From a virus (taxonomy: Duplodnaviria; Heunggongvirae; Uroviricota; Caudoviricetes): 21,388 nucleotides of DNA. The position numbers and the translations under genes are program-made. The stretch lies in IMG/VR virus record IMGVR_UViG_3300029080_000073. One strand, given 5' to 3'. The notes beneath the pieces were generated by a model. The model saw nothing but the letters and a program-made list of their open reading frames with translations. It was not told where the DNA came from and did not search any database. Shown here piece after piece: positions 1 to 21,388 of the stretch; within the stretch, counting starts at the first letter, position 1; each line of letters opens with the position of its first letter.

Positions 1-531
1 TCAGGAAGAGGCTTCCGGAGAGACGGGCCATTCAATGGCGTTATATGAGGTTTTATCAGTGATGGTGCTGAAATCCATCGCCTGCAGCGATTTCGCGTAA
101 ATGCGCCAGACTGTCAGCTTTTCTTTTTCTTCATCACCGATGATTCCCAAAAGTAAATCCGTCTTCTTATCGGATATTTCCCGTTCGGCAATCGCAGTAA
201 GACGTGCACGCTCCGACTCTGCCTGCTGCCTGTAGTCAACAGGGACCGGTAGTACTTCACCGTCTTTATAATACCAGCGCGCCTCTATACAAAAGCCATC
301 CGGTAGTTCATCCACTTCCACAATGGTAAAACCAACGGGATAAAGACGGGATACATCTTCCGCCACGGAATAAATAACGCCGGTTTCAGGATGCGTGCAC
401 AGCTTGTATTTCTTCGTGAATTTATCCAGTGATTCATAAAAATCCTGCCCGTCTTCACTACGGAAATACTGAATGCCGTCACCATAAGGCATGTCTTCAG
501 GGTAGTAACGCGTAATGTTTGAGAGTTCCAT
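1..531 (-). CDS. tail fibre assembly protein (Tfa family)
   Basis: ORF track 1..567; start placed at the internal Met (MELSNITRYYPE...) preceded by AAGGAG; C-terminus ends in the IEWP motif typical of Tfa/Mu U-like proteins; stop codon at 1..3. Confidence 0.7.
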   Translation of the reverse strand: MELSNITRYYPEDMPYGDGIQYFRSEDGQDFYESLDKFTKKYKLCTHPETGVIYSVAEDVSRLYPVGFTIVEVDELPDGFCIEARWYYKDGEVLPVPVDYRQQAESERARLTAIAEREISDKKTDLLLGIIGDEEKEKLTVWRIYAKSLQAMDFSTITDKTSYNAIEWPVSPEASS

Positions 532-545
532 TATTTTCTCCTTAA

Positions 546-1598
546 TTAACCTGATACAGATCGCCATGCACCATTAATATAAATCTGAGCCTGTTTGTAA
601 TACACGCCACCGATATTGTCTGCAGAGTTACGGCCAGTATCCTGAACATTAATGCCTGACAAAACACAACCAGAAGGTGCTCGAAACGTCCAGCTGTGCT
701 CGTTCTGGTCCTGAGTAAACGTGACTTCCGAAACAAGCAGTTCGGTATTGTCGAAACCACAGACCGGATCAAAGACAATCACCCGCTGGTTGGGTTGCCA
801 CAGCGTACCGTTACCCTGTCGCCAGCCCTGCACCACATAGGTGGTTTCATCCGTCCGCGCCGCCCGTTGCCGGGCTTCAAAGTCAGCACGCGCAATACAG
901 CCTGCCCCCGTAGCCTGCCCTGTCTGCCTGATATACATCGGACGGTAACGGGCAATAAATGCGTCCTCTGTGCGGGCCCTCAGCGCGGTGGTGGTGGCCT
1001 CACCGAAATCATCGTCGTTTCCGGCACGCTGCCCCGCCACCTGGTAAACAGAAAACCGCTCCCGGATACTCTTCTCCGTATCGCAGGAAAGGATGTTTTC
1101 CCCGAGCACCAGCGCAGTATGCGCCCGCGTTGAGCCAATACCGCCAATCACCAGCCTGCCGTGCGGGTCGTCGTAAGCCAGTGCCTGCTGCTGACCGAGT
1201 ATTTTGTTGATTACCTCAATCACCGTTTCACCATGATCGGGCTGGACGTCAGGAATAACACCCGACGGCGCACCGCTGTTCACCACCTCAATGCCGAAGG
1301 GCGCAGCAAGCGCCTGCGCAATCTGTACCAGCGATCGTCCGTTAAACTGTGTCGGTTCGGCTGCACAGTCAATCAGGTCAGCAGTCAGACTACGTCCGGC
1401 AATACCGGTGCTGACCGAACGGGCATCGTAACGAACGGGGGTCGCCTCCACCCAGCCGGTGATCACCAGTTCATCACCAATCAGCACCTCCACTTTTGAA
1501 CCGTTTTTAATGCGCGGCTGAAGCGTGGTGATACCCCAGCTCGCGGACATCTTTCCCGGTGGGCTCATCAAACTCCAGTACGGAGAGTGTCTCGCCAT
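546..1598 (-). CDS. baseplate hub / late control D family tail protein (P2 gpD / Mu gp44-like)
   Basis: 350-aa ORF directly downstream of the tail tube gene; N-terminal pattern resembles gpD/VgrG-N family as remembered; family assignment is by recall only. Confidence 0.4.
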   Translation of the reverse strand: MARHSPYWSLMSPPGKMSASWGITTLQPRIKNGSKVEVLIGDELVITGWVEATPVRYDARSVSTGIAGRSLTADLIDCAAEPTQFNGRSLVQIAQALAAPFGIEVVNSGAPSGVIPDVQPDHGETVIEVINKILGQQQALAYDDPHGRLVIGGIGSTRAHTALVLGENILSCDTEKSIRERFSVYQVAGQRAGNDDDFGEATTTALRARTEDAFIARYRPMYIRQTGQATGAGCIARADFEARQRAARTDETTYVVQGWRQGNGTLWQPNQRVIVFDPVCGFDNTELLVSEVTFTQDQNEHSWTFRAPSGCVLSGINVQDTGRNSADNIGGVYYKQAQIYINGAWRSVSG

Positions 1599-1634
1599 GA
1601 GCGGTAATCGGTTTCTTTAACTCAAGCTCTTTCA

Positions 1635-1991
1635 TTACTGGTAATCCCCTTCTTCACCGTGGAACTCAAGATCGACCGTGCCTTCTTCGGCATTATGGTT
1701 CGCTTCGCCGTGCAGCCAGGCAGACGACAGTACATAGACCTGACCGTTCGCCAGCTCGGCAGTGATGGTCATCTCATCAGACGAGGTGATTTTGCTCACC
1801 GGAAAATTCTTCGGCACCTTGAAGGTCCCTTTGACATAAGGCGCACGGTGAGTTTCCTTGCGGTCCACTGAACCGTCCAGGCCGATGATGTCATCATTGA
1901 CCGTCCTGTTCATGGGCACCTCAATGCCGCCGGTCAGTGATAGCTGCTGACCGTCAATTTTGAAATAACAGGTTCCCCCGATACGGGCCAT
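1635..1991 (-). CDS. contractile-tail tube protein
   Basis: 118-aa ORF immediately after the sheath-like ORF (stop/start abut at 1991), with size and position typical of Mu gpM / P2 FII tube proteins. Confidence 0.5.
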   Translation of the reverse strand: MARIGGTCYFKIDGQQLSLTGGIEVPMNRTVNDDIIGLDGSVDRKETHRAPYVKGTFKVPKNFPVSKITSSDEMTITAELANGQVYVLSSAWLHGEANHNAEEGTVDLEFHGEEGDYQ

Positions 1992-2767
1992 TATGCAGAC
2001 TCCTCTGAATACTGAAGACGGAACTGGTTAACCACGGCAAAGACACGCAACTGGTTAACATAGTCAGGCGGGAACAGCGTGTTCAGGCGGTTCGGATCGC
2101 TGGCATCACGCTCCACAACCAGGTACTGCTTGAACAGTTCGTAGTTTTCCACGATCCCCGCACGCTCGAGCTGACGGTAGGTTGCCAGCAGTTCCCCTTT
2201 GATCACCGCCGGGGTGACAATCGCCTGACCGGGACCAAAGCGGGTACCGTCACTGGCAAGCTTGTGACGCCCGTACTTACTGGTAATGACGGATTTCAGT
2301 TTGCGCAGTACATACGCGCTGGTATGCAGCGTCTCGCTGTCGAGGTAGCTGTTATCCGCAACCCCGTAAGCGTTTTTCCTGTACGTGGTGACATCACGCT
2401 GAATGCGCAGCACCCCGCTTTCGACATACGCCGTTGCCACGCCATGAGACAGCAGGGTCTGCTGCTCGGTCATTGTGAACCGTTTCCCCTTCGGCGCAGG
2501 CAGCATACCCACCAGCTCACCGGTCTGCGTGGGACGTGCCGGATCGTTGCGGATAAACACTGCCGCGCGGGCGGTACGGCTGGCTGCCAGCTCGTCGGCA
2601 GGCGTCTGGGTGTCTTTTTCGTACCCCGCCAGGGTAATGTGCTGCTGGTTAAACTGGTCACCTGCGGTCACCAGTTCTGACAGCGTGCCGGTCTTTGCCG
2701 TATACACATGACCATACAGCTGACGCGCATAGCTCCAGCGACCGCTGGTATCGTTCATCTCGGTCAC
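1991..2767 (-). pseudogene. tail sheath protein, C-terminal portion only (truncated)
   Basis: 258-aa ORF directly upstream of the tube gene with a sheath-like C-terminus; too short for a sheath and overlaps the terminase fragment in another frame. Confidence 0.45.
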
Positions 2768-3332
2768 CGTCCTCCGGACGGCTCATGCTTTGAGCATGTA
2801 CTTCAATACCAAATGCTTCACGCAATGGCTCCGTGCGTTGCGCCATCAGTCTGGCTGGACGAAAAACTTCCCACGCCTGTTTCTCTGTTGTGGCCCCGGA
2901 ATACACTTCAGCGCCAAATTCATCATCGCAGGCAAACATATACAGACCAACGCCAGCAGACATTGCTGATTTCCCGTTTTTACGGGGTATTTCGTTGTAA
3001 GCCTCGCGAAATCGACGCAGACCGCTCTTTTTTCTCACCCACCCAAACACAACACAGATACAGAACAACTGCCAGGGTTCAAGCGTAATGGGCATCCGCT
3101 TAAATGCCCACTCCCCTTTGGTGTGTGGCAAAAGCTGGATAAATTTCGCCACCCGCTCAGCTTTATCTTTATCAAATTTAAACGGATAGTTTTTTTTAAC
3201 TGAATTTTCCAGGTCATCAAGGTGACGCTGGCAGGCTAGAACGACATAACGGCAAACCTGAATTTTTCCGCGAACCACGTCACGTGCATACTGATTTGCG
3301 GCATTAACGTTCACGTAATTTTTTCGTGTCAT
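2658..3332 (-). pseudogene. terminase large subunit, N-terminal ATPase fragment (truncated)
   Basis: Follows the small terminase gene with overlapping stop/start; Walker A-like PRKNGKS present; only 224 aa with a non-protein-like tail ([11 protein letters not shown]...), no nuclease domain. Confidence 0.6.
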
Positions 3333-3799
3333 AGGTTTTTAAATGGATTATCGCTCCCCTGCTTCGGCGTGATAAGCCGCTGCCGACTGGCAGGATCGAG
3401 TCCTAATAAACTACCGAATGTCACCATTTGTCTGGCGGCCTCATTTGCCGCCGTGAGTGCCGGGTTTTTCTTTGGCCCCGCCTCACTCTCTACCGTAATC
3501 CCAACGCGCATAACCTCCTGCTGCGACTCATGCCAGTTGCGAAAAGCAGTGCAGAATGCAACGACGTTGTGCAAATCAGTAACATAAAGAACTCGCTGGG
3601 CACAGAGCTCACGAATAATGGTGTCCCACATATGACGAGCGGTTTCATCAAACCACTCGGGAGGCTCAGCATGGGTGATCGGCGTGAATTTTGGTTCAAA
3701 CTTATTTAATGCCCGCTTGCCGGGATTGCCTGCCAGTTCCTTACGGGTAGTCGGCTTCGGCTTTCTCCCTCTTCCGGGCGCAACAGATTTTTCTGACAT
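3329..3799 (-). CDS. terminase small subunit, P27 family
   Basis: N-terminal signature [18 protein letters not shown] typical of P27-family small terminases; sits between the HNH endonuclease and large terminase genes. Confidence 0.75.
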
Positions 3800-3914
3800 G
3801 TCAAATCCTGAAATTTTTAATTTCGCGGGTGTAAAAATTTGACGAGGCGGGCGGTCCCGGACAGCCAGGGCTGCAGGGATTTGCCCCGCCCCTCCCTACA
3901 AGTGAGAATAATTA
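3800..3914. promoter_or_regulatory. candidate cos / packaging-site region between HNH and terS
   Basis: GC-rich non-coding spacer with symmetric G/C runs (ggggcgggg ... cccgcccgcc); HNH-terS-terL phages usually carry cos here. Confidence 0.25.
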
Positions 3915-4334
3915 TCACCTGATTCGTTCGCGCGCTGTTTTCGCTTTATGGCAGGGCCAGCACAGACTCTGCAGGTTGCTGTCTGCGTCTGTTCCGCCAT
4001 GCGCTTTCGGGATGATGTGGTCGACGGTTTTCGCCTCGCTCACCACACCGGCACGCAGACACAACTGACACAGACCTTTATCGCGCTTCAGAATACGGGC
4101 ACGAATCACCGTCCATTTTGAGCCATAGCCACGCTGGTGGCGGCTCAGTCCGCGCTGGTGCTGCACCCAGCCTTCACCACGATGTTTACCACAGTAGCCA
4201 GAACTGTCTGTTGTTGTGCCTGCGCAGCCTCGCTTACGACAGGCGCGGGGGATCCGTGATGGCATTGGAATCTCCTTAATACCGACATTATCGCAGCCCC
4301 TCACTGAAGAGCTGCTGTAATGCCTGTTACTCAC
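3915..4334 (-). CDS. HNH endonuclease (packaging-associated)
   Basis: HNH motif DHIIPKAHGGTDADSNLQSLCWPCHKAK with flanking Cys pairs; classic position just upstream of terS. Confidence 0.8.
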   Translation of the reverse strand: MSNRHYSSSSVRGCDNVGIKEIPMPSRIPRACRKRGCAGTTTDSSGYCGKHRGEGWVQHQRGLSRHQRGYGSKWTVIRARILKRDKGLCQLCLRAGVVSEAKTVDHIIPKAHGGTDADSNLQSLCWPCHKAKTARERIR

Positions 4335-4434
4335 GAATCAATCGAGCATGTTGACCGCTCATTTCAATGCGTAAGTATTGTGGCTTGCCGTCAATCAACG
4401 CGGTGATTAACTTATCACCTGTAGGTTTCCACAT
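4327..4434 (-). CDS. hypothetical small protein (35 aa)
   Basis: ATG preceded by a perfect AGGAGA at 5-nt spacing; translation MWKPTGDKLITALIDGKPQYLRIEMSGQHARLIRE; below the ORF-track size cutoff. Confidence 0.3.
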   Translation of the reverse strand: MWKPTGDKLITALIDGKPQYLRIEMSGQHARLIRE

Positions 4435-4607
4435 AATTTTCTCCTGTTTTAATGCCCCTTGCCGCCGGGCAGTTGATCAAAGTTCATCTTGATTCGGCAA
4501 GATTTAGAATGAATAAGATAAAATTGGCACACGCAGCAGAATTTCATGCTTTCCGGACGCTGACGCACCCTTCATTTTTCAGCAAAATATTCTGCTCTTA
4601 CAGGCGA

Positions 4608-4763
4608 TCAGTTCTGCAGACACTGCCGAACACCGTCGACAATTTCACAGACCTGAGACGCGGTATCGAAAAGCTGGCGCGCCTTATCCAGGCTGACGCA
4701 CCCCACCAATAAAAAAGGCACCAGTATCGCTACCAGTGCCCGTTTCACCGCCGTTCGCGGCAT
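4608..4763 (-). CDS. small lipoprotein (51 aa from internal Met; track ORF 4608..4790)
   Basis: Signal peptide MPRTAVKRALVAILVPFLLVG followed by lipobox Cys (LLVGC); 29-aa mature peptide with two more Cys. Confidence 0.4.
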   Translation of the reverse strand: MPRTAVKRALVAILVPFLLVGCVSLDKARQLFDTASQVCEIVDGVRQCLQN

Positions 4764-4996
4764 TCTGTGTGTCCAGTGTTTTCGCGCCATATCACCACCA
4801 ACGCACAGCCCAAATCAGAACAGCGACCGCCACAAGGCGAATTGCAAAGGCCGCAGCCCTTGTCAAATCAAGGCTCGCGGGAGTTTCCATTTCAATACCT
4901 TTCATAATGGACAACCTCAAAAAGAATCTTTTATACTTTCCCACGAGGATTTTCTCCGTACTCACTAATCACAATTTCCCCTTTGACGTGAAAACT

Positions 4997-5035
4997 AAAA
5001 ACCCCGGACTGTTCCCCCAGCCGGGGTTTTGTTTT
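4997..5035 (-). terminator. intrinsic terminator immediately 3' of the endolysin gene (may act in both directions)
   Basis: Stem aaaaccccgg / ccggggtttt flanked by A-run and T-run on both sides. Confidence 0.55.
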
Positions 5036-5037
5036 AC

Positions 5038-5421
5038 TTATCGCTTCAGCTGAAAGTGAGGTCCGTCTTTCAGCGTTTTCCAGTCCCCGCCCCATTCGAT
5101 AGCGATCCCCAGCTCTGCGGCAGCCTGCTTAAATGCCTGTGCGATTTTCTCGTACAGAGGCCACTCCCATGACACCTGACTGCCAATGTAGGCCACAACA
5201 TCCACCGCATCACCGGTCAGGTGGCGGCTGTTCATGGTCTGGCTTTTCCCTTCCGCAACCAGCTGTTTCTGGCGATACTTACTGCGCAGGCCTTCCGTAA
5301 TACCGAAATCAACCTCCGTCAGCTCCAGCGCACGGCGAACTACAGCAACCAGCTGTGGTTTGACACCCTCCAGATTTTTTTCACTGCGACGGCTGAATCT
5401 GAATTTACCCGGCATATTCAC
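5038..5421 (-). CDS. endolysin, peptidase M15 family (L-alanyl-D-glutamate peptidase type)
   Basis: Zn-ligand-like motifs HLTGDAVDV and GGDW...DGPHFQL characteristic of VanY/M15 phage endolysins. Confidence 0.8.
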   Translation of the reverse strand: MNMPGKFRFSRRSEKNLEGVKPQLVAVVRRALELTEVDFGITEGLRSKYRQKQLVAEGKSQTMNSRHLTGDAVDVVAYIGSQVSWEWPLYEKIAQAFKQAAAELGIAIEWGGDWKTLKDGPHFQLKR

Positions 5422-5693
5422 CTCAACAATGGAAAGATTTTTGTGACGTTCCCGCGTGCGCGTATCACCAGCACGCAGAACAGCAGATTAAAAAACACTT
5501 CCAACCAGCCCGTTGCTAACGGGCGACCACACAGATAGCTGAGGGGCGCAAAGGCATACAGCAGCATCAGCAGCCAGGCCAGCCATGACACCAGCGGTTT
5601 ATGCCTGGAATCACGGCGACGATAAAAAAAGAGCGTCAGCACGATAACCGCGCATAACGCCACATTCAGCAATCCGGGAAGGTTACTTAACAT
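5418..5693 (-). CDS. membrane protein of lysis cassette (holin/antiholin-like)
   Basis: Two hydrophobic helices (LLNVALCAVIVLTLFFY, LVSWLAWLLMLLYAFAPL); stop overlaps the endolysin start; start set at internal Met (track ORF 5418..5747). Confidence 0.45.
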   Translation of the reverse strand: MLSNLPGLLNVALCAVIVLTLFFYRRRDSRHKPLVSWLAWLLMLLYAFAPLSYLCGRPLATGWLEVFFNLLFCVLVIRARGNVTKIFPLLR

Positions 5694-6075
5694 TGCCGCC
5701 TCCTCCACCCCGCAGGCGGGAGAACACACCGGACACCAGCGATGCAATATCCTGCTGGTGGATGAACGAGAGAATCTTCACCGACACCACCGAGACCAGC
5801 ACCGCGCAAAGCGCATCTGCTGATGTAGCGTCATACCCTGTTTTTGATGCAATCCAGGCTGACAGCACACGCGCTCCCAGCACGCCGACAATAAACGACA
5901 CCAGAAAATGTGCCACCACGCGCCAGACTGAAAGTGACTGTGGCATTGTTGCCACAAATAACGCCCCGGCGAACGCGCCAAACACAATCCCGAAATCCAT
6001 CCCGGTAAACAGCCCGAATACCGTCGCGCCACCCAGCGCCGCAGCCGTGCCGGAACCGGATAAGGGTTCAGACAT
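5683..6075 (-). CDS. putative holin (multi-pass membrane protein)
   Basis: Gly/Ala-rich hydrophobic segments (GMDFGIVFGAFAGALFVA, FLVSFIVGVLGARVL); immediately upstream of the other lysis genes. Confidence 0.45.
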   Translation of the reverse strand: MSEPLSGSGTAAALGGATVFGLFTGMDFGIVFGAFAGALFVATMPQSLSVWRVVAHFLVSFIVGVLGARVLSAWIASKTGYDATSADALCAVLVSVVSVKILSFIHQQDIASLVSGVFSRLRGGGGGNVK

Positions 6076-6311
6076 ACTTCCTCCTGAAAATAAAAAAGGG
6101 CCACCAGCGACCCGTAAAAAAACACCCCGTCAAAGGCATCCGCAGATGCCTTTTGTGTGATGTTATTCAGATTTACGCAGTAAAGGCCGGAGCACGACCA
6201 GCGCCATCGCCACCAGCACACCATCTGCCAGCACCGACATCAGTCGTCCGGTGAAATCAACCACCACTACCAGAAACAACAGGATGACAGCCAGCACAAG
6301 GCGCGCACTTT

Positions 6312-6914
6312 TCACAGGTACTGCTCCAGCGGCAACTGCAGCGCCTGCGCAATTTTCTTCAGTTGCGCTTCTTCTTCCTGAGCGATACCGTCCTGGTCAG
6401 CGATATCCAGACACAGGCACAGCACATTAACTGCATCATCAGTACCGGCAACATCAGCCAGCTGACGAAGAGCTTCGGCATTGGCAGAACGCGGCGACGC
6501 TTCATAACGGGCGCGGATATTTGCACTCATTTGTGCAATCTCACCGGAGAACGGCGCAAAGGCAGGAAGTGCTGCAATGGTTTTTTCCAGTACCGCGATT
6601 TCTTTCGCGTCACAGGTGCCGTCAGCGTATGCAATGGAGTACGCGCCCCAGACGGTCGCCTCCACTGCGTCACGGTTCTCCATCTTCTTCACTTCGGTAA
6701 TGGCCTTGCGGGTTTTCTTTTTGAAAATACTAAACATCGTGACTTTTCCTTTTAGTGGGTGAGCCTGCATAACAAGCTGAGTCAGTATTAACTGGCAGCG
6801 TTCGCGTGAAAGGTAAGTATTCTGCGCAATTTCCCCGACGGTCGCCGGTTCGGTGACGCTTAATTCATTAAACACCACTCTGGCGGTTTCGGTCATATCC
6901 TGCTGTTTTAGCAT
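6312..6914 (-). CDS. TerB-like (tellurite-resistance-fold) domain protein, cargo gene
   Basis: Paired YADGTCDAKEIAVLEKTI and IADQDGIAQEEEAQLKKIAQAL motifs resemble the TerB fold; start set at internal Met preceded by AAAGG (track ORF begins 7037 inside the terminator). Confidence 0.45.
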   Translation of the reverse strand: MLKQQDMTETARVVFNELSVTEPATVGEIAQNTYLSRERCQLILTQLVMQAHPLKGKVTMFSIFKKKTRKAITEVKKMENRDAVEATVWGAYSIAYADGTCDAKEIAVLEKTIAALPAFAPFSGEIAQMSANIRARYEASPRSANAEALRQLADVAGTDDAVNVLCLCLDIADQDGIAQEEEAQLKKIAQALQLPLEQYL

Positions 6915-7035
6915 GCCTTTTTCCCTTTTCTGGTTAACGTGACATACCAATACCTCTTGTCGAAAAAGCCAGCAAGCTGAAAGACCAGTATTCACAACTA
7001 CCAGCGCGTTTAATGTTCTGTGCCGTTTTTCAGGC

Positions 7036-7063
7036 ATAAAAAAACCCGCATAAAGCGGGTTCT
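7036..7063 (-). terminator. intrinsic terminator downstream of Q (tR'-like)
   Basis: Stem aacccgc / gcgggtt with 5-nt loop; on the minus strand followed by a 7-T run. Confidence 0.55.
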
Positions 7064-7068
7064 TTCAG

Positions 7069-7226
7069 GTGTCCATGTCTGCTATTCGCCTCGCGGTACA
7101 GCTTTGCGAAGCGTAGCTGGATTGAAACAGTTTATGGCTAAAAATACAAGCTTTTTTTCTAAAACTGCACAAACCTTACTACCAGCCAAAAATCCTCTTC
7201 GTGCAACAACAAACGCCCTCCAGATT
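7069..7226 (-). promoter_or_regulatory. candidate late promoter / qut region between Q and the terminator
   Basis: Position only: about 160 bp AT-rich spacer between Q stop and terminator, as for lambda PR'-qut-tR'. Confidence 0.3.
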
Positions 7227-7781
7227 CTAAGCGTCAGTAAAAGAAAATGCATCTCGCATCAGTGGATACAGAATAAACTCAGCTATTCTCAGCCACATAT
7301 CTATACGATTGCGGCATGTTGCATAGCACCACTCAGGGTGAACCTCATTCAACAATTCAGCCATTTTGCGTTTACTCATCCCCCGCCCTTCGTACCTTTG
7401 CCGCAGGATATCAATCAATCCAGGATAACGTGCAAGCGCTTTACTTATCACCCCATCAATGCGTAACGCCTCTGCATCAGTACAGTGAGACAACCAGCTC
7501 TTCTGTCTGCCAGCGATCATCTCTCGCAAGAATGCTTCCAGCTCTGGTTTATCAATCCCTGACTCCCTGATTCTACGCAGGGCTTCATTGATTGCGGTTT
7601 TTGTCAGTTTTTTGGATGCCAGCAACTGATTGAACATATTTCCTGGTTTGCCACCACCTATATACGACCAACGCCCCCACATCCGTAATTTCCCCTGGAT
7701 CCAGACGACTTCCAGCGTTTTTAGACGTAAATGCTCGCCGCTTTTGCCTGTAATTTCCGGATATATCATATTTACGATCAC
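7227..7781 (-). CDS. late-gene antitermination protein Q-like
   Basis: 184-aa ORF directly after RusA and before the terminator and lysis cassette, the DLP12/82 arrangement; assignment is positional plus weak recall. Confidence 0.5.
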   Translation of the reverse strand: MIVNMIYPEITGKSGEHLRLKTLEVVWIQGKLRMWGRWSYIGGGKPGNMFNQLLASKKLTKTAINEALRRIRESGIDKPELEAFLREMIAGRQKSWLSHCTDAEALRIDGVISKALARYPGLIDILRQRYEGRGMSKRKMAELLNEVHPEWCYATCRNRIDMWLRIAEFILYPLMRDAFSFTDA

Positions 7782-8143
7782 TCACTCTCAATTTTGTAAA
7801 TCTTCACGCCCAGCCGCCCCCCAGGAACGAGCTGACCGCGCACAATATTGATTTCATCAAACTGCTCGTCGTCTATGAGAAGTCCGGCATGCGTCAGCGC
7901 ATCCAGTGGTGCTTTCAGGATATTGTCCAGGTCACGACGACGTTTATCCGGTGGCTCTGCAATAATCTTTATCGCCAGCCTTCCGGACAGGTTTAATTTC
8001 AGCCGCTGCTGGCGAACAATAAGCGCCACATCACGGCGATAACGCTCACCGGCTTTTGATACAAAATATGTGCTGCCACGACGTCGCCAGTAAGTGTTCA
8101 CCGTTGGCGGGTAAGGCAAAACAAATTCTATGCGTTCAGTCAT
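7778..8143 (-). CDS. rusA: crossover junction endodeoxyribonuclease RusA (Holliday junction resolvase)
   Basis: 121 aa; motifs LPYPPTVNTYW and DKRRRDLDNILKAPLDALTHAGLLIDD match the RusA family (catalytic D-x-D-N). Confidence 0.85.
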   Translation of the reverse strand: MTERIEFVLPYPPTVNTYWRRRGSTYFVSKAGERYRRDVALIVRQQRLKLNLSGRLAIKIIAEPPDKRRRDLDNILKAPLDALTHAGLLIDDEQFDEINIVRGQLVPGGRLGVKIYKIESE

Positions 8144-9127
8144 TCATGCTTTCCACTTCAGGACACCCGAATTTCTCGCGTGCATTAAAAAACGAATCAG
8201 CAACAACAGCTGGCTGCCGTGTTTTTCTTCAAAATCTTTTACCCCGGCGTGTAGTTCGCTATGGCATTTACGGCACAGCGGAATAACAAACAAATCATCA
8301 GCCTTTGTTCCCATCCCTCCCAGTCCATGACCAATGATGTGATGCGGATCATCTGCCTGATTGCCACACGTCATGCATTTCTGCGTTTTTACCCAGCGCG
8401 TGTATACAGGCATCTCTTCCCGTTGTGGTTTCTGGCGCTGGAGATACTGAGCCGGTGACTCCGGATCAACGGCAATGCTGACCACCGTCTTTTCCTGTGG
8501 CGGGTTTTGCTGGTGGGCGTGAGGCAGTAGCGCAATACTTTTTGTGCGCTGCTTCAGCATGCTGGTGGCGGTCTGCTCTCCCGGCACGATGTCGCTCTCG
8601 CGGTATACTGAGCGAATTTTTTCCGCGCGTAATCCCAGCGAACGACGTAACACCATCTCCGGTAGTGCGTCCGCTACGTTATTTATGGTTGCCCACCAGG
8701 ATAATTCAGCCAGCGATAATTCCCGCTCCTGCGTGCCATTCATTGCGTGGCGGATGACATCAATCATCCATGCTGACAGGTTTTGGTGAGCAAGTTGCTC
8801 GAGTGATTCGGAAGTCTGGTTACGCAGCTGGTTGTCGCAGTGCCAGCACAACACCATCGCGCCGGTACCGTAACGATGTATGACGGTTTCACTGTGATGG
8901 TAGTCACCATGAGGCCACTGGCAGGATTTAACGTGGCGTAACAGCCAGTCAGACAATGCACCAGCACCACCAGCAGCACGAATCACCCGCTCATCGCTGA
9001 AAAATGGCAGTAATGATTTATCCTCCGCCAGCGGCTGGCGAACAGCAGGAACGACTCCGGACGGCAGACCGCGCATGCTTTTCGGTTCCGGCTCCACCAG
9101 AACTCGAGGGTTATGAAATACCTGCAT
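8144..9127 (-). CDS. DUF968 (YdfU-like) protein with C-terminal HNH-like zinc motif
   Basis: C-terminal CMTCGNQADDPHHIIGHGLGG...IPLCRKCHSELH motif; start uncertain (track ORF 8144..9271 overlaps the upstream gene; internal Met chosen). Confidence 0.5.
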   Translation of the reverse strand: MQVFHNPRVLVEPEPKSMRGLPSGVVPAVRQPLAEDKSLLPFFSDERVIRAAGGAGALSDWLLRHVKSCQWPHGDYHHSETVIHRYGTGAMVLCWHCDNQLRNQTSESLEQLAHQNLSAWMIDVIRHAMNGTQERELSLAELSWWATINNVADALPEMVLRRSLGLRAEKIRSVYRESDIVPGEQTATSMLKQRTKSIALLPHAHQQNPPQEKTVVSIAVDPESPAQYLQRQKPQREEMPVYTRWVKTQKCMTCGNQADDPHHIIGHGLGGMGTKADDLFVIPLCRKCHSELHAGVKDFEEKHGSQLLLLIRFLMHARNSGVLKWKA

Positions 9128-9200
9128 GGATTCACGGCCCGGTTTTAGCACCACCAGCCCAAGTTCCGGTACCGGAACAGGTCGAAGTAATACCCGCACG

Positions 9201-9608
9201 TTACCTCCAGATGCGTTGCTGGAATGTGCGGGACGGACGCGGTGGGCGTTCGGAATAAGGGAGCCTGACATAGATTATCCAGTGACGATAATCGAGGCTG
9301 AGGGCTTTCTTAATCTCGTATCCGTGTCTGCGGTAGCGCTGAATCAGCCATTCAGCCTGTTCTTCGGTGCAGGGATCGTGCTGATACCAGTCAGATTTGA
9401 ATGCATGAGAACGCCGCCCGTGCCTGCTGGCAGGGGCGGCAGAGTTATCCGAATTGTAAAATTTGGTATCGTGCGCCATCTGTTTTCTCTGCTGGCGCAG
9501 CAGGTGCCAGTTGTTCAGGCTGACGGATGGATTGTAAACCAGAACGACCAGAAAAAACAAAACCCGCCGAAGCGGGTTAAGTGCGGGTGCGTTGAGGATG
9601 CCTGACAC
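9201..9608 (-). CDS. hypothetical protein between hok and the DUF968 gene (Rem-like position)
   Basis: ORF track only; likely true start at internal MAHDTKF (about 9479). Confidence 0.3.
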   Translation of the reverse strand: MSGILNAPALNPLRRVLFFLVVLVYNPSVSLNNWHLLRQQRKQMAHDTKFYNSDNSAAPASRHGRRSHAFKSDWYQHDPCTEEQAEWLIQRYRRHGYEIKKALSLDYRHWIIYVRLPYSERPPRPSRTFQQRIWR

Positions 9609-9646
9609 ATCAGCGGTGGCGAGGGATTTCTCCCCCGCCGGGTCTC

Positions 9647-9802
9647 TTACTCCTCAGGTTCGTAAGCTGTGAAGACAGCGACCTCCGTCTGGCCGGTTCG
9701 GATTCGTACCTCGCAGAGGTCTTTCCTCGTTACCAGTGCCGTCACTATGACGGTTAAACAGATGACGATCAGGGCGATTAACATCGCCTTTTGCTGCTTC
9801 AT
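9647..9802 (-). CDS. hok: Hok/Gef family type I toxin (51 aa)
   Basis: MKQQKAMLIALIVICLTVIVTALVTRKDLCEVRIRTGQTEVAVFTAYEPEE matches the Hok/Gef family throughout (TM helix plus conserved C-terminal tail). Confidence 0.9.
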   Translation of the reverse strand: MKQQKAMLIALIVICLTVIVTALVTRKDLCEVRIRTGQTEVAVFTAYEPEE

Positions 9803-9859
9803 AGCCTGCTTCTCCTTGCCTTTCGGCACGTAAGAGGCTAACCTACATTTGTGAGACAT
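9647..9859 (-). CDS. mok: mok-like overlapping reading frame
   Basis: In-frame upstream extension (MSHKCRLASYVPKGKEKQA) of the hok ORF, as in hok/mok/sok loci. Confidence 0.55.
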   Translation of the reverse strand: MSHKCRLASYVPKGKEKQAMKQQKAMLIALIVICLTVIVTALVTRKDLCEVRIRTGQTEVAVFTAYEPEE

Positions 9860-9975
9860 AGATTGGGCCTCAGATTAATGTTAAGCGTCTTGCAGGACGC
9901 GTAATGTTAACTGGGGCTTTTCTCTATCTGCCTTTTGGTGTTCATGCCTGAGACAGATAGCCTCAAGCACCCGCA
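9860..9975 (+). ncRNA. sok: hok mRNA leader / predicted Sok antisense RNA region (exact ends not mapped)
   Basis: Region upstream of mok carries GCUUGAGGCU-like 5' end and local hairpins expected of the hok leader; Sok would lie on the opposite strand here. Confidence 0.3.
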
Positions 9976-10061
9976 GTTATTCTACTTAACTAAGATTTCC
10001 CCGCAAACCGTTTTTGTCCGGCACAGTAAATATCCAACTAAACCAATGGCGTTCGCTGTAT

Positions 10062-10241
10062 TTACCGCCAGCATTCAATGCACATGACCGCCATGAACAC
10101 CCCTAAAAAAAGGGCATTTATATGTCCAAACATTAATATCAAAACATCAATTTTTTCCATATACCTTGCTGTGAAGATGATGGGCATACATGATGCGAAC
10201 AACCAGAACGCAACAAACAAAAACTGCAATGCGTTTTTCAT
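10062..10241 (-). CDS. hypothetical small membrane protein (59 aa), AT-rich
   Basis: ATG preceded by GGGGGA; two hydrophobic segments; track ORF 10062..10280 uses an upstream GTG. Confidence 0.3.
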   Translation of the reverse strand: MKNALQFLFVAFWLFASCMPIIFTARYMEKIDVLILMFGHINALFLGVFMAVMCIECWR

Positions 10242-10361
10242 TATTCCCCCTACAATCAATGTGCAATAACATTTAAACACACCTCAATTTGGCCGGACAT
10301 ATAAATATCTAAACCAGAAAAAATCACTTACATAGCGTTACAAACTCTTTAGTCTAAATAT

Positions 10362-10877
10362 TCATCGTAAAACATCCTCCACGCTTATCAGTCCATTTCG
10401 TTTCAGGTAATCCATCGCCTTCTCCGGTAATTTGCAGTCCGGCTGAGCTTTTTTCAGTTGACTGACCAGTCGTTTAACCCACATTGTTAATTCGCTAACC
10501 TGATTGCCGGATGCTGGTGGATTGTCGGCTTTACCCAGAATGGCAGCGCAGCAGGCCTCTCTGAGCACCCAGTCAACAGCATCCTTCCATGCTCCTGTTT
10601 CGACTGGCGGATTCTCACGCTTTACCTGTTCATAAAAGCGCACGGCTTTAACCAGTCCTTCTGATGTCACCGGGACTGGCGGGCCGATGAATAAGGCCTG
10701 AATTTCATAGTTCGGCCTGTCGTTACAATCCTCTTTTGTCGGTACATATTTCCAGTCACCAGCCCACGGCTTCCCCTGAAAGTCTGTAACGTCTTTTTTC
10801 ACGTAGCGATATCGCCATGCAACTGGTTTTGCCTGCCCTGCCGTTTCATGCCCTTCCTGATAATTAATCTCGCTCAT
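10362..10877 (-). CDS. hypothetical protein (171 aa), nin-region-like
   Basis: ORF track; start overlaps stop of the upstream small ORF (ATGA). Confidence 0.5.
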   Translation of the reverse strand: MSEINYQEGHETAGQAKPVAWRYRYVKKDVTDFQGKPWAGDWKYVPTKEDCNDRPNYEIQALFIGPPVPVTSEGLVKAVRFYEQVKRENPPVETGAWKDAVDWVLREACCAAILGKADNPPASGNQVSELTMWVKRLVSQLKKAQPDCKLPEKAMDYLKRNGLISVEDVLR

Positions 10878-11050
10878 TCATCGCCCCACTCATCACAATA
10901 TGCTTCGACCGGAGTTTTTCCTGCTTCATAATCATCACGCCATGCTTCAGCATCAGCAGCACTGCCACCACGTAACTCTGCATAGTCCATTAACAGTTCA
11001 TGCCATTCTTCAAAACTGACGTTGTATTTAGTTGAACCAAAATCAGCCAT
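10874..11050 (-). CDS. hypothetical small acidic protein (58 aa)
   Basis: Hand translation MADFGSTKYNVSFEEWHELLMDYAELRGGSAADAEAWRDDYEAGKTPVEAYCDEWGDE; 16 of 58 residues acidic; coupled stop/start with next gene. Confidence 0.35.
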   Translation of the reverse strand: MADFGSTKYNVSFEEWHELLMDYAELRGGSAADAEAWRDDYEAGKTPVEAYCDEWGDE

Positions 11051-11225
11051 TTTGTTCTTCCTCTTCGTCTTTTATTTCGTGATATGAGTAATTGCAGTAG
11101 TTAAAGAAAATATCTTTTGCTTCGTCATGTATTTCATCAGGCGTCGCATCATCATCCACTTCGAATTCATCCTCGAAATCTCCACCGGCTATTCCCGTTT
11201 CAATAATTATTTTAAACTTTCGCAT
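11043..11225 (-). CDS. hypothetical small highly acidic protein (60 aa)
   Basis: ORF track; 20 of 60 residues are D/E (FEDEFEVDDDATPDEIHDE ... KDEEEEQ); AT-rich. Confidence 0.35.
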   Translation of the reverse strand: MRKFKIIIETGIAGGDFEDEFEVDDDATPDEIHDEAKDIFFNYCNYSYHEIKDEEEEQNG

Positions 11226-11318
11226 TTAACTACCGCCCTTTCGGGCGGCCTCCTGATGTTCTGAGGGTGCAGAAATCCCTCCGGTTAAGGATTAAATTTT
11301 TAACAGAGCTAAATTTAA

Positions 11319-11675
11319 TTATTCAGTTCTGGATTTTGTCGCCCTGCGTATCCGCGCTTTCGCGTTACGCTCAATCTGAATTAGCTTTTCTATATTTTTT
11401 CGCCTTTCCCGCTCCTCCTGACGCAAGAGCCTTACATCATCTGCCAGTCTGGTTTCTCTTTTCGCCACAGAGAGCATCCAGTCAAATGGCTCCACAACTG
11501 CACCGCAGATTTTACAGCGGACCTGACGCTCTTTTTCGTCAACCCGGACAGAGGCGTGATGACAATATGGTCTTTCCGATGGCTCATAAAGAAAATTAAC
11601 CTGATTACGAGGGTCATCCTCTTTTACCGGAAATAAAACGATATTGCTTAACTCATCCTCTGGTTTTATTTCCAT
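11319..11675 (-). CDS. hypothetical zinc-ribbon protein with basic coiled-coil tail
   Basis: C-H-H ... C-K-I-C pattern followed by an R/K/E-rich C-terminus. Confidence 0.45.
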   Translation of the reverse strand: MEIKPEDELSNIVLFPVKEDDPRNQVNFLYEPSERPYCHHASVRVDEKERQVRCKICGAVVEPFDWMLSVAKRETRLADDVRLLRQEERERRKNIEKLIQIERNAKARIRRATKSRTE

Positions 11676-11755
11676 GCTCCTCTCCTTTGATGCGAATGCC
11701 AGCGACGCGTAATGCGTGTTCTAGGTCAATCAGGTAAAGCCAACTGCCATTTTCT

Positions 11756-11950
11756 TTAGGTACCCGAACGATTCAGGATTTTTTCCACCCGCAACTGGCG
11801 ATTCTGGCGGTTGATCTCCTCGCTACGTTTTCGCCCTTCTGCCAGTTGCCACTCGCGCCACTCGTCCACTGTCCGGTACGGCGCGATTACATGCTGCGGG
11901 GTCAGCTTACGGATACGCTCAAGAACACCACCTGTCGCGATATTTTTCAT
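11756..11950 (-). CDS. hypothetical small protein (64 aa)
   Basis: ORF track; starts 7 bp after the replication gene stop. Confidence 0.35.
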   Translation of the reverse strand: MKNIATGGVLERIRKLTPQHVIAPYRTVDEWREWQLAEGRKRSEEINRQNRQLRVEKILNRSGT

Positions 11951-11956
11951 GGCCCG

Positions 11957-12922
11957 TTACCCCCTGAACCCCGGCGGAATTTCGGTATCCGGCTCAGAAA
12001 TATGATTCACGCAACGCTGTACAGACGAACGCCCCAGGCGGATAACCAGTTCATCCCATTTTTCGCGAAGCTTTGACGGACTCATGATATTTTTTACCCA
12101 GAATGGATCCCGCTGCGCCCGACCAAACATTTCACAAATTTGTCTGTGAGTTCTGCCATCCAGCATCCGCATTGTGCGCACGTCGTTGGCCCATGCGGTC
12201 CAGTTGGGTTCTTTCGGTCGCGAAATCTCGCCATCATCGCTGGCGGCCTGCTCGTAAAGACTCACGATTCGTCCCCAGATCCACTGCGCACACGCCAAAT
12301 CTTCCTGGTTGCCCCACTGGCGTTTTTTTGCACTGAACACAACCGCGTCAGGGTGTCGGGTTAAAAAATCCTGTTCAACCGTCTGCGGGTCCGGTTGCGA
12401 AGCTTCCGGACGAGAAGTGTTTTTATTCTCTGTAGTAATCTCTGTTGTATTCTCTGTAAGATCATCAGGCCATTTTGACCCGATGACATTGAGTCGTTTT
12501 GAACCAATGGAACGTGCCATTTTGGCCCCTTCCATCGTGTCATTCTGACCTGATGGAGCAGCGCATTTTGACCTGATGGATTCGCTCACTTTGCCACCAT
12601 TTAAAAGCTCGCTCTCGTAATTAATCGTGTAAAAATTAGTCATATCACGCTTTGATTTATTGAGCTTTTCGCAACGCAAAAGCCCCAGCGTTTTCAGACT
12701 TGCAAATGCGCGTTTTAACGTTGACTCTGACCAGAACGGGAACTGCTCCAGCCATTGTTCTGTTGTGTTATAAATCCAGCGAACACCATCACATTCCATG
12801 CCGGAACCGGTATCTCTCAACCAGTAATGCAACTGCTGCAACACGATGGCTTCGTTCAGACCAATTTTCATCGCCAGCTGCGTGTTTATAACCAGCGGAC
12901 GTTCAGCAAAAAGGAGCTTCAT
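11957..12922 (-). CDS. phage replication initiation protein (O-like winged-helix N-domain, DnaT-like C-region)
   Basis: N-terminal winged-helix-like segment; gene contains internal iteron-like repeats plus an AT-rich tract, like the lambda O gene with ori. Confidence 0.6.
   Translation of the reverse strand: MKLLFAERPLVINTQLAMKIGLNEAIVLQQLHYWLRDTGSGMECDGVRWIYNTTEQWLEQFPFWSESTLKRAFASLKTLGLLRCEKLNKSKRDMTNFYTINYESELLNGGKVSESIRSKCAAPSGQNDTMEGAKMARSIGSKRLNVIGSKWPDDLTENTTEITTENKNTSRPEASQPDPQTVEQDFLTRHPDAVVFSAKKRQWGNQEDLACAQWIWGRIVSLYEQAASDDGEISRPKEPNWTAWANDVRTMRMLDGRTHRQICEMFGRAQRDPFWVKNIMSPSKLREKWDELVIRLGRSSVQRCVNHISEPDTEIPPGFRG
12461..12572. repeat. iteron-like direct repeats (candidate ori) inside the replication gene
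   Basis: Three good copies of CATT(T/C)TGACC(C/T)GATG(A/G) at about 12461, 12531, 12554 plus a degenerate copy near 12508, followed by an AT-rich tract to about 12665. Confidence 0.5.
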
Positions 12923-12943
12923 CCCCCCCCCCAGAACACGTTA

Positions 12944-13369
12944 TCAATGCGCCACCACGGCATTTCCCGCCGGACCACCACGATTCATCTGATCGAACAA
13001 CACGATCGCTGCCGCAACAAACTCATCGATATCTTTCACCAGGCGCTCCCGTCGCTCGACAAGCTCCCGGTGATATTCCGAACTGTGGCTGCGCATTCGG
13101 GCCACCAGTGGAGGCGGCATTGCTTTTTCGATCGCCGGTAACAACGCCTGAATTTTTTTAACCGCATCAGGGGTGTCTTTTTCTACCCAGCGGAAAATTT
13201 TCTGGGTATTACGAGACAGGGCTTCCGGATGGCTGTCGTCATACAGTTCAGGAAACGTCATACCCAACTCAAAATAAGCCTGGGTTATTCCAGCTACTGG
13301 AACTTTTTCGCCATCAGGACGCGCCCAGGCATTCATCGCCATGCGGATGTGTTCATGCTTGATTTTCAT
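12944..13369 (-). CDS. YdaT-like protein (CII-position)
   Basis: N-terminus MKIKHEHI and size (141 aa) as remembered for Rac YdaT; directly downstream of the Cro-like gene. Confidence 0.55.
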   Translation of the reverse strand: MKIKHEHIRMAMNAWARPDGEKVPVAGITQAYFELGMTFPELYDDSHPEALSRNTQKIFRWVEKDTPDAVKKIQALLPAIEKAMPPPLVARMRSHSSEYHRELVERRERLVKDIDEFVAAAIVLFDQMNRGGPAGNAVVAH

Positions 13370-13625
13370 GAATCAACTCCGGTGCATTTGATGTGTTAAC
13401 CTTGAATCCAACAGGTAAACCGTCGGTTGGGTTAGGATAAATATCAGGGCGAATTTCATGCGGGGTAACTTCCCACTTCATTAGCTGACATAACGGAATT
13501 ACCTGCTTTGGGGGAACGTCAAAGCTAAACCATTGCCAAACTGTCTGTTGAGCGACCCCCATATAACGACCTATTTCAGCTTGAGTGTATTTCTGCCTAA
13601 TTTTTTCGCGAGTGCTATCTAGCAT
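13353..13625 (-). CDS. Cro/YdaS-like HTH regulator
   Basis: HTH segment QAEIGRYMGVAQQTVWQW; divergent from the repressor gene across the operator. Confidence 0.6.
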   Translation of the reverse strand: MLDSTREKIRQKYTQAEIGRYMGVAQQTVWQWFSFDVPPKQVIPLCQLMKWEVTPHEIRPDIYPNPTDGLPVGFKVNTSNAPELIHENQA

Positions 13626-13661
13626 TTTGCTCTCCTCTAAAAAACTATAAGCAAAACCTAC

Positions 13662-13696
13662 AATAAAAAACTGTACACAATCAACAGTTTTTTATT
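13662..13696. promoter_or_regulatory. operator 1: perfect 13-bp inverted repeat with 9-bp spacer in the divergent promoter region
   Basis: AATAAAAAACTGT-acacaatca-ACAGTTTTTTATT between the Cro-like and repressor genes. Confidence 0.6.
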
Positions 13697-13734
13697 GTGA
13701 TGCTTTTAACAGTATTTACCTGTAAAATTGAATA

Positions 13735-14136
13735 ATGATGAACGCCCTAGAAGTATCTATGTACAGAATCAGCAAGCTTCTTCAGGAAACTGGATGGAGC
13801 CAGGCTGAGCTTGCCCGTAGAATTGGTGTGACACAACAAACTGTTCAACAATGGGTCAGCGGTAAGGCTACACCTAAAGCCTCAAGTTTGGATAAACTGG
13901 TTGAGGTTACAGGGCATCCATTGCATTGGTTTTTATTGCCTCCTGAAGAGGGGGAGCAAATTTTCACCCCTGACACGATGAAAATTGGTCCTCGTCAACG
14001 CGAACTGCTCCAGGCTTTTAGTGCGTTTCCAGAGGAAGACCAAGAAAAAATGCTTCAAGAAATCAAAGACAAGAAAAAATCAATGGAAGAAACCATTGCC
14101 CGGTGGTTGGCGGCACAAAAAAGCCGCCGGGCGTGA
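13735..14136 (+). CDS. DicA/cI-like XRE-family HTH repressor
   Basis: HTH (SQAELARRIGVTQQTVQQWVSG) plus C-terminal region laid out as in DicA; ATG sits about 7 bp after a TAAAAT -10-like hexamer, suggesting a leaderless mRNA. Confidence 0.7.
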   Translation: MMNALEVSMYRISKLLQETGWSQAELARRIGVTQQTVQQWVSGKATPKASSLDKLVEVTGHPLHWFLLPPEEGEQIFTPDTMKIGPRQRELLQAFSAFPEEDQEKMLQEIKDKKKSMEETIARWLAAQKSRRA

Positions 14137-14163
14137 CCACAGTACAAGAAGAGGAGTTATGCC

Positions 14164-14355
14164 ATGAGTACAGCCCTTTCTCCGATAGTTTCAGAATTCG
14201 AAACTACCGAACAAGAAAACAGTTACAACGAATGGTTACGCGCTAAAGTGGCGTCAAGCCTTGCAGACCCTCGTCCCTCAATTCCACATGATGAGGTAAT
14301 GGCTGAAATGGAGAATCTTATTGCTCAAATTGCTGTAACTAACAGGAGCGAGTAA
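14164..14355 (+). CDS. type II antitoxin (ParD/RelB-like)
   Basis: 63-aa ORF whose stop overlaps the toxin start (ATGA), directly upstream of a ParE/RelE-fold toxin. Confidence 0.55.
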   Translation: MSTALSPIVSEFETTEQENSYNEWLRAKVASSLADPRPSIPHDEVMAEMENLIAQIAVTNRSE

Positions 14356-14642
14356 TGTTACCCATTTTGTGGCTACCATCTGCTCGCGATGATTTGCGTC
14401 AGATCGTAGCCTATATTGCTAAGGAAAATATTCCTGCAGCACGCAGACTAAAAATACGGATTGAAACGTCTGTTTTAGCCCTCTCTGAGCATCCATATCT
14501 ATATCCGCCAAGTGATCGAGTATCCGGTTTGCGGGAAATTGTGGTTCACCCTAATTATATCGTTTTGTACCGAGTAGCAGCTTCAAGCATTGAAATTGCA
14601 AATATTGTGCATGCCCGCCGACAATTTCCCTTCCCTATCTGA
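14355..14642 (+). CDS. type II toxin, ParE/RelE superfamily
   Basis: 95 aa; DDLRQIVAYIAKENIPAARRL ... GLREIVVHPNYIVLYRV ... IANIVHARR matches the ParE/RelE pattern. Confidence 0.7.
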   Translation: MLPILWLPSARDDLRQIVAYIAKENIPAARRLKIRIETSVLALSEHPYLYPPSDRVSGLREIVVHPNYIVLYRVAASSIEIANIVHARRQFPFPI

Positions 14643-14655
14643 ACTGAACAATTTT

Positions 14656-14688
14656 CACACCCCCTCATTCGAGGGGGTTTTTTTGTCC
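14656..14688 (+). terminator. intrinsic terminator after the toxin gene
   Basis: Stem cccctc / gaggggg with 4-nt loop followed by a 7-T run. Confidence 0.65.
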
Positions 14689-14695
14689 AACACAA

Positions 14696-14738
14696 CAATT
14701 AAAAACTGTTGACACAAAACAGTTTTTAATTGTAGATT
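14696..14738 (+). promoter_or_regulatory. operator 2 overlapping a sigma70-like promoter for the ydfA-dicB operon
   Basis: Perfect 14-bp inverted repeat CAATTAAAAACTGT-tgacacaaa-ACAGTTTTTAATTG; TTGACA (14709..14714) inside it, 17-18 bp before a TAGATT-like -10. Confidence 0.55.
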
Positions 14739-14914
14739 ATTTCCACTACCCCACCCCGCCCCACAGAACGCAGGGCAATACTTCGAGTTACCCGGCAGTG
14801 GTCAGGGGTTAAGTAGCCAGCCCGAGGCGTAAGAACATGACGGCAGGGTTCAACTTTAACTATGCAGCAGGTTTTTGTTCCGCTACCCCGGCGTTAAGGG
14901 GAAATGAGGTCAGC

Positions 14915-15070
14915 ATGGATACTATCGATCTTGGCAACAACGAATCTCTGGTGTGCGGCGTGTTTCCCAATCAGGACGGCACGTTCACCGCGATGACGTA
15001 TACCAAAAGCAAAACGCTTAAAACCGAAAATGGTGCCCGTCGCTGGCTGGAAAGAAACTCAGGTGAGTGA
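14915..15070 (+). CDS. ydfA: YdfA-like small protein (51 aa)
   Basis: Internal Met MDTIDLGNNESLVCGV... preceded by GAGGT; length and position match Qin ydfA (track ORF 14837..15070). Confidence 0.55.
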   Translation: MDTIDLGNNESLVCGVFPNQDGTFTAMTYTKSKTLKTENGARRWLERNSGE

Positions 15071-15071
15071 T

Positions 15072-15200
15072 ATGGATTTCAACACAATCATGGAAAAGGC
15101 TTACGAAGAATACTTCGAAGGCCTTGCCGAAGGCGAAGAAGCCCTCAGCTTCAGCGAATTTAAACAGGCGCTTTCCAGTTCGGCAAAATCTAACGGCTGA
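15072..15200 (+). CDS. ydfB: YdfB-like small protein (42 aa)
   Basis: Hand translation MDFNTIMEKAYEEYFEGLAEGEEALSFSEFKQALSSSAKSNG; starts 2 bp after previous stop; below track cutoff. Confidence 0.5.
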   Translation: MDFNTIMEKAYEEYFEGLAEGEEALSFSEFKQALSSSAKSNG

Positions 15201-15229
15201 TAAGCGAAGCAGCACCGCGAGGAATCAGT

Positions 15230-15448
15230 ATGCAGAAACGAGAACCCGTCATCATCGCGCCAGACTATACCGATGATGAACTTTATGAGTGGATGCACCA
15301 GAAAATTAAGGCTGCGCAGGACCTGAAATGGGCCAATGAAGCCAGGGCTAAGCAGGCTGAAAATCTGTCCGCTCTGGAGCAGGATATCACCAATCTGGAA
15401 AAAGCAGCGGCATTAAGCATTGCCAGAATGATTACATACCCACGTTAA
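15230..15448 (+). CDS. ydfC: YdfC-like protein (72 aa)
   Basis: 72-aa ORF in the ydfA-ydfB-ydfC order of the Qin dicB operon. Confidence 0.55.
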   Translation: MQKREPVIIAPDYTDDELYEWMHQKIKAAQDLKWANEARAKQAENLSALEQDITNLEKAAALSIARMITYPR

Positions 15449-15470
15449 TGGTTAACCAACGAGGCTAATA

Positions 15471-16076
15471 ATGGAATTTAAAGATTTACCAAAAGAAATC
15501 CAGATAATTGCTGCAACGACACTCGGTGATAGTCTGGTGAAAATTGACCCGGCATACACCAAAAAAGAAACCATCGATAATATGGTTCGTAATGTGCGCA
15601 ATGCTTTTTCAGGGCTATATGGTTCTGATAATCAAAAACAGGAAAACGATATTGATGAACGGGTAATTTCTGTTTGCCTGAATGGTCATGTTATTTCAGC
15701 AATCAGAACAGAAACGGCAACTGCTTTTGATTATCTCTGCATGATTCAGAGTCTTGCCGATGTTCTGTTGAAATCAAAAGATTTAGAAAACGATGCAAAT
15801 TTACAGGGGCGCACAATAGCACATCCATATGCACATATTTTAAGCTCTGTGGATGTTAAAAATAATACCCTGCAAGTTGCTTTCGAACATTCACCGCAAG
15901 AGTTAAAAACGAAAAAAGACGATGCGGATAAAAATAATAACGATGCACCTGATTTGTTTATTATCAGCTCAAAGCTGCTGGAAATCATGAAGAGCGAGCT
16001 TGAAAAACACAACATCAAGCCCACTTCTGTAAATTTACGATGGGTAATGAGGATTATTGACGCTTCTCTGTCATAA
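15471..16076 (+). CDS. hypothetical protein (201 aa), AT-rich insertion in the dicB operon
   Basis: ORF track; AATAATGG-type RBS context; markedly AT-rich codon usage versus neighbours; no recognisable motif. Confidence 0.5.
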   Translation: MEFKDLPKEIQIIAATTLGDSLVKIDPAYTKKETIDNMVRNVRNAFSGLYGSDNQKQENDIDERVISVCLNGHVISAIRTETATAFDYLCMIQSLADVLLKSKDLENDANLQGRTIAHPYAHILSSVDVKNNTLQVAFEHSPQELKTKKDDADKNNNDAPDLFIISSKLLEIMKSELEKHNIKPTSVNLRWVMRIIDASLS

Positions 16077-16569
16077 GCTTCTTATCCAGGAATGCTTCAA
16101 ATGTATTGTAAATGGCGTCAATTTCCCCCATTTGCTCGGTAGCAAGAGAAATGGCGTGAGATAGTGAAAGGGGCACCTAGCAATGGGCGTTAAAGGTTTC
16201 CACGGCCAGGCGCATAAGAAACATTACTTTTTCTTCTTGTGTCATAAATTTCACCCTCCTGAGGGTTGGTAATTAAGGAGTTCTCCACGGGTGAGGTGGA
16301 GTGTGTGCGCCGGACACGGGTGAGCATCCGGCACTGACAGTTTACAGAAAGGATATATCCCTGAAAAGTCAGGGCATAACGCGAAAGCGCACGGCGAGGT
16401 AGTTGGTTCATAGATAGCCTGTCGTTAAATTTTCGTCGACCGTGCGCTTCCGGTTGTGGCACTCCGCGAAATGGCGCGGCGGTAAGTATGGCGGGGTTAT
16501 TCCTTCCCCGTTGAGGACACCGGGTTGTCAGGTTGACCATACGCCTGAGTGACAACTCCGCTACAACAA

Positions 16570-16631
16570 CCCATGTTGATTACCTTTTGGCGGGTATTCG
16601 TTTTGTTTTTCCCGTGATACCCGCCCCTTTT
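16570..16631 (+). ncRNA. dicF: DicF-like small RNA (terminator-hairpin 3' end)
   Basis: Between ydfC and dicB as in Qin; 9-bp stem GGCGGGTAT / ATACCCGCC then CCTTTT; 5' end not determined. Confidence 0.4.
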
Positions 16632-16635
16632 AAAG

Positions 16636-16791
16636 TGAATTTTGTGATGCGGTGAATGCGGCTCAGCGCACGCGGAACAGTTAAAACAAGCGGTCTTTTA
16701 CTTGCGTAACAGACATCAACTAACAATCCGGCGTTAATTGTTGACTGGTTAACGTCACCTGGAGGCACCAGGCACCGCATCACAAAATTCA
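16636..16791. repeat. 19-bp long-range inverted repeat pair flanking 118 bp
   Basis: TGAATTTTGTGATGCGGTG (16636..16654) and CACCGCATCACAAAATTCA (16773..16791); inner palindrome CGTTAA-N11-TTAACG. Confidence 0.5.
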
Positions 16792-16808
16792 TTGTTGAGG
16801 ACGCGATA

Positions 16809-16997
16809 ATGGAAACGTTATTACCAAACGTTAATACGTCTGAAGGTTGTTTTGAAATTGGTGTCACTATCAGTAACCCAGTATTTACTGAAGATGCCAT
16901 TAACAAGAGAAAACAAGAACGGGAGCTATTAAATAAAATATGCATTGTTTCAATGCTGGCCCGTTTACGCCTGATGCAAAAAGGATGCTGGCAATGA
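16809..16997 (+). CDS. dicB: cell division inhibitor DicB
   Basis: 62 aa; sequence METLLPNVNTSEGCFEIGVTISNPVFTEDAINKRKQERELLNKICIVSMLARLRLM... recognised as DicB. Confidence 0.8.
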   Translation: METLLPNVNTSEGCFEIGVTISNPVFTEDAINKRKQERELLNKICIVSMLARLRLMQKGCWQ

Positions 16998-17197
16998 ATA
17001 CTACATTTGCACTTGTTCTGACGGTTTTTCTTGTTTCCAGTGAACCGGTTGACATGGTTACTGGCGTATACGGCTCAATGAAAGAATGCATGGTTGCCGC
17101 AGCGGAACAGAAAATTCCCGGTAACTGTTATCCGGTCGATAAAGTTATTCACATGGATAATAACGAAATCCCGGCAGGACTTAAAACAGCACCGTAA
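16994..17197 (+). CDS. ydfD: YdfD-like small secreted/membrane protein (lysis-associated in Qin)
   Basis: Start MNTTFALVLTVFLVSS (signal-peptide-like) overlaps dicB stop by ATGA, as in Qin; track ORF 16940..17197. Confidence 0.55.
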   Translation: MNTTFALVLTVFLVSSEPVDMVTGVYGSMKECMVAAAEQKIPGNCYPVDKVIHMDNNEIPAGLKTAP

Positions 17198-17277
17198 TTA
17201 ATATCCGGTTTCATTTTTATATGCCAGCAATGGCAGGGATTTGTTCACCCTTAAATCTGTAATGAGGTTAAAACAAA

Positions 17278-19749
17278 ATGAGTAAAGTCTTTATTTGCGC
17301 CGCCATTCCGGACGAACAGGCAATAAAGGAAGAAGGTGCAGTCGCTGTAGCCACTGCCATTGAAGCCGGCGACGAACGTCGCGCCCGTGCCAAATTTACC
17401 TGGCAATTCCTGGAGCAATATCCGGCTGCTCAGGACTGCGCTTATAAATTTCTTGTCTGCGAGGATAAACCCGGCATGCCCCGCCCTGCCATCGACTCTT
17501 GGGATGCTGAATATATGCAGGAAAACCGCTGGGATGAGGAGTCAGCTTCCTTTGTCCCGGTTGAGACTGAATCAGATCCGATGAACGTCACTTTTGACAA
17601 GCTGGCCCCTGAAGTACAGAACGCTGTCATGGTTAAGTTCGACACATGTGAAAACATCACCGTTGATATGGTGATTAGTGCACAGGAACTGTTGCAGGAA
17701 GACATGGCAACATTCGACGGACATATCGTTGAAGCGTTGATGAAAATGCCAGAAGTTAACGCCATGTATCCGGAGCTTAAGCTGCATGCCATCGGGTGGG
17801 TTAAGCATAAATGTAAGCCTGGAGCTAAATGGCCCGAAATTCAGGCAGAGATGCGCATCTGGAAAAAACGTCGCGAAGGTGAACGCAAGGAAACCGGAAA
17901 ATACACGTCTGCTGCTGATCTCGTCCGCGCCAGAGCCAATCAACAGAACACTGAAAATTCAACAGGAAAAATCAGCCCGGTCATTGCTGCCACTCATCGC
18001 GAATACAAGCAGACATGGAAAACACTGGATGATGAACTGGCCTACGCTCTGTGGCCTGGTGACATTGATGCCGGAAACATTGACGGCAGCATCCATCGCT
18101 GGGCAAAAAATGAAGTTATCAACAACGACCGCGAAGACTGGAAGCGTATCTCAGCATCAATGCGCAAACAGCCTGATGCCCTTCGCTACGACCGCCAGAC
18201 TATTTTTGGCCTTGTCCGTGAGCGTCCGATCGACATTCACAAAGACCCTGTGGCACTGAACAAATACATTACTGAATACCTGACTACAAAGGGCGTGTTT
18301 GAAGATGAAGGAACAAATCAGAGCGCAACTGATACTCTCTCGTCGCCAGTACCAGAAACTGATGCAGTGGAAACGGCAATTCCGGACAACGAAAAAACCG
18401 AATGCAAAGTGGAAGTCGAACCATCTGTAGAGCGTGAGGGGCCGTTCTACTTCCTCTTCACCGACAAGGATGGCGAAAAATACGGTCGCGCAAACAAACT
18501 TTCTGGTCTGGATAAGGCGCTGTCTGCTGGGGCTACTGAAATCACGAAAGAAGAATATTTCGCCCGCAAAAACGGTACATACTCAGGTTCACAACAAAAT
18601 ACTGGTGCATCTGACACGACCGCACAACCAGGGTCAGTAAAAGTTACCGCTGACGAAGTAAACAAAATTATGCAGGCAGCCAATATCAGCCAGCCTGACG
18701 CCGATGAACTGCTTGCAGTATCACGTGGTGAATTTGTTGAAGGGATTAGCGACCCGAATGATCCGAAATGGGTTAAGGGGATCCAGACCCGCGATTCTGT
18801 GAACCAGAACCAGCAAGAAACGGAACAGAACGACCAGAAAGCGGAACAAAACAGCCCAAATACGCAACAAAACGAGCCAGAAACGAAACAACCTGAACCA
18901 GTAGTGCAACAGGAACCGGAAAAGATCTGCACCGCCTGCGGTCATAGCGGTGGCGGCAACTGCCCTGATTGTGGTGCGGTGATGGGTGACGCAACATACC
19001 AGGAAATATTCGATGGAGAGAATCAGCCTGAAGTTCAGGAAAATGATCCGGAGGAAATGGAAGGCACTGCGCATCAGCACAAGGAGAACACTGGCGGCAA
19101 TCAGCATCATGCCAGCGATAGTGAAACTGGCGAGGCGTCAGATCCCTTAATTAAGGCGAACGGTCATCATAATCTCACATCCACCAGCAGAGCGGGGATT
19201 CATCTGATGATCGACCTTGAAACCATGGGAAAAAATCCCGATGCCCCGATTATCTCAATAGGTGCAATATTTTTCGATCCGCAAACCGGAGATATGGGAC
19301 CGGAATTTAGTAAGACTATCGATCTGGAAACTGCTGGCGGAGTCATTGATCGGGACACCATTAAATGGTGGCTTAAGCAATCACGCGAAGCGCAATCTGC
19401 CATTATGACCGATGAAATCCCGTTAGATGATGCACTGTTACAATTGCGGGAATTTATCGACGAAAACTCCGGTGAATTTTTTGTTCAGGTCTGGGGAAAT
19501 GGAGCCAACTTCGACAACACGATTTTGCGCCGTTCATACGAACGGCAGGGGATCCCCTGCCCGTGGCGTTACTACAACGATCGCGATGTACGCACAATCG
19601 TTGAGCTGGGGAAAGCCATAGACTTCGATGCCAGAACGGCTATTCCATTCGAAGGTGAGCGCCATAATGCACTTGATGACGCCCGTTACCAGGCAAAATA
19701 CGTTTCAGCTATCTGGCAAAAACTGATCCCGAGTCAGGCTGATTCTTAA
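17278..19749 (+). CDS. 823-aa protein: YdfE/RecE-N-like region, zinc ribbon, C-terminal DEDDh (DnaQ-like) 3'-5' exonuclease domain
   Basis: C-terminal exonuclease motifs MIDLETMG, WGNGANFDNTIL and HNALDDARYQ; C-x2-C-x7-C-x2-C ribbon (CTACGHSGGGNCPDC); Q/E/N-rich linker. Confidence 0.7.
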   Translation: MSKVFICAAIPDEQAIKEEGAVAVATAIEAGDERRARAKFTWQFLEQYPAAQDCAYKFLVCEDKPGMPRPAIDSWDAEYMQENRWDEESASFVPVETESDPMNVTFDKLAPEVQNAVMVKFDTCENITVDMVISAQELLQEDMATFDGHIVEALMKMPEVNAMYPELKLHAIGWVKHKCKPGAKWPEIQAEMRIWKKRREGERKETGKYTSAADLVRARANQQNTENSTGKISPVIAATHREYKQTWKTLDDELAYALWPGDIDAGNIDGSIHRWAKNEVINNDREDWKRISASMRKQPDALRYDRQTIFGLVRERPIDIHKDPVALNKYITEYLTTKGVFEDEGTNQSATDTLSSPVPETDAVETAIPDNEKTECKVEVEPSVEREGPFYFLFTDKDGEKYGRANKLSGLDKALSAGATEITKEEYFARKNGTYSGSQQNTGASDTTAQPGSVKVTADEVNKIMQAANISQPDADELLAVSRGEFVEGISDPNDPKWVKGIQTRDSVNQNQQETEQNDQKAEQNSPNTQQNEPETKQPEPVVQQEPEKICTACGHSGGGNCPDCGAVMGDATYQEIFDGENQPEVQENDPEEMEGTAHQHKENTGGNQHHASDSETGEASDPLIKANGHHNLTSTSRAGIHLMIDLETMGKNPDAPIISIGAIFFDPQTGDMGPEFSKTIDLETAGGVIDRDTIKWWLKQSREAQSAIMTDEIPLDDALLQLREFIDENSGEFFVQVWGNGANFDNTILRRSYERQGIPCPWRYYNDRDVRTIVELGKAIDFDARTAIPFEGERHNALDDARYQAKYVSAIWQKLIPSQADS

Positions 19750-19821
19750 TGTTCAACTGTCGCCGGTTGTGACTGGTATTCTGCAACCGGCGCTCGTCTG
19801 ATGTAAGAGATAAAGAAATCG

Positions 19822-20073
19822 ATGAGCGAAGTAATCATGATTGTCTCTCCCGGCAAATGGGTATCCGAAGAGCAGTTAATTGCGCTGAAAGGAATAAAAA
19901 AAGGTACGTTAAAAAAGGCCCGGGAAAAATCGTTTATGGAAGGAAGGGAATATAAGCATGTCGCTCATGACGGTATGCCATGGGATAACAGTCCATGCTT
20001 TTACAACCTGGAAGAAATTGATCGCTGGATTGAGCGCCAGGCATCAGCAAGACCAAGACGTCATCTTACTTGA
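19822..20073 (+). CDS. xis: excisionase-like protein
   Basis: 83-aa basic ORF immediately upstream of the integrase gene; positional plus weak family recall. Confidence 0.55.
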   Translation: MSEVIMIVSPGKWVSEEQLIALKGIKKGTLKKAREKSFMEGREYKHVAHDGMPWDNSPCFYNLEEIDRWIERQASARPRRHLT

Positions 20074-20092
20074 CTAAAAGCCACACTAACTA

Positions 20093-21388
20093 ATGAGAGA
20101 AGTTGAAATGAAATATCCGACAGGCGTGGAAAACCATGGAGGGAAATTACGTATCTGGTTTGTTTATAAAGGCGTAAGAGTCAGGGAAAACCTGGGGGTT
20201 CCTGACACAGCAAAAAACAGGCGCGTTGCAGGTGAGCTACGCGCCTCTGTTTGTTACGCAATAAAAACTGGTGTTTTCGACTATGCAAAACAGTTTCCCT
20301 CCTCACGCAATCTGGAAAAATTTGGTGAGGCCCGACAAGATTTAACCATAAAAGAACTGGCTGAAAAATTTCTGGCACTGAAAGAAACTGAAGTCGCAAA
20401 AACATCACTCAACACATACCGTGCCGTCATCAAAAATATCCTGAGCATAATCGGTGAAAAAAATCTTGCCTCATCGATTAATAAAGAAAAATTACTGGAG
20501 GTTCGTAAAGAGCTACTGACTGGATACCAGATCCCCAAAAGTAACTATATTGTTACACAACCAGGGAGATCGGCTGTAACTGTAAATAATTACATGACAA
20601 ATCTTAACGCCGTGTTCCAGTTTGGTGTTGATAACGGTTACCTGGCAGATAACCCGTTTAAGGGGATCTCGCCATTAAAGGAATCAAGAACCATTCCGGA
20701 TCCTCTTTCGCGGGAGGAATTCATCCGTCTTATCGATGCGTGCAGAAATCAGCAAGCCAAAAATTTATGGTGTGTTTCTGTTTATACTGGCGTTCGCCCT
20801 GGTGAGCTGTGTGCACTTGGATGGGAGGACATAGATCTGAAAAATGGAACAATGATGATCAGGAGAAATTTAGCAAAAGACCGTTTCACGGTACCAAAAA
20901 CACAGGCGGGAACCAATCGGGTCATTCATCTTATTAAGCCAGCAATCGACGCTCTCCGGAGTCAGATGACATTAACGAGACTGAGCAAAGAGCATATCAT
21001 TGATGTTCACCTCAGAGAGTATGGCAGAACAGAAAAACATAAATGCACCTTTGTTTTTCAACCTGAAGTGTCAGCGAGAGTAAAAAATTATGGTGACCAT
21101 TTTACCGTTGACTCAATAAGGCAGATGTGGGACGCAGCGATAAAACGTGCCGGACTCCGCCATCGAAAATCATATCAGTCGAGACATACTTATGCCTGCT
21201 GGTCGCTGACAGCTGGTGCTAACCCAGCATTTATAGCAAACCAGATGGGCCATGCAGATGCGCAAATGGTATTTCAGGTATACGGAAAATGGATGTCTGA
21301 AAACAATAATGCACAGGTAGCTTTGTTAAATACACAGTTAAGCGAGTTTGCCCCAACCATGCCCCATAACGAAGCAATGAAAAATTAA
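20093..21388 (+). CDS. int: phage integrase, tyrosine recombinase
   Basis: Catalytic-domain pattern: Arg in YTGVRPGE, H-x-x-R in SRHTYACW, terminal Tyr in QVYGKWM; N-terminal arm-binding-like region; last gene before window end. Confidence 0.9.
   Translation: MREVEMKYPTGVENHGGKLRIWFVYKGVRVRENLGVPDTAKNRRVAGELRASVCYAIKTGVFDYAKQFPSSRNLEKFGEARQDLTIKELAEKFLALKETEVAKTSLNTYRAVIKNILSIIGEKNLASSINKEKLLEVRKELLTGYQIPKSNYIVTQPGRSAVTVNNYMTNLNAVFQFGVDNGYLADNPFKGISPLKESRTIPDPLSREEFIRLIDACRNQQAKNLWCVSVYTGVRPGELCALGWEDIDLKNGTMMIRRNLAKDRFTVPKTQAGTNRVIHLIKPAIDALRSQMTLTRLSKEHIIDVHLREYGRTEKHKCTFVFQPEVSARVKNYGDHFTVDSIRQMWDAAIKRAGLRHRKSYQSRHTYACWSLTAGANPAFIANQMGHADAQMVFQVYGKWMSENNNAQVALLNTQLSEFAPTMPHNEAMKN

What the first reader, a model, noticed from the sequence alone, without database searches (positions are those of the whole stretch)
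2650..2820. Deletion scar joining a truncated large terminase to a truncated tail sheath
The terL ORF keeps only its Walker A ATPase start (224 aa), then degenerates into low-complexity sequence. It overlaps in another frame a 258-aa sheath C-terminal ORF that runs straight into a tail tube gene. Portal, capsid and most tail genes are absent, so one deletion likely removed the central morphogenesis module and left the prophage unable to make particles.
Basis: partly seen in the sequence, partly recalled or inferred. Interest (0 to 1): 0.5.

Follow-up and report, generated by a model that had tools for sequence, protein, structure and literature searches.

The report
Deletion scar in a decaying prophage
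A 7.35-kb deletion in an E. coli prophage fused the start of the DNA-packaging gene to the end of the tail-sheath gene, removing every head gene; this is ordinary prophage decay, and related strains show it was the first of several deletions.

Summary
On the minus strand, a 224-aa ORF (2658..3332) holds TerL residues 1-189, then 35 residues of out-of-frame sheath DNA. It overlaps a 258-aa ORF (1991..2767), which is sheath residues 241-498 and abuts an intact tube gene.

Intact relatives place the breakpoint at window 2765-2768, a 4-bp microhomology (CACC). About 7,352 bp are missing: the rest of terL, ymfR, portal, protease, capsid, connectors, tail terminator and the sheath N-terminus.

The prophage is SfV/phiP27-like (HK97-type head, Mu-type contractile tail) and sits at the E. 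coli potB|potC site. The identical junction occurs in at least seven other public records, including two NCBI genome assemblies, so it is not an assembly artefact.

These lie at 1530-1536 (7-bp microhomology, 3.7 kb) and 701-705 (5 bp, 5.2 kb, an in-frame gpP::fibre fusion). Two more lie at 6768 and 11762|11763. Sibling contigs that are 100% identical in retained DNA carry only the terL-sheath scar plus deletions of their own, so that scar is the oldest shared event.

This is a known phenomenon (cryptic prophage erosion by illegitimate recombination) and of low interest.

The parts
3915..4265 (-). HNH endonuclease gene, intact. It is 116 aa as called in related contigs; the ORF from the first start codon runs to 4334.
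   Evidence: Pfam HNH; 116-aa call in L010/L031; 97% identical to phiP27 L34.
3844..3853 (.). Inferred cos cohesive-end site between the HNH and terS genes. It differs by one base from phiP27 (GAGGCGGGCG versus GGGGCGGGCG).
   Evidence: The phiP27 'cos-site' annotation was mapped by alignment. This is inferred, not tested.
3329..3799 (-). Small terminase subunit (P27 family), intact, 156 aa.
   Evidence: Pfam Terminase_4; RefSeq annotation in L001.
2765..3332 (-). 5' remnant of terL: codons 1-189 of 576. Walker A is kept; Walker B and the nuclease domain are lost.
   Evidence: the terL side is 99.75% identical to L001.
2658..2764 (-). 35-codon tail of the terL ORF. It is sheath DNA read out of frame, up to the first stop codon.
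2765..2768 (.). J3 junction: 4-bp microhomology CACC shared by both parental sites (12 of 16 bases match if extended). About 7,352 bp are deleted.
   Evidence: Null P(>=4 bp) = 0.019.
1991..2768 (-). 3' remnant of the tail sheath gene: codons 241-498 of 498. The apparent GTG start at 2767 is the former Val241 codon.
   Evidence: There are no amino-acid differences from L002.
1635..1991 (-). Tail tube gene, intact, 118 aa.
   Evidence: Pfam Tail_tube, profile 1-115 of 117.
1507..1635 (-). Tail assembly chaperone remnant: the N-terminal 35 aa of 89, plus 7 out-of-frame codons.
   Evidence: Phage_TAC_7 (weak).
1530..1536 (.). J2 junction: 7-bp microhomology GATACCC. 3,667 bp are deleted relative to the 100%-identical sibling L032 (4,288 bp relative to L002). 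Lost: the chaperone C-terminus, the tape measure, the DNA circularization protein and the first 45 codons of gpP.
   Evidence: Null P(>=7 bp) = 0.0007.
701..1536 (-). Remnant of the Mu gpP/gp44-like baseplate hub gene. It lacks 45 N-terminal and about 36 C-terminal codons.
   Evidence: Pfam GpP-like_1st, Gp44-like_2nd and GpP_4th.
701..705 (.). J1 junction: 5-bp microhomology CGTTC. About 5,169 bp are deleted: gp45, gp46, baseplate J, gp48, a 349-aa protein and most of the 369-aa fibre. The result is an in-frame gpP::fibre fusion.
   Evidence: the siblings' gene content is.
546..705 (-). The last ~53 codons of the 369-aa tail fibre gene, fused in frame to gpP.
1..531 (-). Tail fibre assembly gene, intact, 176 aa.
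   Evidence: Pfam Caudo_TAP; 176-aa call in L010.
6768..6768 (.). J5 junction: 1-bp overlap, 1,695 bp deleted (tRNA-Arg, tRNA-Ile, N6/N4 DNA methyltransferase). It extends the TerB-like ORF to 241 aa.
11762..11763 (.). J4 junction: blunt, 0-bp microhomology, 1,659 bp deleted. Lost: the C-terminus of the DnaC/IstB-like loader, DUF1627, DUF4406 and the ead N-terminus.

Best explanation
The region is a scar (J3) left by one ~7.35-kb illegitimate-recombination deletion inside an SfV/phiP27-type temperate prophage at the E. coli potB|potC site. This phage type has an HK97-type head and cos packaging module followed by a Mu-type contractile tail.

Shown: the deletion joined codon 189 of terL to codon 241 of the sheath gene across a 4-bp microhomology, out of frame. 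It removed the rest of terL, ymfR, portal, prohead protease, major capsid, head-tail connectors, tail terminator, DUF2635 and the sheath N-terminus.

Inferred: both remnants are pseudogenes. The TerL stub has Walker A but no Walker B and no nuclease domain. The sheath stub lacks its N-terminal 240 residues. The prophage therefore cannot build or fill capsids.

Shown by comparison with siblings: J3 was the first shared event. The disabled late region was then eroded further by independent deletions (J1, J2, J4 and J5 in this window; others in sibling lineages).

Inferred: the enzymology is RecA-independent end-joining or replication slippage at 0-8-bp microhomologies.
For: Domain content.

Switch in similarity: window 1530-2768 matches the sheath/tube region of L001 and L002 at 98-99%. 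Window 2753-6768 matches the terL-to-lysis region of L001 at 99.75%. In the intact prophages both blocks lie in one prophage, in the same order and orientation, 7.35 kb apart.

Base-level junction and microhomology. The chance of >=4, >=5 and >=7 bp of microhomology is 0.019, 0.006 and 0.0007.

Protein end-points and motifs.

Phage family: the terL side is 97.3% identical to phiP27 and the sheath side 98% identical to SfI, SfV, SfII and SfIV. The shared module order of these phages, their myovirus morphology and their cos packaging are described in PMC3636060.

Reality of the junction: the identical sequence occurs in OBVG01000095.1. It also occurs in ENA ERZ28566121, ERZ27315357 and Logan SRR8490395. 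It further occurs in Logan SRR31140281, SRR27242116 and NCBI GCA_034465785.1 and GCA_044148465.1.

Order of events: L032 and L042 carry J3 but keep tape measure, DNA_circ, gpP, gp45-48 and fibres, at 100% identity to the window.
Against: No J3-free ancestor with 100% identity was found, so the exact deleted length (7,352 bp) comes from 98-99.75% relatives. Successive overlapping deletions that erased earlier junctions cannot be excluded.

Four bp of microhomology is only modestly above chance on its own (P ~0.02).

Loss of function and inability to form particles are inferred from gene content, not tested.

No complete RefSeq E. coli genome (0 of 5,426) and no GTDB species representative carries the junction, so it is confined to a rare lineage.
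Confidence: 0.9

Rival explanations
1. The junction is an assembly artefact: a chimeric join, or a collapse between related prophages in a metagenome.
For: The window is 100% identical to a metagenome contig. The window's right end, from about 18.3 kb, does look hybrid or chimeric.
Against: The same 61-mer junction appears in at least 8 independently assembled records made by different pipelines, including two NCBI genome assemblies. The parental sites share only 4 bp, far below any assembler k-mer.
Confidence: 0.02
2. The scar arose by illegitimate recombination between two different resident prophages, a phiP27-type supplying terL and an SfV-type supplying the sheath, rather than by deletion within one prophage.
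For: E. coli genomes often hold several related prophages: a median of 2 and up to 7 matching places per genome. The terL side is closest to phiP27 and the sheath side to SfI/SfV. The window's right end shows that exchange between the pot-site and Qin-site prophages is possible.
Against: Prophages with exactly this combination exist intact. L001 has the phiP27-type terL at 99.75% and the SfV-type sheath at 98.2% in one element at the same potB|potC site. An inter-prophage event would also rearrange or delete chromosome between the sites, yet ERZ28566121 scaffold_63 runs potB-prophage-potC colinearly.
Confidence: 0.05
3. The remnant is a selected, functional element. It could be a helper-dependent cos satellite that keeps cos, HNH and terS, or a tail-derived tailocin-like device, rather than neutral debris.
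For: The window keeps cos, HNH, terS, the lysis genes, the immunity region, hok/sok and PaaA2-ParE. The sibling L032 keeps a nearly whole tail module.
Against: Sibling lineages have deleted cos, HNH and the terS start (J6), or the lysis genes (L040), or the tail module (the window itself), so no late function is consistently retained. The sheath lacks 240 N-terminal residues in all of them. The DnaC-like replication loader is truncated in the window.
Confidence: 0.03

Closest known systems
SfV / SfI / SfII / SfIV serotype-converting Shigella phages and Stx2e phage phiP27, plus intact E. coli prophages of this type such as the potB|potC prophage of ATCC 43886
   Same: The late-gene order is the same: HNH-cos-terS-terL-...-sheath-tube-chaperone-tape measure-...-baseplate-fibre-tfa. 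Nucleotide identity of the retained parts is 97-99.75%.
   Different: The window lacks 7.35 kb between terL codon 189 and sheath codon 241, and a further ~8.8 kb of tail genes. It cannot encode a virion.
Cryptic, deletion-decayed prophages of E. coli K-12. e14 is the classic SfV-related remnant; Qin, Rac and CPS-53 are others.
   Same: The kind of object is the same: a lambdoid prophage whose morphogenesis genes are reduced to fragments by internal deletions while the regulatory, TA and accessory genes persist. e14's relatedness to SfV/SfI late genes is stated in PMC3636060. An independent deletion between the chaperone and baseplate genes of an SfV-type tail at argW was seen in L004.
   Different: The integration site differs (potB|potC) and so do the breakpoints. 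This remnant is recent: it is 100% identical to less-deleted siblings. The fragment names and content of e14 are from my own knowledge and were not tested here.
Microhomology-mediated illegitimate recombination in E. coli: replication slippage, or alternative end-joining with short or no homology
   Same: The junctions show 0-8 bp of homology (J4 0, J5 1, J3 4, J1 5, J2 7, J6 8), and kilobase-scale deletions with no IS element or att site at the ends.
   Different: The mechanism is inferred from scars only. No enzymology is available, and the mix of blunt and microhomology junctions does not single out one pathway.

Membership tests
Large terminase subunit (Pfam TerL_ATPase PF03354 + TerL_nuclease PF20441) | N-terminal ATPase start with the Walker A P-loop | tested here: met
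   PF03354 hit at E = 2.5e-13 over profile positions 1-74. PRKNGKS at residues 116-122. Residues 1-189 are identical to WP_001297671.1 of L001.
Large terminase subunit (Pfam TerL_ATPase PF03354 + TerL_nuclease PF20441) | Complete ATPase core (Walker B / catalytic acid) and C-terminal nuclease domain | tested here: not met
   The ORF leaves the TerL frame after residue 189. The Walker B-like CALIDE (207-212) and residues 190-576 are absent, and there is no nuclease hit. It is a pseudogene fragment, not a functional member.
Contractile tail sheath (Pfam Phage_sheath_1 PF04984 + Phage_sheath_1C PF17482) | Conserved C-terminal sheath domains | tested here: met
   PF04984 at E = 1.2e-25 (profile 37-168) and PF17482 at E = 3.3e-22. 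Residues 241-498 are identical to the L002 sheath.
Contractile tail sheath (Pfam Phage_sheath_1 PF04984 + Phage_sheath_1C PF17482) | Full-length protein including the N-terminal 240 residues, with its own start and ribosome-binding site | tested here: not met
   Only 258 of 498 codons remain. The GTG at the junction is the former Val241 codon.
SfV/phiP27-type temperate phage (HK97-type head, Mu-type tail, cos packaging) | Characteristic late-gene order and high nucleotide identity to named members | tested here: met
   97.3% identity to phiP27 (HNH-cos-terS-terL) and 97.7-98.1% to SfI/SfV/SfII/SfIV (sheath-tube-chaperone). Siblings carry Mu Gp45, GP46, Baseplate_J, Mu Gp48 and DNA_circ_N.
SfV/phiP27-type temperate phage (HK97-type head, Mu-type tail, cos packaging) | Complete virion gene set (portal, protease, capsid, connectors, tape measure, baseplate) | tested here: not met
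   All of these are absent from the window. They are present in L001, L002 and L033.
Defective (cryptic) prophage produced by internal deletion | Integrated at a bacterial att site, with truncated essential genes whose flanks are colinear with intact relatives | tested here: met
   potB on the left and int-potC on the right in ERZ28566121. Five deletion junctions were mapped at base resolution.
Defective (cryptic) prophage produced by internal deletion | Inability to produce particles on induction | not testable with these tools
   This is inferred from gene content only.

The most novel reading that the evidence does not exclude
The terL-sheath scar may be the founding lesion of an unusually well-sampled, still ongoing erosion of one clonal prophage. 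Public assemblies whose retained DNA is 99.95-100% identical differ by at least ten independent deletions (0-8 bp microhomology), and two different deletions hit the same replication-loader region.

If so, this lineage would be a natural time series. It could be used to measure deletion versus substitution rates in a freshly disabled prophage. It could also test whether the erosion is neutral or selected, for example through loss of replication or lysis functions and retention of the TA and immunity genes.
Probability: 0.4. Interest if true: 0.35.

Novelty: already known. Interest (0 to 1): 0.2.

Why it matters
The finding mostly matters for annotation. The 224-aa 'terminase' and 258-aa 'sheath' ORFs should be flagged as pseudogene fragments, and the element as a defective prophage that cannot make virions. 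It may still excise, express immunity, TA and lysis functions, and recombine with incoming phages.

A secondary use is in studying how quickly bacteria dismantle disabled prophages. The set of sibling assemblies shares this scar but differs by later deletions, which gives a clean small example of stepwise, deletion-biased prophage decay.

Tried and rejected
- Two scans of GTDB species representatives for the junction (a 32-mer and a 22-mer) found nothing.
- No complete RefSeq E. coli genome covers the junction.
- Exact-protein look-ups found nothing on record for the 224-aa TerL fusion, the 350-aa gpP fusion (longest-ORF start) and the 823-aa exonuclease. Gene callers chose other starts or skipped these ORFs. 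The look-ups that worked were the 42-aa J2 product, the 255-aa sheath call and the 141-aa TerB call.
- H29 looked at first like a genome sharing J2, but it is an unrelated deletion in a different prophage at argW.
- I checked whether L001's own mosaic breakpoint coincides with J2. It does not: L001 and L002 stay colinear through that point.
- Five short contigs that start 0-2 nt before the 255-aa sheath start do not carry J3. They are 98-99% variants broken at a graph branch.
- A literature search for the original e14/SfV comparison paper did not find it in the library. The SfI genome paper was used instead.
- Rfam and tRNA scans added only sok.

Full report
**1. What is in the sequence**

All late genes run on the minus strand. 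ORF 2658..3332 (224 aa) overlaps ORF 1991..2767 (258 aa) by 110 nt in another frame. The 258-aa ORF abuts ORF 1635..1991 (118 aa).

Pfam assigns these ORFs as follows:
- The 224-aa ORF matches TerL_ATPase, but only profile positions 1-74 of 178.
- The 258-aa ORF matches Phage_sheath_1 (positions 37-168 of 168) plus Phage_sheath_1C.
- The 118-aa ORF is a full Tail_tube.

Upstream lie an intact P27-family small terminase (3329..3799) and an HNH endonuclease. Downstream lie a gpP/gp44-like baseplate protein (546..1598) and a tail-fibre assembly protein (1..567).

**2. The breakpoint**

A megablast of 1500-4400 against 5,426 complete E. coli genomes gave two non-overlapping sets of hits. One set begins at window 2761 (terL/terS/HNH). 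The other ends at window 2768 (sheath/tube/chaperone). No genome covers both.

Two intact relatives were fetched: L001 (ATCC 43886, prophage at potB|potC) and L002 (UTAK-3, prophage at ydfJ). In both, terL (576-577 aa) and the sheath gene (498 aa) lie in one prophage. Between them sit ymfR, portal, HK97-family protease, major capsid, connector, head closure, a hypothetical gene, tail terminator and DUF2635.

Window 2753-6768 matches L001 19993-24008 at 99.75%. Window 1530-2768 matches L001 11418-12656 at 98.2% and L002 at 99.3%.

At base resolution, the sheath side matches exactly up to 2768 and the terL side exactly from 2765. The junction is therefore the 4-bp microhomology CACC (12 of 16 bases match if extended), and 7,352 bp are missing.

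The window TerL ORF is identical to the L001 TerL for 189 residues. It keeps the P-loop PRKNGKS (116-122) and loses CALIDE (207-212) and everything after it. Its last 35 residues are sheath DNA read out of frame. The sheath ORF equals residues 241-498, with no differences from L002, and its GTG 'start' is the old Val241 codon.

**3. What the element is**

The terL side is 97.3% identical to Stx2e phage phiP27, including its annotated cos site, which maps to window 3844-3853. The sheath side is 97.7-98.1% identical to SfI, SfV, SfII and SfIV.

These phages share one packaging and morphogenesis module order, have contractile tails and use cos packaging (PMC3636060).

The flanks place the prophage at the potB|potC site. 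They are phoQ-roxA-pepT-potA-potB on the left. In ENA scaffold BAEC15-1_63 they are xis-int(372 aa)-potC-potD on the right.

**4. Not an artefact**

The junction 22-mer is absent from GTDB species representatives but present in metagenome contig OBVG01000095.1, which is 100% identical to window 1-7219.

Exact-protein look-ups found the same sequence, junction included, in these records:
- ENA ERZ28566121 and ERZ27315357
- Logan SRR8490395, SRR31140281 and SRR27242116
- NCBI GCA_034465785.1 and GCA_044148465.1

With only 4 bp shared by the parental sites, an assembler join is not credible.

**5.

Relative to intact relatives or 100%-identical siblings, the window carries four other scars:

| Scar | Window position | Microhomology | Size | Genes lost or altered |
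|---|---|---|---|---|
| J2 | 1530-1536 | GATACCC (7 bp) | 3,667 bp vs L032 | chaperone C-terminus, tape measure, DNA circularization protein, first 45 codons of gpP |
| J1 | 701-705 | CGTTC (5 bp) | ~5,169 bp | gp45, gp46, baseplate J, gp48, a 349-aa protein, most of the fibre; gives an in-frame gpP::fibre fusion |
| J5 | 6768 | 1-bp overlap | 1,695 bp | tRNA-Arg, tRNA-Ile, DNA methyltransferase |
| J4 | 11762\|11763 | blunt (0 bp) | 1,659 bp | DnaC/IstB-like loader C-terminus, DUF1627, DUF4406, ead N-terminus |

In a null model with random endpoints in L002, the probability of >=4, >=5 and >=7 bp of microhomology is 0.019, 0.006 and 0.0007. Several junctions are therefore microhomology-driven, while J4 and J5 are essentially blunt.

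**6. Order of events**

L032 (SRR31140281) and L042 (GCA_044148465.1) are 100% identical to the window through J3. They still encode the full chaperone, tape measure, DNA_circ, gpP, Mu Gp45, GP46, Baseplate_J, Mu Gp48 and fibres, as well as the methyltransferase and the replication loader.

They have their own 668-bp deletion (J6, window 3723-4390, 8-bp microhomology GCTTGCCG). It removes the terS start, cos and HNH. They also lack window 10255-11547.

L041 and L043 share J3 and J6 and add larger losses. L040 (ERR14205536) has a holin-to-fibre deletion. It also has a different deletion overlapping the J4 region.

J3 is therefore the oldest shared lesion, and later erosion is lineage specific. 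Sampling depth is unknown, so no rate claim is made.

**7. Mechanism**

Shown: one junction, out of frame, with 4-bp microhomology and no IS element or att sequence.

Inferred: RecA-independent illegitimate recombination (slippage or end-joining). Both remnants are pseudogenes, and the prophage cannot make capsids. After J1 and J2 it cannot make tails either. Whether it still excises or lyses was not tested.

**8. Comparison and verdict**

This is the familiar fate of lambdoid prophages in E. coli; e14 is a related SfV-type remnant. An independent example in a different prophage was seen in L004.

The amendments are that the tail genes were lost in separate events and that the ORF tail is frame-shifted sheath DNA.

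Novelty: already known in kind. Interest: low.

Noticed in passing
window ~18000-21388: The window's right end is a hybrid. Up to about 18.0 kb it is identical to the pot-site prophage of ERZ28566121, which ends int(372 aa)-potC. From about 18.3 kb it is 100% identical to the exo-xis-int(426 aa) block that is followed by rspB (Qin site) in all 10 contexts examined. This is either a real crossover in the shared exonuclease gene, which would imply a ~0.45-Mb inversion between the two inversely oriented prophages, or a chimeric assembly. Logan contigs break at 17529-17539.
   Followed up: partly
window 11762|11763, and L027/L040 (ERR14205536): The DnaC/IstB-like replication loader region was deleted twice independently. 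In the window lineage the deletion is 1,659 bp and blunt. In ERR14205536 a different deletion joins window 11550 to a point 144 bp further into the loader gene, giving a 187-aa fusion ORF. This could be a hotspot, or selection against prophage replication.
   Followed up: partly
window 6312-7037 (junction at 6768): A 1,695-bp deletion removed tRNA-Arg, tRNA-Ile and an N6/N4 DNA methyltransferase. It extended the TerB-like ORF from 141 to 241 aa. Siblings L027, L028 and L032 keep the methyltransferase. ARAGORN finds no tRNA gene in the window.
   Followed up: yes
window 3723-4390 (deleted in L032, L041, L042 and L043): A sibling sub-lineage lost the terS start, the inferred cos site and the HNH gene through a 668-bp deletion with 8-bp microhomology GCTTGCCG. 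The packaging signals are therefore not conserved after J3.
   Followed up: yes
window 9647-9972 (-) and 14164-14642 (+): Two addiction modules sit in the retained early region. One is hok with a full-length sok RNA (Rfam RF01794, 120 bits). The other is a PaaA2-ParE toxin-antitoxin pair next to the HTH repressor.
   Followed up: no
window 3844-3853: The inferred 10-nt cos core differs from phiP27's annotated site by one base (GAGGCGGGCG versus GGGGCGGGCG). Its significance is unknown.
   Followed up: no
L001 1-13400 (E. coli ATCC 43886, NZ_CP024256): The 'intact' reference prophage is itself a mosaic. An SfV-type sheath, tube and chaperone are followed by lambda-type tape measure, L, K-like peptidase, I and a frameshifted J, then Lom and a side tail fibre. 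This mixes contractile-tail and siphovirus tail-tip genes.
   Followed up: no
L004 11895-12723 (E. coli GIMC1405:EC_Lstone01, argW/intS site): An unrelated SfV-type prophage remnant has its own deletion between the tail assembly chaperone and the baseplate gpP gene. It also lacks all head genes, with cscA sucrose genes adjacent. This is a parallel decay of the same module.
   Followed up: no

What the first reader, a model, noticed from the sequence alone, without database searches (positions are those of the whole stretch)
6312..7068. TerB-like cargo gene in the late-promoter moron slot (between Q/tR' and lysis genes)
This is the position Stx phages use for toxin genes, so its product would be strongly expressed on induction. 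The protein carries two TerB-fold-like ADG/DQDG motifs. A short hydrophobic ORF (about 6165..6307, VKSARLVLAVILLFLVVVVDF...) follows it before the holin.
Basis: partly seen in the sequence, partly recalled or inferred. Interest (0 to 1): 0.5.

Follow-up and report, generated by a model that had tools for sequence, protein, structure and literature searches.

The report
Phage TerB–TciB cargo gene pair
A known two-gene phage accessory cassette, a TerB-fold protein plus a tiny membrane partner (the TciA/TciB pair of phage P1), sits between the late-gene antiterminator and the lysis genes of a defective E. coli-type prophage, where a related phage carries Shiga toxin; it is real but ordinary and already annotated, and its function is still untested.

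Summary
All genes here are on the minus strand.

- **TerB gene:** it is 6312..6737 (141 aa). It passes Pfam TerB, has a TerB-like predicted fold, and is 85% identical to P1 TciA.
- **Partner gene:** the hydrophobic ORF 6163..6315 is DUF3927, the homologue of P1 TciB. Its start overlaps the TerB stop (GTGA).
- **Upstream third of the interval (6768..7049):** this is the 5' part of a different small gene, like phiP27 L23. A private 1,694-bp deletion fused it in frame to TerB. The deletion removed a methyltransferase gene and two tRNA genes.
- **Slot:** Q (7227..7781), a conserved promoter-like element and a strong terminator hairpin lie upstream. Two holins and an endolysin lie downstream.
- **Same slot as toxin:** phiP27 is homologous from the terminator hairpin (tR') through tRNA-Arg, then carries stx2e where relatives carry TerB–TciB.
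- **Distribution:** 79 of 80 related viral contigs show Q … TerB–TciB, with the lysis genes following wherever the contig reaches them. The pair also occurs next to cI-like repressors, in P1, and in lytic phages.

PHROGs already files both genes as morons. Function is untested; I infer a membrane-associated guard or exclusion module. Low novelty.

The parts
7227..7781 (-). Q-like late antiterminator (DUF1133 type), 184 aa
   Evidence: Pfam DUF1133 335 bits; Phage_antitermQ 27.8 bits against a cut-off of 26. PHROG 753 'anti-termination protein Q-like', E 2.6e-78. It follows RusA and DUF968, as in relatives.
7121..7149 (-). Candidate late promoter (pR'-like): -35 TTGTAT (7149..7144), 17-nt spacer ending TGt, -10 TTCAAT (7126..7121)
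   Evidence: Inferred. TTGnnn-17 nt-TTCAAT keeps its position in 10 of the 11 sequence variants downstream of DUF1133-type Q genes, although the surrounding bases differ. The consensus scan does not report it.
7037..7120 (-). Conserved short leader ending in a tR'-like intrinsic terminator. GC stem 7061..7043, U-tract 7044..7038; the extended A/U-paired stem reaches 7067..7037
   Evidence: Fold dG -20.3 kcal/mol, z -6.3, 0 of 200 shuffles as stable. The leader is conserved across diverged Q loci and contains a -10-like TACGCT. The simple terminator scan misses it because the U-tract pairs with the upstream A-run.
6768..6914 (-). Remnant of the phiP27 L23-like small gene (first 49 of 65 codons)
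   Evidence: 93% nucleotide identity to phiP27 L23 and to Stx2a phage genes. Translations compared. PHROG 331, unknown function.
6767..6768 (.). Deletion junction: 1,694 bp missing relative to the ATCC 43886 prophage (3' end of L23, DNA methyltransferase, tRNA-Ile, tRNA-Arg, and most of the TerB leader)
   Evidence: Window 9068..6768 equals L001 3..2306, and window 6768..2753 equals L001 4001..8016. There are no tRNAs in the window. The junction 26-mer was found only in the window and L005.
6312..6737 (-). tciA-type TerB-family gene, 141 aa
   Evidence: Pfam TerB. 85% aa identity to P1 TciA. Model pLDDT 85 with six helices. TerB-like fold hits. dN/dS 0.05-0.08.
6312..6914 (-). In-frame L23'-TerB fusion ORF (200 aa), a by-product of the deletion
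   Evidence: Translation. This exact protein is called on 6 public contigs.
6163..6315 (-). tciB-type DUF3927 gene, 50 aa, two hydrophobic segments. Its GTG start overlaps the TerB stop (GTGA)
   Evidence: Pfam DUF3927 54 bits. PHROG 1470 'TciB-like'. Hydropathy shows segments 3-23 and 25-46 with basic ends. It follows TerB in 79 of 80 viral loci.
6092..6164 (-). Two hairpins between tciB and the holin. The second (6113..6098) is followed by a U-run and looks like a terminator
   Evidence: The same element is found in L001.
5683..6075 (-). Holin (Phage_holin_8), 130 aa
   Evidence: Pfam 82 bits. PHROG 198 holin.
5418..5693 (-). Second holin-family gene (Phage_holin_3_7), 91 aa
   Evidence: Pfam 77 bits. 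PHROG 217 holin. Annotated in the relative.
5038..5415 (-). M15 metallopeptidase endolysin
   Evidence: Pfam Peptidase_M15_4 49 bits. Annotated in the relative.

Best explanation
This is a copy of the phage accessory cassette tciA-tciB, sitting in the late operon of a lambdoid prophage.

Shown:
- tciA encodes a soluble six-helix TerB-fold protein. It has two acidic 'ADG...E' repeats and a basic N-terminus that the model does not order.
- tciB encodes a 50-aa protein with two hydrophobic segments. Its start overlaps the tciA stop.
- The pair lies after a Q-like gene and a terminator hairpin, and before holin, holin and endolysin. A relative carries stx2e in the same slot.

Inferred:
- The pair is transcribed mainly by Q-modified RNA polymerase from a pR'-like promoter near 7121..7149, so it is switched on with the late genes after induction.
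- TciB inserts as a hairpin with both ends in the cytoplasm and recruits TciA to the inner membrane. This would parallel the reported pairing of TerB with TerC in ter operons.
- The complex binds divalent cations through the conserved Asp/Glu residues.
- It buffers or monitors inner-membrane and ion stress. The infected or lysogenic cell would then tolerate outside insults to the energised membrane, such as pore-forming colicins or DNA injection by superinfecting phages. That amounts to exclusion, or protection against premature holin triggering.
- It is dispensable for plaque formation.

In this window a deletion has removed most of the normal leader. It has also created an L23'-TerB fusion ORF alongside the native start.
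For: Identity:
- Pfam, PHROGs and fold results agree.
- 85% aa identity to P1 TciA, and DUF3927 is the family of P1 TciB.

Pairing:
- The GTGA stop/start overlap is read.
- TciB follows TerB in 79 of 80 IMG/VR loci and 10 of 12 species-level genome loci.
- It also follows TerB in P1, P7, LMessi, JLK-2012, Klebsiella phage 5 and the N4-like phage FSL SP-076.
- Vibrio phage MS02 pairs TerB with TerC instead.

Membrane link:
- TciB hydropathy and basic ends.
- TerB residues 1-20 carry 7 Lys/Arg, and residues 1-12 have pLDDT below 50.
- A TerC-TerB complex is reported in PMC12054061. TerB membrane association is cited in 10.1101/2022.05.11.491447.

Slot and transcription:
- Synteny with stx2e in phiP27.
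- Four different Q families sit upstream of the same cassette.
- The consensus scan finds no sigma-70 promoter between Q and TerB, while there are 1 terminator here and 3 in intact relatives.
- A conserved promoter-like element and leader follow Q.

Selection: dN/dS 0.05-0.08.

Host-directed role:
- The cassette occurs in accessory slots of temperate phages and also in strictly lytic phages.
- ter operons give phage inhibition and colicin resistance.
- TerB domains occur in the Bunzi and Shango defence systems, where they were proposed to act in 'membrane surveillance'.
- P1 tciA, tciB and tciC are non-essential by CRISPRi (PMC10695390).
Against: - No experiment on TciA/TciB function was found. 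The name rests on homology only.
- There is no PADLOC hit.
- There is no sequence-level match to any solved TerB structure. Fold scores are moderate (Foldseek E 6e-3, TM 0.54-0.60).
- The promoter assignment is weak. The -10 is TTCAAT and the consensus scan reports nothing.
- Metal binding and the TciA-TciB contact are untested.
- The timing of expression differs between phages: late in lambdoids, in the C1-controlled ban operon in P1, and next to cI in others. One single role is therefore not assured.
- About half of one P1 subgroup lack tciABC.
- This prophage is defective and its copy carries a deletion, so this locus may not be under selection.
Confidence: 0.55

Rival explanations
1. The cassette is a lysogenic-conversion or defence cassette. 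It is expressed from the resting prophage and protects the lysogen against other phages or colicins, as lambda rexAB or sieB do. The position in the late operon is incidental.
For: - In Pseudomonas lundensis (L099) and Erwinia rhapontici (L102) contigs, the pair lies co-directionally 0.5-1.1 kb downstream of a cI-like HTH/S24 repressor. That is the rexAB-like position.
- In Pseudomonas phage AF, TerB lies next to a repressor-like gene.
- ter operons inhibit phages.
- TerB domains occur in Bunzi and Shango.
Against: - No promoter-like site lies upstream of TerB, either here or in intact relatives, and 1-3 terminators separate it from Q.
- The cassette is present in strictly lytic N4-like and jumbo phages, which have no lysogens.
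- There is no PADLOC hit.
Confidence: 0.25
2. The cassette is a lysis-timing accessory. TciB, a small two-segment membrane protein, together with TciA tunes the adjacent holins (antiholin-like).
For: - In the IMG/VR loci the pair sits directly upstream of holin8-holin3_7-M15 wherever the contig extends that far, while the upstream side varies.
- It also lies before a different lysis cassette in LMessi.
Against: - In P1, P7, the N4-like phage, jumbo phages and the loci next to cI or cII, the pair is not next to lysis genes.
- In JLK-2012 an esterase gene separates them.
- A terminator-like hairpin lies between tciB and the holin.
- The 80 loci are close relatives (at least 90% identical), so the linkage may simply be inherited.
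Confidence: 0.1
3. The cassette is a tellurite-resistance determinant for the host, as the database name suggests.
For: Pfam and PGAP name it so. TerB is part of terZABCDE.
Against: - No other ter gene is in the window.
- Work cited in PMC12054061 places the minimal resistance unit in TerC-TerD together with TerZ or TerA, not in TerB.
- Lytic phages carry the cassette.
Confidence: 0.05
4. In this particular element the locus is a decaying remnant with no current function.
For: - The prophage lacks most of the large terminase subunit and the head genes.
- A 1.7-kb deletion removed the leader and made a fusion ORF.
- The junction was seen only in this element.
Against: - tciA and tciB are intact. 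The segment spanning them is 99.8% identical in DNA to the ATCC 43886 copy, and TerB differs from that copy at a single residue.
- The Shine-Dalgarno sequence and the start codon are retained.
- Q, the holins and the endolysin are intact.
Confidence: 0.05

Closest known systems
Phage P1 tciA-tciB(-tciC)
   Same: - TciA is 85% identical at the protein level and about 81% at the DNA level.
- TciB belongs to the same DUF3927 family.
- The gene order is the same and the genes abut.
- tRNA genes lie nearby.
   Different: - There is no tciC here.
- In P1 the genes lie between the C1-controlled Pban promoters and ban, on the same strand, not in a Q-dependent late operon.
- Function is unknown in both; the P1 name rests on homology.
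TerB of the terZABCDE tellurite-resistance operon (Pfam PF05099)
   Same: - Same domain family.
- Same two ADG...E repeats.
- TerB-like helical fold.
- A membrane protein as neighbour.
   Different: - No terC, terD, terZ, terA or terE genes accompany it here.
- The partner is a 50-aa protein rather than TerC.
- There is no sequence-level match to any solved structure, TerB-family entries included.
stx2e cargo slot of phage phiP27 (and the stx slot of Stx phages in general)
   Same: The flanks are the same: tR'-like hairpin, L23, methyltransferase, tRNA-Ile, tRNA-Arg and its terminator on one side, then cargo.
   Different: - The cargo is TerB-TciB rather than a toxin.
- In this window the L23 3' end, the methyltransferase and the tRNAs are deleted.
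TerB-domain proteins of the Bunzi and Shango anti-phage systems
   Same: They contain a TerB-type domain and are proposed to act at the membrane.
   Different: No PADLOC model matches. There are no helicase, ATPase or other partner genes here.
Lambda rexA-rexB (analogy only)
   Same: It is a two-gene accessory pair made of a soluble protein and a membrane protein. In some phages TerB-TciB occupies the same position downstream of cI.
   Different: There is no homology, and no evidence for a comparable mechanism.

Membership tests
TerB family (Pfam PF05099) | Profile score above Pfam's gathering threshold | tested here: met
   31.4 and 32.3 bits against a cut-off of 24.4. All 92 distant relatives hit TerB, best E 1.6e-24.
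TerB family (Pfam PF05099) | Two internal repeats with a conserved acidic Asp-Gly ... Glu motif | tested here: met
   G40, E46, G117 and E122 are the only near-invariant columns in 92 sequences at 22-68% identity. D39 and D114 are invariant and D116 is near-invariant among close relatives.
TerB family (Pfam PF05099) | TerB-like all-helical fold | tested here: met
TerB family (Pfam PF05099) | Divalent-metal binding by the conserved acidic residues | not testable with these tools
   Inferred from conservation only.
ter (terZABCDE) tellurite-resistance operon | Co-encoded TerC and TerD-family genes | tested here: not met
   The neighbours are Q, the L23 remnant, TciB and lysis genes.
ter (terZABCDE) tellurite-resistance operon | Confers tellurite resistance | not testable with these tools
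   This is a phenotype.
P1-type tciA-tciB cassette | A TciA-type TerB gene followed immediately by a DUF3927 (TciB) gene on the same strand | tested here: met
   GTGA overlap at 6315..6312. DUF3927 54 bits. PHROG 632 and PHROG 1470.
P1-type tciA-tciB cassette | A third small gene, tciC | tested here: not met
   There is no ORF in 6076..6162. P1 and LMessi have one.
Lambdoid late-operon moron (stx-type slot) | Lies between the Q gene and the lysis cassette, on the same strand | tested here: met
   The same order is found in 80 related loci.
Lambdoid late-operon moron (stx-type slot) | A pR' promoter and a tR' terminator lie upstream | tested here: inconclusive
   The terminator hairpin is strong. 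The promoter is inferred only from positional conservation, and the consensus scan is negative.
Lambdoid late-operon moron (stx-type slot) | Positional equivalence to stx in a related phage | tested here: met
   phiP27 and L001 are collinear up to the terminator after tRNA-Arg. After that point one carries stx2e and the other TerB.
Lambdoid late-operon moron (stx-type slot) | Q-dependent transcription after induction | not testable with these tools
   Needs RNA measurements.
Known anti-phage defence systems (PADLOC-DB v2, including Bunzi and Shango) | A match to a system protein model, plus the partner genes | tested here: not met
   No families at E up to 1 for TerB, TciB or the fusion.
DjlA co-chaperone (N-terminal TerB-like domain) | A match to the NCBIfam DjlA equivalog, plus a J domain | tested here: not met
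   14 bits against a cut-off of 162. There is no J domain.

The most novel reading that the evidence does not exclude
TciA-TciB may be a self-contained two-protein 'membrane guard' that phages of many kinds carry. It occurs in lambdoid late operons, in slots next to cI, in P1, and in N4-like and jumbo lytic phages. A TerB-fold cation sensor docked on a 50-aa membrane hairpin would stabilise or monitor the energised inner membrane. It would thereby exclude superinfecting phages and pore-forming colicins, or set the threshold for holin triggering. That would give the long-unexplained phage TerB genes a function. It would also link them mechanistically to the phage-inhibition and colicin-resistance phenotypes of ter operons and to TerB-domain defence systems.
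Probability: 0.3. Interest if true: 0.55.

Novelty: already known. Interest (0 to 1): 0.25.

Why it matters
- **Slot flexibility.** The locus shows plainly that the toxin slot of Stx phages is a general cargo slot. The same flanks carry stx2e in phiP27 and TerB-TciB in many E. coli prophages.
- **Prevalence and selection.** The cassette itself is common. A segment at least 80% identical at the DNA level occurs in 346 of 5,426 complete E. coli genomes, and it is under strong purifying selection.
- **Spread.** It occurs across temperate and lytic phages, yet no function has been shown since it was named by homology in the P1 genome annotation.
- **What a phenotype would explain.** A clear phenotype would account for a widespread phage accessory gene and would bear on what TerB domains do in ter operons and in defence systems.
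- **This copy.** The copy in this window adds little. It is a deleted variant in a defective prophage.

Tried and rejected
- **Solved structures by sequence.** Searches with the single protein and with a profile found no TerB structure, only chance hits such as PNPase and a DUF1524 protein. The fold comparison was needed instead.
- **NCBIfam.** Only a sub-threshold DjlA hit.
- **PADLOC.** Nothing.
- **Rfam.** Only sok, elsewhere in the window.
- **Promoter and terminator scans.** The consensus scans found no promoter between Q and TerB and missed the tR'-like hairpin. I located these by folding and by aligning the regions downstream of Q.
- **Recurrent boundary at 6768.** I considered that position 6768 might be a recurrent mosaic boundary. 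I rejected this because all other loci share a 141-171 nt TerB leader, and only this element is cut at -31.
- **Model of the complex.** I tried to prepare a TerB-TciB model from the natural fusion protein P0061. MAFFT aligned the TciB rows onto the TerB 'ADG' motif. The tool also returns no interface measures. I did not run the job.
- **Distant alignment for locus search.** The search for related loci with the distant alignment failed for lack of conserved stretches. I used the close alignment instead.
- **Pas sRNAs.** I looked for the Pas sRNA sequences in the preprint's supplement, to compare them with the hairpins between tciB and the holin. Nothing was found.
- **Literature.** Searches found no functional study of TciA/TciB or DUF3927.
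Full report
**What is in the sequence**

All relevant genes are on the minus strand. Read 5' to 3' on that strand, the order is:
- a DUF968 gene (8144..9271);
- RusA (7778..8143);
- a 184-aa Q-like gene (7227..7781);
- a 312-nt non-coding stretch;
- an open frame running from 7037 to 6312;
- a 50-aa hydrophobic ORF (6163..6315);
- two holin-family genes (5683..6075 and 5418..5693);
- an M15 endolysin (5038..5415).

Pfam supports each assignment:

| Gene | Pfam family | Score |
|---|---|---|
| Q-like gene | DUF1133 | 335 bits |
| Q-like gene | Phage_antitermQ | 27.8 bits (cut-off 26) |
| Open frame 7037..6312 | TerB | 31.4 bits (cut-off 24.4) |
| 50-aa ORF | DUF3927 | 54 bits |
| First holin | Phage_holin_8 | 82 bits |
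| Second holin | Phage_holin_3_7 | 77 bits |
| Endolysin | Peptidase_M15_4 | 49 bits |

PHROGs agrees. It labels the genes 'anti-termination protein Q-like' (E 2.6e-78), 'tellurite resistance' (PHROG 632, E 1.8e-63), 'TciB-like' (PHROG 1470) and holins. It places the TerB and TciB families in its 'moron, auxiliary metabolic gene and host takeover' category.

**The interval is a chimera**

Megablast against complete E. coli genomes found no genome that holds the whole of 6100..7300 in one piece. The segment 6100..6768 is 99.9% identical to a prophage of strain ATCC 43886. RefSeq annotates a 141-aa 'tellurite resistance TerB family protein' and a 'DUF3927 family protein' there. The segment 6768..7049 matches a small gene of phiP27 (L23) and of Stx2a phages.

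Pairwise BLAST shows a clean 1,694-bp deletion. Window 9068..6768 equals L001 3..2306, and window 6768..2753 equals L001 4001..8016. The missing piece holds:
- the last 16 codons of the L23-like gene;
- a DNA methyltransferase gene;
- tRNA-Ile and tRNA-Arg;
- all but the last 31 nt of the TerB leader.

ARAGORN finds no tRNA in the window. The junction happens to be in frame. The L23 start at 6914 therefore now reads through into TerB, giving a 200-aa product. That exact protein is called on six public contigs. The native TerB start is kept: ATG at 6737, with AAGGA 9 nt upstream.

The junction 26-mer occurs only in the window and in the matching metagenome scaffold L005. All other loci that extend far enough upstream share a conserved TerB leader of 141-171 nt or more. 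The deletion is therefore private to this element and is not a recurrent mosaic boundary.

The ATG at 7037 lies inside the terminator U-tract.

**Is it TerB?**

- **Profiles.** Pfam TerB is above threshold. A full HMMER scan of 1.84 billion representative proteins gave 166 relatives. All 92 that I aligned hit PF05099.
- **Motifs.** In that alignment (22-68% identity to the query, most 25-40%) the only near-invariant columns are G40, E46, G117 and E122. ADG is at 6626..6618 and DQDG is at 6398..6387.
- **Solved structures by sequence.** These searches found nothing meaningful.
- **Fold.** An AlphaFold2 model built on 40 homologues has pLDDT 85, pTM 0.80 and six helices. Only residues 1-12 are disordered.
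  - Foldseek also puts 2h5n first (probability 1.00, TM 0.54-0.60).
  - Against viral models, four phage proteins match at TM 0.67-0.77.
- **Selection.** dN/dS against P1, LMessi and a Klebsiella phage is 0.05-0.08, with synonymous differences at 60-68% of sites.

The TerB assignment is sound.

**The hydrophobic ORF is the conserved partner**

The ORF is 6163..6315. Its GTG start overlaps the TerB stop in the sequence GTGA, which is the usual arrangement for translational coupling. It has two hydrophobic stretches (residues 3-23 and 25-46) and basic ends. By the positive-inside rule this suggests a hairpin with both ends in the cytoplasm; that is inference.

It belongs to the same Pfam family as P1 TciB. 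A DUF3927 gene follows TerB in:
- P1 and P7;
- LMessi and JLK-2012;
- Klebsiella phage 5 LV-2017, where it is unannotated;
- the lytic N4-like Salmonella phage FSL SP-076 (45.7 bits);
- weakly (16 bits, below the cut-off of 25), an Erwinia jumbo phage.

It also follows TerB in 79 of 80 IMG/VR loci and in 10 of 12 species-level genome loci. A Vibrio phage instead has TerC next to TerB.

**The slot**

*The region downstream of Q.* I aligned the DNA downstream of DUF1133-type Q genes. Ten of the eleven sequence variants share a positionally conserved TTGnnn, a 17-nt spacer ending in TGn, and TTCAAT. In the window this is 7149..7121.

A conserved leader follows. It contains a -10-like TACGCT and ends in a hairpin with a U-tract. 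The stem core is 7061..7043 and the seven U's are at 7044..7038. The fold has dG -20.3 kcal/mol and z -6.3.

From established knowledge of lambdoid Q proteins, a sigma-dependent promoter-proximal pause is where Q loads. The layout therefore looks like pR', a short leader RNA and tR'. The promoter assignment remains an inference, because the consensus scan reports nothing.

*No internal promoter.* No promoter-like site lies between Q and TerB, either here or in the intact relative. The intact relative has three terminator-like hairpins on the way, and the deletion left one here.

*Comparison with phiP27.* phiP27 and the ATCC 43886 prophage are collinear at 90% identity from the tR'-like hairpin through L23, the methyltransferase, tRNA-Ile, tRNA-Arg and its terminator. 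After that point phiP27 has stxA2e/stxB2e and the prophage has TerB-TciB.

*Survey of related loci.* Across the 80 IMG/VR loci:
- four unrelated Q families sit upstream;
- the middle part varies in content (L23, methyltransferase, tRNA sets of differing identity, a 183-aa ORF);
- TerB-TciB, followed by holin-holin-endolysin where the contig reaches it, is constant.

**Where else the cassette occurs**

- In P1 and P7 it lies between the C1-controlled Pban promoters and ban, on the same strand and among tRNA genes.
- In two genome contigs it lies co-directionally downstream of a cI-like HTH/S24 repressor. This is the position of rexAB in lambda.
- In one contig it follows a CII (CP76) gene in an early operon, and in another it lies near recT.
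- It is also present in strictly lytic phages.
- A segment at least 80% identical at the DNA level occurs in 346 of 5,426 complete E. coli genomes, at 244 chromosomal and 171 plasmid places.

**What it probably does**

Nothing has been shown experimentally. [quoted passage not shown] CRISPRi scored tciA, tciB and tciC as non-essential (PMC10695390). A survey of P1-like elements calls the role unclear and notes frequent loss (PMC9603915).

The following points bear on a mechanism:
- an obligate pairing with a membrane protein, TciB or TerC;
- the reported TerC-TerB complex and the phage-inhibition and colicin-resistance phenotypes of ter operons (PMC12054061);
- TerB domains in the Bunzi and Shango defence systems, with a suggested role in 'membrane surveillance';
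- presence in lytic as well as temperate phages.

From these I infer a membrane-associated module that binds cations. It would protect or monitor the energised inner membrane during phage development or lysogeny. The outcome would be exclusion of other phages or colicins, or protection against premature holin triggering.

I hold the identity and the slot at about 0.9 and this mechanism at about 0.3-0.4. The rivals are pure lysogenic conversion, holin regulation, tellurite resistance and a dead remnant. They are listed with their evidence in the rival explanations.

**Context of this copy**

The prophage is defective. Homology to the intact relative ends about 580 nt into the large terminase gene, near window position 2753. 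It is joined there to a sheath-gene fragment, so the head genes are missing. Q, TerB, TciB, the holins and the endolysin are intact.

**Verdict**

The feature is real and correctly interpreted, but its boundaries were wrong. The kind is already known: RefSeq annotates near-identical proteins, PHROGs files both genes as morons, and the P1 and JLK-2012 records name them tciA and tciB. The only particular features here are the deletion and the resulting fusion ORF. Interest is low, apart from the standing open question of what phage TerB-TciB does.

Noticed in passing
window 6767-6768 (junction); fusion ORF 6312..6914 (-): A private 1,694-bp deletion removed the 3' end of the L23-like gene, a DNA methyltransferase, tRNA-Ile, tRNA-Arg and most of the TerB leader. 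It created an in-frame 200-aa L23'-TerB ORF. The exact protein is on 6 public contigs, and the junction is absent from 94 other loci.
   Followed up: yes
window 1991..3332 (-): The prophage is defective. Homology to the intact relative stops about 580 nt into the large terminase gene, near 2753, and joins a truncated tail-sheath gene. The head genes are missing.
   Followed up: partly
window 6076..6164 (-): Two stable hairpins lie between tciB and the holin. The second has a U-run and looks like a terminator, and it is conserved in relatives. It could mark a 3'-end-derived small RNA. A 2026 preprint places the PasA and PasC sRNAs next to a holin-lysozyme operon and lists TerB as a conserved neighbour gene. 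I could not obtain their sequences to compare.
   Followed up: partly
window 9647..9972 (-): A hok/sok-type toxin-antitoxin locus. Rfam sok scores 120 bits, and there is a Hok-family ORF at 9647..9859.
   Followed up: no
window 14164..14642 (+): A ParE toxin / PaaA2 antitoxin pair lies next to the immunity region, by correspondence with the genes called on L005.
   Followed up: no
L001 3857-4031; leaders of L014-L093: A conserved 141-171 nt leader lies upstream of TerB in almost all relatives. It has a terminator hairpin at about -160 and GTGAC / GGTCAC / GCTCACCC-like repeats. Its role is unknown. Only the last 31 nt survive in the window.
   Followed up: partly
L003, L008, L010, L013, L014-L093: TerB-TciB is repeatedly adjacent to tRNA genes of varying identity. 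This holds in P1, P7, JLK-2012, many prophages and an Erwinia jumbo phage.
   Followed up: no
L099 1715-4075; L102 2245-4075: In a Pseudomonas lundensis contig and an Erwinia rhapontici chromosome, the pair lies co-directionally downstream of a cI-like HTH/S24 repressor. This is the position of rexAB in lambda.
   Followed up: partly
window 7150..7226 (-): An extra segment separates the Q stop codon from the promoter-like element. In the other DUF1133-Q phages with this element, it lies within about 15 nt of the stop codon.
   Followed up: no
PP818812.1 16385-18235: A record named 'Actinobacillus phage vB_Apl-pPE4' carries an E. coli-type TerB region at 92% DNA identity and 96.5% protein identity. 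The host label looks odd.
   Followed up: no
L012 381-1929: Vibrio phage vB_VpaP-MS02 encodes a TerC/Alx-family membrane protein directly upstream of its TerB, and has no DUF3927 gene.
   Followed up: no

What the first reader, a model, noticed from the sequence alone, without database searches (positions are those of the whole stretch)
9590..10000. Complete-looking hok/mok/sok type I toxin-antitoxin locus inside the prophage
The Hok reading frame is intact and preceded by an in-frame mok extension and a leader starting GCUUGAGGCU-like, as in plasmid R1 hok. An intact locus could stabilise the defective prophage or contribute to abortive infection or persistence.
Basis: partly seen in the sequence, partly recalled or inferred. 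Interest (0 to 1): 0.5.

Follow-up and report, generated by a model that had tools for sequence, protein, structure and literature searches.

The report
Intact hokD-type hok/mok/sok toxin-antitoxin locus
This is a complete copy of the well-known hok/mok/sok RNA-controlled toxin-antitoxin module (hokD/hokW type) in a decayed lambdoid prophage of E. coli; the same locus is annotated in most E. coli genomes, so it is real but ordinary.

Summary
On the minus strand, window 9553..10007 holds a full hok/mok/sok type I toxin-antitoxin locus.

- **Toxin:** an intact 51-aa Hok ORF (Pfam HOK_GEF, E = 3e-23).
- **mok:** a 70-codon ORF starting 57 nt upstream, in frame with hok.
- **Leader:** it matches Rfam RF01794 at 120 bits against a gathering score of 59.
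- **Fold-back:** the 5' tac box (GGGUGCUUGAGG) pairs with a 3' fbi box (CCUCAACGCACCC) in the minimum-energy fold.
- **3' end:** a protective 3'-UTR hairpin and an intrinsic terminator.
- **Sok:** a gene on the plus strand whose -35, spacer and -10 are identical to those of sokW of phage 933W/Sp5. That -10 has been tested by mutation in a published study.

The locus is not new. Megablast finds it at 80% coverage or more in 3907 of 5426 complete E. coli genomes, annotated hokD. It is 92% identical to hokW/mokW/sokW of 933W, and the Sp5 copy was shown in 2021 to be a working type I TA system. The in-frame mok is the commonest arrangement among 53 related loci. The host prophage is indeed defective.

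Mechanism is inferred by homology. The biological role here is untested: prophage retention, help with lysis, or phage exclusion. Low interest; already known.

The parts
9979..10007 (-). hok promoter: -10 TAGAAT (9984..9979) and a weak -35 (TTGCGG/TTTGCG, 10007..10001). The transcript starts at G9972.
   Evidence: Read from the sequence. The -10 aligns with TAGAAT/TATAAT of the 933W, Rac-phage and hokC copies. The consensus scan did not report it because the -35 is below its threshold.
9553..9972 (-). Full-length hok mRNA, about 420 nt. The position of mRNA nucleotide n in the window is 9973 - n.
   Evidence: The 5' end is taken from position 1 of the Rfam model, the 3' end from the terminator. 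MFE -167.3 kcal/mol, z = -6.1 against 100 shuffles.
9961..9972 (-). tac (translational activator) box, GGGUGCUUGAGG, mRNA nt 1-12.
   Evidence: Pairs with fbi in the MFE of the full-length RNA. Pairs with ucb in the Rfam consensus structure. Pairs with nt 19-29 (the metastable hairpin) in the MFE of the 3'-shortened RNA.
9913..9919 (-). ucb (upstream complementary box, anti-SD), AAGCCCC, nt 54-60.
   Evidence: In the full-length MFE, G56-C58 and C60 pair with G102 and G104-C106, the mok Shine-Dalgarno region. In the open fold it pairs with tac.
9868..9871 (-). mok Shine-Dalgarno GAGG, nt 102-105, with 8 nt between it and the mok AUG.
   Evidence: Sequence. Sequestered by ucb in the closed fold. 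It has the same C·A mismatch as the R1-type copy.
9647..9859 (-). mok ORF, 70 codons, in frame with hok, so its product is Hok with 19 extra N-terminal residues.
   Evidence: mokW of 933W is annotated with the same in-frame arrangement.
9834..9838 (-). dcb (downstream complementary box), GCCUC, nt 135-139. It pairs with the mok SD region GAGGC in the open fold.
   Evidence: Rfam consensus structure and the constrained fold. Element definitions are from PMC9841398.
9812..9815 (-). hok Shine-Dalgarno GGAG, nt 158-161.
   Evidence: Sequence. In the full-length MFE, G158, G159, A160 and G161 pair with C143, U141, U140 and C139.
9647..9802 (-). hok ORF, 51 aa plus stop.
   Evidence: Pfam HOK_GEF 3e-23. 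Annotated hokD (WP_000813254.1) in matching E. coli records. 92% identical to HokW and 42% to R1 Hok.
9661..9664 (-). UACG motif at hok codon 47 (Tyr). This is the TadA A-to-I editing site reported for hokD; the edited A would be 9663, recoding Tyr to Cys.
   Evidence: Sequence (nt 309-312). The motif and hokD editing are described in PMC5630033.
9618..9639 (-). 3'-UTR hairpin GGCGGGGGA-GAAA-UCCCUCGCC, nt 334-355. It is the likely 3' end protector of the processed (truncated) mRNA.
   Evidence: Present in all folds. It is at the same position as the R1 hairpin whose mutations destabilise the truncated mRNA (PMC9841398).
9585..9597 (-). fbi (fold-back inhibition) box, CCUCAACGCACCC, nt 376-388.
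   Evidence: Pairs with nt 1-12 in the MFE. The pairing is kept in 35 related loci. A formal count of the inner six pairs gave 98% of cells paired and 7 double-sided changes at pair 4.
9551..9578 (-). Intrinsic terminator of hok mRNA: stem AACCCGC-UUCG-GCGGGUU, then UUGUUUUUUC.
   Evidence: It is the only terminator-like site reported in 9400..10200.
9816..9844 (+). Sok promoter: -35 TTGCCT (9816..9821), 17-nt spacer, -10 TAACCT (9839..9844).
   Evidence: No base differs from the 933W copy over this stretch. The -10 corresponds to the bases changed in the published promoter-less sokW construct (primers YO-421/422; phenotype). The consensus scan did not report it: my count is 7 of 12 matches, and the R1 Sok promoter also has 7 of 12.
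9851..9921 (+). Sok antisense RNA, about 71 nt. The 5' tail (9851..9866) is complementary to the mok start codon region. The hairpin (9867..9917) covers the mok SD and ucb. The RNA ends in a U-rich tail.
   Evidence: The ends were mapped from the sokW misc_RNA annotation of 933W. Fold -31.6 kcal/mol, z = -5.0. No transcript data exist for this copy.

Best explanation
Window 9553..10007 (minus strand) is an intact hokD/hokW-type hok-mok-sok type I toxin-antitoxin module. It lies in the region between the replication genes and the Q antiterminator of a defective lambdoid prophage, and points the same way as the early-right operon.

Proposed mechanism, by homology with R1 hok/sok and Sp5 hokW-sokW:

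1. A weak constitutive promoter makes a stable mRNA of about 420 nt.
2. In the full-length form, the 5' tac box pairs with the 3' fbi box and ucb masks the mok ribosome-binding site. The RNA is then neither translated nor bound by Sok.
3. Slow 3' trimming back to the 3'-UTR hairpin removes fbi. tac then pairs with ucb, which frees the mok ribosome-binding site and the Sok target.
4. While the short-lived Sok RNA (about 71 nt, from its own stronger convergent promoter) is present, it pairs with the mok start region, blocks mok translation and marks the duplex for RNase III.
5. When Sok supply stops, mok is translated. This opens the hok start site, and Hok, a 51-aa inner-membrane peptide, depolarises and kills the cell.

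Shown here: every sequence element and the pairings. Inferred: transcription, processing, toxicity and the biological role.
For: - Identity: Rfam RF01794, 120 bits, full-length match. Pfam HOK_GEF 3e-23.
- Fold-back: the full-length MFE contains tac/fbi (12 pairs, one bulge) and ucb/mok-SD pairing, z = -6.1. An R1-type plasmid copy folded the same way gives the same architecture.
- Conservation: tac/fbi is kept in 35 loci from Escherichia, Kluyvera, Photorhabdus, Pantoea and plasmids. Compensatory changes occur at position 4 (U:A to C:G) and position 12 (G:C to A:U).
- Switch: the open tac/ucb fold of the shortened RNA lies only 2 kcal/mol above its MFE (-135.2 against -137.2).
- Sok: the promoter is identical to that of sokW, whose mutation unmasks toxicity. 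The Sok hairpin has z = -5.0.
- Distribution: the locus is 99.6% identical to copies annotated hokD, and is present in 3907 of 5426 genomes at 80% coverage or more. It is 92% identical to hokW/mokW/sokW of 933W.
- Toxin: the Hok protein is identical to the relBE-linked K-12-type HokD. HokD was among the control sequences in a recent toxicity assay in which 42 of 45 homologs were toxic and the three non-toxic ones were other sequences.
- Experiment on a relative: hokW-sokW was shown to be a working type I TA.
Against: - There are no expression or toxicity data for this copy.
- The MFE of the 3'-shortened RNA gives the closed form with the 5' metastable hairpin, not the open form. The R1 control behaves the same way, so this test is uninformative.
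- The consensus scan did not report the hok promoter, the Sok promoter or the Sok terminator.
- Chromosomal hokA, hokB and hokC loci were reported not to give post-segregational killing or rifampicin activation (summarised). A complete-looking locus need not behave like the plasmid one.
- NCBIfam Hok models score below their curated cut-offs: 48.5 against 73, and 40.2 against 89.
Confidence: 0.9

Rival explanations
1. The locus is structurally intact but behaves like the chromosomal hok loci. It is transcribed and kept silent by Sok, and it gives no post-segregational killing, so it does not stabilise the prophage. It persists because it is harmless, or because it is hard to delete.
For: [quoted passage not shown] The locus occurs at a median of 2 and up to 9 places per genome, so Sok from paralogous copies might cover loss of one copy.
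Against: All regulatory elements are conserved with compensatory changes, which argues for selection on regulated expression. The close relative hokW-sokW gives a measurable phenotype. The Sok 5' tail (mRNA nt 107-124) is the most variable leader segment between this copy and the 933W and Rac-phage copies, which would limit cross-protection.
Confidence: 0.3
2. The locus acts mainly during prophage induction, as shown for hokW-sokW of Sp5. Sok disappears, Hok is made, and it speeds membrane damage and lysis. In this defective prophage that role would be vestigial.
For: After mitomycin C, sokW RNA vanished, HokW appeared in a RecA-dependent way about 1 h before endolysin, and deletion halved phage release. 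In the window hok points the same way as the cro/O/Q operon, so induced read-through would run head-on into the Sok promoter.
Against: The prophage has lost most head and tail genes and cannot release virions. Its repressor is a 133-aa DicA-like HTH protein for which the family scans found only HTH-type matches. hokW sits elsewhere in its phage, near the right end.
Confidence: 0.2
3. The locus serves as an abortive-infection defence. Infection by a lytic phage shuts off host transcription, the labile Sok decays, and Hok kills the cell before the phage completes its cycle.
For: R1 hok-sok on a high-copy plasmid reduced T4 plating efficiency by 42% and plaque size by about 85%, as cited in PMC8621323. 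The mechanism needs only the elements shown to be present.
Against: That effect was modest and came from a multicopy plasmid. The bioRxiv survey carries a section heading stating that hok is not enriched near defence systems (outline only; the section was not read). Nothing was tested for hokD-type loci.
Confidence: 0.15
4. The locus is a decayed, non-functional remnant that only looks complete.
For: It lies in a prophage with large deletions. The K-12 hokD copy is a known example of a hok gene that lost its leader.
Against: No element is missing or mutated. The ORFs are open, and the tac/fbi, ucb/SD and SD/dcb pairings, the Sok promoter and the Sok hairpin are all intact. The locus differs at only two bases (9978 and 9890) from the closest E. 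coli copies, and neither is in a helix or a promoter hexamer.
Confidence: 0.03

Closest known systems
hokW / mokW / sokW of Stx2 phage 933W and Sakai prophage Sp5 (AF125520; Takada et al. 2021, PMC8621323)
   Same: 92% nucleotide identity over 436 nt. Hok is 47/51 identical. Both have a 70-codon mok in frame with hok, the same tac and fbi boxes, identical Sok promoter hexamers and spacer, and the same long Sok hairpin.
   Different: The C-terminus is ...FTAYEPEE here and ...FVDYESEK in HokW. Several changes lie in the Sok 5' tail and mok N-terminus (nt 107-124). The window copy has an intrinsic terminator right after fbi that the 933W copy lacks. It lies between the replication genes and Q, whereas hokW lies near the right end of the phage genome.
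hokD (relF) of the Qin prophage, E. coli K-12 type
   Same: The 51-aa protein is identical (L008). The downstream neighbourhood is of the same kind, with a DUF968 gene next.
   Different: In the K-12-type copy, relB-relE replace everything upstream of about 17 nt before the hok ATG, so tac, ucb, mok and sok are absent. The window copy keeps all of them.
hok/mok/sok of plasmid R1 (parB), the reference system
   Same: Same order and spacing of elements: the leader is 170 nt here and 168 in the R1-type copy. Both have tac/fbi fold-back, ucb/mok-SD pairing with the same C·A mismatch, a Sok promoter overlapping dcb and the hok SD, and a 3'-UTR hairpin.
   Different: Hok is only 42% identical. The Sok/target hairpin carries an extra insert (16 nt against the Rfam consensus; also visible against the R1-type copy). 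tac is GGGUGC... here and GGCGC... in R1, with the matching change in fbi. One is on a chromosomal prophage, the other on a conjugative plasmid.
hokC (gef) / mokC / sokC of the E. coli chromosome
   Same: mok is in frame with hok at the same 57-nt offset (L017, 69-aa product). The tac box is the same and fbi is UCUUCAACGCACCC.
   Different: The tool's best-segment identity to Hok is 82%. The leader is shorter, 150 nt, and lacks the hairpin insert. It is not in a prophage. In the K-12-type copy L017 the 3' UTR diverges after about 24 nt and no fbi is found; from my own knowledge this fits the insertion sequence reported downstream of K-12 hokC.

Membership tests
[quoted passage not shown] | Small Hok/Gef-family membrane toxin ORF (about 50 aa) | tested here: met
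   51-aa ORF at 9647..9802(-). Pfam PF01848 E = 3e-23, 81.6 bits against a cut-off of 22, covering profile positions 1-42/42.
[quoted passage not shown] | Overlapping upstream mok reading frame with its own Shine-Dalgarno, to which hok translation is coupled | tested here: met
   ORF 9647..9859(-), with GAGG and 8 nt between it and the AUG. An ATG at the same -57/-58 position is present in nearly all of the 53 related loci. Coupling itself was not tested.
[quoted passage not shown] | cis-encoded antisense Sok RNA with its own promoter and terminator, complementary to the mok translation start region | tested here: met
   The promoter at 9816..9844(+) is identical to that of sokW, whose -10 was tested by mutation. 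Hairpin plus U-tail, z = -5.0. The RNA overlaps the mok SD and AUG. This is met at sequence level only; no transcript data.
[quoted passage not shown] | 5'-3' fold-back (tac/fbi) that locks the full-length mRNA | tested here: met
   nt 1-12 pair with nt 376-388 in the MFE. The pairing is kept with compensatory changes in related loci.
[quoted passage not shown] | Alternative pairings tac/ucb and mok-SD/dcb (open form) against ucb/mok-SD (closed form) | tested here: met
   The closed form is in the MFE. All seven tac/ucb pairs are canonical and the leader fits the Rfam consensus structure. The open form is 2 kcal/mol above the MFE. Free-energy prediction does not choose the open form for the shortened RNA, but it fails the same way for the R1 control.
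[quoted passage not shown] | Slow 3' processing of a stable mRNA, a labile Sok, and RNase III cleavage of the duplex | not testable with these tools
   Needs northern blots and a rifampicin chase. A 3'-UTR hairpin at the expected position is present.
[quoted passage not shown] | Hok kills or arrests cells when Sok is absent | not tested
   Not tested for this copy. The protein is identical to K-12-type HokD. HokD was among the control sequences in an assay where 42 of 45 homologs were toxic and the three non-toxic ones were other sequences. HokW, 92% identical, is toxic.
Rfam RF01794 ('sok antitoxin, CssrC') | Score at or above the family's gathering score | tested here: met
   120.1 bits against 59, full model. 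The match is on the hok-sense strand and runs from the hok mRNA 5' end to the hok start codon, so it locates the hok leader. Sok is the reverse complement of part of it.
NCBIfam Hok models (NF007279 Hok subfamily, NF007290 HokA) | Score at or above the curated cut-off | tested here: not met
   48.5 against 73, and 40.2 against 89. These models are built on other Hok subgroups. Matching RefSeq records name this exact-length gene hokD.

The most novel reading that the evidence does not exclude
Because mok is in frame with hok here, every ribosome that starts at mok makes a 70-aa Hok with a 19-residue basic N-terminal extension. That longer protein could be a second, functionally distinct product, for example with different membrane insertion or toxicity, rather than a by-product of coupling.

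In addition, the locus lies inside the early-right operon, pointing the same way. Derepression of the prophage could therefore silence the convergent Sok promoter by transcriptional collision and so tie Hok release to prophage derepression.

Neither idea is excluded or supported by the data here.
Probability: 0.12. Interest if true: 0.4.

Novelty: already known. Interest (0 to 1): 0.1.

Why it matters
It matters little as a discovery. The locus type was annotated in phage 933W as mokW/hokW/sokW and is named hokD in RefSeq. It occurs in most complete E. coli genomes, and a 92%-identical copy has been characterised experimentally.

It is useful in two ways:
- As an annotation, it is an intact version of hokD. 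The K-12 laboratory copy has lost its leader to relBE.
- It adds to the picture of a decayed prophage that keeps two addiction-type modules, hok/sok and a PaaA2/ParE pair, while having lost its virion genes.

Tried and rejected
1. Consensus promoter and terminator scan of 9400..10200. It found only the hok terminator and none of the three other signals. I did not take this as evidence of absence. The Sok promoter matches consensus at 7 of 12 positions, as the R1 Sok promoter does, and is identical to the mutationally tested sokW promoter.

2. Free-energy folding of 3'-shortened mRNAs, to see the open, translatable form. The MFE keeps the closed form with the 5' metastable hairpin. The R1-type control does the same, so the test cannot discriminate. 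I replaced it with a constrained fold, which gave a difference of 2 kcal/mol.

3. RNAduplex between 90-nt leader and 100-nt 3'-UTR segments, with shuffles. The duplexes extended over the whole segments, the z-scores were uninformative, and the script timed out. I replaced it with a targeted comparison of the 12-nt tac box with candidate fbi sites. The fbi site was chosen there as the best-pairing GC[AG]CC site, which biases the result towards pairing.

4. The first regular expression for tac missed loci with GAGA, GGGA or GAAG variants. I widened it.

5. NCBIfam Hok models were below their cut-offs. I judged this a limit of those subgroup models, given the Pfam, Rfam and RefSeq agreement.

6. 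I considered whether the in-frame mok was unusual. It is not: the offset is -57, in frame, in the majority of related loci. These include the hokC type, the Photorhabdus copies and the R1-type plasmid copy examined.

7. I did not use the large protein searches or structure prediction, because the identity was already settled.
Full report
**What is there**

The feature lies on the minus strand. Reading the reverse complement of 9520..10060 gives, in order:
- a -10-like TAGAAT (9984..9979);
- a transcript start at G9972 with the leader GGGUGCUUGAGGCUAUCUG...;
- an ATG at 9859 preceded by GAGG;
- a second ATG at 9802 preceded by GGAG;
- a stop at 9649..9647;
- a GC-rich hairpin, then the box CCUCAACGCACCC (9597..9585);
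- a hairpin followed by a U-run (9578..9551).

The ORF list shows a 70-aa ORF at 9647..9859(-). Its last 51 residues, from the second ATG, are MKQQKAMLIALIVICLTVIVTALVTRKDLCEVRIRTGQTEVAVFTAYEPEE.

Pfam places this in HOK_GEF (E = 3e-23, 81.6 bits against a cut-off of 22). Rfam gives a single hit in the whole window: RF01794 'sok', 9797..9972(-), full model, 120.1 bits against a gathering score of 59, E = 2.9e-27.

Two corrections apply. The locus is on the minus strand, and the quoted 9590-10000 clips it. 9590 falls inside the fbi box, and the terminator and the promoter -35 lie outside. The full extent is 9553..10007.

**A caveat on the Rfam hit**

The RF01794 match is in the hok-sense orientation. 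Model position 1 is the hok mRNA 5' end, and the model ends at the hok start codon. So it locates the hok leader, not Sok itself. Sok had to be placed separately.

**Sok**

On the plus strand, TTGCCT (9816..9821), a 17-nt spacer and TAACCT (9839..9844) precede a purine at 9851. Downstream, 9867..9917 forms a long imperfect hairpin followed by CUUUUCUCU. The 86-nt stretch 9840..9925 folds at -31.6 kcal/mol, z = -5.0.

In phage 933W the homologous 71 nt are annotated as SokW antisense RNA. Transferred to the window, this gives about 9851..9921.

The window and 933W do not differ at any base from the Sok -35 through the -10. The differences lie at mRNA nt 79, 107, 113, 117-120 and 124, and further away.

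In Takada et al. 2021, a construct with mutations in the sokW promoter lost protection against HokW, and sokW supplied in trans partly restored it (PMC8621323). The primers for that construct (YO-421/422) replace TAGGTTA by CCGGCTC on the hok strand. That is exactly this TAACCT -10.

The Sok 5' tail is complementary to the mok start codon, and its hairpin to the mok Shine-Dalgarno. Regulation is therefore through mok, as in R1.

**RNA switch elements**

Element definitions were taken from Le Rhun et al. (PMC9841398).
- In the full-length RNA, tac pairs with fbi and ucb masks the mok SD.
- In the 3'-truncated RNA, tac pairs with ucb and the mok SD region pairs with dcb.
- During transcription, tac sits in a metastable hairpin with the sequence just downstream.

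Results for the window:
- **Full-length RNA.** The minimum-energy fold of the 420-nt RNA (-167.3 kcal/mol, z = -6.1, no shuffle as good) pairs nt 1-12 with nt 376-388 with one bulged C. It also pairs G56-C58 and C60 (ucb) with G102 and G104-C106 (mok SD), leaving a C·A mismatch.
- **R1-type control.** An R1-type plasmid copy, fetched as a control, folds into the same architecture with the same mismatch.
- **Open form.** All seven tac/ucb pairs of the Rfam consensus are canonical in the window. Enforcing them on the shortened RNA costs only 2.0 kcal/mol relative to its MFE (-135.2 against -137.2). In the leader alone the cost is 1.2 kcal/mol.
- **Shortened RNA, unconstrained.** The fold gives the metastable 5' hairpin (nt 3-13 with 19-29) and stays closed. 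The R1 control does the same, so free-energy prediction cannot judge the switch.

**Comparative support**

A scan of one genome per species found 53 related loci in Escherichia, Shigella, Kluyvera, Pseudocitrobacter, Citrobacter, Photorhabdus, Pantoea and Erwinia.

In 35 loci with a recognisable leader, the tac box pairs with a box just upstream of the 3' end. Changes on both sides keep the pairing:

| Pair | Loci | Bases |
|---|---|---|
| Position 4 | Escherichia, Kluyvera | U:A |
| Position 4 | Photorhabdus, Pantoea, R1-type plasmid | C:G |
| Position 12 | window and most loci | G:C |
| Position 12 | L030-L033 and most Photorhabdus copies | A:U |

A formal count of the six inner pairs over 17 distinct sequences gave 98% of cells paired, and 7 sequences with a double-sided change at pair 4. 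Slid controls gave only 25-62% paired. The fbi site was picked as the best-pairing GC[AG]CC site, so these numbers lean towards pairing.

**The in-frame mok**

This is correct and not unusual.

The offset between the mok and hok ATGs is 57 nt, in frame, in the window and in most related loci. These include 933W (annotated mokW and hokW share a stop), the hokC type, the Photorhabdus and Pantoea copies, and the R1-type plasmid copy examined. A minority, including the Rac-phage type and some Kluyvera copies, have 58 nt and an out-of-frame mok of 55-69 codons.

**How common it is**

- Megablast of 9540..10010 against 5426 complete E. coli genomes finds a place covering at least 80% of the query in 3907 of them. 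The median is 2 places per genome and the maximum 9. The best matches are 99.6% identical and annotated 'hokD: type I toxin-antitoxin system toxin HokD'.
- The two differences from the best match are at 9978, between the -10 and the start, and at 9890, in a hairpin loop.
- 79 phage records match, including 933W and VT2-Sakai with mokW/hokW/sokW annotated.
- The K-12-type hokD has the identical protein but has relB-relE in place of the leader. The window copy is thus an intact version of that gene.

**Context**

The window is a lambdoid prophage.

| Strand | Genes, in window order |
|---|---|
| Plus (right-hand side) | integrase, 823-aa exonuclease, DUF1482 protein |
| Minus | YdaS/YdaT-like regulators, O-like replication protein, hok/sok, DUF968, RusA, Q-like antiterminator, TerB-like protein, endolysin, HNH endonuclease, small terminase |

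hok points the same way as this early-right operon.

The prophage is defective.
- The large-terminase ORF (2658..3332) covers only the N-terminal part of its profiles. It overlaps an ORF (1991..2767) that matches only the C-terminal half of a tail sheath (profile positions 243-493 of 493).
- A 350-aa ORF joins part of a baseplate hub to a tail-fibre end.
- Related prophages span about 38-40 kb where the window has about 20 kb.

**Mechanism and role**

The mechanism given under Best explanation is the R1 model transferred by homology. The sequence elements and pairings are shown here. Transcription, 3' processing, Sok lability, RNase III cleavage and killing are inferred.

The biological role is open.
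- Chromosomal hok loci were reported not to give post-segregational killing.
- hokW-sokW helped lysis and doubled phage release after induction.
- R1 hok-sok modestly inhibited T4.

In a prophage that can no longer make virions, retention of the element or mere persistence seems most likely. I cannot rank these roles firmly.

**Verdict**

The finding is real, correctly interpreted and complete, but already known. Interest is low.

Noticed in passing
window 13735..14642 (+): A second toxin-antitoxin module lies in the same prophage. A 63-aa PaaA2-type antitoxin (14164..14355; Pfam PF21217, 1e-21) overlaps by one base a 95-aa ParE toxin (14355..14642; PF05016, 7e-16). A 133-aa DicA-like HTH regulator (13735..14136) sits just upstream. 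From my own knowledge, this resembles the three-gene paaR-paaA-parE systems described in E. coli O157 prophages.
   Followed up: partly
window 546..3332 (-): The prophage has internal deletions in its virion genes. An N-terminal fragment of the large terminase (2658..3332) overlaps an ORF matching only the C-terminal half of a tail sheath (1991..2767). A 350-aa ORF (546..1598) joins part of a baseplate hub to a tail-fibre C-terminus. Related E. coli prophages are about 18 kb longer over the same stretch.
   Followed up: partly
window 9661..9664 (-), edited A at 9663: hok codon 47 is UAC followed by G. [quoted passage not shown] Editing would create the second cysteine of the Hok disulfide.
   Followed up: partly
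window 9797..9972 (-): The Rfam family RF01794, named 'sok antitoxin', matches the hok-sense strand from the hok mRNA 5' end to the hok start codon. A hit to it therefore marks the hok leader, and its strand is opposite to that of Sok. This matters for automated annotation.
   Followed up: yes
window 10062..10280 (-): A 72-codon ORF for a very hydrophobic small protein lies in an AT-rich stretch (35-38% G+C) just upstream of the hok promoter. It has no Pfam or PHROG match. It is not annotated in a 99.9%-identical E. coli record. I do not know whether it is a gene.
   Followed up: partly
window 9551..9578 (-): The hok terminator is the only intrinsic-terminator-like site found in 9400..10200. 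It lies within the early-right operon upstream of the Q-like gene. It may therefore also act as a terminator for prophage early transcription, as the nin-region terminators of lambda do. This is an inference only.
   Followed up: no
L019 (Acinetobacter idrijaensis, 275-nt contig), L024 (Xanthomonas pisi, 431-nt contig), hit H28 (Actinobacillus phage vB_Apl-pPE4): Near-identical hokD sequences (96-100% at protein level; 98% DNA identity for H28) appear in very short contigs of non-enterobacterial assemblies, and in a phage record assigned to Actinobacillus. E. coli DNA contamination or a wrong host assignment seems likely.
   Followed up: no
window 9847..9866 (mRNA nt 107-126), compared with L002 and L003: The Sok 5' tail and mok N-terminal codons are the most variable part of the leader between this copy and the 933W and Rac-phage copies, while the promoters and helices are conserved. 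This would limit cross-talk between the several copies in one genome (median 2, up to 9 places).
   Followed up: no
L017 (E. coli, hokC locus), 3' UTR: The K-12-type hokC copy diverges from the other hokC loci about 24 nt after the stop codon, and no fbi box is found. From my own knowledge, this fits the insertion sequence reported downstream of K-12 hokC.
   Followed up: no

What the first reader, a model, noticed from the sequence alone, without database searches (positions are those of the whole stretch)
10362..11950. Operon of small nin-like genes including two adjacent strongly acidic proteins
Adjacent ORFs of 60 aa (about 33 percent Asp/Glu) and 58 aa (about 28 percent), with overlapping stop/start codons, flank a 171-aa protein and a zinc-ribbon protein. 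Small acidic early proteins are the hallmark of DNA-mimic anti-restriction or anti-defence factors (Ocr, ArdA and some Acr proteins follow this pattern).
Basis: partly seen in the sequence, partly recalled or inferred. Interest (0 to 1): 0.55.

Follow-up and report, generated by a model that had tools for sequence, protein, structure and literature searches.

The report
Two acidic mini-proteins in prophage cassette
Two adjacent, very acidic 58- and 60-residue proteins in a decayed E. coli prophage are real, conserved phage genes of unknown function; they could be decoy inhibitors of DNA-binding host or defence proteins, but nothing links them to any known anti-restriction family.

Summary
On the minus strand, a 60-aa ORF (11043-11225; 33.3% Asp/Glu, net charge -15) and a 58-aa ORF (10874-11050; 27.6%, net -12) overlap by 8 nt. 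The 58-aa ORF overlaps a 171-aa ORF by 4 nt, and a 118-aa zinc-ribbon ORF lies upstream. These are the two most acidic of 125 ORFs in the window.

Both are genuine genes, with dN/dS of about 0.1-0.16 and exact copies on at least 1000 contigs. The 60-aa protein belongs to Pfam DUF7167, a family of stand-alone, uniformly acidic proteins of about 55 aa found in temperate and virulent phages of Gram-negative and Gram-positive hosts. The 58-aa protein belongs to PHROG 519, which also occurs in Ackermannviridae.

Two corrections. The fifth "gene" (11756-11950) is the 63-aa stump of a DnaC-like helicase loader left by a 1631-bp deletion. The cassette is "nin-like" only by position; in Stx phage ArgO145 the same cassette sits in the exo-xis region among Ea22-like genes.

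The parts
11043..11225 (-). p60: a 60-aa, 33% Asp/Glu protein of Pfam DUF7167 / PHROG 1997. Predicted fold is beta-beta-alpha-beta plus an acidic C-terminal tail.
   Evidence: Pfam PF23768, E 7.9e-15, 55 bits against a cut-off of 24.4. phrog_1997, E 9e-31. AF2 mean pLDDT 79. dN/dS 0.10. 218 clusters at 50% identity in the exhaustive profile search.
10874..11050 (-). p58: a 58-aa, 28% Asp/Glu protein of PHROG 519. Predicted three-helix bundle with the conserved motif GGSAADAEAW-x2-DY-x-AGKTP...EWG.
   Evidence: phrog_519, E 4.5e-23. No Pfam, NCBIfam or PADLOC hit. AF2 mean pLDDT 85. tblastn hits in 202 phage records, including Ackermannviridae. Alignment. dN/dS 0.16.
10362..10877 (-). p171: a 171-aa mosaic protein (PHROG 660) that is translationally coupled to p58. 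It carries a 'PVAW...F-x2-PP' module, also seen in neighbours of DUF7167 genes in Klebsiella-type lambdoid phages.
   Evidence: phrog_660, E 4e-75, plus partial hits to five other PHROGs. Patchy tblastn coverage shows modular structure. 4-nt ATGA overlap with p58.
11319..11675 (-). p118: a 118-aa putative zinc-ribbon protein with a basic C-terminal helix (PHROG 1621). It is the most strongly constrained gene of the cassette.
   Evidence: phrog_1621, E 1.8e-56. Zn_Ribbon_TF, E 1.6e-4, below the cut-off. dN/dS 0.02 against ArgO145 gp17. Present upstream of p60 in most related loci.
11756..11950 (-). Truncated DnaC-like helicase-loader gene (63 N-terminal residues plus 1 residue), a pseudogene remnant. 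The deletion junction is at 11762|11763.
   Evidence: NCBIfam PRK12377, positions 1-63 of 248, 111 bits against a cut-off of 389. BLAST against L001 shows that 1631 bp (L001 12464-14094) are missing. No microhomology at the junction.
11232..11255 (-). AGGAGG (11250-11255) followed by the hairpin GCCGCCC-GAAA-GGGCGGU (11232-11249), lying 6 nt upstream of the p60 AUG.
   Evidence: Sequence. RNA fold. The hairpin sequence is retained in relatives whose upstream frame is open (87-aa variants). Its function is inferred only.

Best explanation
The region is a mobile accessory-gene cassette of enterobacterial lambdoid phages (p118 - p60 - p58 - p171). Here it lies in the rightward early operon, just downstream of a broken replication module in a multiply deleted prophage.

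p60 (DUF7167) and p58 (PHROG 519) are two unrelated, independently widespread families of stand-alone, highly acidic mini-proteins with no catalytic motifs. Most likely each acts stoichiometrically. Made early after infection or induction, it would fold into a compact domain of about 50 residues. Its conserved carboxylate-rich surface would occupy the positively charged nucleic-acid-binding site of a host or defence protein and block it, acting as a nucleic-acid decoy or inhibitor.

Shown here: the genes are real, conserved, acidic family-wide, small, stand-alone, and located in early-gene arrays. Inferred: protein binding, charge mimicry, and the identity of the target, which is unknown. Candidates include a restriction enzyme, RecBCD or another nuclease, a nucleoid protein, or RNA polymerase.
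For: - Composition and rank in the window.
- Purifying selection.
- Exact copies on at least 1000 contigs each.
- DUF7167 membership.
- 218 divergent clusters, almost all 50-60 aa and stand-alone.
- Acidity conserved across the family, with acidic columns concentrated on strand 2, the following loop and the exposed face of the single helix: E22 0.88, D25 0.88, positions 29-31, 33-34 and 38 at 70-88% acidic.
- Homologues in virulent phages with no lysogeny decision: Guernseyvirinae, Enterococcus Herelleviridae and Phapecoctavirus for p60; Ackermannviridae and Lastavirus for p58. All sit in tightly packed arrays of small genes.
- Predicted compact folds with no enzyme-like match.
- In T7, the only two small proteins this acidic are Ocr and gp5.9, both DNA mimics (established knowledge).
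- Kuttervirus members of PHROG 519 were flagged as candidate anti-CRISPRs by two machine-learning predictors, untested (bioRxiv 10.1101/2022.06.14.493971).
Against: - No sequence, profile or significant fold similarity to any characterised DNA mimic or anti-defence protein.
- A 50-residue monomer can imitate only about one turn of DNA, and oligomeric state could not be tested.
- The models are medium confidence and come from shallow alignments of 12-16 sequences.
- No experimental data or literature exists, and the families are not in the EVADES supplements held.
- No conserved functional neighbour was found.
- The T7 calibration rests on a single phage.
Confidence: 0.4

Rival explanations
1. 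This is the first reader's specific claim: p60 and/or p58 are Ocr/ArdA-type DNA mimics that block type I (and related) restriction-modification enzymes.
For: Their D/E fraction and pI are comparable to or above those of Ocr. The genes sit in early-operon positions. The families have a broad host range, which fits a ubiquitous target such as R-M systems.
Confidence: 0.12
2. p60 (DUF7167) inhibits a host DNA-end-processing nuclease such as RecBCD, AddAB or SbcCD. This would be analogous to T7 gp5.9 or lambda Gam, protecting phage DNA ends and favouring the phage's own recombination system.
For: In Guernseyvirinae the DUF7167 gene overlaps the start of a 454-aa exonuclease gene, next to a Gp2.5-like SSB/annealing protein. 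This is the same arrangement as T7 5.9/6. In Enterococcus Herelleviridae it directly follows a gene annotated as an exonuclease. gp5.9 is the other very acidic small T7 protein.
Against: The association is seen in only 2 of about 5 independent lineages. It is absent in the lambdoid and Phapecoctavirus contexts. ArgO145 already carries a Gam-like gene. There is no homology to gp5.9. Early DNA-metabolism regions are rich in nucleases anyway.
Confidence: 0.1
3. The cassette belongs functionally to the exo-xis/'ea' gene set of lambdoid phages. On this view p60 and p58 tune host physiology or the lysis-lysogeny and induction decision, as reported for Ea22, Orf60a, Orf61 and Orf63, rather than countering defence.
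For: In Stx phage ArgO145 the same cassette (gp17, gp15, gp14; 95-100% amino-acid identity) lies between the recombination genes and int/xis, flanked by Ea22-like genes. In Klebsiella-type lambdoids DUF7167 again sits between mosaic Ea22-like genes. Exo-xis genes affect lysogenisation and induction (PMC3824215 and PMC7093339, abstracts seen).
Against: Both families occur in strictly virulent phages with no lysogeny decision. There is no sequence similarity to any solved structure, and solved structures include lambda Ea8.5, Ea22 C-terminal domain and Orf63. Co-location in a hypervariable region is weak evidence of shared function.
Confidence: 0.2
4. In this particular genome the genes are silent cargo. 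The prophage is cryptic, and the cassette is merely carried along and does nothing for the present host.
For: The helicase loader is truncated. The terminase large subunit is cut to 224 aa and abuts a tail-sheath fragment. No sigma-70-like promoter was found on the coding strand between the immunity region and hok, so expression probably needs derepression of the early promoter.
Against: The four ORFs are intact. p118, p60 and p58 are 100% identical, and p171 is 99.4% identical, to the copies in a related prophage (L001) whose helicase-loader region is intact. This says nothing about their function in active phages. The simple promoter scan is insensitive.
Confidence: 0.15

Closest known systems
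T7 Ocr (gp0.3) and ArdA DNA-mimic anti-restriction proteins
   Same: Very high Asp/Glu content and pI of about 4. Early expression. No enzymatic motifs. Stand-alone small proteins.
   Different: No sequence or profile similarity, and neither appears among the fold-search matches. p60 and p58 are 58-60 aa, against 117 aa for Ocr and about 166 aa for ArdA (my knowledge). The predicted folds, beta-beta-alpha-beta and a three-helix bundle, are compact rather than elongated. Dimerisation is unknown.
T7 gp5.9 (RecBCD inhibitor, 52 aa)
   Same: Similar size and acidity: 0.25 D/E and net -8. In Guernseyvirinae the DUF7167 gene overlaps an exonuclease gene, as gene 5.9 overlaps gene 6.
   Different: hhalign finds no relationship. 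The association with an exonuclease gene is absent in the window and in most other lineages.
T7 Gp2 (RNA polymerase inhibitor), T4 Dmd and small anti-CRISPRs (AcrIIC3, AcrIE2, AcrIC9)
Lambda / Stx-phage exo-xis region proteins (Ea22, Ea8.5, Orf60a, Orf61, Orf63, Orf73)
   Same: Same genomic neighbourhood in Stx phages. Small, early, non-essential, hypervariable and flanked by Ea22-like genes.
   Different: No sequence similarity to any solved structure, a set that includes the solved exo-xis proteins. Both families also occur in virulent phages.
Lambda nin region genes (NinB/Orf, NinE, NinG/Rap, NinH and others)
   Same: Position between the replication genes and the Q-like antiterminator, with tightly packed, overlapping small ORFs.
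   Different: No Pfam match to any Nin family. The true nin-type functions of this prophage lie further downstream at 7227-9271: DUF968/HNH, RusA and the DUF1133 Q-like protein.

Membership tests
Pfam DUF7167 (PF23768) | Score above the family's gathering threshold over the whole domain | tested here: met
   p60 scores 55.1 bits against a cut-off of 24.4, E 7.9e-15, profile positions 1-60 of 60.
Pfam DUF7167 (PF23768) | Stand-alone protein of about 55 aa with the conserved core FEV-[DE]-DDAT-x3-I and an acidic helix | tested here: met
   The alignment with 105 representatives shows p60 has every high-frequency residue (E22, D25, D26, A27, T28, I32, A36).
PHROG 519 | Significant profile match | tested here: met
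   p58 gives E 4.5e-23. It matches only positions 76-137 of the 143-position profile, so it corresponds to the C-terminal module of that family.
Ocr (T7 gp0.3) family | Sequence or profile homology to Ocr | tested here: not met
   No Pfam hit at E of 0.1 or better. hhalign of the DUF7167 profile against T7 Ocr gives 0.3% probability. For p58, only the Pfam test was run.
Ocr (T7 gp0.3) family | Elongated, all-helical, dimeric fold whose carboxylates trace bent B-DNA | tested here: not met
Ocr / ArdA functional class (DNA-mimic anti-restriction) | Binds and inhibits type I R-M enzymes and relieves restriction in vivo | not testable with these tools
   This needs plating assays or binding assays. 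Only the compositional prerequisite (pI about 4, at least 27% D/E) is met.
ArdA family | Pfam ArdA domain, a protein of about 166 aa with three domains | tested here: not met
   No Pfam hit for p60 or p58. Their lengths are 60 and 58 aa.
T7 gp5.9-like RecBCD inhibitors | Sequence homology to gp5.9 | tested here: not met
   hhalign aligned a single column, with 0.08% probability.
Known anti-phage defence components (PADLOC-DB) | Match to any defence-system protein model | tested here: not met
   No hit for p60, p58 or p171. p118 has only a weak chance-level hit, E 0.033.
Lambda Nin proteins | Pfam match to a Nin family | tested here: not met
   None of the five ORFs matches a Nin family. Only the map position is nin-like.
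DnaC-like helicase loader (for ORF 11756-11950) | Full-length AAA+ protein of about 248 aa, including the ATPase domain | tested here: not met
   Only profile positions 1-63 of 248 are present, scoring 111 bits against a cut-off of 389. The remainder is deleted. This is a pseudogene remnant.
Anti-CRISPR proteins | Demonstrated inhibition of a CRISPR-Cas system, or homology to a validated Acr | not tested

The most novel reading that the evidence does not exclude
DUF7167 and PHROG 519 are two previously unrecognised, very widespread families of miniature nucleic-acid-mimic inhibitors. They would be carried by temperate and virulent phages of both Gram-negative and Gram-positive bacteria and would disarm a conserved DNA-targeting defence or repair complex such as type I R-M, RecBCD/AddAB or similar. 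At about 55 residues, they would be among the smallest DNA mimics known.
Probability: 0.15. Interest if true: 0.65.

Novelty: new member of a known kind. Interest (0 to 1): 0.3.

Why it matters
If either protein is shown to be a decoy inhibitor, two large families of 'hypothetical' phage proteins would gain a function. These are DUF7167, with 218 clusters at 50% identity, and PHROG 519, found in about 200 sequenced phages including Kuttervirus. Kuttervirus genomes carrying PHROG 519 were mined for phage therapy. Both proteins are small enough to be useful tools.

The cassette is carried by a large fraction of E. coli genomes: 3322 of 5426 complete genomes match part of the region. It is also present in Shiga-toxin phages. 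Any effect on host defences or DNA metabolism would therefore be relevant to prophage biology and Stx-phage spread.

As things stand, this is a well-founded candidate list, not a discovery.

Tried and rejected
1. Homology to known families. Pfam, NCBIfam, PADLOC and PHROGs gave only DUF or unknown-function families.
2. PDB sequence and profile searches for p60, p58, p118, p171 and the two family profiles gave nothing significant.
4. hhalign of the DUF7167 profile against T7 Gp2, gp5.9 and Ocr showed no relationship.
5. Domain fusions among long DUF7167 hits were only tandem duplications or read-through with neighbouring small phage genes (DUF7446, YopX) and were not informative.
6. Guilt by association. 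p60 and p58 are linked in 79 of 80 near-identical E. coli prophage loci but occur separately in every other lineage. They are therefore not an obligate pair. No conserved functional neighbour emerged.
7. Literature. There were no hits for DUF7167, the protein accessions, or the PHROG ids, apart from one untested Acr prediction. Nothing was found in the supplements held for EVADES or for the accessory-gene screen preprint.
8. The search for related loci failed or returned nothing useful with a diverse alignment or with single distant members. A degenerate-motif DNA scan returned mostly one Klebsiella-type lineage.
9. NCBIfam has no HMM for 'ead/Ea22-like', so that label could be checked only by BLASTP, with partial matches.
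10. I considered that the ORFs are spurious and rejected this on conservation and dN/dS.
Full report
**What is there**

The window is an E. coli lambdoid (Rac/Qin-type) prophage read right to left.
- It starts with integrase, excisionase and an 823-aa exonuclease on the plus strand.
- The repressor is at 13735-14136(+).
- On the minus strand come YdaS-like (13353-13625), YdaT-like (12944-13369) and a 321-aa replication initiator (11957-12922).
- The ORFs of the finding follow on the minus strand.
- Next is a hok/sok locus (Rfam sok, 9797-9972, 120 bits).
- Then come DUF968/HNH (8144-9271), RusA and a DUF1133 Q-like antiterminator.

The finding's ORFs are all on the minus strand:
- p64, 11756-11950
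- p118, 11319-11675
- p60, 11043-11225
- p58, 10874-11050
- p171, 10362-10877

**Check of the observation**

The numbers are right. p60 has 20 D/E in 60 residues (33.3%, net -15, pI 4.05). p58 has 16 in 58 (27.6%, net -12, pI 4.05).

p60 and p58 overlap by 8 nt, and p58 and p171 overlap by 4 nt (ATGA).

Among all 125 ORFs of at least 50 aa in six frames, these two rank first and second for acidity, and they are adjacent. The next ORF has 19.6% D/E and the median is 5%.

**Are they genes?**

Yes, on four grounds.
- Comparison with diverged copies gives dN/dS of 0.10 for p60, 0.16 for p58, 0.02 for p118 and 0.16-0.28 for p171.
- Each exact protein sequence is recorded on at least 1000 contigs.
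- Part of the region is found in 3322 of 5426 complete E. coli genomes.
- Protein-level relatives exist in distant phages.

**Corrections to the description**

First, p64 is the first 63 residues of a 248-aa DnaC-like helicase loader. Against a related prophage (NZ_AP022161, locus L001) the window lacks 1631 bp, with the junction at 11762|11763. The deletion removes the rest of dnaC, a DUF977 gene, a DUF4406 gene and most of an Ea22-like gene. There is no microhomology at the junction.

The prophage is decayed elsewhere too. The large terminase is reduced to 224 aa and abuts a tail-sheath fragment.

Second, nothing here matches a lambda Nin family. The resemblance is positional only.

Third, the same cassette occupies the exo-xis region of the leftward early operon in the Stx-converting phage ArgO145. 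There the order is Ea22-like, then p118, then one extra small gene, then p60, then p58, then Ea22-like. It lies between the recombination genes and int/xis.

The cassette is therefore a mobile module that travels between early operons. In Klebsiella-type lambdoids, DUF7167 genes are again bracketed by mosaic genes, two of which gave partial BLASTP matches to annotated Ea22-like proteins.

**The two acidic families: p60**

p60 is a full-length member of Pfam DUF7167 (55 bits, cut-off 24.4) and of PHROG 1997.

An exhaustive profile search of 1.84 billion representative proteins found 218 clusters at E of 1e-3 or better. Nearly all are stand-alone proteins of 50-60 aa.

In 105 of these the median D/E fraction is 27% and the median net charge is -10, with a range of -17 to -3. 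The acidic columns are conserved at specific positions: E22, D24-D26, 29-31, 33-34 and 38. They lie around an FEV-[DE]-DDAT-EEEI-EE-x-A-[RK]-[ED] core.

Relatives occur in several phage groups:
- Guernseyvirinae, where the gene overlaps a 454-aa exonuclease gene
- Enterococcus Herelleviridae, next to an annotated exonuclease
- Phapecoctavirus
- a Klebsiella lambdoid phage, where it again lies downstream of the replication genes

**The two acidic families: p58**

p58 has no Pfam family. It matches the C-terminal part of PHROG 519.

tblastn finds it in 202 phage records, mostly Ackermannviridae (Kuttervirus, Taipeivirus), with the conserved core W...GGSAADAEAW-x2-DY-x-AGKTP-x2-A-[YW]...EWG.

**Linkage of the two families**

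The two families are linked only in E. coli-type lambdoid prophages, where p60 lies directly upstream of p58 in 79 of 80 loci. Everywhere else each occurs without the other. They are not an obligate two-component system.

**Structure**

AlphaFold2 models were built on shallow alignments.
- p60 is predicted as a beta-beta-alpha-beta domain with an acidic C-terminal tail (pLDDT 79).
- p58 is predicted as a three-helix bundle (pLDDT 85).

- For p58 the matches are AAA+ lid-like and UBA-like helical bundles.

Ocr and ArdA do not appear in the listed matches. Foldseek of the p60 model against viral predicted structures returns only uncharacterised phage proteins of 50-60 aa.

Sequence and profile searches of the PDB are empty. 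Profile comparison of DUF7167 with T7 Gp2, gp5.9 and Ocr gives probabilities below 1%.

**Does acidity mean anything?**

As a calibration I computed D/E fractions for the 22 T7 proteins under 120 aa. Only Ocr (0.29) and gp5.9 (0.25) reach 0.25. Both are established DNA mimics, of type I R-M and of RecBCD respectively; that is my knowledge of the literature, and Ocr is also described as a DNA mimic in the EVADES preprint.

This is a single-phage calibration, and it says nothing about the target.

**Literature**

No paper mentions DUF7167 or the RefSeq accessions. The families are absent from the supplements held for EVADES, a catalogue of 268 anti-defence proteins, and from those held for a phage accessory-gene screen.

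PHROG 519 members of Kuttervirus were listed as machine-learning-predicted anti-CRISPRs in one preprint, without experiments.

Work on the exo-xis region shows that genes in that neighbourhood influence lysogenisation and induction (PMC3824215, PMC7093339). None of the studied proteins is related to p60 or p58.

**Interpretation**

The best-supported reading (confidence about 0.4) is that p60 and p58 are stoichiometric binder-inhibitors. Their conserved acidic surfaces would occupy a basic, probably nucleic-acid-binding, site on a host or defence protein.

Their presence in virulent phages argues against a purely lysogeny-related role. The lack of any catalytic signature, the small size and the conserved charge argue for binding rather than catalysis.

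The target is unknown. The specific Ocr/ArdA-like anti-restriction claim gets about 0.12. A gp5.9/Gam-like nuclease inhibitor gets about 0.10, supported only by gene position in two lineages. An exo-xis-type developmental role gets about 0.20.

In this particular genome the prophage is cryptic, and the genes may simply be silent cargo.

**Verdict**

It needs the two corrections above: the truncated dnaC, and the exo-xis/Ea22-type rather than nin-type affinity.

The proteins are catalogued but uncharacterised. They are not members of any known anti-restriction family. A decoy or inhibitor function is plausible and testable but not demonstrated. Interest is moderate to low (0.3): a reasonable candidate for an anti-defence screen rather than a surprise.

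Noticed in passing
window 11756-11950 (junction 11762|11763): The DnaC-like helicase loader gene is cut to 63 codons by a clean 1631-bp deletion relative to NZ_AP022161. The deletion also removed a DUF977 gene, a DUF4406 gene and most of an Ea22-like gene. There is no microhomology at the junction, and no complete E. coli genome in the collection carried the same junction as a single aligned piece.
   Followed up: yes
window 1991-3332: The large terminase subunit is only 224 aa (N-terminal ATPase part) and directly abuts a tail-sheath fragment lacking its N-terminus. This indicates a second large internal deletion that removed the head genes. The prophage is cryptic, and it combines a lambdoid early region with contractile-tail (sheath, tube, baseplate) genes.
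   Followed up: partly
window 11232-11255 (-): A strong Shine-Dalgarno-like AGGAGG lies 24 nt upstream of the p60 AUG. It is separated from the AUG by a GC-rich GAAA-tetraloop hairpin (7 bp), so folding would bring the effective spacing to about 6 nt. The hairpin persists in relatives. It could control translation of p60 or stabilise or process the mRNA.
   Followed up: partly
window 9647-9972 (-): A complete hok/sok type I toxin-antitoxin locus (Rfam sok, 120 bits; Hok ORF) lies immediately downstream of the cassette. The same arrangement occurs in most related prophages.
   Followed up: partly
window 14164-14642 (+): A ParE-family toxin gene (95 aa, Pfam E 6.6e-16) is preceded by a 63-aa ORF whose stop overlaps its start codon. 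This is a probable ParDE-like type II toxin-antitoxin pair inserted next to the prophage repressor.
   Followed up: no
L003 3501-5025 (Klebsiella phage VLCpiS11a); L093 17359-18406 (T7): In Guernseyvirinae the DUF7167 gene overlaps the start of a 454-aa exonuclease gene by 11 nt. This mirrors the way T7 gene 5.9 (the RecBCD inhibitor) overlaps gene 6 (the exonuclease) by 14 nt. It is a positional analogy that suggests a testable target.
   Followed up: partly
L008 5098-8760 (Stx phage ArgO145 gp10-gp18): The p118/p60/p58 cassette is at 95-100% amino-acid identity but sits in the leftward (exo-xis) operon rather than the rightward operon. It is an example of a whole small-gene cassette moving between early operons of lambdoid phages, apparently using flanking Ea22-like genes as recombination substrates.
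   Followed up: partly
window 10062-10280 (-): A 72-aa, very hydrophobic, AT-rich (37% GC) ORF lies in the gap of about 500 nt between p171 and sok/hok. It is not annotated in the related RefSeq prophage and could be a small membrane protein or noise.
   Followed up: no
window 6312-7037 (-): A 241-aa ORF with a TerB-like domain (Pfam E 2.5e-7) lies just downstream of the Q-like antiterminator. This is a position where lambdoid phages often carry morons.
   Followed up: no

Follow-up and report, generated by a model that had tools for sequence, protein, structure and literature searches.

The two perfect inverted repeats that lie about 1 kb apart in this viral DNA are very probably the right and left operator clusters (OR and OL) of a lambdoid immunity switch. 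The functional unit of these clusters is very likely a 15-bp quasi-symmetric operator of the form ACA(A/G)(T/G)-N5-(A/C)(C/T)TGT, not the 39-bp palindrome. As judged from the arrangement of these sequences, each palindrome most likely takes two repressor dimers, and a weak third site overlaps the predicted promoter of the repressor gene (PRM). The setting, within the 21,388-nucleotide stretch of DNA that was analysed (called the window), is with high probability the immunity region of a lambdoid Escherichia coli prophage of the paaR-paaA-parE (CP-933M-like) type.

The OR palindrome (ACAATAAAAAACTGT-N9-ACAGTTTTTTATTGT) spans positions 13660-13698 and the OL palindrome (ACAATTAAAAACTGT-N9-ACAGTTTTTAATTGT) spans positions 14695-14733, each with 15-bp arms and a 9-bp spacer, although OL can alternatively be read as 16-bp arms around a 7-bp spacer. 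An initial annotation had placed twin inverted repeats here, and they are indeed present, with arms that are 1-2 bp longer each. A search of the whole window identified these two elements as the longest perfect inverted repeats with a spacer of at most 15. First-order Markov simulations of the window (n = 60) yielded a maximum arm of 13 bp, and 42 of the 60 contained no arm of 10 bp or more; the OR and OL palindromes are well above chance expectation. As direct copies, the two 39-mers are 82% identical at a distance of 1,035 bp, and the reverse complement of OR matches OL at 80% over 44 nt. When up to three mismatches to the 15-mer arm pattern were permitted, seven matches were found versus 1.6 expected, and seven was reached in no shuffle.

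Each palindrome arm is internally dyad-symmetric (ACAAT-N5-ACTGT), and the arms are separated by 24 bp centre to centre, which is more than two helical turns. The 15-mer pattern has exactly five matches in the 21.4 kb, where 0.34 would be expected, and every one resides at OR or OL. Three of these (starting at 13660, 13684 and 13709) fall in the 109-bp intergenic interval (13625 to 13735), where they overlap the predicted promoters PR and PRM, and two (starting at 14695 and 14719) flank the predicted TTGACA-18-TAGATT promoter within 14695-14738, beyond a terminator. Specifically, O_R1 (ACAATAAAAAACTGT, 13660-13674) is the left arm of OR and falls between the -35 and -10 elements of predicted PR, whereas O_R2 (ACAGTTTTTTATTGT, 13684-13698) is the right arm. 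O_R3 (ACAGTATTTACCTGT, 13709-13723), a third 15-mer of the same type that is unpaired and absent from the initial annotation, has a final T that is also the first base of the PRM -10 element. At OL, the left arm O_L2 (ACAATTAAAAACTGT, 14695-14709) is directly upstream of the PL -35 element, and the right arm O_L1 (ACAGTTTTTAATTGT, 14719-14733) lies between the PL -35 and -10 elements. The central CTGT-N9-ACAG was considered as a dimer site and rejected, as its polarity is opposite to that of the conserved ACA...TGT units and five of its spacer nucleotides are hypervariable.

The predicted promoter PL (14709-14738, plus strand) carries TTGACA (14709-14714), an 18-bp spacing and TAGATT (14733-14738), and matches the consensus at 10 of 12 positions in a promoter scan. 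Its hexamers are conserved in relatives, and it is predicted to drive ydfA-like early-left genes. The TTGACA had previously been described as overlapped by the right-hand palindrome, and it does reside in the OL spacer. Predicted PR for the Cro-like gene (13655-13684, minus strand) was read from the sequence as TTGATT (13684 to 13679), 18 bp and TAGGTT (13660 to 13655); it falls below the promoter-scan threshold, and we infer from its sequence that it is homologous to PL. Relatives keep ATCA in the OR spacer, with variable adjoining bases. A PR arranged in the style of phage 434, with its -35 element between O_R2 and O_R3 and its -10 element between O_R1 and O_R2, was rejected: no TAnnnT is found there, and the spacer is hypervariable, in contrast to the conserved -35 element TTGAT.

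PRM (13723-13737, plus strand) lacks a recognisable -35 element. Its predicted -10 element (TAAAAT, 13723-13728) is followed after 6 nt by the repressor ATG (13735), and no Shine-Dalgarno sequence precedes this ATG, which implies that the repressor mRNA is leaderless. This geometry is conserved in relatives, and at its CP-933P equivalent (GATAAT, 6 nt, ATG) a leaderless start of the repressor has been demonstrated by 5' RACE (PMC8630535). On the basis of promoter hexamers, the centre of O_R2 would be located roughly 43-44 bp upstream of both predicted starts, PR and PRM. Transcription is predicted to begin near 13648 (minus strand) from PR, at 13735 from PRM and near 14745 from PL. An intrinsic terminator recognised by pattern scan (14659-14686, plus strand) ends the repressor-TA operon directly upstream of OL. 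An Rfam search at the gathering threshold matched neither the operators and their surroundings nor the PL leader, and yielded only sok elsewhere. One cluster of sites occupies the region between divergent promoters and the other a promoter past the end of the repressor operon, which supports the OR-like and OL-like designations given in the initial annotation.

The arrangement of neighbouring genes comprises a YdaS/YdaT pair divergent from the repressor, which is followed by paaA-parE, the terminator and the rightward promoter. The Cro analogue is a YdaS family protein of 90 aa (13353-13625, minus strand; Pfam YdaS_toxin) with a repressor-like recognition helix, AQQTVWQW, and the CII analogue is a YdaT family protein of 141 aa (12944-13369, minus strand; Pfam YdaT_toxin; PMC9986795). 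A predicted YdaT site of the OM type (TTGATTTTCATGAATCAA, 13359-13376), for which the motif has been defined experimentally (PMC9986795), is positioned where ydaS meets ydaT, within the PRE region. The genes for the antitoxin PaaA (14164-14355, plus strand; Pfam PaaA2, E = 1e-21) and the toxin ParE (14355-14642, plus strand; Pfam ParE_toxin, E = 7e-16) are co-oriented with the repressor gene, with paaA directly downstream of it.

The 133-aa product of 13735-14136 (plus strand; Pfam HTH_3) is a putative CI analogue of the PaaR/DicA type, as judged by similarity to PaaR2 and DicA. An AF2 model and fold search depict an N-terminal 434-like helix-turn-helix (HTH) joined by a disordered linker to a C-terminal helical hairpin, and the combination of an HTH_3 N-domain with a short helical C-domain of about 45 aa is that of DicA-like repressors. 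The protein is 28% identical to DicA over 111 aa (BLASTP, E = 2e-12) and 42% identical to PaaR2 over residues 37-133, with an HTH region that is not alignable; its C-terminal 48 aa are roughly 62% identical to PaaR2 by a hand count on the alignment. These values and the DicA/PaaR architecture agree with the earlier description of this product as a DicA-like repressor. No Peptidase_S24 match was obtained with Pfam, indicating that a LexA-like autocleavage domain is absent. Foldseek matches in the PDB were confined to the N-terminal HTH; none accounted for the C-terminal hairpin, and none was a PaaR2 structure.

The best PDB sequence match of the repressor is the 434 repressor N-domain (E = 2e-5). 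The two recognition helices read TQQTVQQ here versus TQQSIEQ in 434, such that the counterparts of Q28, Q29 and Q33 are conserved, whereas the equivalent of Arg43 is not. Because the site is 15 bp rather than 14 bp, and because the Arg43 equivalent is unconserved, the 434 docking model may not transfer exactly. The codons for the recognition helix (13829-13848) themselves resemble the operator, which we take as a coincidence of Gln, Thr and Val codons.

All fetched relatives with the helix-3 sequence TQQTVQQW, which range from 100% to 49% repressor identity and include a Salmonella-type locus and an Arsenophonus locus, carry three 15-mers upstream of the repressor ATG. These are situated at -75, -51 and -26 (the last being O_R3) or, in the Arsenophonus locus, at -82, -59 and -33, and two further 15-mers flank TTGACA downstream. 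Among 18 distinct OR sequences from close relatives, 1 of 45 operator columns is variable, whereas 15 of the 37 remaining intergenic columns are (Fisher p = 1e-5); O_R1 is invariant in this set, and its position is conserved in relatives down to 49% identity. The spacing between ACA and TGT is 9 bp, not 8, in all 21 distinct sites; the 15-mer search pattern was derived from this window, and thus the invariance of outer positions in relatives is partly circular, whereas recurrence at fixed positions is not. A scan of genome contigs with the repressor gave one confirmed locus (Arsenophonus), and the diversity in this profile was drawn from viral contigs. CP-933P-type loci were located with a single 32-nt published primer; a 31-nt query stitched from two primers matched nothing.

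The palindromes named in the initial annotation persist in related immunity regions only in part, in that conservation covers the operators but not the extended palindromy. Loci L043, L044, L045 and L052 have neighbouring sites that do not mirror each other, and mirror symmetry is partly lost in the EDL933-type OL, yet the 15-mers persist, with centre-to-centre spacings of 23, 24 or 25 bp and spacers of 8-10 bp. Within the E. coli lineage, the two neighbouring sites of the OR palindrome, and likewise those of OL, mirror each other exactly, including their non-contacted centres, a feature that is not required by a model of independent 15-mers. Relatives with the helix-3 sequence AQQSVQKW (L048-51) lack these sites and carry a different 15-mer at the same positions.

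The tracking of site type with helix-3, together with HTH similarity, synteny and experiments on CP-933P, suggests that the 133-aa repressor is the protein that binds these sites. The earlier proposal that one repressor species would control both promoters likewise fits the experimentally studied CP-933P homologue (PMC8630535). Recognition of the sites chiefly or exclusively by the Cro-like YdaS protein, or by some other prophage factor, is unlikely. YdaS also has a QQ-containing recognition helix and footprints the same intergenic region in CP-933P, but site type follows helix-3 of the repressor across relatives and the 434-like contact residues belong to the repressor. Furthermore, repressor and Cro share operators in all studied lambdoid switches, CP-933P included (PMC8630535).

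The initial annotation also assigned one dimer to each palindrome, with each 13-14-bp arm serving as a half-site. This assignment is not supported, because the arms are dyads, a solitary third 15-mer is present, and neighbouring sites in relatives are often not mirror images and vary in spacing. A broader version, in which the 39-bp palindrome is a single operator whose 13-15-bp arms are half-sites of one extended dimer or one symmetric oligomer, is quite unlikely. Such an operator would accommodate the perfect mirror symmetry of the 15-bp arms at OR as well as OL in this window. It would also accommodate arm position 6, where OR and OL differ (A versus T) and the two arms within a palindrome agree. 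However, it is at odds with the distance between arm centres, the dyad within each arm, the solitary 15-mer over the repressor's own promoter, the loss of the mirror arrangement in relatives that retain 15-mers, and the two OL sites of the heteroimmune L048 class, which are direct repeats.

A further option is that the mirror symmetry in the E. coli lineage, including that of the non-contacted A6/T6 centres, is itself selected, either because a repressor tetramer with dyad symmetry senses the direction of the A-tracts or the shape of the DNA, or because the AT-rich 39-bp palindrome around the -35 element extrudes as a cruciform. We consider this very unlikely; if the cruciform version were true, PR and PL would be supercoiling-sensitive in a prophage whose repressor lacks a RecA-cleavable domain. 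Least credible of all is a purely structural role that involves no sequence-specific protein binding, with the palindromes forming either cruciforms or, in read-through transcripts, RNA hairpins or terminators. In its favour, a pattern scan flags the OL palindrome as terminator-like, and the AT-richness and length of both palindromes would allow extrusion under supercoiling. Against it, the stem contains no more than 3 G-C pairs, a canonical terminator is present 20 nt upstream, relatives keep ACA/TGT ends but not stem complementarity, and the OR copy is located upstream of the two predicted start points of transcription (PR and PRM).

If the palindromes are indeed paired 15-bp operators of a lambdoid switch, each operator would accept a single dimer of the 133-aa repressor, with probable competition from the YdaS/Cro-like protein. 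The 434-like recognition helix (Gln-Gln...Gln) would read the outer ACA(A/G) half-sites flanking an unconserved A/T-rich centre, and each palindrome would constitute two operators placed head to head. The paired operators would flank the -35 and abut the -10 element of both PR (leftward, towards the Cro-like gene) and PL (rightward, towards ydfA...dicB-type genes), and therefore two cooperatively bound dimers would occlude RNA polymerase. The weaker O_R3, 25 bp further, would cover the promoter of the leaderless repressor-paaA-parE operon. We infer both this stoichiometry and an activating role, wherein repressor at O_R2 (about -44) could activate PRM; at high concentration, repressor at O_R3 (about -19) could shut PRM off, in the manner of lambda, 434 and CP-933P. 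Through the C-terminal helical domain that it has in common with PaaR2, the repressor may form an octamer from the OR and OL tetramers and loop the intervening DNA of about 1 kb. Such looping is plausible by analogy only, given that PaaR2 octamerises and resembles this repressor over the C-terminal 48 residues.

Of 5,426 complete E. coli genomes, roughly 500-660 carry this immunity type, among them those of EDL933 (EHEC) and IHE3034 (ExPEC), both reference strains. The switch would control the expression of a ParE toxin module and of early-left genes, which in related prophages include cell-division inhibitors (dicB, kil). The operator code (15 bp, 434-like half-sites, three sites at OR and two at OL) could be used to predict homo- and heteroimmune prophages, and the system offers a natural counterpart, one base pair longer, to the classic 434 system for the study of indirect readout. 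A literature search with four 15-mer strings returned no relevant paper, and the literature searched contained no experiments on this immunity type. No concept is changed, because the switch follows the textbook lambdoid plan and CP-933P, its sister system, has been dissected by experiment.

The CP-933P system of E. coli O157:H7 (paaR2-paaA2-parE2 and ydaS-ydaT) was studied by Jurenas et al. in 2021 (PMC8630535), and the structure of YdaT has been reported (PMC9986795). Published work on PaaR2 includes EMSA, footprints, the leaderless PRM, PL/OL and octamerisation, and a homologue is stated to lie in CP-933M (PMC8630535); the EDL933 copy at 1.255 Mb is 98% identical to the repressor of this window. 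CP-933P shares with the present locus its gene order (ydaT, ydaS, OR, repressor, paaA, parE, terminator, PL/OL and a conserved leader), an identical YdaT operator motif, the leaderless promoter geometry and the repressor C-terminus. In contrast, the N-terminal DNA-binding domains are unrelated in sequence, and the CP-933P operators are GTTTAGTAA-type repeats, which are present in CP-933P OR and absent from this OR sequence, instead of the 15-bp pattern described here. Four inverted repeats or three operators have been reported at CP-933P OR and three at OL, compared with three and two here. Given these different operators and site counts, the two systems are heteroimmune.

The Qin prophage repressor DicA of E. 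coli K-12 has the same HTH and short C-terminal architecture, a divergent Cro-like gene, and a repressed downstream promoter for ydfA-ydfB...dicB with an operator between its -35 and -10 elements. Its operators, as read from sequence, are TTAG-N6-CTAA-like, and the locus lacks a paaA-parE cassette. In phage lambda, where a CI octamer loops the DNA between OR and OL, a tripartite OR likewise overlaps the divergent promoters PR and PRM, the repressor is translated from a leaderless mRNA, and a second operator cluster lies at PL past an accessory cassette (rexAB there, paaA-parE here). Adjacent lambda operators are spaced about 24 bp centre to centre. Lambda differs in having 17-bp operators, three OL sites, RecA-mediated cleavage for induction and a repressor fold that is unrelated beyond the HTH.

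Phage 434 shares the outer half-sites ACAA/ACAG and the unconserved A/T-rich centre (PMC1636474), as well as the repressor contact residues noted above. Its operators, read from the annotated genome, are 14 bp (ACAA-N6-TTGT) rather than 15 bp, as is evident when 434 OR3 (ACAGTTTTTCTTGT) is compared with O_R2 (ACAGTTTTTTATTGT). They are centred at about -18.5 and -41.5 of PL and -20.5 and -43.5 of PRM, and the corresponding positions estimated here are -19 and -43, and -19 and -44. The 434 repressor carries a LexA-like (S24) cleavage domain where the present protein has a short helical C-domain, and 434 has three OL sites versus two here, where PR is shifted by one operator.

Two perfect short-spacer inverted repeats exceed all others in the window in length, an OR palindrome at 13660-13698 (ACAATAAAAAACTGT-acacaatca-ACAGTTTTTTATTGT) and an OL palindrome at 14695-14733 (ACAATTAAAAACTGT-tgacacaaa-ACAGTTTTTAATTGT). 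Inverted repeats at these places, with one repressor dimer likely controlling both promoters, had been proposed in the initial annotation, and their 15 bp arms, which enclose the 13-14 bp arms described there, bear out their existence. First-order Markov simulation of the window, repeated 60 times, produced arms of 13 bp at most, and in 42 of the runs no arm reached 10 bp. OL can alternatively be parsed with a 7-bp spacer between arms of 16 bp. When up to three mismatches are allowed, the arm pattern is found seven times in the window (1.6 expected).

Each arm is itself dyad-symmetric (ACAAT-AAAAA-ACTGT). A search of the 21.4-kb window with the pattern ACA(A/G)(T/G)-N5-(A/C)(C/T)TGT yields exactly five matches, against 0.34 expected: the four palindrome arms (O_R1, O_R2, O_L2 and O_L1) and a solitary ACAGTATTTACCTGT at 13709-13723 (O_R3), a copy that the initial annotation had missed. 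The 21 distinct sites compared have practically invariant ACA and TGT ends, with A or G at position 4 and T or G at position 5, and their five-base centre is A/T-rich without conservation.

We examined 50 viral-contig loci, EDL933 and one Arsenophonus contig, all of which encode relatives of the repressor, the 133-amino-acid product of 13735-14136. Every relative that keeps the recognition helix TQQTVQQW (100% to 49% identity) matches the pattern three times ahead of the repressor ATG, at -75, -51 and -26 (in Arsenophonus, at -82, -59 and -33), and exactly twice more downstream, on either side of a TTGACA that precedes a TAGATT-like hexamer. Start-to-start operator spacing in relatives is 23, 24 or 25 bp, and the OL of EDL933-type loci has a one-base difference between its arms. 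The 15-mers are thus kept in related immunity regions, but the mirror relation between neighbours is absent in four loci (L043, L044, L045 and L052) because site centres differ. This persistence, with varying mirror symmetry and spacing, argues that the conserved functional unit is the 15-bp operator, and that the 39-bp palindrome consists of two head-to-head operators. One dimer per palindrome is unsupported, given the dyad-symmetric arms, the solitary third 15-mer and the loss of mirror relation.

Operator columns are nearly fixed in 18 distinct OR sequences of close relatives: 1 of 45 varies, compared with 15 of the 37 remaining intergenic columns (p = 1e-5). Immunity regions that are otherwise 98-100% identical share five hypervariable bases in the OR spacer (13675-13679; at least 10 variants) between invariant operators, and the ATCA next to them (TTGAT in the opposite strand) is retained in all but one sequence. 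The OR-OL distance is not conserved, as OL begins 465 to 1291 bp past the repressor ATG in relatives. In some relatives (L033, 3400-3640; also L036), a deletion removes most of paaA-parE and leaves OL only about 200 nt past the repressor stop; the switch architecture can do without the toxin-antitoxin cassette.

Loci of the E. coli lineage have neighbouring operators that mirror each other exactly at OR and OL alike, non-contacted centres included. Arm position 6 is A in OR (13665, 13693) versus T in OL (14700, 14728), identical in both arms of each palindrome, and EDL933-type loci (L001, 4345-4384) carry a hybrid OL with one arm of each type and a 10-bp spacer. This pattern suggests arm-to-arm conversion or selection for symmetry.

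The operators coincide with predicted promoters. PL is predicted on the + strand at 14709-14738 (TTGACA 14709-14714, 18 bp, TAGATT 14733-14738). Reverse-complemented OR can be aligned with OL across 44 nt, which places a candidate PR on the - strand at 13684-13655 (TTGATT 13684 to 13679, 18 bp, TAGGTT 13660 to 13655). The probable PRM -10 is TAAAAT at 13723-13728 (+), six nt before a repressor ATG that lacks a Shine-Dalgarno sequence, the same geometry as in prophage CP-933P, whose leaderless start was mapped. With these assignments, every promoter would have one operator centred near -19 and another near -43/-44, and O_R2 would be common to PR and PRM. In the annotated 434 genome, PL has OL1 at -18.5 and OL2 at -41.5, and PRM has OR3 at -20.5 and OR2 at -43.5. 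The OR/OL analogy of the initial annotation was correct: 15-mers occupy both the divergent promoter region and the predicted downstream TTGACA promoter.

Among solved structures, the DNA-binding domain of 434 repressor matches the window repressor best by sequence (E 2e-5); GWSQAELARRIGVTQQTVQQWVSGK aligns with 25 of its residues, and the counterparts of Gln28, Gln29 and Gln33 are conserved. In 434 co-crystals, these glutamines contact the ACAA half-site. An AF2 model (mean pLDDT 81) has a five-helix HTH domain (residues 4-67) joined by a low-confidence linker (68-85) to a helical hairpin (86-131); the HTH alone gave Foldseek matches, among them 434 repressor 1pra (32% identity, 1.7 A rmsd). 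The 14-bp sites of 434 have outer 5+5 positions contacted, outer 4+4 conserved and a centre free of contact (PMC1636474). O_R2 (ACAGTTTTTTATTGT) shares its ends with the 434 operators of the annotated genome (OR1 ACAAACTTTCTTGT, OR2 ACAATGTATCTTGT, OR3 ACAGTTTTTCTTGT) and has one additional central base pair. The Cro-like protein carries AQQTVWQW in the corresponding helix, with QQ kept in its relatives. The recognition-helix codons ACACAACAAACTGTTCAA (13829-13848) resemble the repressor's own operator and OL; because six rather than nine bases separate ACA and TGT there, the resemblance was put down to codon coincidence.

Relatives L048-L051 form a heteroimmune class whose repressor is 67% identical, with helix-3 AQQSVQKW, and which has no matches to the window's 15-mer pattern. 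Another 15-mer, TAACTTTAWAAGTGT, occupies the equivalent promoter positions there (some 100 nt before the repressor gene, and +925 to +1000 from its start), and the two OL copies are direct, not inverted, repeats. The Gln-to-Lys change at the 434-Gln33 equivalent coincides with C at half-site position 4, a pairing that appears consistent with 434-like docking.

In the proposed switch, repressor dimers most likely bind O_R1 with O_R2 and O_L1 with O_L2 cooperatively, silencing PR and PL. Repressor on O_R2 may stimulate PRM, O_R3 would mediate negative autoregulation, and the Cro-like protein would compete for the same operators. The C-terminal domain common with PaaR2 may permit OR-OL octamers and looping.

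The ydaS/ydaT junction holds a perfect TTGATT-N6-AATCAA inverted repeat (TTGATTTTCATGAATCAA, 13359-13376), a putative site of YdaT action. Its match to CP-933P OM, the experimentally defined high-affinity operator of YdaT (the CII analogue), implies by analogy a PRE-type promoter. Downstream of PL lies a leader of about 100 nt (14740-14836; CCACCCCGCCCCACAGAACGCAGGG...GGTCAGGGGTTAAGTAGCCAGCCCGAGGCG) that is nearly identical in a heteroimmune CP-933P-type locus (L053, 2614-2715) and whose start is also present in the L048 class. This sharing among heteroimmune loci points to a mosaic junction at the PL start point. The leader matches no Rfam family; it may be a nut-like element or a regulatory RNA.

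Pfam assigns a YdaT family gene (12944-13369, -), a YdaS family gene (13353-13625, -), the HTH_3 repressor (13735-14136, +), a PaaA2 antitoxin (14164-14355, +), a ParE toxin (14355-14642, +) and a DUF1391/YdfA-like gene (14837/14915-15070, +), with an intrinsic terminator (14659-14686) between parE and OL. This layout is the paaR-paaA-parE three-component module of a lambdoid immunity region. An Rfam match to sok antitoxin RNA (9797-9972, -, 120 bits) indicates that the prophage also has a hok/sok type I toxin-antitoxin locus. Of 5426 complete E. coli genomes, 507 contain the immunity region at a coverage of at least 80%; the EDL933 copy at 1.255 Mb encodes repressor and Cro-like proteins 98% identical to those of the window. 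CP-933M is reported to hold a homologue of the paaR2 system (PMC8630535). The paaR2 locus proper has another position (2.125 Mb in strain PV15-279), so the window is most likely of the CP-933M (paaR1) type.

In CP-933P of E. coli O157:H7, PaaR2, YdaS and YdaT are the CI, Cro and CII analogues, and experiments revealed that PRM is leaderless and that PL has OL operators (PMC8630535, which also cites earlier work on PaaR2 octamerisation in solution). In the literature searched, we found no paper listing the present operator sequences. PaaR2 is alignable with the window repressor from residue 37 onward only (42% identity; about 62% over the last 48 amino acids), and its HTH and the CP-933P operator repeats (GTTTAGTAA type) differ from those of the window; DicA of Qin is 28% identical to the repressor and shares its architecture. 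The switch is a heteroimmune sibling of the published CP-933P system, assembled from known parts, with a 434-like head and a PaaR/DicA-like tail next to a paaA-parE cassette.

Follow-up and report, generated by a model that had tools for sequence, protein, structure and literature searches.

ORF201, a 201-codon reading frame in the slot directly after ydfC, is a genuine protein-coding gene under purifying selection and, as judged from sequence comparison, an in-frame fusion of a module A, a module B, a disordered linker and a module C. It was analyzed in a 21,388-nt stretch of Caudoviricetes DNA (IMG/VR record IMGVR_UViG_3300029080_000073; hereafter, the window), where it shares an insertion with a small convergent gene, p63. 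The explanation that we consider best overall, and hold tentatively, is that ORF201 is a selected early-operon fusion gene whose module C and the 63-aa protein encoded on the opposite strand form a cognate pair. The features on which this account is built are collected in Table 1.

Table 1. Coordinates of ORF201, its modules, its convergent partner and neighboring elements of the window.
Feature	Position	Strand	Description and basis
HTH repressor gene	13735–14136	+	
Promoter-like site TTGACA-18-TAGATT	14695–14738	+	Inside a perfect inverted repeat with 16-bp arms
ydfC	15230–15448	+	phrog_1744; neighbor 5′ of ORF201
GAGG ribosome-binding site of ORF201	15461–15464	+	6 nt 5′ of the ATG; sequence reading
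Two-gene cassette, 795 bp	15469–16263		blastn versus NC_000913.3; not in K-12 Qin
ORF201	15471–16076	+	201-codon CDS including stop, ATG start; putative chimeric early-operon protein; ORF listing
Module A, aa 1–55	15471–15635	+	Predicted helical hairpin; AF2 pLDDT 63–75
Module B, aa 62–132	15654–15866	+	Predicted β-hairpin and two helices; AF2 pLDDT 70–84
Swapped segment (linker, module C and p63)	15864–16249		Comparison with ATCC 43886
Linker, aa 133–160	15867–15950	+	Lys/Asp/Asn-rich, predicted disordered; pLDDT 30–36
Module C, aa 161–201	15951–16073	+	Two predicted helices; pLDDT 68–83; phrog_15476, phrog_2982
p63 (phrog_2605)	16054–16245	−	63-codon convergent gene; pseudogene in the window; 3′ end overlaps ORF201 by 23 nt
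GGAGG ribosome-binding site of p63	16255–16259	−	9 nt 5′ of the ATG; right cassette edge
DicF homolog with terminator hairpin	about 16584–16631	+	Alignment to K-12 dicF; 3′ of the cassette
dicB	16809–16997	+	PF05358, E 3e-40

An earlier note on this DNA, made from the letters alone, had singled out an AT-rich 201-aa gene at this position, and its composition bears that description out. The GC content of ORF201 is 0.375 (GC3, 0.33), against 0.48 to 0.50 in ydfA, ydfB and ydfC, 0.51 in the spacer 3′ of the gene and 0.49 over the whole window. In a GC profile it is the most AT-rich 606-nt stretch present, and 0.2% of all segments of that length in the 21.4 kb are equally AT-rich. The start codon lies 22 nt after the ydfC stop. 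When positions 15301 to 16300 were shuffled 2000 times, 0.1% of the shuffles produced an ATG-initiated ORF of 201 codons or more. Relative to copies of 84% protein identity, dN/dS was 0.30, with frame-shifted controls at 0.97 to 1.03; by part, the values were 0.13 for module A, 0.36 for module B and 0.23 to 0.26 for the linker together with module C. The 201-codon frame is uninterrupted in all eight complete Escherichia coli genomes that carry it (identity 81–99%) and intact in 18 clusters of 201-residue relatives in the protein database. The disruption in most relatives for which the earlier note had allowed was thus not seen, and no match to a housekeeping phage protein was found. The predicted protein has a pI of 5.4 and no transmembrane segment (top 19-residue Kyte–Doolittle mean, 1.18), and searches of Pfam, NCBIfam and PADLOC returned no match for it.

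RefSeq annotates the gene differently. Codons 1 to 133 are labeled "incomplete; missing C-terminus" in all eight genomes (L001, L084–L090), in keeping with a PGAP view of ORF201 as a decaying fusion or pseudogene, in which a 135-aa gene that has lost its stop codon reads into junk; many database relatives are indeed frameshifted or truncated. We regard this account as highly improbable, given the low dN/dS of the C-terminal extension, its uninterrupted frame in all full-length copies, and the match of the last 40 residues to independent phage families and to homologs in Shigella, Edwardsiella and Serratia phages. The RefSeq label is therefore considered a systematic annotation artifact, and we take its cause to be that the annotated piece is the part common to the 135-aa form described below.

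Along the + strand, a repressor gene is followed by a PaaA2/ParE pair, a promoter-like site within a palindrome, ydfA-like, ydfB-like and ydfC genes, ORF201, a DicF homolog, dicB, a DUF1482/ydfD-like gene and an exonuclease gene, so the flanks that the earlier note had named (ydfC, dicF and dicB) were found where it placed them. The palindromic site is presumably the operator and promoter driving the ydfABC-ORF201/dicB operon, and no + strand terminator-like site was found between it and ORF201. The gene lies on the same strand as the dicB (dicBF) operon, between ydfC and DicF/dicB and 3′ of the repressor-controlled promoter. In K-12, DicA represses dicBp and the single transcript ydfABC-dicF (PMC10448788), and DicB, DicF and Kil are small, non-essential host-takeover products of repressor-controlled transcripts (PMC5069750, PMC10448788). 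By its position, ORF201 is probably cotranscribed with ydfA-ydfB-ydfC upon prophage derepression.

Several neighboring elements were characterized in passing. The DicF homolog is divergent: relative to K-12 DicF it lacks 9 nt and differs in its 5′ half, and Rfam gave no DicF match for it at the gathering score or at E values up to 10. It keeps the terminator hairpin (fold −16.8 kcal/mol, z −3.9). The targets of this RNA may differ from those of K-12 DicF. Between it and dicB, positions 16638 to 16786 (+) give a subthreshold match to STnc100 (RF02076; 34.6 bits against a gathering score of 47, E 1.3e-05). The PaaA2-type antitoxin (63 aa) and ParE toxin (95 aa) occupy 14164 to 14642 (+), directly after the repressor gene and before the early promoter. 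The 823-aa "exonuclease" (17278–19749, +) ends in an Rv2179c-like 3′–5′ exoribonuclease domain (E 3.8e-67); for the long region before this domain, Pfam gave nothing significant. The ORFs at 19822 to 20073 and from 20093 to the window end were assigned by place only, near-identical relatives carrying excisionase and integrase genes there. A full-length sok antitoxin RNA at 9797 to 9972 (−; RF01794, 120 bits) indicates a putative hok/sok type I toxin–antitoxin locus elsewhere in the prophage.

Alignment by blastn fixes the borders of the insertion. K-12 Qin aligns to 14877–15468 and 16264–17300 of the window and lacks exactly the segment between, which agrees with the earlier note in that the gene is an insertion in the repressor-controlled dicB operon when compared with Qin. 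Its description of this stretch as non-coding in Qin was mistaken, the segment being absent from Qin altogether; and what was inserted is a cassette of two genes, not one, the convergent p63 having been overlooked. Of 5426 complete E. coli genomes, 2697 have an empty K-12-type junction and 677 some part of ORF201; the 3′ segment occurs in only eight, in the same arrangement each time.

The slot has a more common occupant, a 135-aa "hypothetical protein" of E. coli prophages (WP_001735123.1; phrog_1363) that likewise follows ydfC directly and faces a convergent partner gene with which its 3′ end overlaps. Its first 130 residues, corresponding to modules A and B, are 94% identical to ORF201; its partner is a protein of 77 aa (p77; phrog_10348), whereas ORF201 has 70 extra residues (linker and module C) and the 63-aa partner. 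Homology between the window and the 135-aa form (ATCC 43886, phage Evi) ends at 15863 and restarts at 16250, so the intervening segment stands in place of the final five codons and the 77-aa partner gene of the 135-aa form. By these alignments, ORF201 belongs to cataloged, uncharacterized families and is a rare fused form of the 135-aa protein that commonly occupies the slot.

A variable prophage slot of this kind, AT-rich like acquired cargo and holding a small gene in opposite orientation, like sieB in Rac, would suit anti-phage defense or superinfection exclusion, with ORF201 and p63 as two components. The earlier note had itself mentioned defense cargo. We found no tie to defense: PADLOC-DB 2.0.0 gave no family match for ORF201, ydfA, ydfB, ydfC, p63, p77, the other tails that follow module A elsewhere or their partners. 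ORF201 carries no enzymatic, NTPase, nuclease or membrane domain and, being encoded in a repressed lytic operon, would be absent from the lysogen. A defense role is accordingly rated as quite unlikely.

The mosaic nature of ORF201 is apparent from its relatives. A profile search of 1.84 billion cluster representatives returned just 54, which fall into three independent match groups (residues 1–55/75, 62–132 and 141–201); a single match, ORF201's own cluster, spans all three modules. Synonymous divergence (dS) differs by module (0.06, 0.44 and 0.25), as would be expected of a mosaic, and modules A, B and C are each found separately in temperate phages of Enterobacterales. The earlier note had seen one novel gene with no recognizable motif. 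No profile of known function matched, in agreement with its second point, and three uncharacterized PHROG families did: phrog_1363 (E 1.4e-40, residues 1–130 aligning to positions 1–138 of 139), phrog_15476 (E 8.1e-10, residues 160–200) and phrog_2982 (E 1.1e-07, residues 162–199). In place of a single novel gene there is thus a fusion of three modules belonging to these families.

Many E. coli prophage proteins (119–212 aa in total) start with module A and continue into unrelated tails, and the module matched a 52-aa protein of phage phi191 in BFVD. Standalone versions of module B (75–80 aa) are encoded in prophages of Serratia, Yersinia, Klebsiella, Citrobacter, Hafnia, Dickeya, Pectobacterium and Erwinia, and no Pfam family covers it; at times it is fused after a YdfC-like region (P0144, P0150, P0153) or a ClpX-type zinc finger (P0108, P0163). 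The recombination junction with the 135-aa form (15863/15864) marks the start of the linker. Module C is C-terminal and next to the 63-aa gene in every case, either alone or after YdfC-like (P0075, P0080) or other N-terminal parts; its homologs are P0075, P0076, P0080 and P0085, with others in SfII, EPP-1 and phiSTEC1589. Pfam, NCBIfam and PADLOC gave no matches for the modules or any of the partner ORFs, and no paper on ORF201, on a module or on the partner proteins came up when the literature was searched by accession, phage name and operon.

Structure prediction was among the checks that the earlier note had proposed. A model built from 79 sequences, including diverse module-B proteins, reached medium confidence (AF2 mean pLDDT 64); a previous model from 29 close homologs was unusable (pLDDT 39). 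When the PDB was searched by sequence with profiles of B plus C, B, C and p63, and for p77 with one sequence, no match had an E value below 0.36. The unusable model had shown a strand-helix-helix arrangement at residues 162 to 199, and module C can be aligned by eye in register with Arc, Mnt and CopG; on these grounds ORF201 could be a DNA-binding regulator with an RHH-like module C that dimerizes on an operator. Pfam was blank for eight module-C sequences at E values up to 10 and hhalign gave a probability of 12.7%, and an RHH module C was rejected as unsupported. We consider such a regulator very unlikely.

The partner gene p63 is interrupted in the window, where codon 23 is TAG (plus-strand A at 16179) versus CAG in CP098223. 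It is intact in seven of the eight complete genomes and broken in L090. The encoded protein is soluble by its composition (GRAVY −0.06, pI 5.2) and conserved as a protein. Its leader also precedes the unrelated 77-aa gene in L002. A promoter scan found no convincing sigma-70/consensus promoter for p63 in the window-type lineage; the best candidate, TTTTCA-17-TAAACT, starting 122 nt 5′ of the ATG, is weak. In SfII-type lineages, the 200 nt 5′ of p63 homologs (L020, L046, L048–L052) contain a conserved motif, CTTTTCACCACnTCAGGCnnGGTGGTATCTTGG...CCAAGAAGG, with two inverted repeats and promoter-like hexamers (TTCACC-16/17-TATCTT). The window-type lineage has a conserved p63 leader other than this motif.

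A small convergent gene is present in each slot variant examined, and which one depends on how the + strand protein ends: the 135-aa form faces a 77-aa partner, a 208-aa form one of 69 aa and a 179-aa form one of 80 aa. Module A is joined to at least five different tails, and the partner genes examined encode 63, 69, 77 and 80 aa. In the phage-genome collection, module C and p63 occur in an identical set of five records (SfII, two entries; Edwardsiella phage EPP-1; phiSTEC1589-Stx1c; PhiR5_2), in each of which they are direct neighbors arranged tail to tail, and module B and p77 in an identical set of 12. Among 62 p63-family loci, which represent about ten lineages with p63 35 to 98% identical to the query, module C is convergent to p63 in 61, and in nearly all of them the matched stretches overlap by 13 to 32 nt. 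The lone exception is a degraded Buttiauxella remnant with p63 and no module C. The converse check, for an orphan module C without p63, covered the phage-genome collection; from the module-C side, a search of IMG/VR with a four-sequence alignment returned two contigs only, both previously known. Similarly, E. coli, Serratia, Hafnia and Yersinia carry p77 (56–80% identity) in convergent orientation to a module-B gene. Distant homology between the two pairs was considered and rejected, hhalign giving about 0.1% both for p63 versus p77 and for module C versus module B.

The pairs of SfII, EPP-1 and phiSTEC1589-Stx1c are diverged from that of the window (module C 51–55% and partner 35–51% identical) and share its layout: they are convergent, with 3′ ends that abut or overlap, and lie in the early-left region near a repressor gene, either first after cI (SfII, EPP-1) or after N and one further ORF (phiSTEC1589). 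Module C stands alone or follows other N-terminal parts in these phages, and the junction with A and B is confined to the ORF201 lineage. In SfII (L017), an unannotated 68-codon ORF at 3947 to 4153 consists of module C only and is convergent with the annotated SfII_36; it is the first ORF after cI and the cI terminator. A Yersinia contig (L016, 4385–5922) holds two convergent pairs in succession, an 89-aa ClpX-type zinc-finger protein facing an 87-aa ORF and a 191-aa fusion of YdfC and module B facing a p77-like ORF. Co-transferred neighbor genes of lambdoid phages tend toward functional interdependence (PMC9836094), and this favors viewing the B/p77 and C/p63 pairs as functional units.

The comparisons above establish the coding status of ORF201, its chimeric build, the borders of the insertion and the co-occurrence of the pairs; when the two genes would be expressed, a physical interaction of their products and any phenotype are inferred. 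Our best guess, of low confidence, is that ORF201 is a non-enzymatic immediate-early binding protein whose module C works with or against the opposite-strand product. The protein is soluble, acidic and devoid of a catalytic motif, and binding is therefore its likeliest mode of action. In-frame recombination joined the usual 135-aa occupant of the slot, via the disordered linker, to module C, and the 77-aa partner was swapped for module C's own convergent 63-aa partner. Production of ORF201 would occur only upon derepression. The p63 gene is oriented against the early operon, with a ribosome-binding site of its own, and is therefore placed for expression while that operon is repressed. At induction, early transcription would run into the p63 gene and module C would act on the p63 product, an action that convergent transcription across the overlapping 3′ ends may aid. 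Such a logic would be that of a lysogen-made factor and its early antagonist, in the style of exclusion and escape; in the window, the amber codon of p63 would leave the early protein alone.

Across phage records, lineages and genera, module C is co-inherited with p63 and module B with p77, which argues for cognate pairs, as does the finding that module-A proteins with other tails have other convergent partners. Against this, overlapping 3′ ends alone could account for co-inheritance, at least in part. ORF201 is intact where p63 is broken, both in the window and in L090, and selection on ORF201 is thus independent of p63. The Buttiauxella locus, degraded as it is, keeps p63 by itself, which weakens a strict toxin–antidote dependence. 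The promoter scan of the window-type lineage, the presence of module B in ORF201 apart from its usual p77 partner and the medium confidence of the AF2 model also count against cognate pairing.

Some of the same facts would fit an effector that acts alone in host takeover, binding a host target and linked to p63 physically but not functionally. DicB, Kil and CIII are early proteins of the same operon type that bind host targets. ORF201 shares its operon with dicB and DicF and is kept where p63 has been inactivated, and the fusion of modules B and C to early-operon neighbors (the YdfC-like and ClpX-type zinc-finger parts) is consistent with action in one early pathway. However, two unrelated pairs have stayed convergent across genera at 35 to 60% identity, and no host target can be named. 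We judge an independent effector somewhat unlikely, though little less likely than the cognate pairing of module C with p63, which we retain as the tentative explanation.

With respect to known systems, the closest in logic are SieB/Esc of lambda and P22 and polymorphic cassettes with cognate partners. In SieB/Esc, a gene for use in the lysogen lies in the early-left region and a phage product spares the phage. Rac sieB is likewise oriented against the early operon, at a position equivalent to that of p63. SieB, a membrane protein, is larger, and Esc is made in frame from within sieB instead of being encoded by a separate convergent gene; the likeness is one of position and orientation only, with no sequence similarity in any profile search. 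ORF201 resembles polymorphic toxin/immunity systems in its conserved N-terminus (module A), exchangeable C-termini and co-varying adjacent small ORF, but differs from them in that Pfam detected no toxin, there is no secretion or delivery segment, the partner genes face each other and the products are small cytoplasmic proteins. Unlike type II toxin–antitoxin genes, ORF201 and p63 are convergent, and neither has a Pfam or NCBIfam match, whereas the PaaA2/ParE pair of the window was readily detected by profiles. A type I system is at odds with the soluble, protein-level conservation of p63 and the lack of a hydrophobic segment in ORF201. DicB, DicF and Kil have in common with ORF201 a repressor-controlled transcript, and no homology. 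A more far-reaching possibility, which we think rather unlikely, is that ORF201 exemplifies an undescribed class of convergent, 3′-overlapping cognate pairs in the early-left operons of temperate Enterobacterales phages, comprising B with p77, C with p63 and further pairs behind module A. In this class, small lysogen proteins and immediate-early proteins would be antagonistic, by way of both convergent transcription and direct binding, and ORF201 would combine two specificities.

ORF201 is thus useful as a lead but falls short of a demonstrated new system. To our knowledge, the genes of lambdoid prophage early-left operons are mostly unstudied, and each of those that have been studied (Kil, DicB, DicF, CIII, Gam, Ral and SieB) revealed a host target or a phage–phage interaction. 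An anonymous ORF has been resolved into testable units, namely three autonomous modules and two convergent pairs conserved across genera, and minimal natural versions exist in the culturable phages SfII, EPP-1 and an Stx1c phage. The convergent pairs are the part to follow up, and for experiments the minimal natural system is that of SfII. The analysis also exposes a systematic RefSeq error, by which an intact, conserved gene is marked as a pseudogene in every complete genome that carries it, and brings out module B as a widespread Enterobacterales module that has no Pfam family. If the pairs are not antagonists, ORF201 would be one more accessory early protein. If they are, a classic model system would gain a new layer of regulation or exclusion, and, should the class of convergent pairs prove real, it would constitute a second layer of the lysogeny–lysis or exclusion–escape decision.

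What the first reader, a model, noticed from the sequence alone, without database searches (positions are those of the whole stretch)
16570..16631. DicF-like sRNA hairpin conserved at the expected operon position
A 9-bp GC stem and U-run lie about 180 bp upstream of dicB, matching the DicF 3' terminator architecture. The upstream sequence differs from the canonical DicF seed as I recall it, so the target range (ftsZ and others) might differ.
Basis: partly seen in the sequence, partly recalled or inferred. Interest (0 to 1): 0.45.

Follow-up and report, generated by a model that had tools for sequence, protein, structure and literature searches.

The report
Divergent DicF-slot hairpin upstream of dicB
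The hairpin is real and sits exactly where the prophage small RNA DicF lies in E. coli K-12, but it is a rare, undescribed allele that keeps only DicF's terminator base and has lost both DicF regions shown experimentally to pair with targets, so it probably does not block cell division the way DicF does.

Summary
GGCGGGTAT (16589-16597) pairs with ATACCCGCC (16617-16625). CC + TTTT follows, and the dicB start codon lies 183 nt downstream; dicB is 95% identical to K-12 DicB.

The flanks are 90-100% identical to the K-12 ydfC-dicF-dicB spacer, but the dicF slot itself (16561-16625) is only 40-60% identical.

Rfam's DicF model finds nothing here even at E<=10, whereas the K-12 control scores 76.7 bits. 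The 5' seed UUUCUGGUGAC is absent. The loop with the anti-Shine-Dalgarno CUCCG is replaced by a U-rich loop. Predicted binding to the ftsZ leader drops from -16.1 kcal/mol (K-12 DicF) to -2.4 to -5.0.

Flank-anchored scans show at least seven alleles in this slot, all sharing UUUGGCGG...CCGCCC-U4-5. The window's type ("B") occurs in 157 of 5,426 complete E. coli genomes, against 3,974 for canonical DicF, and in one deposited phage. I found no annotation or publication of it.

Best reading: a divergent dicF allele that acts as a partial intrinsic terminator and releases a processed small RNA of changed, unknown specificity. A purely cis-acting role is not excluded. This is a new variant of a known kind, of moderate interest.

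The parts
16589..16625 (+). Terminator-type hairpin. The 10+2 bp stem is GGCGGGUAUU-CG / CG-U-GAUACCCGCC, with a 12-nt U-rich loop UUUUGUUUUUCC. It occupies the dicF slot.
   Evidence: The hairpin stretch including the flanking UUU and U-tail (46 nt) folds at -16.8 kcal/mol. It is the top hit (19.2 bits, E about 3e-4) of a covariance model built only from other alleles of the slot.
16626..16631 (+). 3' tail CC + UUUU. It is the likely termination point and the 3' end of the short RNA.
   Evidence: K-12 has C + UUUUU at the aligned position. Other type-B subtypes have CCC + UUUUU.
16570..16588 (+). 5' module CCCAUGUUGAUUACC + UUUU, replacing the canonical DicF seed UUUCUGGUGACGUUU. It is nearly invariant among type-B loci and is the candidate single-stranded seed or Hfq site.
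   Evidence: The same 'CCAUG' module is also found joined to canonical and to C/D-type hairpins.
16564..16578 (+). Small predicted 5-bp hairpin, CAACA/UGUUG, just upstream. It overlaps the start of the 5' module.
   Evidence: prediction only.
16264..16560 (+). Conserved, structured leader. It is 90-100% identical to the K-12 ydfC-dicF spacer, which in K-12 holds the RNase III site that makes the 190-nt DicF precursor.
   Evidence: Fold z = -3.8. Processing in K-12 is from PMC10448788.
16634..16793 (+). Downstream structure closed by a 21-bp long-range helix (16634-16654 / 16773-16793). It is the counterpart of the RNase III stem that gives the 72-nt DicF form. It also scores as a sub-threshold STnc100 match.
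   Evidence: z = -5.6. STnc100 34.6 bits against a gathering score of 47; K-12 scores 34.4. The two substitutions versus K-12 turn G.U/U.G wobbles into G-C/C-G pairs.
16809..16997 (+). dicB, the cell-division inhibitor gene downstream of the hairpin.
   Evidence: 95% identical to K-12 DicB; Pfam DicB, 136 bits.
14695..14738 (+). Probable operon promoter, TTGACA-18-TAGATT, embedded in a perfect 16-bp-arm palindrome that is the probable repressor operator. It would drive ydfA-ydfB-ydfC-orf201-leader-hairpin-dicB.
   Evidence: The gene order matches K-12 dicBp-ydfABC-dicF-dicB.

Best explanation
The hairpin is the dicF-slot element of a lambdoid prophage's repressor-controlled early-left (dicB) operon. 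It is a divergent allele, here called type B, of the locus that encodes DicF in K-12.

Proposed mechanism:
- Transcription from the promoter at 14709-14738 runs through ydfA, ydfB, ydfC, orf201 and a conserved structured leader (inferred).
- The hairpin plus its U-run stops part of the polymerases, as the DicF terminator does in K-12 (inferred by homology).
- Read-through transcripts continue into dicB and can be cut by RNase III in the conserved 21-bp helix just downstream (helix shown, cleavage inferred).
- The 5' end would be made by RNase III in the leader and by RNase E near 16575-16585 (inferred).
- The product would be a roughly 50-60 nt RNA, plus a roughly 180-nt precursor. It would consist of a short U-rich 5' tail, the hairpin and a U-tail, which is the usual Hfq-binding layout.

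It lacks both experimentally defined DicF targeting regions. It is therefore not expected to repress ftsZ, or xylR and pykA, in the DicF manner. If it acts in trans, its targets are different and unknown. The most conserved candidate seed is CCCAUGUUGAUUACCUUUU.
For: Position and homology of context:
- The flanks are 90-100% identical to K-12 on both sides of a 40-60% identical island at 16561-16625.
- dicB follows, and the operon layout is the same as in K-12 and other prophages.

Shared terminator module:
- All slot alleles keep UUU-GG(C/U)GG...CC(G/A)CC-C-U4-5 and a stable hairpin of -10.7 to -22.6 kcal/mol.
- Two-sided compensatory changes occur: C-G to U-A at pair 3 in L023/L088, and U.G, C-G, A-U or G-C at pair 6.
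- A model built without type B finds the window hairpin as the best hit in 21 kb.

Processing context kept:
- The 21-bp downstream helix is present, and the leader is conserved and structured.
- The K-12 processing scheme is described in PMC10448788 and PMC9438474.

Loss of DicF specificity:
- There is no Rfam DicF hit at E<=10, against 76.7 bits for K-12.
- The seed is deleted.
- Ensemble binding to ftsZ -60..+30 is -2.4 to -5.0 kcal/mol for type B, against -16.1 for K-12 DicF and -12.8 for allele F, which has the canonical hairpin. The MFE gain is 0.0 to -3.4 against -8.1.
- PMC5069750 reports mutational tests of predicted pairings in which the 3' region of DicF pairs with the ftsZ RBS and the 5' end with xylR.

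Maintenance:
- Type B is in 157 of 5,426 complete genomes and about 60 IMG/VR contigs, with the stem nearly invariant and the loop variable.
- It is also in one deposited phage.
Against: - There is no expression data, so no transcript end has been observed.
- The U-run is only four in this subtype, which is weak for termination and for Hfq binding.
- The loop varies among type-B subtypes, and no candidate target was found. This fits an element with no trans-acting role.
- Conservation of the 5' module could simply reflect recent common ancestry of these prophages.
- The binding energies are predictions. My mononucleotide shuffles destroy the sRNA's own hairpin and so are a poor null.
- The RNase E site is guessed.
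Confidence: 0.6

Rival explanations
1. The element is purely cis-acting. The hairpin is only a partial intrinsic terminator or processing signal that meters read-through into dicB (or kil). Whatever short RNA is released has no trans targets.
For: - The only features shared by all alleles are the stem base and the U-run.
- The type-B loop is the most variable part.
- Both known DicF pairing regions are gone.
- No recurrent complementary site was found in 1.7 Mb of prophage loci.
- In K-12 a ydfABC-dicF transcript ends at this terminator (PMC10448788).
Against: - The canonical allele at the same position is a proven trans-acting Hfq-dependent sRNA (PMC5069750).
- The UUU immediately 5' of the stem and the 19-nt 5' module are conserved across type-B loci. 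A bare terminator would not need them.
- This rival does not exclude a terminator role; that role is part of the best explanation too.
Confidence: 0.3
2. It is a functional DicF that still represses ftsZ, and perhaps other DicF targets, through a shifted or alternative pairing.
For: - The locus and terminator are the same, and a residual CCGUGA motif is shared with the DicF loop.
- dicB, the partner division inhibitor, is intact.
Against: - No Rfam hit.
- The anti-SD CUCCG is changed to UCCCG and is partly buried in the stem.
- Other type-B subtypes have CCCAUGA or CCCUUGUGA at that place.
- Predicted binding to the ftsZ leader is the weakest of all alleles.
- The 5' UGGUGA that pairs at ftsZ +20..+25 in the K-12 prediction is absent.
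Confidence: 0.06
3. It is a decaying remnant of dicF or a chance inverted repeat, with no function.
For: - A single 9-bp inverted repeat is not rare in 21 kb.
- The U-run is shortened to four.
- A few type-B loci carry stem-breaking singletons: L086, L132, L144/L163 and L166.
Against: - The hairpin is kept at -16.8 to -19.7 kcal/mol in all common subtypes while the loop length changes.
- The U-to-C change at 16598 in other subtypes turns a G.U pair into G-C.
- It is present in 157 genomes, and in a deposited phage where the module is even duplicated.
Confidence: 0.04

Closest known systems
DicF sRNA of the Qin prophage, E. coli K-12 (Rfam RF00039)
   Same: - It occupies the same slot between the ydfC-side leader and dicB, with flanks 90-100% identical.
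- It has the same terminator base: UUUGGCGG...CCGCCC followed by a U-run.
- It has the same downstream RNase III-type helix.
   Different: - The 27-nt interior of the hairpin is not alignable.
- The 5' seed UUUCUGGUGAC is missing.
- It gets no score from the Rfam model, against 76.7 bits for K-12.
- Predicted ftsZ pairing is lost.
- The U-run is 4 instead of 5.
Other alleles of the same slot found here: F (L023/L088), C (L010), D (L043/L115), G (L066), E (L019)
   Same: - All lie between the same flanks and share the stem base and U-run.
- Type B shares its 'CCAUG' 5' module with D, F and G.
   Different: - F, C, D and G are still seen by the Rfam DicF model at 58.9, 43.5, 38.8 and 37.8 bits. 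B and E are not.
- The type-B hairpin interior is unique to type B.
Prophage-encoded sRNA families with strain-level sequence variants: PasA/PasC and PasD/STnc100 (bioRxiv 10.64898/2026.05.13.724894)
   Same: They are lambdoid-prophage sRNAs restricted to Escherichia/Shigella. They occur as several sequence variants whose 5' parts diverge while the terminators persist.
   Different: The PasA/C/D genes lie near the Q antiterminator and lysis genes (PasB within phage structural genes), not in the dicB operon. The paper does not mention DicF or dicB, and its text holds no type-B sequence.
3'-UTR or intra-operon derived Hfq sRNAs such as SdhX, SroC and CpxQ (PMC9438474)
   Same: They are released from a longer mRNA by termination plus RNase E processing. 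In SdhX the sequence outside a short seed evolves quickly.
   Different: Those have a defined conserved seed and known targets. Here neither is known.

Membership tests
DicF RNA (Rfam RF00039) | Scores at or above the family's gathering score (48 bits) with the Rfam covariance model | tested here: not met
   There is no DicF match in the window at gathering score, nor at E<=10 on 16080-16830. The positive control, K-12, scores 76.7 bits. Type-B loci L003, L126, L128 and L179 give no hit either.
DicF RNA (Rfam RF00039) | Lies in the early-left operon of a lambdoid prophage, between the ydfABC side and dicB | tested here: met
   The flanks are 90-100% identical to the K-12 spacer. dicB is confirmed. 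The operon layout matches.
DicF RNA (Rfam RF00039) | 3' stem-loop on a GGCGG/CCGCC base followed by a U-run (Rho-independent terminator) | tested here: met
   The model built from non-B alleles hits 16586-16631 at 19.2 bits, E about 3e-4, through exactly these positions. The U-run is 4 rather than 5.
DicF RNA (Rfam RF00039) | 5' single-stranded region UUUCUGGUGAC..., which PMC5069750 showed to pair with xylR | tested here: not met
   In alignment A1 this stretch is gapped or replaced by CCCAUGUUGAUUACC.
DicF RNA (Rfam RF00039) | Loop and 3' region complementary to the ftsZ ribosome-binding site (CUCCG against CGGAG, CUG.CCGCC against GGCGACAG) | tested here: not met
   Ensemble binding energy is -2.4 to -5.0 kcal/mol, against -16.1 for K-12. 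The MFE gain is 0.0 to -3.4 against -8.1. In the predicted dimer the type-B hairpin stays closed and the RBS is untouched.
DicF RNA (Rfam RF00039) | Flanked 3' by a long helix that RNase III cuts, giving the 72-nt form, and preceded by the leader with the RNase III site of the 190-nt precursor | tested here: met
   The 21-bp helix 16634-16654/16773-16793 is present. The leader is 90-100% identical to K-12. Cleavage itself was not tested.
DicF RNA (Rfam RF00039) | Accumulates as a stable small Hfq-bound RNA and inhibits cell division when expressed | not testable with these tools
   This needs Northern blotting or RNA-seq, Hfq co-immunoprecipitation and a filamentation assay in a type-B strain.
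Rho-independent (intrinsic) terminator | G+C-rich stem-loop immediately followed by a U-rich tract | tested here: inconclusive
   The stem is stable: the 46-nt hairpin stretch with its flanking U's folds at -16.8 kcal/mol. However, the loop is 12 nt and the tract is only UUUU after CC. The consensus scan did not list it. The homologous K-12 hairpin is a documented terminator (PMC10448788, PMC9438474).
STnc100 (Rfam RF02076), for the adjoining structure 16638-16786 | Scores at or above the gathering score of 47 bits | tested here: not met
   The score is 34.6 bits. K-12 scores 34.4, and related loci score 29.5-38.9. It is a relative at best and is not the hairpin in question.

The most novel reading that the evidence does not exclude
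The dicF slot may be a recombination-shuffled sRNA cassette. Between invariant processing flanks, lambdoid prophages exchange 5' modules (the UUUCUGGUGAC type or the CCAUG type) and hairpin/loop modules (canonical, B, C/D, E, G). This would produce a family of sRNAs with different target sets. On that reading, type B is a functional member that no longer touches ftsZ and regulates other, still unknown, host or phage mRNAs. DicF would then be only the best-known allele of a larger family that current Rfam models miss.
Probability: 0.3. Interest if true: 0.6.

Novelty: new variant of a known kind. Interest (0 to 1): 0.4.

Why it matters
DicF is a textbook prophage sRNA that links prophage derepression to host cell division, sugar metabolism and, in EHEC, virulence. 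Annotation and comparative studies treat dicF as a single sequence (>99% identical copies in PMC5069750).

This finding shows that the locus is polymorphic:
- About 3% of slot copies in complete E. coli genomes (222 places against 7,244) carry an allele that Rfam cannot see.
- That allele lacks both known pairing regions while keeping the terminator and the processing frame.

Two consequences follow:
- Strains scored as 'dicB operon present' may not have DicF activity.
- The allelic series is a natural seed-swap experiment. It can be used to separate what the hairpin does in cis (metering dicB or kil expression) from what the RNA does in trans, and possibly to find new targets.

Tried and rejected
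- **Rfam at gathering score and at E<=10:** no DicF hit. The only neighbour is a sub-threshold STnc100 match.
- **Genome-contig scan for the type-B 5' arm (18-mer):** 53 hits, all in unrelated taxa. That is the order expected by chance (about 35 by my arithmetic), and none was enterobacterial. The species-representative genomes therefore say nothing beyond E. coli.
- **RNAduplex alone, and duplex_subopt with accessibility terms, against ftsZ:** uninformative. Long loop-rich duplexes dominate and exceed the window used for unpaired probabilities. I replaced them with cofold MFE gain and ensemble dimer energies. Mononucleotide shuffles are a poor null there, because they destroy the sRNA's own hairpin.
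- **Search for targets of the conserved 5' module:** no extra site in the window beyond one 3-mismatch match, which is within chance. In 1.7 Mb of fetched prophage loci there were 39 10-mer contexts, about the number expected by chance, and none recurrent. A genome-wide scan of E. coli 5' UTRs was not possible with the available data.
- **Literature:** no paper in the library holds the type-B sequence or discusses DicF alleles. The Pas sRNA preprint concerns other loci. Melson & Kendall 2019 is not held.
- **MAFFT alignment of hairpins (A2, A3):** it puts the alleles in different registers, so I did not use the count of structure pairs. Compensatory pairs were read directly from the sequences and folds.
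- **Coding reading rejected:** the ORFs over the hairpin are a 40-aa TTG ORF at 16533-16655 (+) and a 121-aa ORF antisense to dicB. They cross a slot that varies by insertions and deletions among alleles.

Full report
**1. The observation**

The window reads CCCATGTTGATTACC TTTT GGCGGGTATTCG TTTTGTTTTTCC CG T GATACCCGCC CC TTTT AAAG at 16570-16635. The inverted-repeat search lists GGCGGGTAT 16589-16597 / ATACCCGCC 16617-16625 as a perfect 9-bp pair. RNAfold extends it to 10+2 bp, and the 81-nt stretch folds at -19.8 kcal/mol with z = -2.8.

The U-run is four (16628-16631). The next ORF, 16809-16997, is DicB: Pfam DicB at 136 bits and 59 of 62 residues identical to K-12 DicB.

A 9-bp inverted repeat alone is not unusual in 21 kb, and the simple terminator scan skipped it. 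The case for significance rests on comparison with other genomes.

**2. Context**

The surrounding genes are:

| Coordinates | Feature |
|---|---|
| 13353-13625 (-) | Cro-like gene |
| 13735-14136 (+) | DicA-like repressor |
| 14164-14642 | RelB/ParE pair |
| 14659-14678 | Terminator |
| 14709-14738 | Promoter TTGACA-18-TAGATT inside a perfect palindrome |
| from 14915 | ydfA (DUF1391), ydfB, ydfC |
| 15471-16076 | 201-aa ORF |
| about 545 nt | Non-coding stretch containing the hairpin |
| 16809-16997 | dicB |
| following | DUF1482 gene |
| 17278-19749 | 823-aa exonuclease |

This is the dicA-dicBp-ydfABC-dicF-dicB-ydfD layout of Qin and of intact lambdoid prophages.

**3. Comparison with K-12**

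The non-coding stretch aligns with the K-12 ydfC-dicB spacer. In 30-column windows, identity is as follows:

| Window coordinates | Identity to K-12 |
|---|---|
| 16263-16560 | 90-100% |
| 16561-16625 (the dicF slot) | 40-60% |
| 16626-16685 | 93-97% |
| 16686-16730 | 27-40% |
| up to dicB | 97-100% |

In the slot, K-12 has UUUCUGGUGACGUUUGGCGGUAUCAGUUUUACUCCGUGACUGCUCUGCCGCCCUUUUU. The window has ...UUACCUUUUGGCGGGUAUUCGUUUUGUUUUUCCCGUGAUACCCGCCCCUUUU. Shared are UUUGGCGG, a GUUUU, CCGUGA and CCGCCC plus U's. Missing are CUGGUGACG and the loop ACUCCGUGACUGCUCUG.

**4. Membership in DicF**

Rfam's DicF model gives nothing in the window at gathering score, or at E<=10 when only 751 nt are searched. 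The K-12 locus scores 76.7 bits under the same settings.

PMC5069750 reports mutational tests of predicted pairings: the 3' region of DicF pairs with the ftsZ RBS, and the 5' end pairs with xylR. Both regions are the ones replaced here.

Predicted ensemble binding free energies to ftsZ -60..+30:

| Allele | Binding energy (kcal/mol) |
|---|---|
| K-12 DicF | -16.1 |
| F (canonical hairpin, other 5' end) | -12.8 |
| G, D, C, E | -9.0 to -6.5 |
| Four type-B versions | -2.4 to -5.0 |

In the type-B dimers the hairpin stays closed and the RBS is untouched. MFE gains tell the same story: -8.1 against 0.0 to -3.4. These are predictions, and the shuffles are a weak null, but the ranking is clear.

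**5. The slot is polymorphic**

An IMG/VR scan anchored on the conserved flanks (GGTTGACCATACGC ... Together with the window and two E. coli genome loci (L001, L002), these gave 41 distinct slot sequences. They fall into at least seven alleles:

| Allele | Loci | Description |
|---|---|---|
| A | most loci | Canonical |
| B | window type | CCAUG-type 5' module plus the type-B hairpin |
| C | L010 | Canonical seed, different hairpin |
| D | L043/L115 | CCAUG-type 5' module plus the C-like hairpin |
| E | L019 | Canonical seed, 6-bp hairpin |
| F | L023/L088 | CCAUG-type 5' module plus canonical hairpin with GGUGG/CCACC |
| G | L066 | Longer 5' part, canonical-like hairpin |

Rfam DicF scores fall along this series: 76.7 (A), 58.9 (F), 43.5 (C), 38.8 (D), 37.8 (G), and none for B or E.

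All alleles keep UUU before the stem (UUC in E), a GG(C/U)GG / CC(G/A)CC base and C-U4-5. All fold stably. Pair 3 shows C-G to U-A, and pair 6 shows U.G, C-G, A-U and G-C.

A covariance model built from the non-B hairpins alone finds 16586-16631 as the best hit in the whole window, on both strands. The score is 19.2 bits with a rough E of about 3e-4. It aligns only the base and the tail and skips the 27-nt interior.

The 5' modules and hairpin modules occur in several combinations. This suggests exchange within the roughly 60-nt gene.

**6. Frequency and spread of type B**

- The exact 63-mer is in 25 of 5,426 complete E. coli genomes.
- The type as a whole (>=80% of 67 nt) is in 157 genomes at 222 places. 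The equivalent canonical segment is in 3,974 genomes at 7,244 places.
- IMG/VR holds about 60 type-B contigs in several subtypes. The 5' module and stem are nearly invariant, but the loop varies in U count and in CCCGUGA / CCCAUGA / CCCUUGUGA.
- The U at 16598 is C in most subtypes, which turns a G.U pair into G-C.
- Type B is followed by dicB in 52 of 59 informative loci, by kil in 3 and by neither in 4, much like the canonical allele.
- Among deposited phages only one record has it, Actinobacillus phage vB_Apl-pPE4. There it is unannotated and tandemly duplicated, upstream of kil.
- No species-representative genome outside E. coli showed it.
- No paper in the library contains the sequence or discusses DicF alleles.

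**7. Processing frame**

Immediately after the hairpin, a 21-bp helix (16634-16654 / 16773-16793) closes a 160-nt structure; the fold of 16520-16815 has z = -5.6. It corresponds to the helix whose RNase III cleavage gives the 72-nt DicF form (PMC5069750, PMC9438474). The two differences from K-12 convert tandem wobbles into Watson-Crick pairs.

The leader upstream is nearly identical to K-12 and is structured, with z = -3.8. In K-12 it carries the RNase III site of the 190-nt precursor, and RNase E makes the 53-nt form (PMC10448788).

The cis framework for making a small RNA is therefore intact. Only the cargo differs.

**8. Interpretation**

I am most confident, at about 0.95, that this is the positional homologue, an allele, of dicF.

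The most likely mechanism, at about 0.6, is a partial intrinsic terminator that also releases a processed small RNA with the usual Hfq-type layout. That RNA would lack DicF's ftsZ and xylR specificities.

A purely cis-acting role is the main rival, at about 0.3, and is compatible with the variable loop and the absence of any candidate target. Retained ftsZ control, decay and chance are each unlikely.

**9. Verdict**

It is a new variant of a known kind. It is of moderate interest, mainly because it exposes an unrecognised allelic series at a classic sRNA locus.

Noticed in passing
window 16264-16560: A roughly 300-nt non-coding leader upstream of the hairpin is 90-100% identical to the K-12 ydfC-dicF spacer and folds much better than shuffles (z = -3.8). 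That is far more conserved than the sRNA slot it precedes. In K-12 this region carries the RNase III site of the 190-nt DicF precursor, but I know of no other assigned function.
   Followed up: partly
window 16634-16793: A structure closed by a 21-bp long-range helix matches Rfam STnc100 below threshold: 34.6 bits against a gathering score of 47. K-12 scores the same. Its apical part (16686-16730) is a second divergence island, only 27-40% identical to K-12.
   Followed up: partly
window 9797-9972 (-): A full-length sok antitoxin RNA of a hok/sok type I toxin-antitoxin system (Rfam, 120 bits).
   Followed up: no
window 13660-13698 and 14695-14733: There are two near-identical perfect palindromes, ACAAT(A/T)AAAAACTGT(T).... 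One lies between the divergent Cro-like and DicA-like genes. The other overlaps the -35 box of the early-left promoter (TTGACA-18-TAGATT, 14709-14738). They are probable repressor operators.
   Followed up: partly
window 14164-14642: A RelB-like antitoxin and a ParE/RelE-family toxin, followed by a strong terminator at 14659-14678. They are inserted between the repressor gene and the early-left promoter, in the position of lambda rexAB.
   Followed up: partly
window about 16054-16265 (-): A minus-strand small gene with a good ribosome-binding site (AGGAGGGTGAAATTT-ATG at about 16245) lies between orf201 and the leader. Strain TD225-C4 annotates a 63-aa protein there. In the window the frame appears to stop after about 22 codons.
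   Followed up: no
loci L043 (4732-5215), L066 (894-1359), L179 (16-438): In these prophage contigs the DicF slot and the STnc100-like structure are followed by isrK and a C4 antisense RNA, both above Rfam gathering scores, instead of dicB. The leader-slot-stem module is therefore reused in front of different cargo.
   Followed up: no
locus L238 (Actinobacillus phage vB_Apl-pPE4, PP818812.1) about 2900-3100: The type-B module, a unit of about 93 nt including its flanks, is tandemly duplicated and sits upstream of kil rather than dicB. The phage otherwise looks like an E. coli lambdoid phage, so the stated host is surprising.
   Followed up: partly
loci L023, L088, L010, L119, L043, L115, L019, L066: 5' modules (UUUCUGGUGA type or CCAUG type) and hairpin modules (canonical, C/D, E, G) occur in mixed combinations. 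This suggests recombination inside the roughly 60-nt sRNA gene.
   Followed up: partly

What the first reader, a model, noticed from the sequence alone, without database searches (positions are those of the whole stretch)
16636..16791. 19-bp long-range inverted repeat bracketing 118 bp between the DicF-like RNA and dicB
TGAATTTTGTGATGCGGTG and its reverse complement flank a segment containing a CGTTAA-N11-TTAACG palindrome. In the operon transcript this would form a long stem, a likely RNase III processing site separating DicF from dicB mRNA or masking the dicB start. Alternatively it could be MITE-like terminal repeats.
Basis: seen in the sequence. Interest (0 to 1): 0.45.

Follow-up and report, generated by a model that had tools for sequence, protein, structure and literature searches.

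The report
RNase III stem enclosing STnc100-like RNA
The inverted repeat is real and forms a conserved 21-bp RNA stem, the counterpart of the known RNase III cut site between DicF and dicB in E. coli K-12, and the 118 bases inside it fold into a pseudoknotted prophage RNA domain related to the STnc100/PasD small RNAs.

Summary
There is a perfect 19-nt inverted repeat at 16636-16654 and 16773-16791, which extends to 21 bp. The locus is the orthologue (88.7% identical) of the K-12 Qin dicF-dicB spacer. There, RNase III processing of read-through transcripts gives a 72-nt DicF, whose 3' end is 19 nt past the terminated form and so lies inside this 5' arm. The stem is under RNA-level selection: across 29 relatives from several genera, 14 of 21 pairs show compensatory changes and 94.9% of cells pair. 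G·U pairs make the stem strand-specific. The MITE reading is rejected. Masking of the dicB start is predicted in this variant but is not conserved.

The enclosed 118 nt is not a spacer. It is a structured domain (P2, P5, P6 and a linker-to-loop pseudoknot) that hits Rfam STnc100 below threshold (34.6 vs 47 bits). A model built only from its in-operon relatives finds bona fide STnc100 genes. In this subfamily the short family closing stem is lengthened into an RNase III-sized stalk. The function of the core is unknown.

The parts
16634..16654 (+). The inner ~10 bp correspond to the family-typical P1. The outer ~11 bp are the extension found in the in-operon subfamily.
16773..16793 (+). 3' arm of closing helix P1
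   Evidence: 14 of 21 pairs with changes on both sides; 94.9% of cells paired
16645..16650 (+). Inferred zone of RNase III cleavage on the 5' arm, equivalent to the 3' end of the 72-nt K-12 DicF. The partner cut, with a 2-nt 3' overhang, would lie at about 16779-16784.
   Evidence: Inference from PMC5069750 and PMC9438474 (53 vs 72 nt), the Rfam DicF coordinates in K-12 (L001 2686-2737), arm coordinates and the 2-nt overhang rule (PMC6212723). Not measured.
16655..16670 (+). Junction AAU (invariant A and U) and hairpin P2 (UGCG 16657-16660 / CGCA 16667-16670) with an invariant GCG in the loop region. This is the 'v2' form of P2; STnc100 proper has CCCCU-GUGCGG-AGGGG here.
   Evidence: (invariant columns); Rfam alignment
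16678..16684 (+). 5' strand of the pseudoknot (CAGUUAA), in the linker after P2
16685..16729 (+). Variable insert. Length and sequence differ between relatives. Small hairpins are predicted but not supported by comparison.
16730..16756 (+). Hairpin P5 (8 bp: 16730-16737 with 16749-16756; 11-nt loop).
   Evidence: 5 of 8 pairs compensatory in the subfamily; 8 of 8 family-wide
16741..16747 (+). 3' strand of the pseudoknot (UUGACUG) in the P5 loop. It pairs with 16678-16684 (7 bp, one U·G).
   Evidence: own-loop complementarity median 7 nt vs 4 nt for foreign loops; 61 linker/loop combinations, at least 15 different complementary pairs
16758..16772 (+). Hairpin P6: CCUGG-AGGCA-CCAGG, nearly invariant across the family. 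Its middle pair switches U-A to G-C.
16589..16631 (+). Upstream neighbour: terminator-like hairpin and U-tract of the DicF-like RNA. The 5' arm of P1 starts 3 nt after it.
   Evidence: no Rfam DicF hit
16797..16997 (+). Downstream neighbour: Shine-Dalgarno GAGG (16797-16800) and dicB (ATG 16809 to stop 16997)

Best explanation
The repeat acts in RNA, on the + strand, in transcripts that read through the leaky terminator of the DicF-like RNA into dicB. Its two arms pair over 21 bp and close a compact, pseudoknotted RNA domain of about 118 nt that belongs to the prophage STnc100/PasD superfamily. Stand-alone members of that superfamily close the domain with only 4-9 bp. In this in-operon subfamily the helix is lengthened to about two helical turns, which makes it a substrate for RNase III. 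It works like the processing stalks that flank 16S and 23S rRNA. Cleavage in the stem separates the upstream DicF-like RNA (leaving about 19 extra nt, the '72-nt DicF' of K-12) from the dicB-ydfD mRNA, whose new 5' end would lie about 25-30 nt before the AUG. It also frees the enclosed domain as an RNA of roughly 130-140 nt with a short residual stem.

Shown here: the helix, its conservation and covariation, its strand specificity, the architecture of the enclosed domain and its relation to STnc100, and orthology to the K-12 locus. Taken from the literature for K-12: RNase III dependence and the +19-nt DicF end. Inferred: the exact cut positions, release of the core as a stable RNA, and any effect on dicB expression. 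The biochemical role of the core domain is unknown.
For: 1. The helix is real and far beyond chance.
2. The region is orthologous to K-12 Qin dicF-dicB: 88.7% identity over 600 nt, with matches in 4729 of 5426 complete E. coli genomes. The K-12 arms differ only by C-G to U·G and G-C to G·U.
3. [quoted passage not shown] With Rfam DicF ending at L001 2737 and the arm at L001 2745-2765, that end lies inside the 5' arm.
4. Covariation of the 21-bp stem in 29 relatives (E. coli, Citrobacter, Klebsiella, Raoultella, Enterobacter, Pseudescherichia): 94.9% of cells paired against 35-48% when partners are slid, 14 of 21 pairs changed on both sides, 0 of 500 shuffles as high. Duplex energies are -25 to -41 kcal/mol with quite different arm sequences.
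5. Many G·U and U·G pairs, and 138 bits on the + strand against 13.7 on the - strand, show that selection acts on the + strand RNA.
6. The interior hits Rfam STnc100 at 34.6 bits, E = 1.2e-5. A covariance model built only from in-operon relatives recovers Rfam-positive STnc100 genes at 25-53 bits. P1, P5 and P6 co-vary family-wide, and so does the pseudoknot.
7. Stem length tracks context: 4-9 bp in stand-alone STnc100 genes, about 18-22 bp in the dicB/kil-region subfamily.
Against: No cleavage data exist for this sequence. The primary paper (Faubladier 1990) could not be read, so placing the 72-nt end in this stem rests on secondary citations plus arithmetic (uncertainty of about 5 nt). Ragunathan 2023 (PMC10448788) discusses only the other RNase III site, the 5' end of the 190-nt DicF, and does not mention the 72-nt species. 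The DicF-like RNA here is divergent and fails Rfam DicF, so the 'DicF' side of the story may differ. Some in-operon relatives (P7, L143) keep a short 9-bp stem, so a long stalk is not obligatory for embedded copies. Release of a stable core RNA has never been reported in the papers I could search.
Confidence: 0.7

Rival explanations
1. The long helix is purely architectural or regulatory and is not cleaved. It insulates the fold of the enclosed domain from flanking sequence, or it acts as a 5' structure that controls dicB translation by sequestering the Shine-Dalgarno sequence, or dicB mRNA stability, without RNase III.
For: In the read-through RNA the SD bases GAGG (16797-16800) are predicted to be 97-100% paired with CCUU 16626-16629, stacked under the stem. 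They become about 0.9 or more unpaired for AGG, with the first G staying largely paired, if the 5' end is moved to 16779-16784. All family members need a closing helix.
Against: The predicted SD masking is not conserved in 13 relatives with other downstream genes. A helix of 6-9 bp suffices for the fold elsewhere in the family, so the extra ~11 bp need another reason. An RNase III-dependent DicF 3' end at this position is reported for K-12 (PMC5069750, PMC9438474).
Confidence: 0.17
2. DNA-level element: terminal inverted repeats of a MITE-like mobile element, or a cruciform or protein-binding palindrome.
For: A perfect 19-bp inverted repeat brackets a ~118-bp segment. The segment is found in many prophages next to different downstream genes.
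Against: There is a single copy in the window. E. coli copies always follow a DicF-type terminator. No direct repeat flanks the arms (AAAG... versus ...TTGT). Arm sequences differ completely between genera while complementarity is kept, the opposite of transposase-recognised ends. G·U pairs would be A·C mismatches on the other strand, and the covariance model scores 138 vs 13.7 bits by strand.
Confidence: 0.02
3. A processive antitermination RNA of the HK022 put type, or a riboswitch-like leader: the domain modifies RNA polymerase or senses a ligand to control downstream genes, and the stem is its P1.
For: The domain is compact and pseudoknotted with near-invariant junction nucleotides. It always lies upstream of a gene start, or in stand-alone copies upstream of an intrinsic terminator. 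This resembles leader-RNA architecture.
Against: The covariance model finds nothing in the HK022 genome, even with filters off and E<=10. No Rfam riboswitch or ribozyme family matches. A 21-bp P1 of -32 kcal/mol is too stable to switch.
Confidence: 0.08

Closest known systems
RNase III processing of the dicBF (ydfABC-dicF-dicB-ydfD) transcript of E. coli K-12 prophage Qin (Faubladier, Cam & Bouché 1990; cited in PMC5069750, PMC9438474, PMC2777011, PMC10448788)
   Same: Orthologous locus: same gene order, 88.7% identity, both arms conserved. The stem sits immediately after the DicF terminator, where the 72-nt DicF 3' end maps.
   Different: The upstream sRNA here is a divergent DicF-like variant that Rfam DicF does not recognise. 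The arms are fully Watson-Crick here, whereas K-12 has two G·U pairs. The variable insert differs. The papers I could read do not describe the enclosed domain as a structured RNA.
Rfam STnc100 (RF02076) and the related PasD sRNAs of pathogenic E. coli (bioRxiv 10.64898/2026.05.13.724894; PMC12370729)
   Same: Same architecture and near-identical conserved motifs: GGUGAAU......UCACCNGGAGGCACCNGGCACC, a closing stem, a P5 hairpin and a pseudoknot. Detection is reciprocal. Both are prophage-borne.
   Different: The score is below the Rfam gathering threshold (34.6 vs 47). P2 has a different sequence and register. There is no promoter or terminator of its own: it is embedded in an operon 5' of dicB. 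The closing stem is 21 bp instead of 4-9 bp. It lacks the 3' tail with the terminator hairpin that stand-alone members have.
RNase III processing stalks of the rrn operons (flanking sequences of 16S and 23S rRNA pair and are cut)
   Same: Long-range pairing of sequences flanking a structured RNA creates the dsRNA substrate. Cleavage separates neighbouring products of one transcript.
   Different: The scale differs (118 nt vs 1.5-2.9 kb). The released RNA has no known function. This analogy comes from established knowledge and was not tested here.
Other RNase III sites in 5' leaders (phage lambda N leader, adhE; from established knowledge)
   Same: A stem in a leader whose cleavage can change access to the ribosome-binding site. 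Such an effect is predicted for this variant.
   Different: The predicted unmasking is not conserved among relatives. No experimental link to dicB translation is known.

Membership tests
E. coli RNase III intramolecular substrate | About two helical turns (~20 bp or more) of largely uninterrupted dsRNA | tested here: met
   21 contiguous pairs (19 Watson-Crick, one G·U, one A-U), -32.1 kcal/mol. Relatives have 18-22 bp, some with a 1-nt bulge.
E. coli RNase III intramolecular substrate | rnc-dependent double cleavage leaving 2-nt 3' overhangs (PMC6212723) | not testable with these tools
   Reported only indirectly for the K-12 orthologue (72-nt DicF; PMC5069750, PMC9438474).
E. coli RNase III intramolecular substrate | [quoted passage not shown] | tested here: inconclusive
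   If the cut follows 16645, the positions are G16644-C16783 and U16645-A16782, which fits. The cut position itself is inferred.
Orthologue of the K-12 dicF-dicB spacer | Collinear alignment between a DicF-type terminator and dicB, with both arms retained | tested here: met
   dicB confirmed with NF049927.
Rfam STnc100 (RF02076) | Score at or above the curated gathering threshold (47 bits) | tested here: not met
   34.6 bits, E = 1.2e-5, model positions 21-154 of 206. The K-12, P7, L003 and L036 copies also fail at the gathering threshold.
Rfam STnc100 (RF02076) | Shared consensus structure (closing stem, internal hairpins, CCNGG-AGGCA-CCNGG hairpin) supported by covariation | tested here: met
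   A model built from in-operon copies finds Rfam-positive STnc100 genes. The alignment used is fitted to the model, so it leans towards the structure.
Rfam STnc100 (RF02076) | Independent sRNA gene with a 3' tail and intrinsic terminator | tested here: not met
   The 3' arm is followed after 4 nt by the dicB Shine-Dalgarno sequence and start. No terminator-like site lies between 16793 and 16809.
DicF (RF00039), for the upstream RNA | Match to the DicF covariance model | tested here: not met
   No hit at E<=10 in 16100-17100. K-12 DicF scores 76.7 bits.
MITE | Conserved terminal inverted repeats, target-site duplication, dispersed multiple copies | tested here: not met
   One copy in the window, no flanking direct repeat, arms that vary and co-vary between genera.
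HK022 put antiterminator RNA | Sequence or structure similarity to putL or putR | tested here: not met
   No match in the complete HK022 genome, filters off, E<=10 (best 10.9 bits, E = 0.89, in the head/tail (structural) gene region).

The most novel reading that the evidence does not exclude
The dicBF-type operon makes a third product that has not been recognised. RNase III would excise the ~130-140-nt pseudoknotted STnc100/PasD-like domain from between DicF and dicB, and this RNA would have a function of its own, in trans or as a protein- or ribosome-binding decoy. That function would be shared by the conserved 5' domains of STnc100/PasD sRNAs of pathogenic E. coli, and would be distinct from their base-pairing seeds.
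Probability: 0.25. Interest if true: 0.6.

Novelty: new member of a known kind. Interest (0 to 1): 0.38.

Why it matters
DicF and DicB are toxic division inhibitors, and their relative output from one transcript depends on termination and processing between them. Identifying the stem as the conserved, co-varying RNase III stalk explains how the two products are uncoupled.

The enclosed segment belongs structurally with STnc100/PasD, sRNAs found in Stx phages and in EPEC/EHEC prophages. This shows that those sRNAs share a pseudoknotted domain that has been kept across genera and across two modes of biogenesis: an independent gene, and excision from an operon. That argues the domain itself has a function nobody has tested.

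It also gives a concrete, cheap experiment: an rnc-dependent RNA of ~130-140 nt from the dicF-dicB spacer.

Tried and rejected
1. HK022 put-like antiterminator: the whole HK022 genome was fetched and searched with the covariance model, with default filters and with filters off. Nothing was found.
2. MITE: rejected, as set out under the rival explanations.
3. SD masking as a conserved function: partition-function folding of read-through versus cut RNAs in 14 loci gave inconsistent results. It is kept only as a variant-specific prediction.
4. Family-wide MAFFT alignment (A2) mis-registers the 5' strand of P5 between subfamilies, so it was not used for pair counts. The model-based alignment (A4) handles P1, P5 and P6 but scrambles the loop strand of the pseudoknot in distant members. 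The pseudoknot was therefore tested by a per-sequence parse with shuffled-loop and foreign-loop controls.
5. Literature: Faubladier 1990, Faubladier & Bouché 1994 and Murashko 2017 are not held. The supplement of the RNase III cleavage map is not held. A full-text search for the conserved P6 sequence found no paper.
6. Idea that the ~137 nt upstream of the DicF-like RNA is a decayed second copy of the module (as in L003 and L026, where a module directly precedes a DicF-like RNA): the alignment shows only scattered similarity and the model gives no hit. Left open.
7. A small ORF inside the element: ATG/GTG at the stem is not conserved and hits a stop after 3-4 codons.

Full report
**Observation.** The window carries a perfect 19-nt inverted repeat, 16636-16654 (TGAATTTTGTGATGCGGTG) and 16773-16791, with 118 nt between the arms (pair I1). 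The 19-mer occurs nowhere else in the window, even with three mismatches allowed, and no dinucleotide-preserving shuffle out of 100 gave two matches. Read from the sequence, pairing continues through G16635·U16792 and A16634-U16793, giving 21 bp. The inner palindrome is CGTTAA 16732-16737, 11 nt, TTAACG 16749-16754. Folding 16560-16830 as RNA places the repeat as the closing helix of a multi-hairpin domain (-95.5 kcal/mol, z = -6.15). The duplex alone is worth -32.1 kcal/mol.

**Context.** The ORF at 16809-16997 is DicB (NF049927, 137 bits against a cutoff of 100). It is followed by a ydfD-like ORF and a large exonuclease gene. Upstream, at 16589-16631, lies a terminator-like hairpin with a U-tract. 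The 601-nt region matches 4729 of 5426 complete E. coli genomes. It is 99.5% identical to strain FDAARGOS_1077 and 88.7% identical, over its whole length, to the K-12 Qin prophage locus ydfABC-dicF-dicB-ydfD. In the three-way alignment both arms are conserved. K-12 differs by C-to-U in the 5' arm and C-to-U in the 3' arm, which turns two adjacent G-C pairs into G·U pairs. FDAARGOS_1077 has one U·G pair. The RNA upstream is DicF-like only by position and terminator: its body differs from K-12 DicF and Rfam DicF does not match it at E<=10, whereas K-12 DicF scores 76.7 bits.

**What is known about this site.** Papers citing Faubladier et al. [quoted passage not shown] A review lists the dicA-dicF-dicB intergenic regions among RNase III substrates (PMC2777011). 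In K-12 (locus L001) Rfam DicF ends at 2737 and the 21-nt arm occupies 2745-2765. Nineteen nt further is therefore about 2756-2757, or up to 2761 if the terminated form includes the U-tract. Either way the end lies inside the 5' arm. The equivalent window positions are 16645-16650. With the canonical 2-nt 3' overhang (PMC6212723), the partner cut would fall at about 16779-16784, 25-30 nt before the dicB AUG. This placement is my inference, because the primary paper could not be read. A second, separate RNase III site makes the 5' end of the 190-nt DicF (PMC10448788). In the window it corresponds to the long hairpin at about 16375-16458 (I5, 71).

**Selection on the stem.** I collected relatives with two pattern scans. 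In-operon relatives from E. coli/Shigella, E. albertii, E. ruysiae, Citrobacter, Klebsiella, Raoultella, Enterobacter and Pseudescherichia all have a long helix at this position, with quite different arm sequences. Examples are AGCAGGCTTTAAGGTGCGGTG, ACAGGCTTTGCAATGCGGTG, CAACAGACCTTGCAATGCAGTG and TTAAATTTAT...GTGGTG. Duplex energies are -25 to -41 kcal/mol, sometimes with a one-nucleotide bulge. On a 29-sequence alignment, 94.9% of cells in the 21 pairs are standard pairs, against 35-48% when partners are slid by 1-3 columns. Fourteen of 21 pairs change on both sides, and no shuffle out of 500 reaches the observed covariation. The many G·U and U·G pairs would be A·C mismatches on the other strand. 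A covariance model scores the + strand at 138 bits and the - strand at 13.7. The helix is therefore an RNA feature of the dicB-sense transcript.

**The interior is a structured RNA.** Rfam matches 16638-16786 to STnc100 (RF02076) at 34.6 bits, E = 1.2e-5, below the gathering score of 47. The motif CACCNGGAGGCACCNGGCAC is found in more than 120 viral contigs. The sequences share one architecture:
- a closing stem P1 ending in GGUG/CACC, followed by AAU;
- hairpin P2 with an invariant GCG;
- a linker, then a variable insert;
- hairpin P5, then a single A;
- hairpin P6 (CCNGG-AGGCA-CCNGG), abutting the 3' arm of P1.

Those with P2 = CCCCU-GUGCGG-AGGGG are bona fide Rfam STnc100 genes. They often occur in tandem and next to phage tRNA clusters. 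The window belongs to a second type (P2 = UGCG-GCUCAG-CGCA), which does not reach the Rfam threshold in K-12, P7 or the other loci tested. Within 38 in-operon sequences, 97.2% of cells pair, and P1, P5 and P6 have 5, 5 and 2 pairs with compensatory changes. A model built from these 38 alone finds the window once (138 bits), phage P7 (122.8 bits) and the Rfam-positive STnc100 genes (25-53 bits, E from 4e-9 to 6e-3). On the resulting 117-sequence alignment, 9 of 10 P1 pairs and 8 of 8 P5 pairs change on both sides. That alignment is fitted to the model, so it leans towards the structure.

**Pseudoknot.** The linker after P2 (window CAGUUAA, 16678-16684) is complementary to the P5 loop (UUGACUG, 16741-16747). 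Other members have CUGGUG/CACCGG, AUCAGC/GCUGGU, CCAGUC/GACUGG, AAGGUUG/CAACCUU, AGACUGACAAA/UUUGUCAGUCU and many more. Over 61 distinct linker/loop combinations, the median complementarity to a sequence's own loop is 7 nt, against 4 nt to loops of other members, and 49 of 61 have 6 or more contiguous pairs.

**Why the stem is long here.** Stand-alone STnc100 genes close the domain with 4-9 bp. The dicB/kil-region subfamily extends it to about 18-22 bp. The inner ~10 bp (UGAUGCGGUG/CACCGCAUCA) correspond to the family P1, and the outer ~11 bp are the addition. The best explanation is a processing stalk. Embedded copies cannot get their ends from a promoter and a terminator, and RNase III cutting in the extension separates the upstream RNA, the domain and the downstream mRNA. 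A cut after about 16645 would leave the domain with a 9-bp P1, as in free-standing members. That step is inference. P7 and L143 are embedded but keep a 9-bp stem, so the extension is not universal. Downstream genes differ among relatives: dicB, other small proteins, short hydrophobic peptides and TerB-like proteins. The element is therefore not specific to dicB.

**Other readings.**
- SD masking: in the read-through RNA of this variant, GAGG 16797-16800 is predicted paired with CCUU 16626-16629 and mostly freed (AGG at >=0.84 unpaired; the first G stays largely paired) after the inferred cut. The same calculation on 13 relatives is inconsistent.
- MITE: one copy, fixed context, no target-site duplication, co-varying arms, strand-specific pairs.
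- put-type antiterminator: no match in HK022.
- No other Rfam family matches.

**Comparison and novelty.** As an RNase III site between DicF and dicB, the feature is the orthologue of one described in 1990. It is ordinary for E. coli prophages and present in most genomes. I did not find the following in the papers I could search, including the recent STnc100/PasD survey: that the 'spacer' is a divergent STnc100/PasD-type domain, that the family shares a pseudoknot, and that one subfamily has turned the closing stem into an RNase III-sized stalk. The function of the domain is unknown. I rate the finding as a new member of known kinds with a modestly interesting extension.

Noticed in passing
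window 16560-16633 (+): The RNA occupying the DicF position has a DicF-type terminator (GGCGGG...CCCGCC, then UUUU) but a different 5' body. About 9 nt are missing relative to K-12 and there is no UUUCUGGUGACG seed. Rfam DicF does not match it at E<=10. Strain FDAARGOS_1077 carries the same variant, and other loci show further 5' variants (e.g. UGCUGUGUGUAGUCUUUGGCGG). Its targets may differ from those of K-12 DicF.
   Followed up: partly
window 16375-16458 (+): A long imperfect hairpin (core arms 16382-16394 / 16440-16452) lies about 180 nt before the terminator end. This is where the RNase III-generated 5' end of the '190-nt DicF' of K-12 would map. The DicF-like RNA is thus bracketed by two RNase III-type helices.
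   Followed up: partly
window 16452-16575 (+); L003 3435-3660 (-); L026 10150-10380 (+): In some phage loci (L003, L074) a short-stem copy of the module directly precedes a DicF-like RNA, so the order is reversed relative to this window. The ~137 nt upstream of the DicF-like RNA here share only scattered motifs with such modules (GTTGTGG..., TGTCAG-N-TGACCA, ...CAACAACC) and are not detected by the covariance model. A decayed second copy is possible but not shown.
   Followed up: partly
window 9797-9972 (-): Full-length match to Rfam sok antitoxin (RF01794, 120.1 bits). This indicates a hok/sok-type toxin-antitoxin locus in the same prophage.
   Followed up: no
window 14355-14642 (+), 14659-14678 (+): A 95-aa ORF resembles RelE/StbE toxins (TIGR02385, 26.1 bits, just under the 27.9 cutoff). 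It is followed by a strong terminator-like hairpin with a T-run.
   Followed up: no
window 14695-14738 (+): A 39-nt near-perfect palindrome (ACAATTAAAAACTGTTGACACAAAACAGTTTTTAATTGT) contains the only sigma-70-like site in 14600-17400 (TTGACA-18-TAGATT). It is probably the operator and promoter of the dicBF-type operon, i.e. the dicBp equivalent.
   Followed up: no
L013 2265-3380 (-), L101 4349-5513 and 8357-8555 (+), L027 3121-3798 (+): Bona fide STnc100 genes occur as tandem arrays of 2-5 diverged copies per phage. In L013, L027 and L004 these lie immediately downstream of phage tRNA clusters. L101 (no tRNA cluster detected) also has an isrI hit between copies.
   Followed up: no
L124 (phage P7) 2998-3119 (+); phage D6: The P1-like phages P7 and D6 carry a full copy of the in-operon type of module (122.8 bits) in the C1-controlled ban operon. 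It lies after tRNA-Asn and tRNA-Thr and 34 nt before a terB-like gene, has only a 9-bp closing stem, and is not annotated in the record.
   Followed up: partly
one search hits H31 (Actinobacillus phage vB_Apl-pPE4) and H53 (Aeromonas phage AP1): Phages of unrelated hosts show 83-87% identity to this E. coli prophage segment. This suggests contamination, mis-assembly or recent transfer in those records.
   Followed up: no
window 16994-16997 (+): The dicB stop overlaps the start of the ydfD-like (DUF1482-type) ORF (ATGA), as in K-12. This is consistent with translational coupling.
   Followed up: no

What the first reader, a model, noticed from the sequence alone, without database searches (positions are those of the whole stretch)
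17278..19749. Large multi-domain exonuclease: N-terminal region, Q/E/N-rich linker, zinc ribbon, DEDDh 3'-5' exonuclease
The gene sits where RecE/YdfE sits in Rac/Qin, but the catalytic end shows DnaQ-like motifs (D-x-E, D, H-x4-D) rather than the RecB-fold nuclease of canonical RecE. No RecT-like annealase follows. It could be a recombination or a nucleic-acid-degrading defence/anti-defence enzyme.
Basis: partly seen in the sequence, partly recalled or inferred. Interest (0 to 1): 0.5.

Follow-up and report, generated by a model that had tools for sequence, protein, structure and literature searches.

The report
Intact prophage YdfE: RecE-scaffold DEDDh exonuclease
This is the intact form of the E. 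coli prophage gene ydfE, a very common, already annotated but never characterised protein in which the non-catalytic front part of the recombination nuclease RecE carries a T4 DexA-type 3'-5' exonuclease instead of RecE's own nuclease.

Summary
Window 17278-19749 (+) is one 823-aa gene. It has four confidently predicted N-terminal domains of unknown fold, a Q/E/N-rich linker, a CxxC-x7-CxxC zinc ribbon and a C-terminal DEDDh exonuclease (Pfam PF16473, E=4e-67; D646, E648, D746, H796, D801). Residues 1-256 are 95% identical to the IS2-truncated K-12 pseudogene ydfE. Residues 262-625 match RecE 278-591, and the match stops where RecE's PD-(D/E)XK nuclease begins. No annealase follows; the order is dicB, ydfD, exo, xis, int. 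DNA of the DEDDh domain occurs in 75% of complete E. coli genomes, against 32% for the RecE nuclease, and is annotated there as 'exonuclease'. DnaQ-type nucleases next to int in lambdoid phages were noted in 2025, so the architecture is already known. New here: the RecE/YdfE front modules combine freely with three alternative C-termini, namely DEDDh, PD-(D/E)XK and a tentatively Rad52-like domain. Best reading (about 0.45): a DNA 3'-5' exonuclease of the repressed early-left operon that processes DNA ends during phage recombination or replication. A defence role against modified phage DNA, as reported for the homologue EcD, is the main rival; its signature residues are not conserved here. Function is untested.

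The parts
17278..19749 (+). Complete CDS, 823 aa: the intact YdfE-type exonuclease
   Evidence: PHROG 2082 matched end to end. 98% DNA identity to E. coli genes annotated 'exonuclease' or '3'-5' exoribonuclease domain-containing protein'.
17264..17267 (+). GAGG ribosome-binding site, 10 nt before the ATG
   Evidence: Read directly from the sequence.
17278..18057 (+). YdfE-type N-terminal module, aa 1-260. It holds an alpha/beta domain (aa 1-95) and a helical domain (aa 105-227).
18058..18687 (+). Middle module shared with RecE, aa 261-470. It holds a helical domain (aa 245-340), a disordered stretch (aa 345-383) and a small beta-hairpin/helix domain (aa 388-432).
   Evidence: BLASTP against K-12 RecE 278-591. 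NCBIfam PRK09709 matches only over aa 238-626. AF2 model. Found in 50%-cluster representatives that carry any of the three C-terminal domain types.
18724..18774 (+). Conserved short motif RGEFVEGISDPNDPKWV, aa 483-499. Candidate protein-interaction motif; partner unknown.
   Evidence: Near-identical motif in K-12 RecE and in the diverged representatives P0255, P0306, P0365, P0371 and P0373.
18778..18927 (+). Q/E/N-rich low-complexity linker, aa 501-550
   Evidence: Composition Q 23%, E 15%, N 12%.
18928..18972 (+). Zinc ribbon C551-x2-C554-x7-C562-x2-C565
   Evidence: Conserved in K-12 RecE (C517...C531), but present in only 2 of 61 family representatives.
18973..19197 (+). Acidic, His-rich linker, aa 566-640. 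RecE homology ends here, at RecE residue about 591.
   Evidence: composition.
19201..19716 (+). DEDDh 3'-5' exonuclease domain of the Rv2179c/DexA family, aa 642-813. Catalytic codons: D646 (19213-19215), E648 (19219-19221), D746 (19513-19515), H796 (19663-19665), D801 (19678-19680).
   Evidence: Pfam PF16473, E=3.8e-67. PDB hit to 8KEL/8KEN, a 227-aa 'Exodeoxyribonuclease' chain, E=1e-6; Kang et al. (PMC12153337) describe crystal structures of T4 DexA, itself 227 aa. Alignment A1.
19573..19575 (+). Codon Y766, aligned with T4 DexA W152. It is the most variable position of the domain among close homologues.
16809..16997 (+). dicB (62 aa), upstream gene of the same operon
   Evidence: Pfam DicB, E=3e-40.
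16994..17197 (+). ydfD-like DUF1482 gene. The likely start overlaps the dicB stop.
   Evidence: Pfam DUF1482, PHROG 1092, translation.
19822..20073 (+). Excisionase (DUF1233), directly downstream
20093..21388 (+). Tyrosine integrase; runs to the end of the window
14709..14738 (+). Sigma-70-like promoter TTGACA-18-TAGATT inside a 39-bp palindrome (14695-14733). It follows a strong terminator (14659-14678). Candidate repressor-controlled promoter of the dicB-exo-xis-int operon.
   Evidence: The position matches the dicA/ydfA interval of Qin. Function is inferred, not shown.

Best explanation
The gene encodes a modular phage DNA exonuclease.

Shown:
- The last 180 residues are a complete DEDDh (DnaQ-like) 3'-5' exonuclease of the Rv2179c/DexA family.
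- The first roughly 630 residues are the non-catalytic scaffold that RecE-family proteins carry. It consists of four folded domains of unknown function, one conserved short motif, low-complexity linkers and a zinc ribbon.
- The join lies exactly at the boundary where RecE's own PD-(D/E)XK nuclease would start.
- The gene is the last cargo gene before xis-int in a dicB-type early-left operon of a lambdoid prophage.

Inferred:
- The operon is repressed in the lysogen and expressed on induction or infection.
- The scaffold brings the enzyme, probably as a dimer like DexA and Rv2179c, to DNA ends or recombination/replication intermediates.
- The DEDDh domain removes nucleotides from 3' ends with two-metal chemistry.
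- It thereby trims 3' tails or recesses 3' strands during recombination-dependent phage DNA metabolism.
- It works with host recombination functions (RecBCD/RecA; these phages are Chi-rich) rather than with a phage annealase.
For: - Catalytic domain and residues.
- T4 DexA, annotated in its record as a 3'-to-5' DNA exonuclease and assayed on DNA by Kang et al. (PMC12153337), belongs to the same Pfam family (E=2e-22). The Pfam name 'exoribonuclease' therefore does not fix the substrate.
- RecE homology covers aa 262-625 and ends at the RecE nuclease border. The review PMC11611040 states that the RecE N-terminal part is of unknown function but enhances linear-linear recombination.
- Among 61 long 50%-cluster representatives, the same front modules carry a DEDDh domain, a RecE-type nuclease, or a third domain. 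The third domain shows a sub-threshold Rad52 signature: Pfam Rad52_Rad22 E=0.004 in 4 of 7 members, and hhalign against human RAD52 E=0.027 over 114 collinear columns.
- The stand-alone form of that third domain sits beside an RNase_T-type exonuclease, SSB and RdgC genes in Pseudomonas phage phiC725A. In phage ZF40 the fused form is followed by Gp157.
- The synteny dicB-ydfD-exo-xis-int is conserved across prophages with different integrases.
- Sequenced phages mEp460, Tritos, HannyBb and Evi carry the gene. mEp460 has no annotated annealase.
- Chi octamers are enriched: 7 against 2 in mEp460, and 11 in the window against about 0.7 expected. This fits the 'no Rec module, many Chi' class of PMC12315714, which also reports DnaQ-type nuclease genes in lambdoid Rec modules and near int.
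Against: - There is no experiment on this protein.
- 3'-5' exonucleases usually inhibit rather than promote homologous recombination (noted in PMC12315714).
- PMC12315714 did not count int-proximal DnaQ-type genes as Rec-module members.
- No partner annealase is present.
- The Rad52-like assignment of the alternative C-terminus is below significance thresholds.
- The folds of the N-terminal domains gave no functional clue.
- The neighbours dicB and ydfD are host-takeover or exclusion genes, not recombination genes.
- A stand-alone homologue, EcD, was reported as an anti-T4 defence nuclease (PMC12153337).
- Repression of the operon in lysogens is carried over from Qin (my own knowledge of the dicB operon), not shown here.
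Confidence: 0.45

Rival explanations
1. Defence or superinfection-exclusion nuclease. The DEDDh domain selectively degrades invading phage DNA, for example hydroxymethylated or otherwise modified DNA. This is what Kang et al. 2025 report for the stand-alone E. coli DexA homologue EcD ('HREX').
For: - PMC12153337 reports that plasmid-borne EcD digests T4 DNA, spares unmodified DNA, and protects against T4.
- The window domain belongs to the same family as DexA.
- The gene is present in 75% of complete E. coli genomes, often in several copies, as expected for a prophage-borne benefit.
- The neighbour dicB is itself known to block some phages (my own knowledge).
- Position 766, aligned with the proposed base-recognition residue W152, is the most variable site of the domain: H, Y, C, T or S among proteins at least 90% identical.
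Against: - The HREX signature is not met in alignment A1: W152 aligns with Tyr, D169 with Ala, and the tetramer residue D90 is retained as Asp. That alignment is only about 25% identical there.
- No full-length homologue has Trp at that site.
- The protein is a large fusion, not a 190-aa stand-alone enzyme.
- It lies inside a phage early operon next to xis-int and is probably silent in lysogens.
- The only PADLOC match is a weak generic DEDDh model.
- An exonuclease needs DNA ends, and EcD itself is supported by one study only.
- Variability at site 766 is matched in parsimony steps by other sites, so mosaic recombination may explain it.
Confidence: 0.2
2. RNA exonuclease, as the Pfam name says. 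It trims or degrades 3' ends of host or phage RNAs (mRNA, sRNA such as DicF, tRNA) or short oligoribonucleotides during lytic growth.
For: - The family founder, Rv2179c, was characterised as a 3'-5' exoribonuclease (my own knowledge of Abendroth et al. 2014; the Pfam name appears).
- RefSeq names the protein '3'-5' exoribonuclease domain-containing protein'.
- The operon type processes an sRNA (DicF) in Qin (my own knowledge).
Against: - The only phage member with biochemistry, T4 DexA, is a DNase (PMC12153337; record note).
- The scaffold is shared with a DNA nuclease (RecE) and with a putative annealase.
- No DicF was detected in this window at Rfam gathering thresholds.
Confidence: 0.12
3. 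Host-DNA scavenging or anti-defence. The enzyme degrades host DNA fragments to nucleotides, as one of DexA's roles does. Alternatively it destroys nucleic-acid components of host defence systems, such as retron msDNA, guide RNAs or linear oligonucleotide signals.
For: - DexA's established role in host DNA scavenging (PMC12153337).
- Expression is probably early in lytic growth (operon position).
- The domain is widespread in virulent and temperate phages: 1625 of 50,697 records.
Against: - Temperate lambdoid phages do not degrade the host chromosome (established knowledge).
- No known anti-defence family matched.
- This does not explain the RecE-type scaffold or its alternative fusion partners.
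Confidence: 0.1

Closest known systems
YdfE of E. coli K-12 Qin prophage (pseudogene b1577) and its intact RefSeq homologues ('exonuclease'; PHROG 2082)
   Same: - Same gene: aa 1-256 are 95% identical to the K-12 remnant.
- Full-length homologues are 90-98% identical.
- Same neighbours: dicB, ydfD, xis/int.
   Different: The K-12 copy is cut by IS2 after codon 256 and lacks everything downstream, including the nuclease. No exact copy of the window protein is on record.
RecE / exonuclease VIII of Rac prophage
   Same: - Same slot in the early-left operon near xis-int.
- The central region, the conserved RGEFV.GISDPNDPKWV motif, the zinc ribbon and the acidic linker are homologous: aa 262-625 against RecE 278-591, nearly identical from aa 470 on.
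   Different: - The catalytic domain is DEDDh (3'-5') instead of PD-(D/E)XK PF12684 (5'-3').
- The N-terminal 260 aa are of a different type; there is no PF06630 match.
- No recT follows.
T4 DexA (exonuclease A; PDB 8KEL/8KEN) and the E. coli homologue EcD
   Same: Same Pfam family and the same five catalytic residues.
   Different: - About 25-28% identity.
- DexA and EcD are stand-alone proteins of about 190-227 aa.
- The residues proposed for 5hmC recognition and tetramer control are not conserved here.
Mycobacterium tuberculosis Rv2179c (founder of PF16473)
   Same: Profile match over the whole domain.
   Different: Rv2179c is a stand-alone bacterial RNase. The window protein is a phage multi-domain fusion. 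Its substrate is untested.
DnaQ-type nucleases of lambdoid phages described by Zheng et al. 2025 (PMC12315714)
   Same: A 3'-5' DnaQ-like nuclease gene in the early-left operon, close to int, in phages that may lack a canonical Rec module.
   Different: That paper does not describe the RecE-scaffold fusion. It left the int-proximal genes, and the nuclease-less 'RecE-2' proteins, uninterpreted.

Membership tests
DEDDh (DnaQ-like) exonucleases, Pfam PF16473 Rv2179c-like | Profile match above the curated cut-off | tested here: met
   225.9 bits against a cut-off of 27, covering profile positions 2-177 of 177.
DEDDh (DnaQ-like) exonucleases, Pfam PF16473 Rv2179c-like | Exo I (D-x-E), Exo II (D) and Exo III (H-x4-D) acidic and His residues | tested here: met
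   D646, E648, D746, H796 and D801 align with DexA D7, E9, D119, H186 and D191, and are invariant in A1.
DEDDh (DnaQ-like) exonucleases, Pfam PF16473 Rv2179c-like | Metal-dependent 3'-5' exonuclease activity and its substrate (DNA or RNA) | not testable with these tools
   Needs enzyme assays.
RecE / exodeoxyribonuclease VIII (NCBIfam NF007259 equivalog) | Whole-protein score at or above the equivalog cut-off | tested here: not met
   273.6 bits against a cut-off of 1269. The match covers only aa 238-626.
RecE / exodeoxyribonuclease VIII (NCBIfam NF007259 equivalog) | C-terminal PD-(D/E)XK nuclease domain (PF12684 in K-12 RecE) | tested here: not met
   Absent from the window protein. Present in K-12 RecE at aa 615-850.
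RecE / exodeoxyribonuclease VIII (NCBIfam NF007259 equivalog) | N-terminal PF06630 'Exonuc_VIII' domain | tested here: not met
   No hit. K-12 RecE has it at aa 2-178.
RecE / exodeoxyribonuclease VIII (NCBIfam NF007259 equivalog) | Cognate recT gene immediately downstream | tested here: not met
   The next genes are xis and int. In E. coli genomes the listed RecE-nuclease hits all overlap recT.
RecE / exodeoxyribonuclease VIII (NCBIfam NF007259 equivalog) | Shared central scaffold (middle module, GISDPNDPKWV motif, zinc ribbon, acidic linker) | tested here: met
HREX / EcD-type 5hmC-DNA-specific exonuclease (Kang et al. 2025) | Trp equivalent to DexA W152 | tested here: not met
   Y766 in the window protein. 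Among 119 full-length homologues the residue is H, Y, C, T or S, never W.
HREX / EcD-type 5hmC-DNA-specific exonuclease (Kang et al. 2025) | Acidic residue equivalent to DexA D169 | tested here: inconclusive
   Aligned with A780, but the alignment is unreliable in this loop. D782 and D784 lie nearby.
HREX / EcD-type 5hmC-DNA-specific exonuclease (Kang et al. 2025) | Loss of the tetramer-forming Asp (DexA D90; Ala in EcD) | tested here: inconclusive
   D718 aligns with D90, so the Asp appears retained. Local identity is low.
HREX / EcD-type 5hmC-DNA-specific exonuclease (Kang et al. 2025) | Protection against T4 and selective digestion of modified DNA | not testable with these tools
   Needs plaque assays and nuclease assays.

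The most novel reading that the evidence does not exclude
The RecE/YdfE front part (two alternative N-terminal modules plus a shared middle module and the GISDPNDPKWV motif) is a general targeting platform of phage recombination systems. Evolution has plugged into it a 5'-3' nuclease, a 3'-5' nuclease or a Rad52-like annealase.

The DEDDh version would then be the single phage-encoded recombination function of Chi-rich lambdoid phages that have no annealase. It would trim 3' ends so that host RecBCD/RecA products can prime replication.

In addition, codon 766 may be under diversifying selection because the enzyme discriminates between DNA types.
Probability: 0.2. Interest if true: 0.55.

Novelty: already known. 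Interest (0 to 1): 0.3.

Why it matters
By DNA match, this domain is more than twice as common in complete E. coli genomes as the RecE nuclease domain: 4047 against 1730 of 5426. It is present in sequenced temperate phages and in Shiga-toxin-phage-associated prophages, yet I found no experimental paper on it.

It is routinely mislabelled 'exodeoxyribonuclease VIII', because the Pfam family of that name is RecE's non-catalytic N-terminus.

Knowing what it does would address three questions:
- What the long-unexplained N-terminal 590 residues of RecE are for. That region improves linear-linear recombineering.
- How lambdoid phages without an annealase handle their DNA ends.
- Whether prophage DexA-like nucleases really act as a modification-dependent defence.

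The module-swap pattern gives ready-made natural chimeras for testing this.

Tried and rejected
- **Single-sequence AlphaFold2 of the whole protein:** useless (pLDDT 36). It cost one of two structure jobs, so the DEDDh domain and the third C-terminal domain could not be modelled.
- **Exact-sequence look-up of the protein:** nothing on record.
- **PADLOC:** only a weak generic DEDDh model.
- **Rfam:** no DicF in the window.
- **EcD:** a search for its sequence (MIDTET...TIPETYD, from the primers in the paper's supplement) among the fetched homologues found nothing. I could not measure how close EcD is to this domain.
- **Third C-terminal domain against solved structures:** sequence and profile searches gave no significant hit. 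The Rad52 link rests on sub-threshold Pfam and hhalign scores only.
- **Positive selection at codon 766:** rejected as a claim. Parsimony steps at that site (14) are matched by sites 416, 694 and 233, so recombination among alleles is an adequate explanation.
- **Zinc ribbon as a family-defining feature:** rejected. It is present in 2 of 61 representatives.
- **Literature search on ydfE:** no functional study. One search was spoiled because 'RecE' matched 'receptor'.
Full report
**1. The observation**

Window 17278-19749 (+) is a single ATG-initiated ORF of 823 codons. A GAGG ribosome-binding site lies 10 nt upstream.

The C-terminal part matches Pfam PF16473, 'Rv2179c-like 3'-5' exoribonuclease'. 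The match covers aa 642-813 with E=3.8e-67, 225.9 bits against a cut-off of 27. The match to the generic RNase_T model is weak.

I aligned the domain with T4 DexA and six stand-alone homologues. The five DEDDh residues are D646, E648, D746, H796 and D801, and all are invariant in that alignment.

- The zinc ribbon is C551-x2-C554-x7-C562-x2-C565.
- The linker at aa 501-552 is 23% Q, 15% E and 12% N.
- An acidic, His-rich linker follows, up to about aa 640.

**2. What the gene is**

Residues 1-256 are 95% identical to the product of the K-12 pseudogene ydfE (b1577). That gene is cut by IS2E in the Qin prophage. The window gene is therefore the intact form of ydfE.

Residues 262-625 align with K-12 RecE 278-591. 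Identity is 38% overall and nearly complete from aa 470 onward. This stretch includes the motif RGEFVEGISDPNDPKWV, the zinc ribbon and the acidic linker.

The homology stops where the RecE nuclease begins. [quoted passage not shown]

NCBIfam's RecE equivalog model matches only this middle part and falls far below its cut-off: 273.6 against 1269 bits. K-12 RecE has PF06630 at its N-terminus and the PD-(D/E)XK domain PF12684 at its C-terminus. The window protein has neither.

The Pfam family called 'Exonuc_VIII' (PF06630) is thus a non-catalytic N-terminal domain. This explains why DEDDh proteins of this group are often annotated 'exodeoxyribonuclease VIII'.

**3. Genomic context**

The window is the regulatory and early-left part of a lambdoid prophage. 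The genes and signals, in order, are:

| Feature | Coordinates | Strand |
|---|---|---|
| YdaS/YdaT-type genes and a replication O-like gene | 11957-13625 | - |
| DicA-like HTH repressor | 13735-14136 | + |
| PaaA2/ParE toxin-antitoxin pair | 14164-14642 | + |
| Strong terminator | 14659-14678 | + |
| Promoter-like site TTGACA-18-TAGATT, inside a 39-bp palindrome | 14709-14738 | + |
| DUF1391 gene, then two genes of unknown function | 14837-16076 | + |
| dicB | 16809-16997 | + |
| ydfD-like gene | 16994-17197 | + |
| The exonuclease | 17278-19749 | + |
| Excisionase | 19822-20073 | + |
| Integrase | 20093 to the window end | + |

No RecT, Redβ, Erf or other recognisable annealase is present.

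The same order, dicB-ydfD-exo-xis-int, recurs in several places:
- at the Qin site in other E. coli strains;
- in phage mEp460;
- in prophages with unrelated integrases.

By analogy with the dicB operon of Qin, which DicA represses (my own knowledge), the gene is probably silent in lysogens and expressed on induction. This is inferred, not shown.

**4. Distribution**

| Query | Complete E. coli genomes with a match covering at least 80% of the query (of 5426) | Notes |
|---|---|---|
| Full-length gene | 3533 | |
| DEDDh-domain DNA | 4047 | up to 7 copies per genome |
| K-12 RecE nuclease-domain DNA | 1730 | every listed hit overlaps recT |

- RefSeq calls the protein 'exonuclease', '3'-5' exonuclease' or '3'-5' exoribonuclease domain-containing protein'.
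- It has its own PHROG, number 2082.
- Newer Pfam releases assign two further families, PF27430 and PF27432, to it. They appear in the precomputed columns but are not in the local library.
- It occurs in the sequenced phages mEp460, Tritos, HannyBb, Evi and PhiR42_1, and in the PPompW prophages associated with Stx2a phages.
- The DEDDh domain alone is found in 1625 of 50,697 phage records, including T4 DexA at 28% identity.
- It also occurs as stand-alone proteins of 180-190 aa in enterobacteria.

**5. What the literature says**

I found no functional study of ydfE. Two recent papers are relevant.

Kang et al. 2025 (PMC12153337) solved T4 DexA. The PDB sequence hits 8KEL/8KEN, 227-aa 'Exodeoxyribonuclease' chains, presumably come from that work. 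They report that a stand-alone E. coli homologue, EcD, digests 5hmC-containing T4 DNA, spares unmodified DNA, and protects against T4. They call this 'HREX'. They name W152 and D169 as recognition residues and D90 as the tetramer switch.

Zheng et al. 2025 (PMC12315714) make three relevant points:
- Sporadic DnaQ-type nuclease genes lie 'very near int'.
- 'RecE-2' proteins related to RecE lack a nuclease domain.

They also describe a class of lambdoid phages that have no Rec module but many Chi sites and that profit from RecBCD.

**6. New comparative evidence**

I ran an exhaustive HMMER search of 1.84 billion cluster representatives with aa 1-470. It found only 194 clusters, so the scaffold is a narrow family.

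I then probed the 61 long members with six domain probes. The results show free combination. Either N-terminal type (YdfE-type aa 1-260, or RecE-type PF06630) is followed by the shared middle module. After that comes one of three C-termini:
- the DEDDh domain, for example P0143, P0243, P0260, P0350, P0374;
- the RecE-type nuclease, for example P0262, P0301, P0347, P0249;
- a third domain of about 285 aa, in about 30 representatives (18 carry its TSIN core motif), for example P0248, P0251, P0254, P0365. This is PHROG 2489 and includes Pectobacterium phage ZF40 gp07.

The third domain has no Pfam hit at E<=0.001. It contains the invariant stretch E-x2-KKSLTD-x3-K-x-LS-x-LGF-x-AD (consensus DGEAxKKSLTDAxKKALSxLGFSAD). 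The evidence that it is Rad52-like is sub-threshold:
- Pfam Rad52_Rad22 matches this stretch below threshold in 4 of 7 members; best E=0.004, 17.5 against 20.3 bits.
- hhalign against human RAD52 gives E=0.027 over 114 collinear columns. I checked that RAD52 sequence and it is identical to PDB 1KN0. HHalign's own probability is low because the template is a single sequence.

The genomic neighbours of the third domain point the same way:
- Its stand-alone form in Pseudomonas phage phiC725A is followed by a DUF1351 gene, an RNase_T-type DEDDh exonuclease, SSB and RdgC.
- ZF40 gp07 is followed by a Gp157 gene.

I regard the Rad52-like annealase reading as probable but unproven. These proteins are probably the 'RecE-2' proteins of Zheng et al.; that identification is my inference.

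Taken together, the scaffold is used with a 5'-3' DNA nuclease, a 3'-5' nuclease and a probable annealase. This argues that the scaffold serves DNA recombination or end processing, whatever it carries.

**7. Structure of the scaffold**

AlphaFold2 with a 27-sequence alignment of aa 1-470 gave mean pLDDT 83.9. It shows four confident domains:
- an alpha/beta domain, aa 1-95;
- a helical domain, aa 105-227;
- a second helical domain, aa 245-340;
- a small beta-hairpin/helix domain, aa 388-432.

They are separated by low-confidence linkers at aa 223-236, 345-383 and 439-455.

Two linker features differ in how widely they are conserved:
- The motif at aa 483-499 is conserved in RecE and in five diverged representatives. 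It is a candidate docking motif.
- The zinc ribbon occurs in only 2 of 61 representatives, so it is a feature of the E. coli lineage.

**8. Weighing the functions**

*DNA or RNA.* T4 DexA is annotated as a 3'-to-5' DNA exonuclease and was assayed on DNA by Kang et al. It belongs to PF16473, so the Pfam name does not settle the substrate. The scaffold's other partners act on DNA. I therefore favour DNA.

*Recombination or defence.* These points favour recombination or end processing:
- the scaffold argument in section 6;
- the position of the gene in the early-left operon;
- its presence in phages without an annealase;
- Chi enrichment: mEp460 has 7 Chi on one strand and 2 on the other, and the window has 11 where about 0.7 is expected by chance.

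These points count against it:
- 3'-5' exonucleases normally reduce recombination.
- Zheng et al. did not count int-proximal DnaQ genes as Rec functions.

These points favour defence:
- the EcD report;
- the very high prevalence of the gene;
- the neighbourhood of dicB;
- position 766, aligned with DexA W152, which is the most variable site of the domain among 120 close full-length homologues (H41/Y33/C29/T16/S2).

These points count against defence:
- The HREX signature is not met. W152 aligns with Tyr, D169 with Ala, and D90 is retained. None of the full-length homologues has Trp.
- The parsimony count at site 766 (14 steps) is equalled by sites 416, 694 and 233, as expected from mosaic recombination.
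- The gene probably is not expressed in lysogens.

My estimates:

| Reading | Probability |
|---|---|
| DNA 3'-end processing in phage recombination or replication | 0.45 |
| Defence or exclusion | 0.2 |
| RNase | 0.12 |
| Scavenging or anti-defence | 0.1 |
| Unassigned | remainder |

**9. Verdict**

The protein is an already annotated, extremely common prophage protein, so its novelty as a finding is low. Its function is truly unknown.

The useful additions from this work are:
- its identification as intact YdfE;
- the exact RecE domain swap at the nuclease boundary;
- the combinatorial use of the scaffold with three different C-termini, one of them probably a Rad52-like annealase;
- the failure of the published HREX signature in this subfamily;
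- the recognition that the 'exonuclease VIII' label is an annotation artefact.

Noticed in passing
related proteins P0248, P0251, P0254, P0365 and others; L009:3696-5861 (Pectobacterium phage ZF40 gp07); L008:3983-4738 (Pseudomonas phage phiC725A): A third domain of about 285 aa replaces the nuclease on the RecE/YdfE scaffold in about 30 cluster representatives. It carries a Rad52-like motif (KKSLTDAxKKALSxLGF). Pfam Rad52_Rad22 gives a sub-threshold E=0.004, and hhalign against RAD52 gives E=0.027. PHROGs annotates it 'exonuclease' (family 2489). It is probably an annealase, and probably the 'RecE-2' protein of Zheng et al. 2025.
   Followed up: partly
window 19573-19575 (codon 766): The residue aligned with DexA W152 is hypervariable among homologues at least 90% identical (H, Y, C, T or S; entropy 2.0 bits). 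It shows 14 parsimony steps, but three other sites show as many. Selection and recombination cannot be told apart here.
   Followed up: partly
window 18724-18774 (aa 483-499): The short motif RGEFVEGISDPNDPKWV lies in a poorly structured linker. It is conserved in K-12 RecE and in five diverged family representatives. It is a candidate docking motif for an unknown partner.
   Followed up: partly
whole window; L005 (mEp460): Chi octamers (GCTGGTGG) are strongly enriched. The window has 5 on the + strand and 6 on the - strand in 21.4 kb, against about 0.33 expected per strand. mEp460 has 7 against 2. One Chi lies inside the exonuclease gene, at 19181 on the - strand.
   Followed up: partly
window 9647-9972 (-): A hok/sok-type toxin-antitoxin locus: sok RNA (Rfam RF01794, 120 bits) at 9797-9972, and a Hok/MokW-like ORF at 9647-9859.
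   Followed up: no
window 14164-14738 (+): A PaaA2/ParE toxin-antitoxin pair is inserted between the repressor gene and the early-left promoter region. It is followed by a strong terminator (14659-14678) and a promoter-like site inside a 39-bp palindrome (14695-14733).
   Followed up: no
window 19761-19792 (+): A perfect 9-bp hairpin (CGCCGGTTG / CAACCGGCG, 14-nt loop) lies between the exonuclease stop codon and the xis start. It has no U tract. It may be an RNA processing or stability element.
   Followed up: no
window 1-4334 (-): A Mu/P2-type baseplate gene (546-1598: Gp44-like and GpP domains) and neighbouring ORFs lie only a few kb from the lambdoid Q/RusA/DUF968 region (7227-9271). This suggests a mosaic or rearranged prophage.
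   Followed up: no
L010:3673-6114 (phage vB_EcoS-689R5); P0260; K-12 RecE (L003:5787-8387, - strand): Pfam PF06630 'Exonuc_VIII' is the non-catalytic N-terminus of RecE. Natural hybrids of PF06630 with the PF16473 DEDDh domain exist. This is the likely reason DEDDh proteins are annotated 'exodeoxyribonuclease VIII'.
   Followed up: yes
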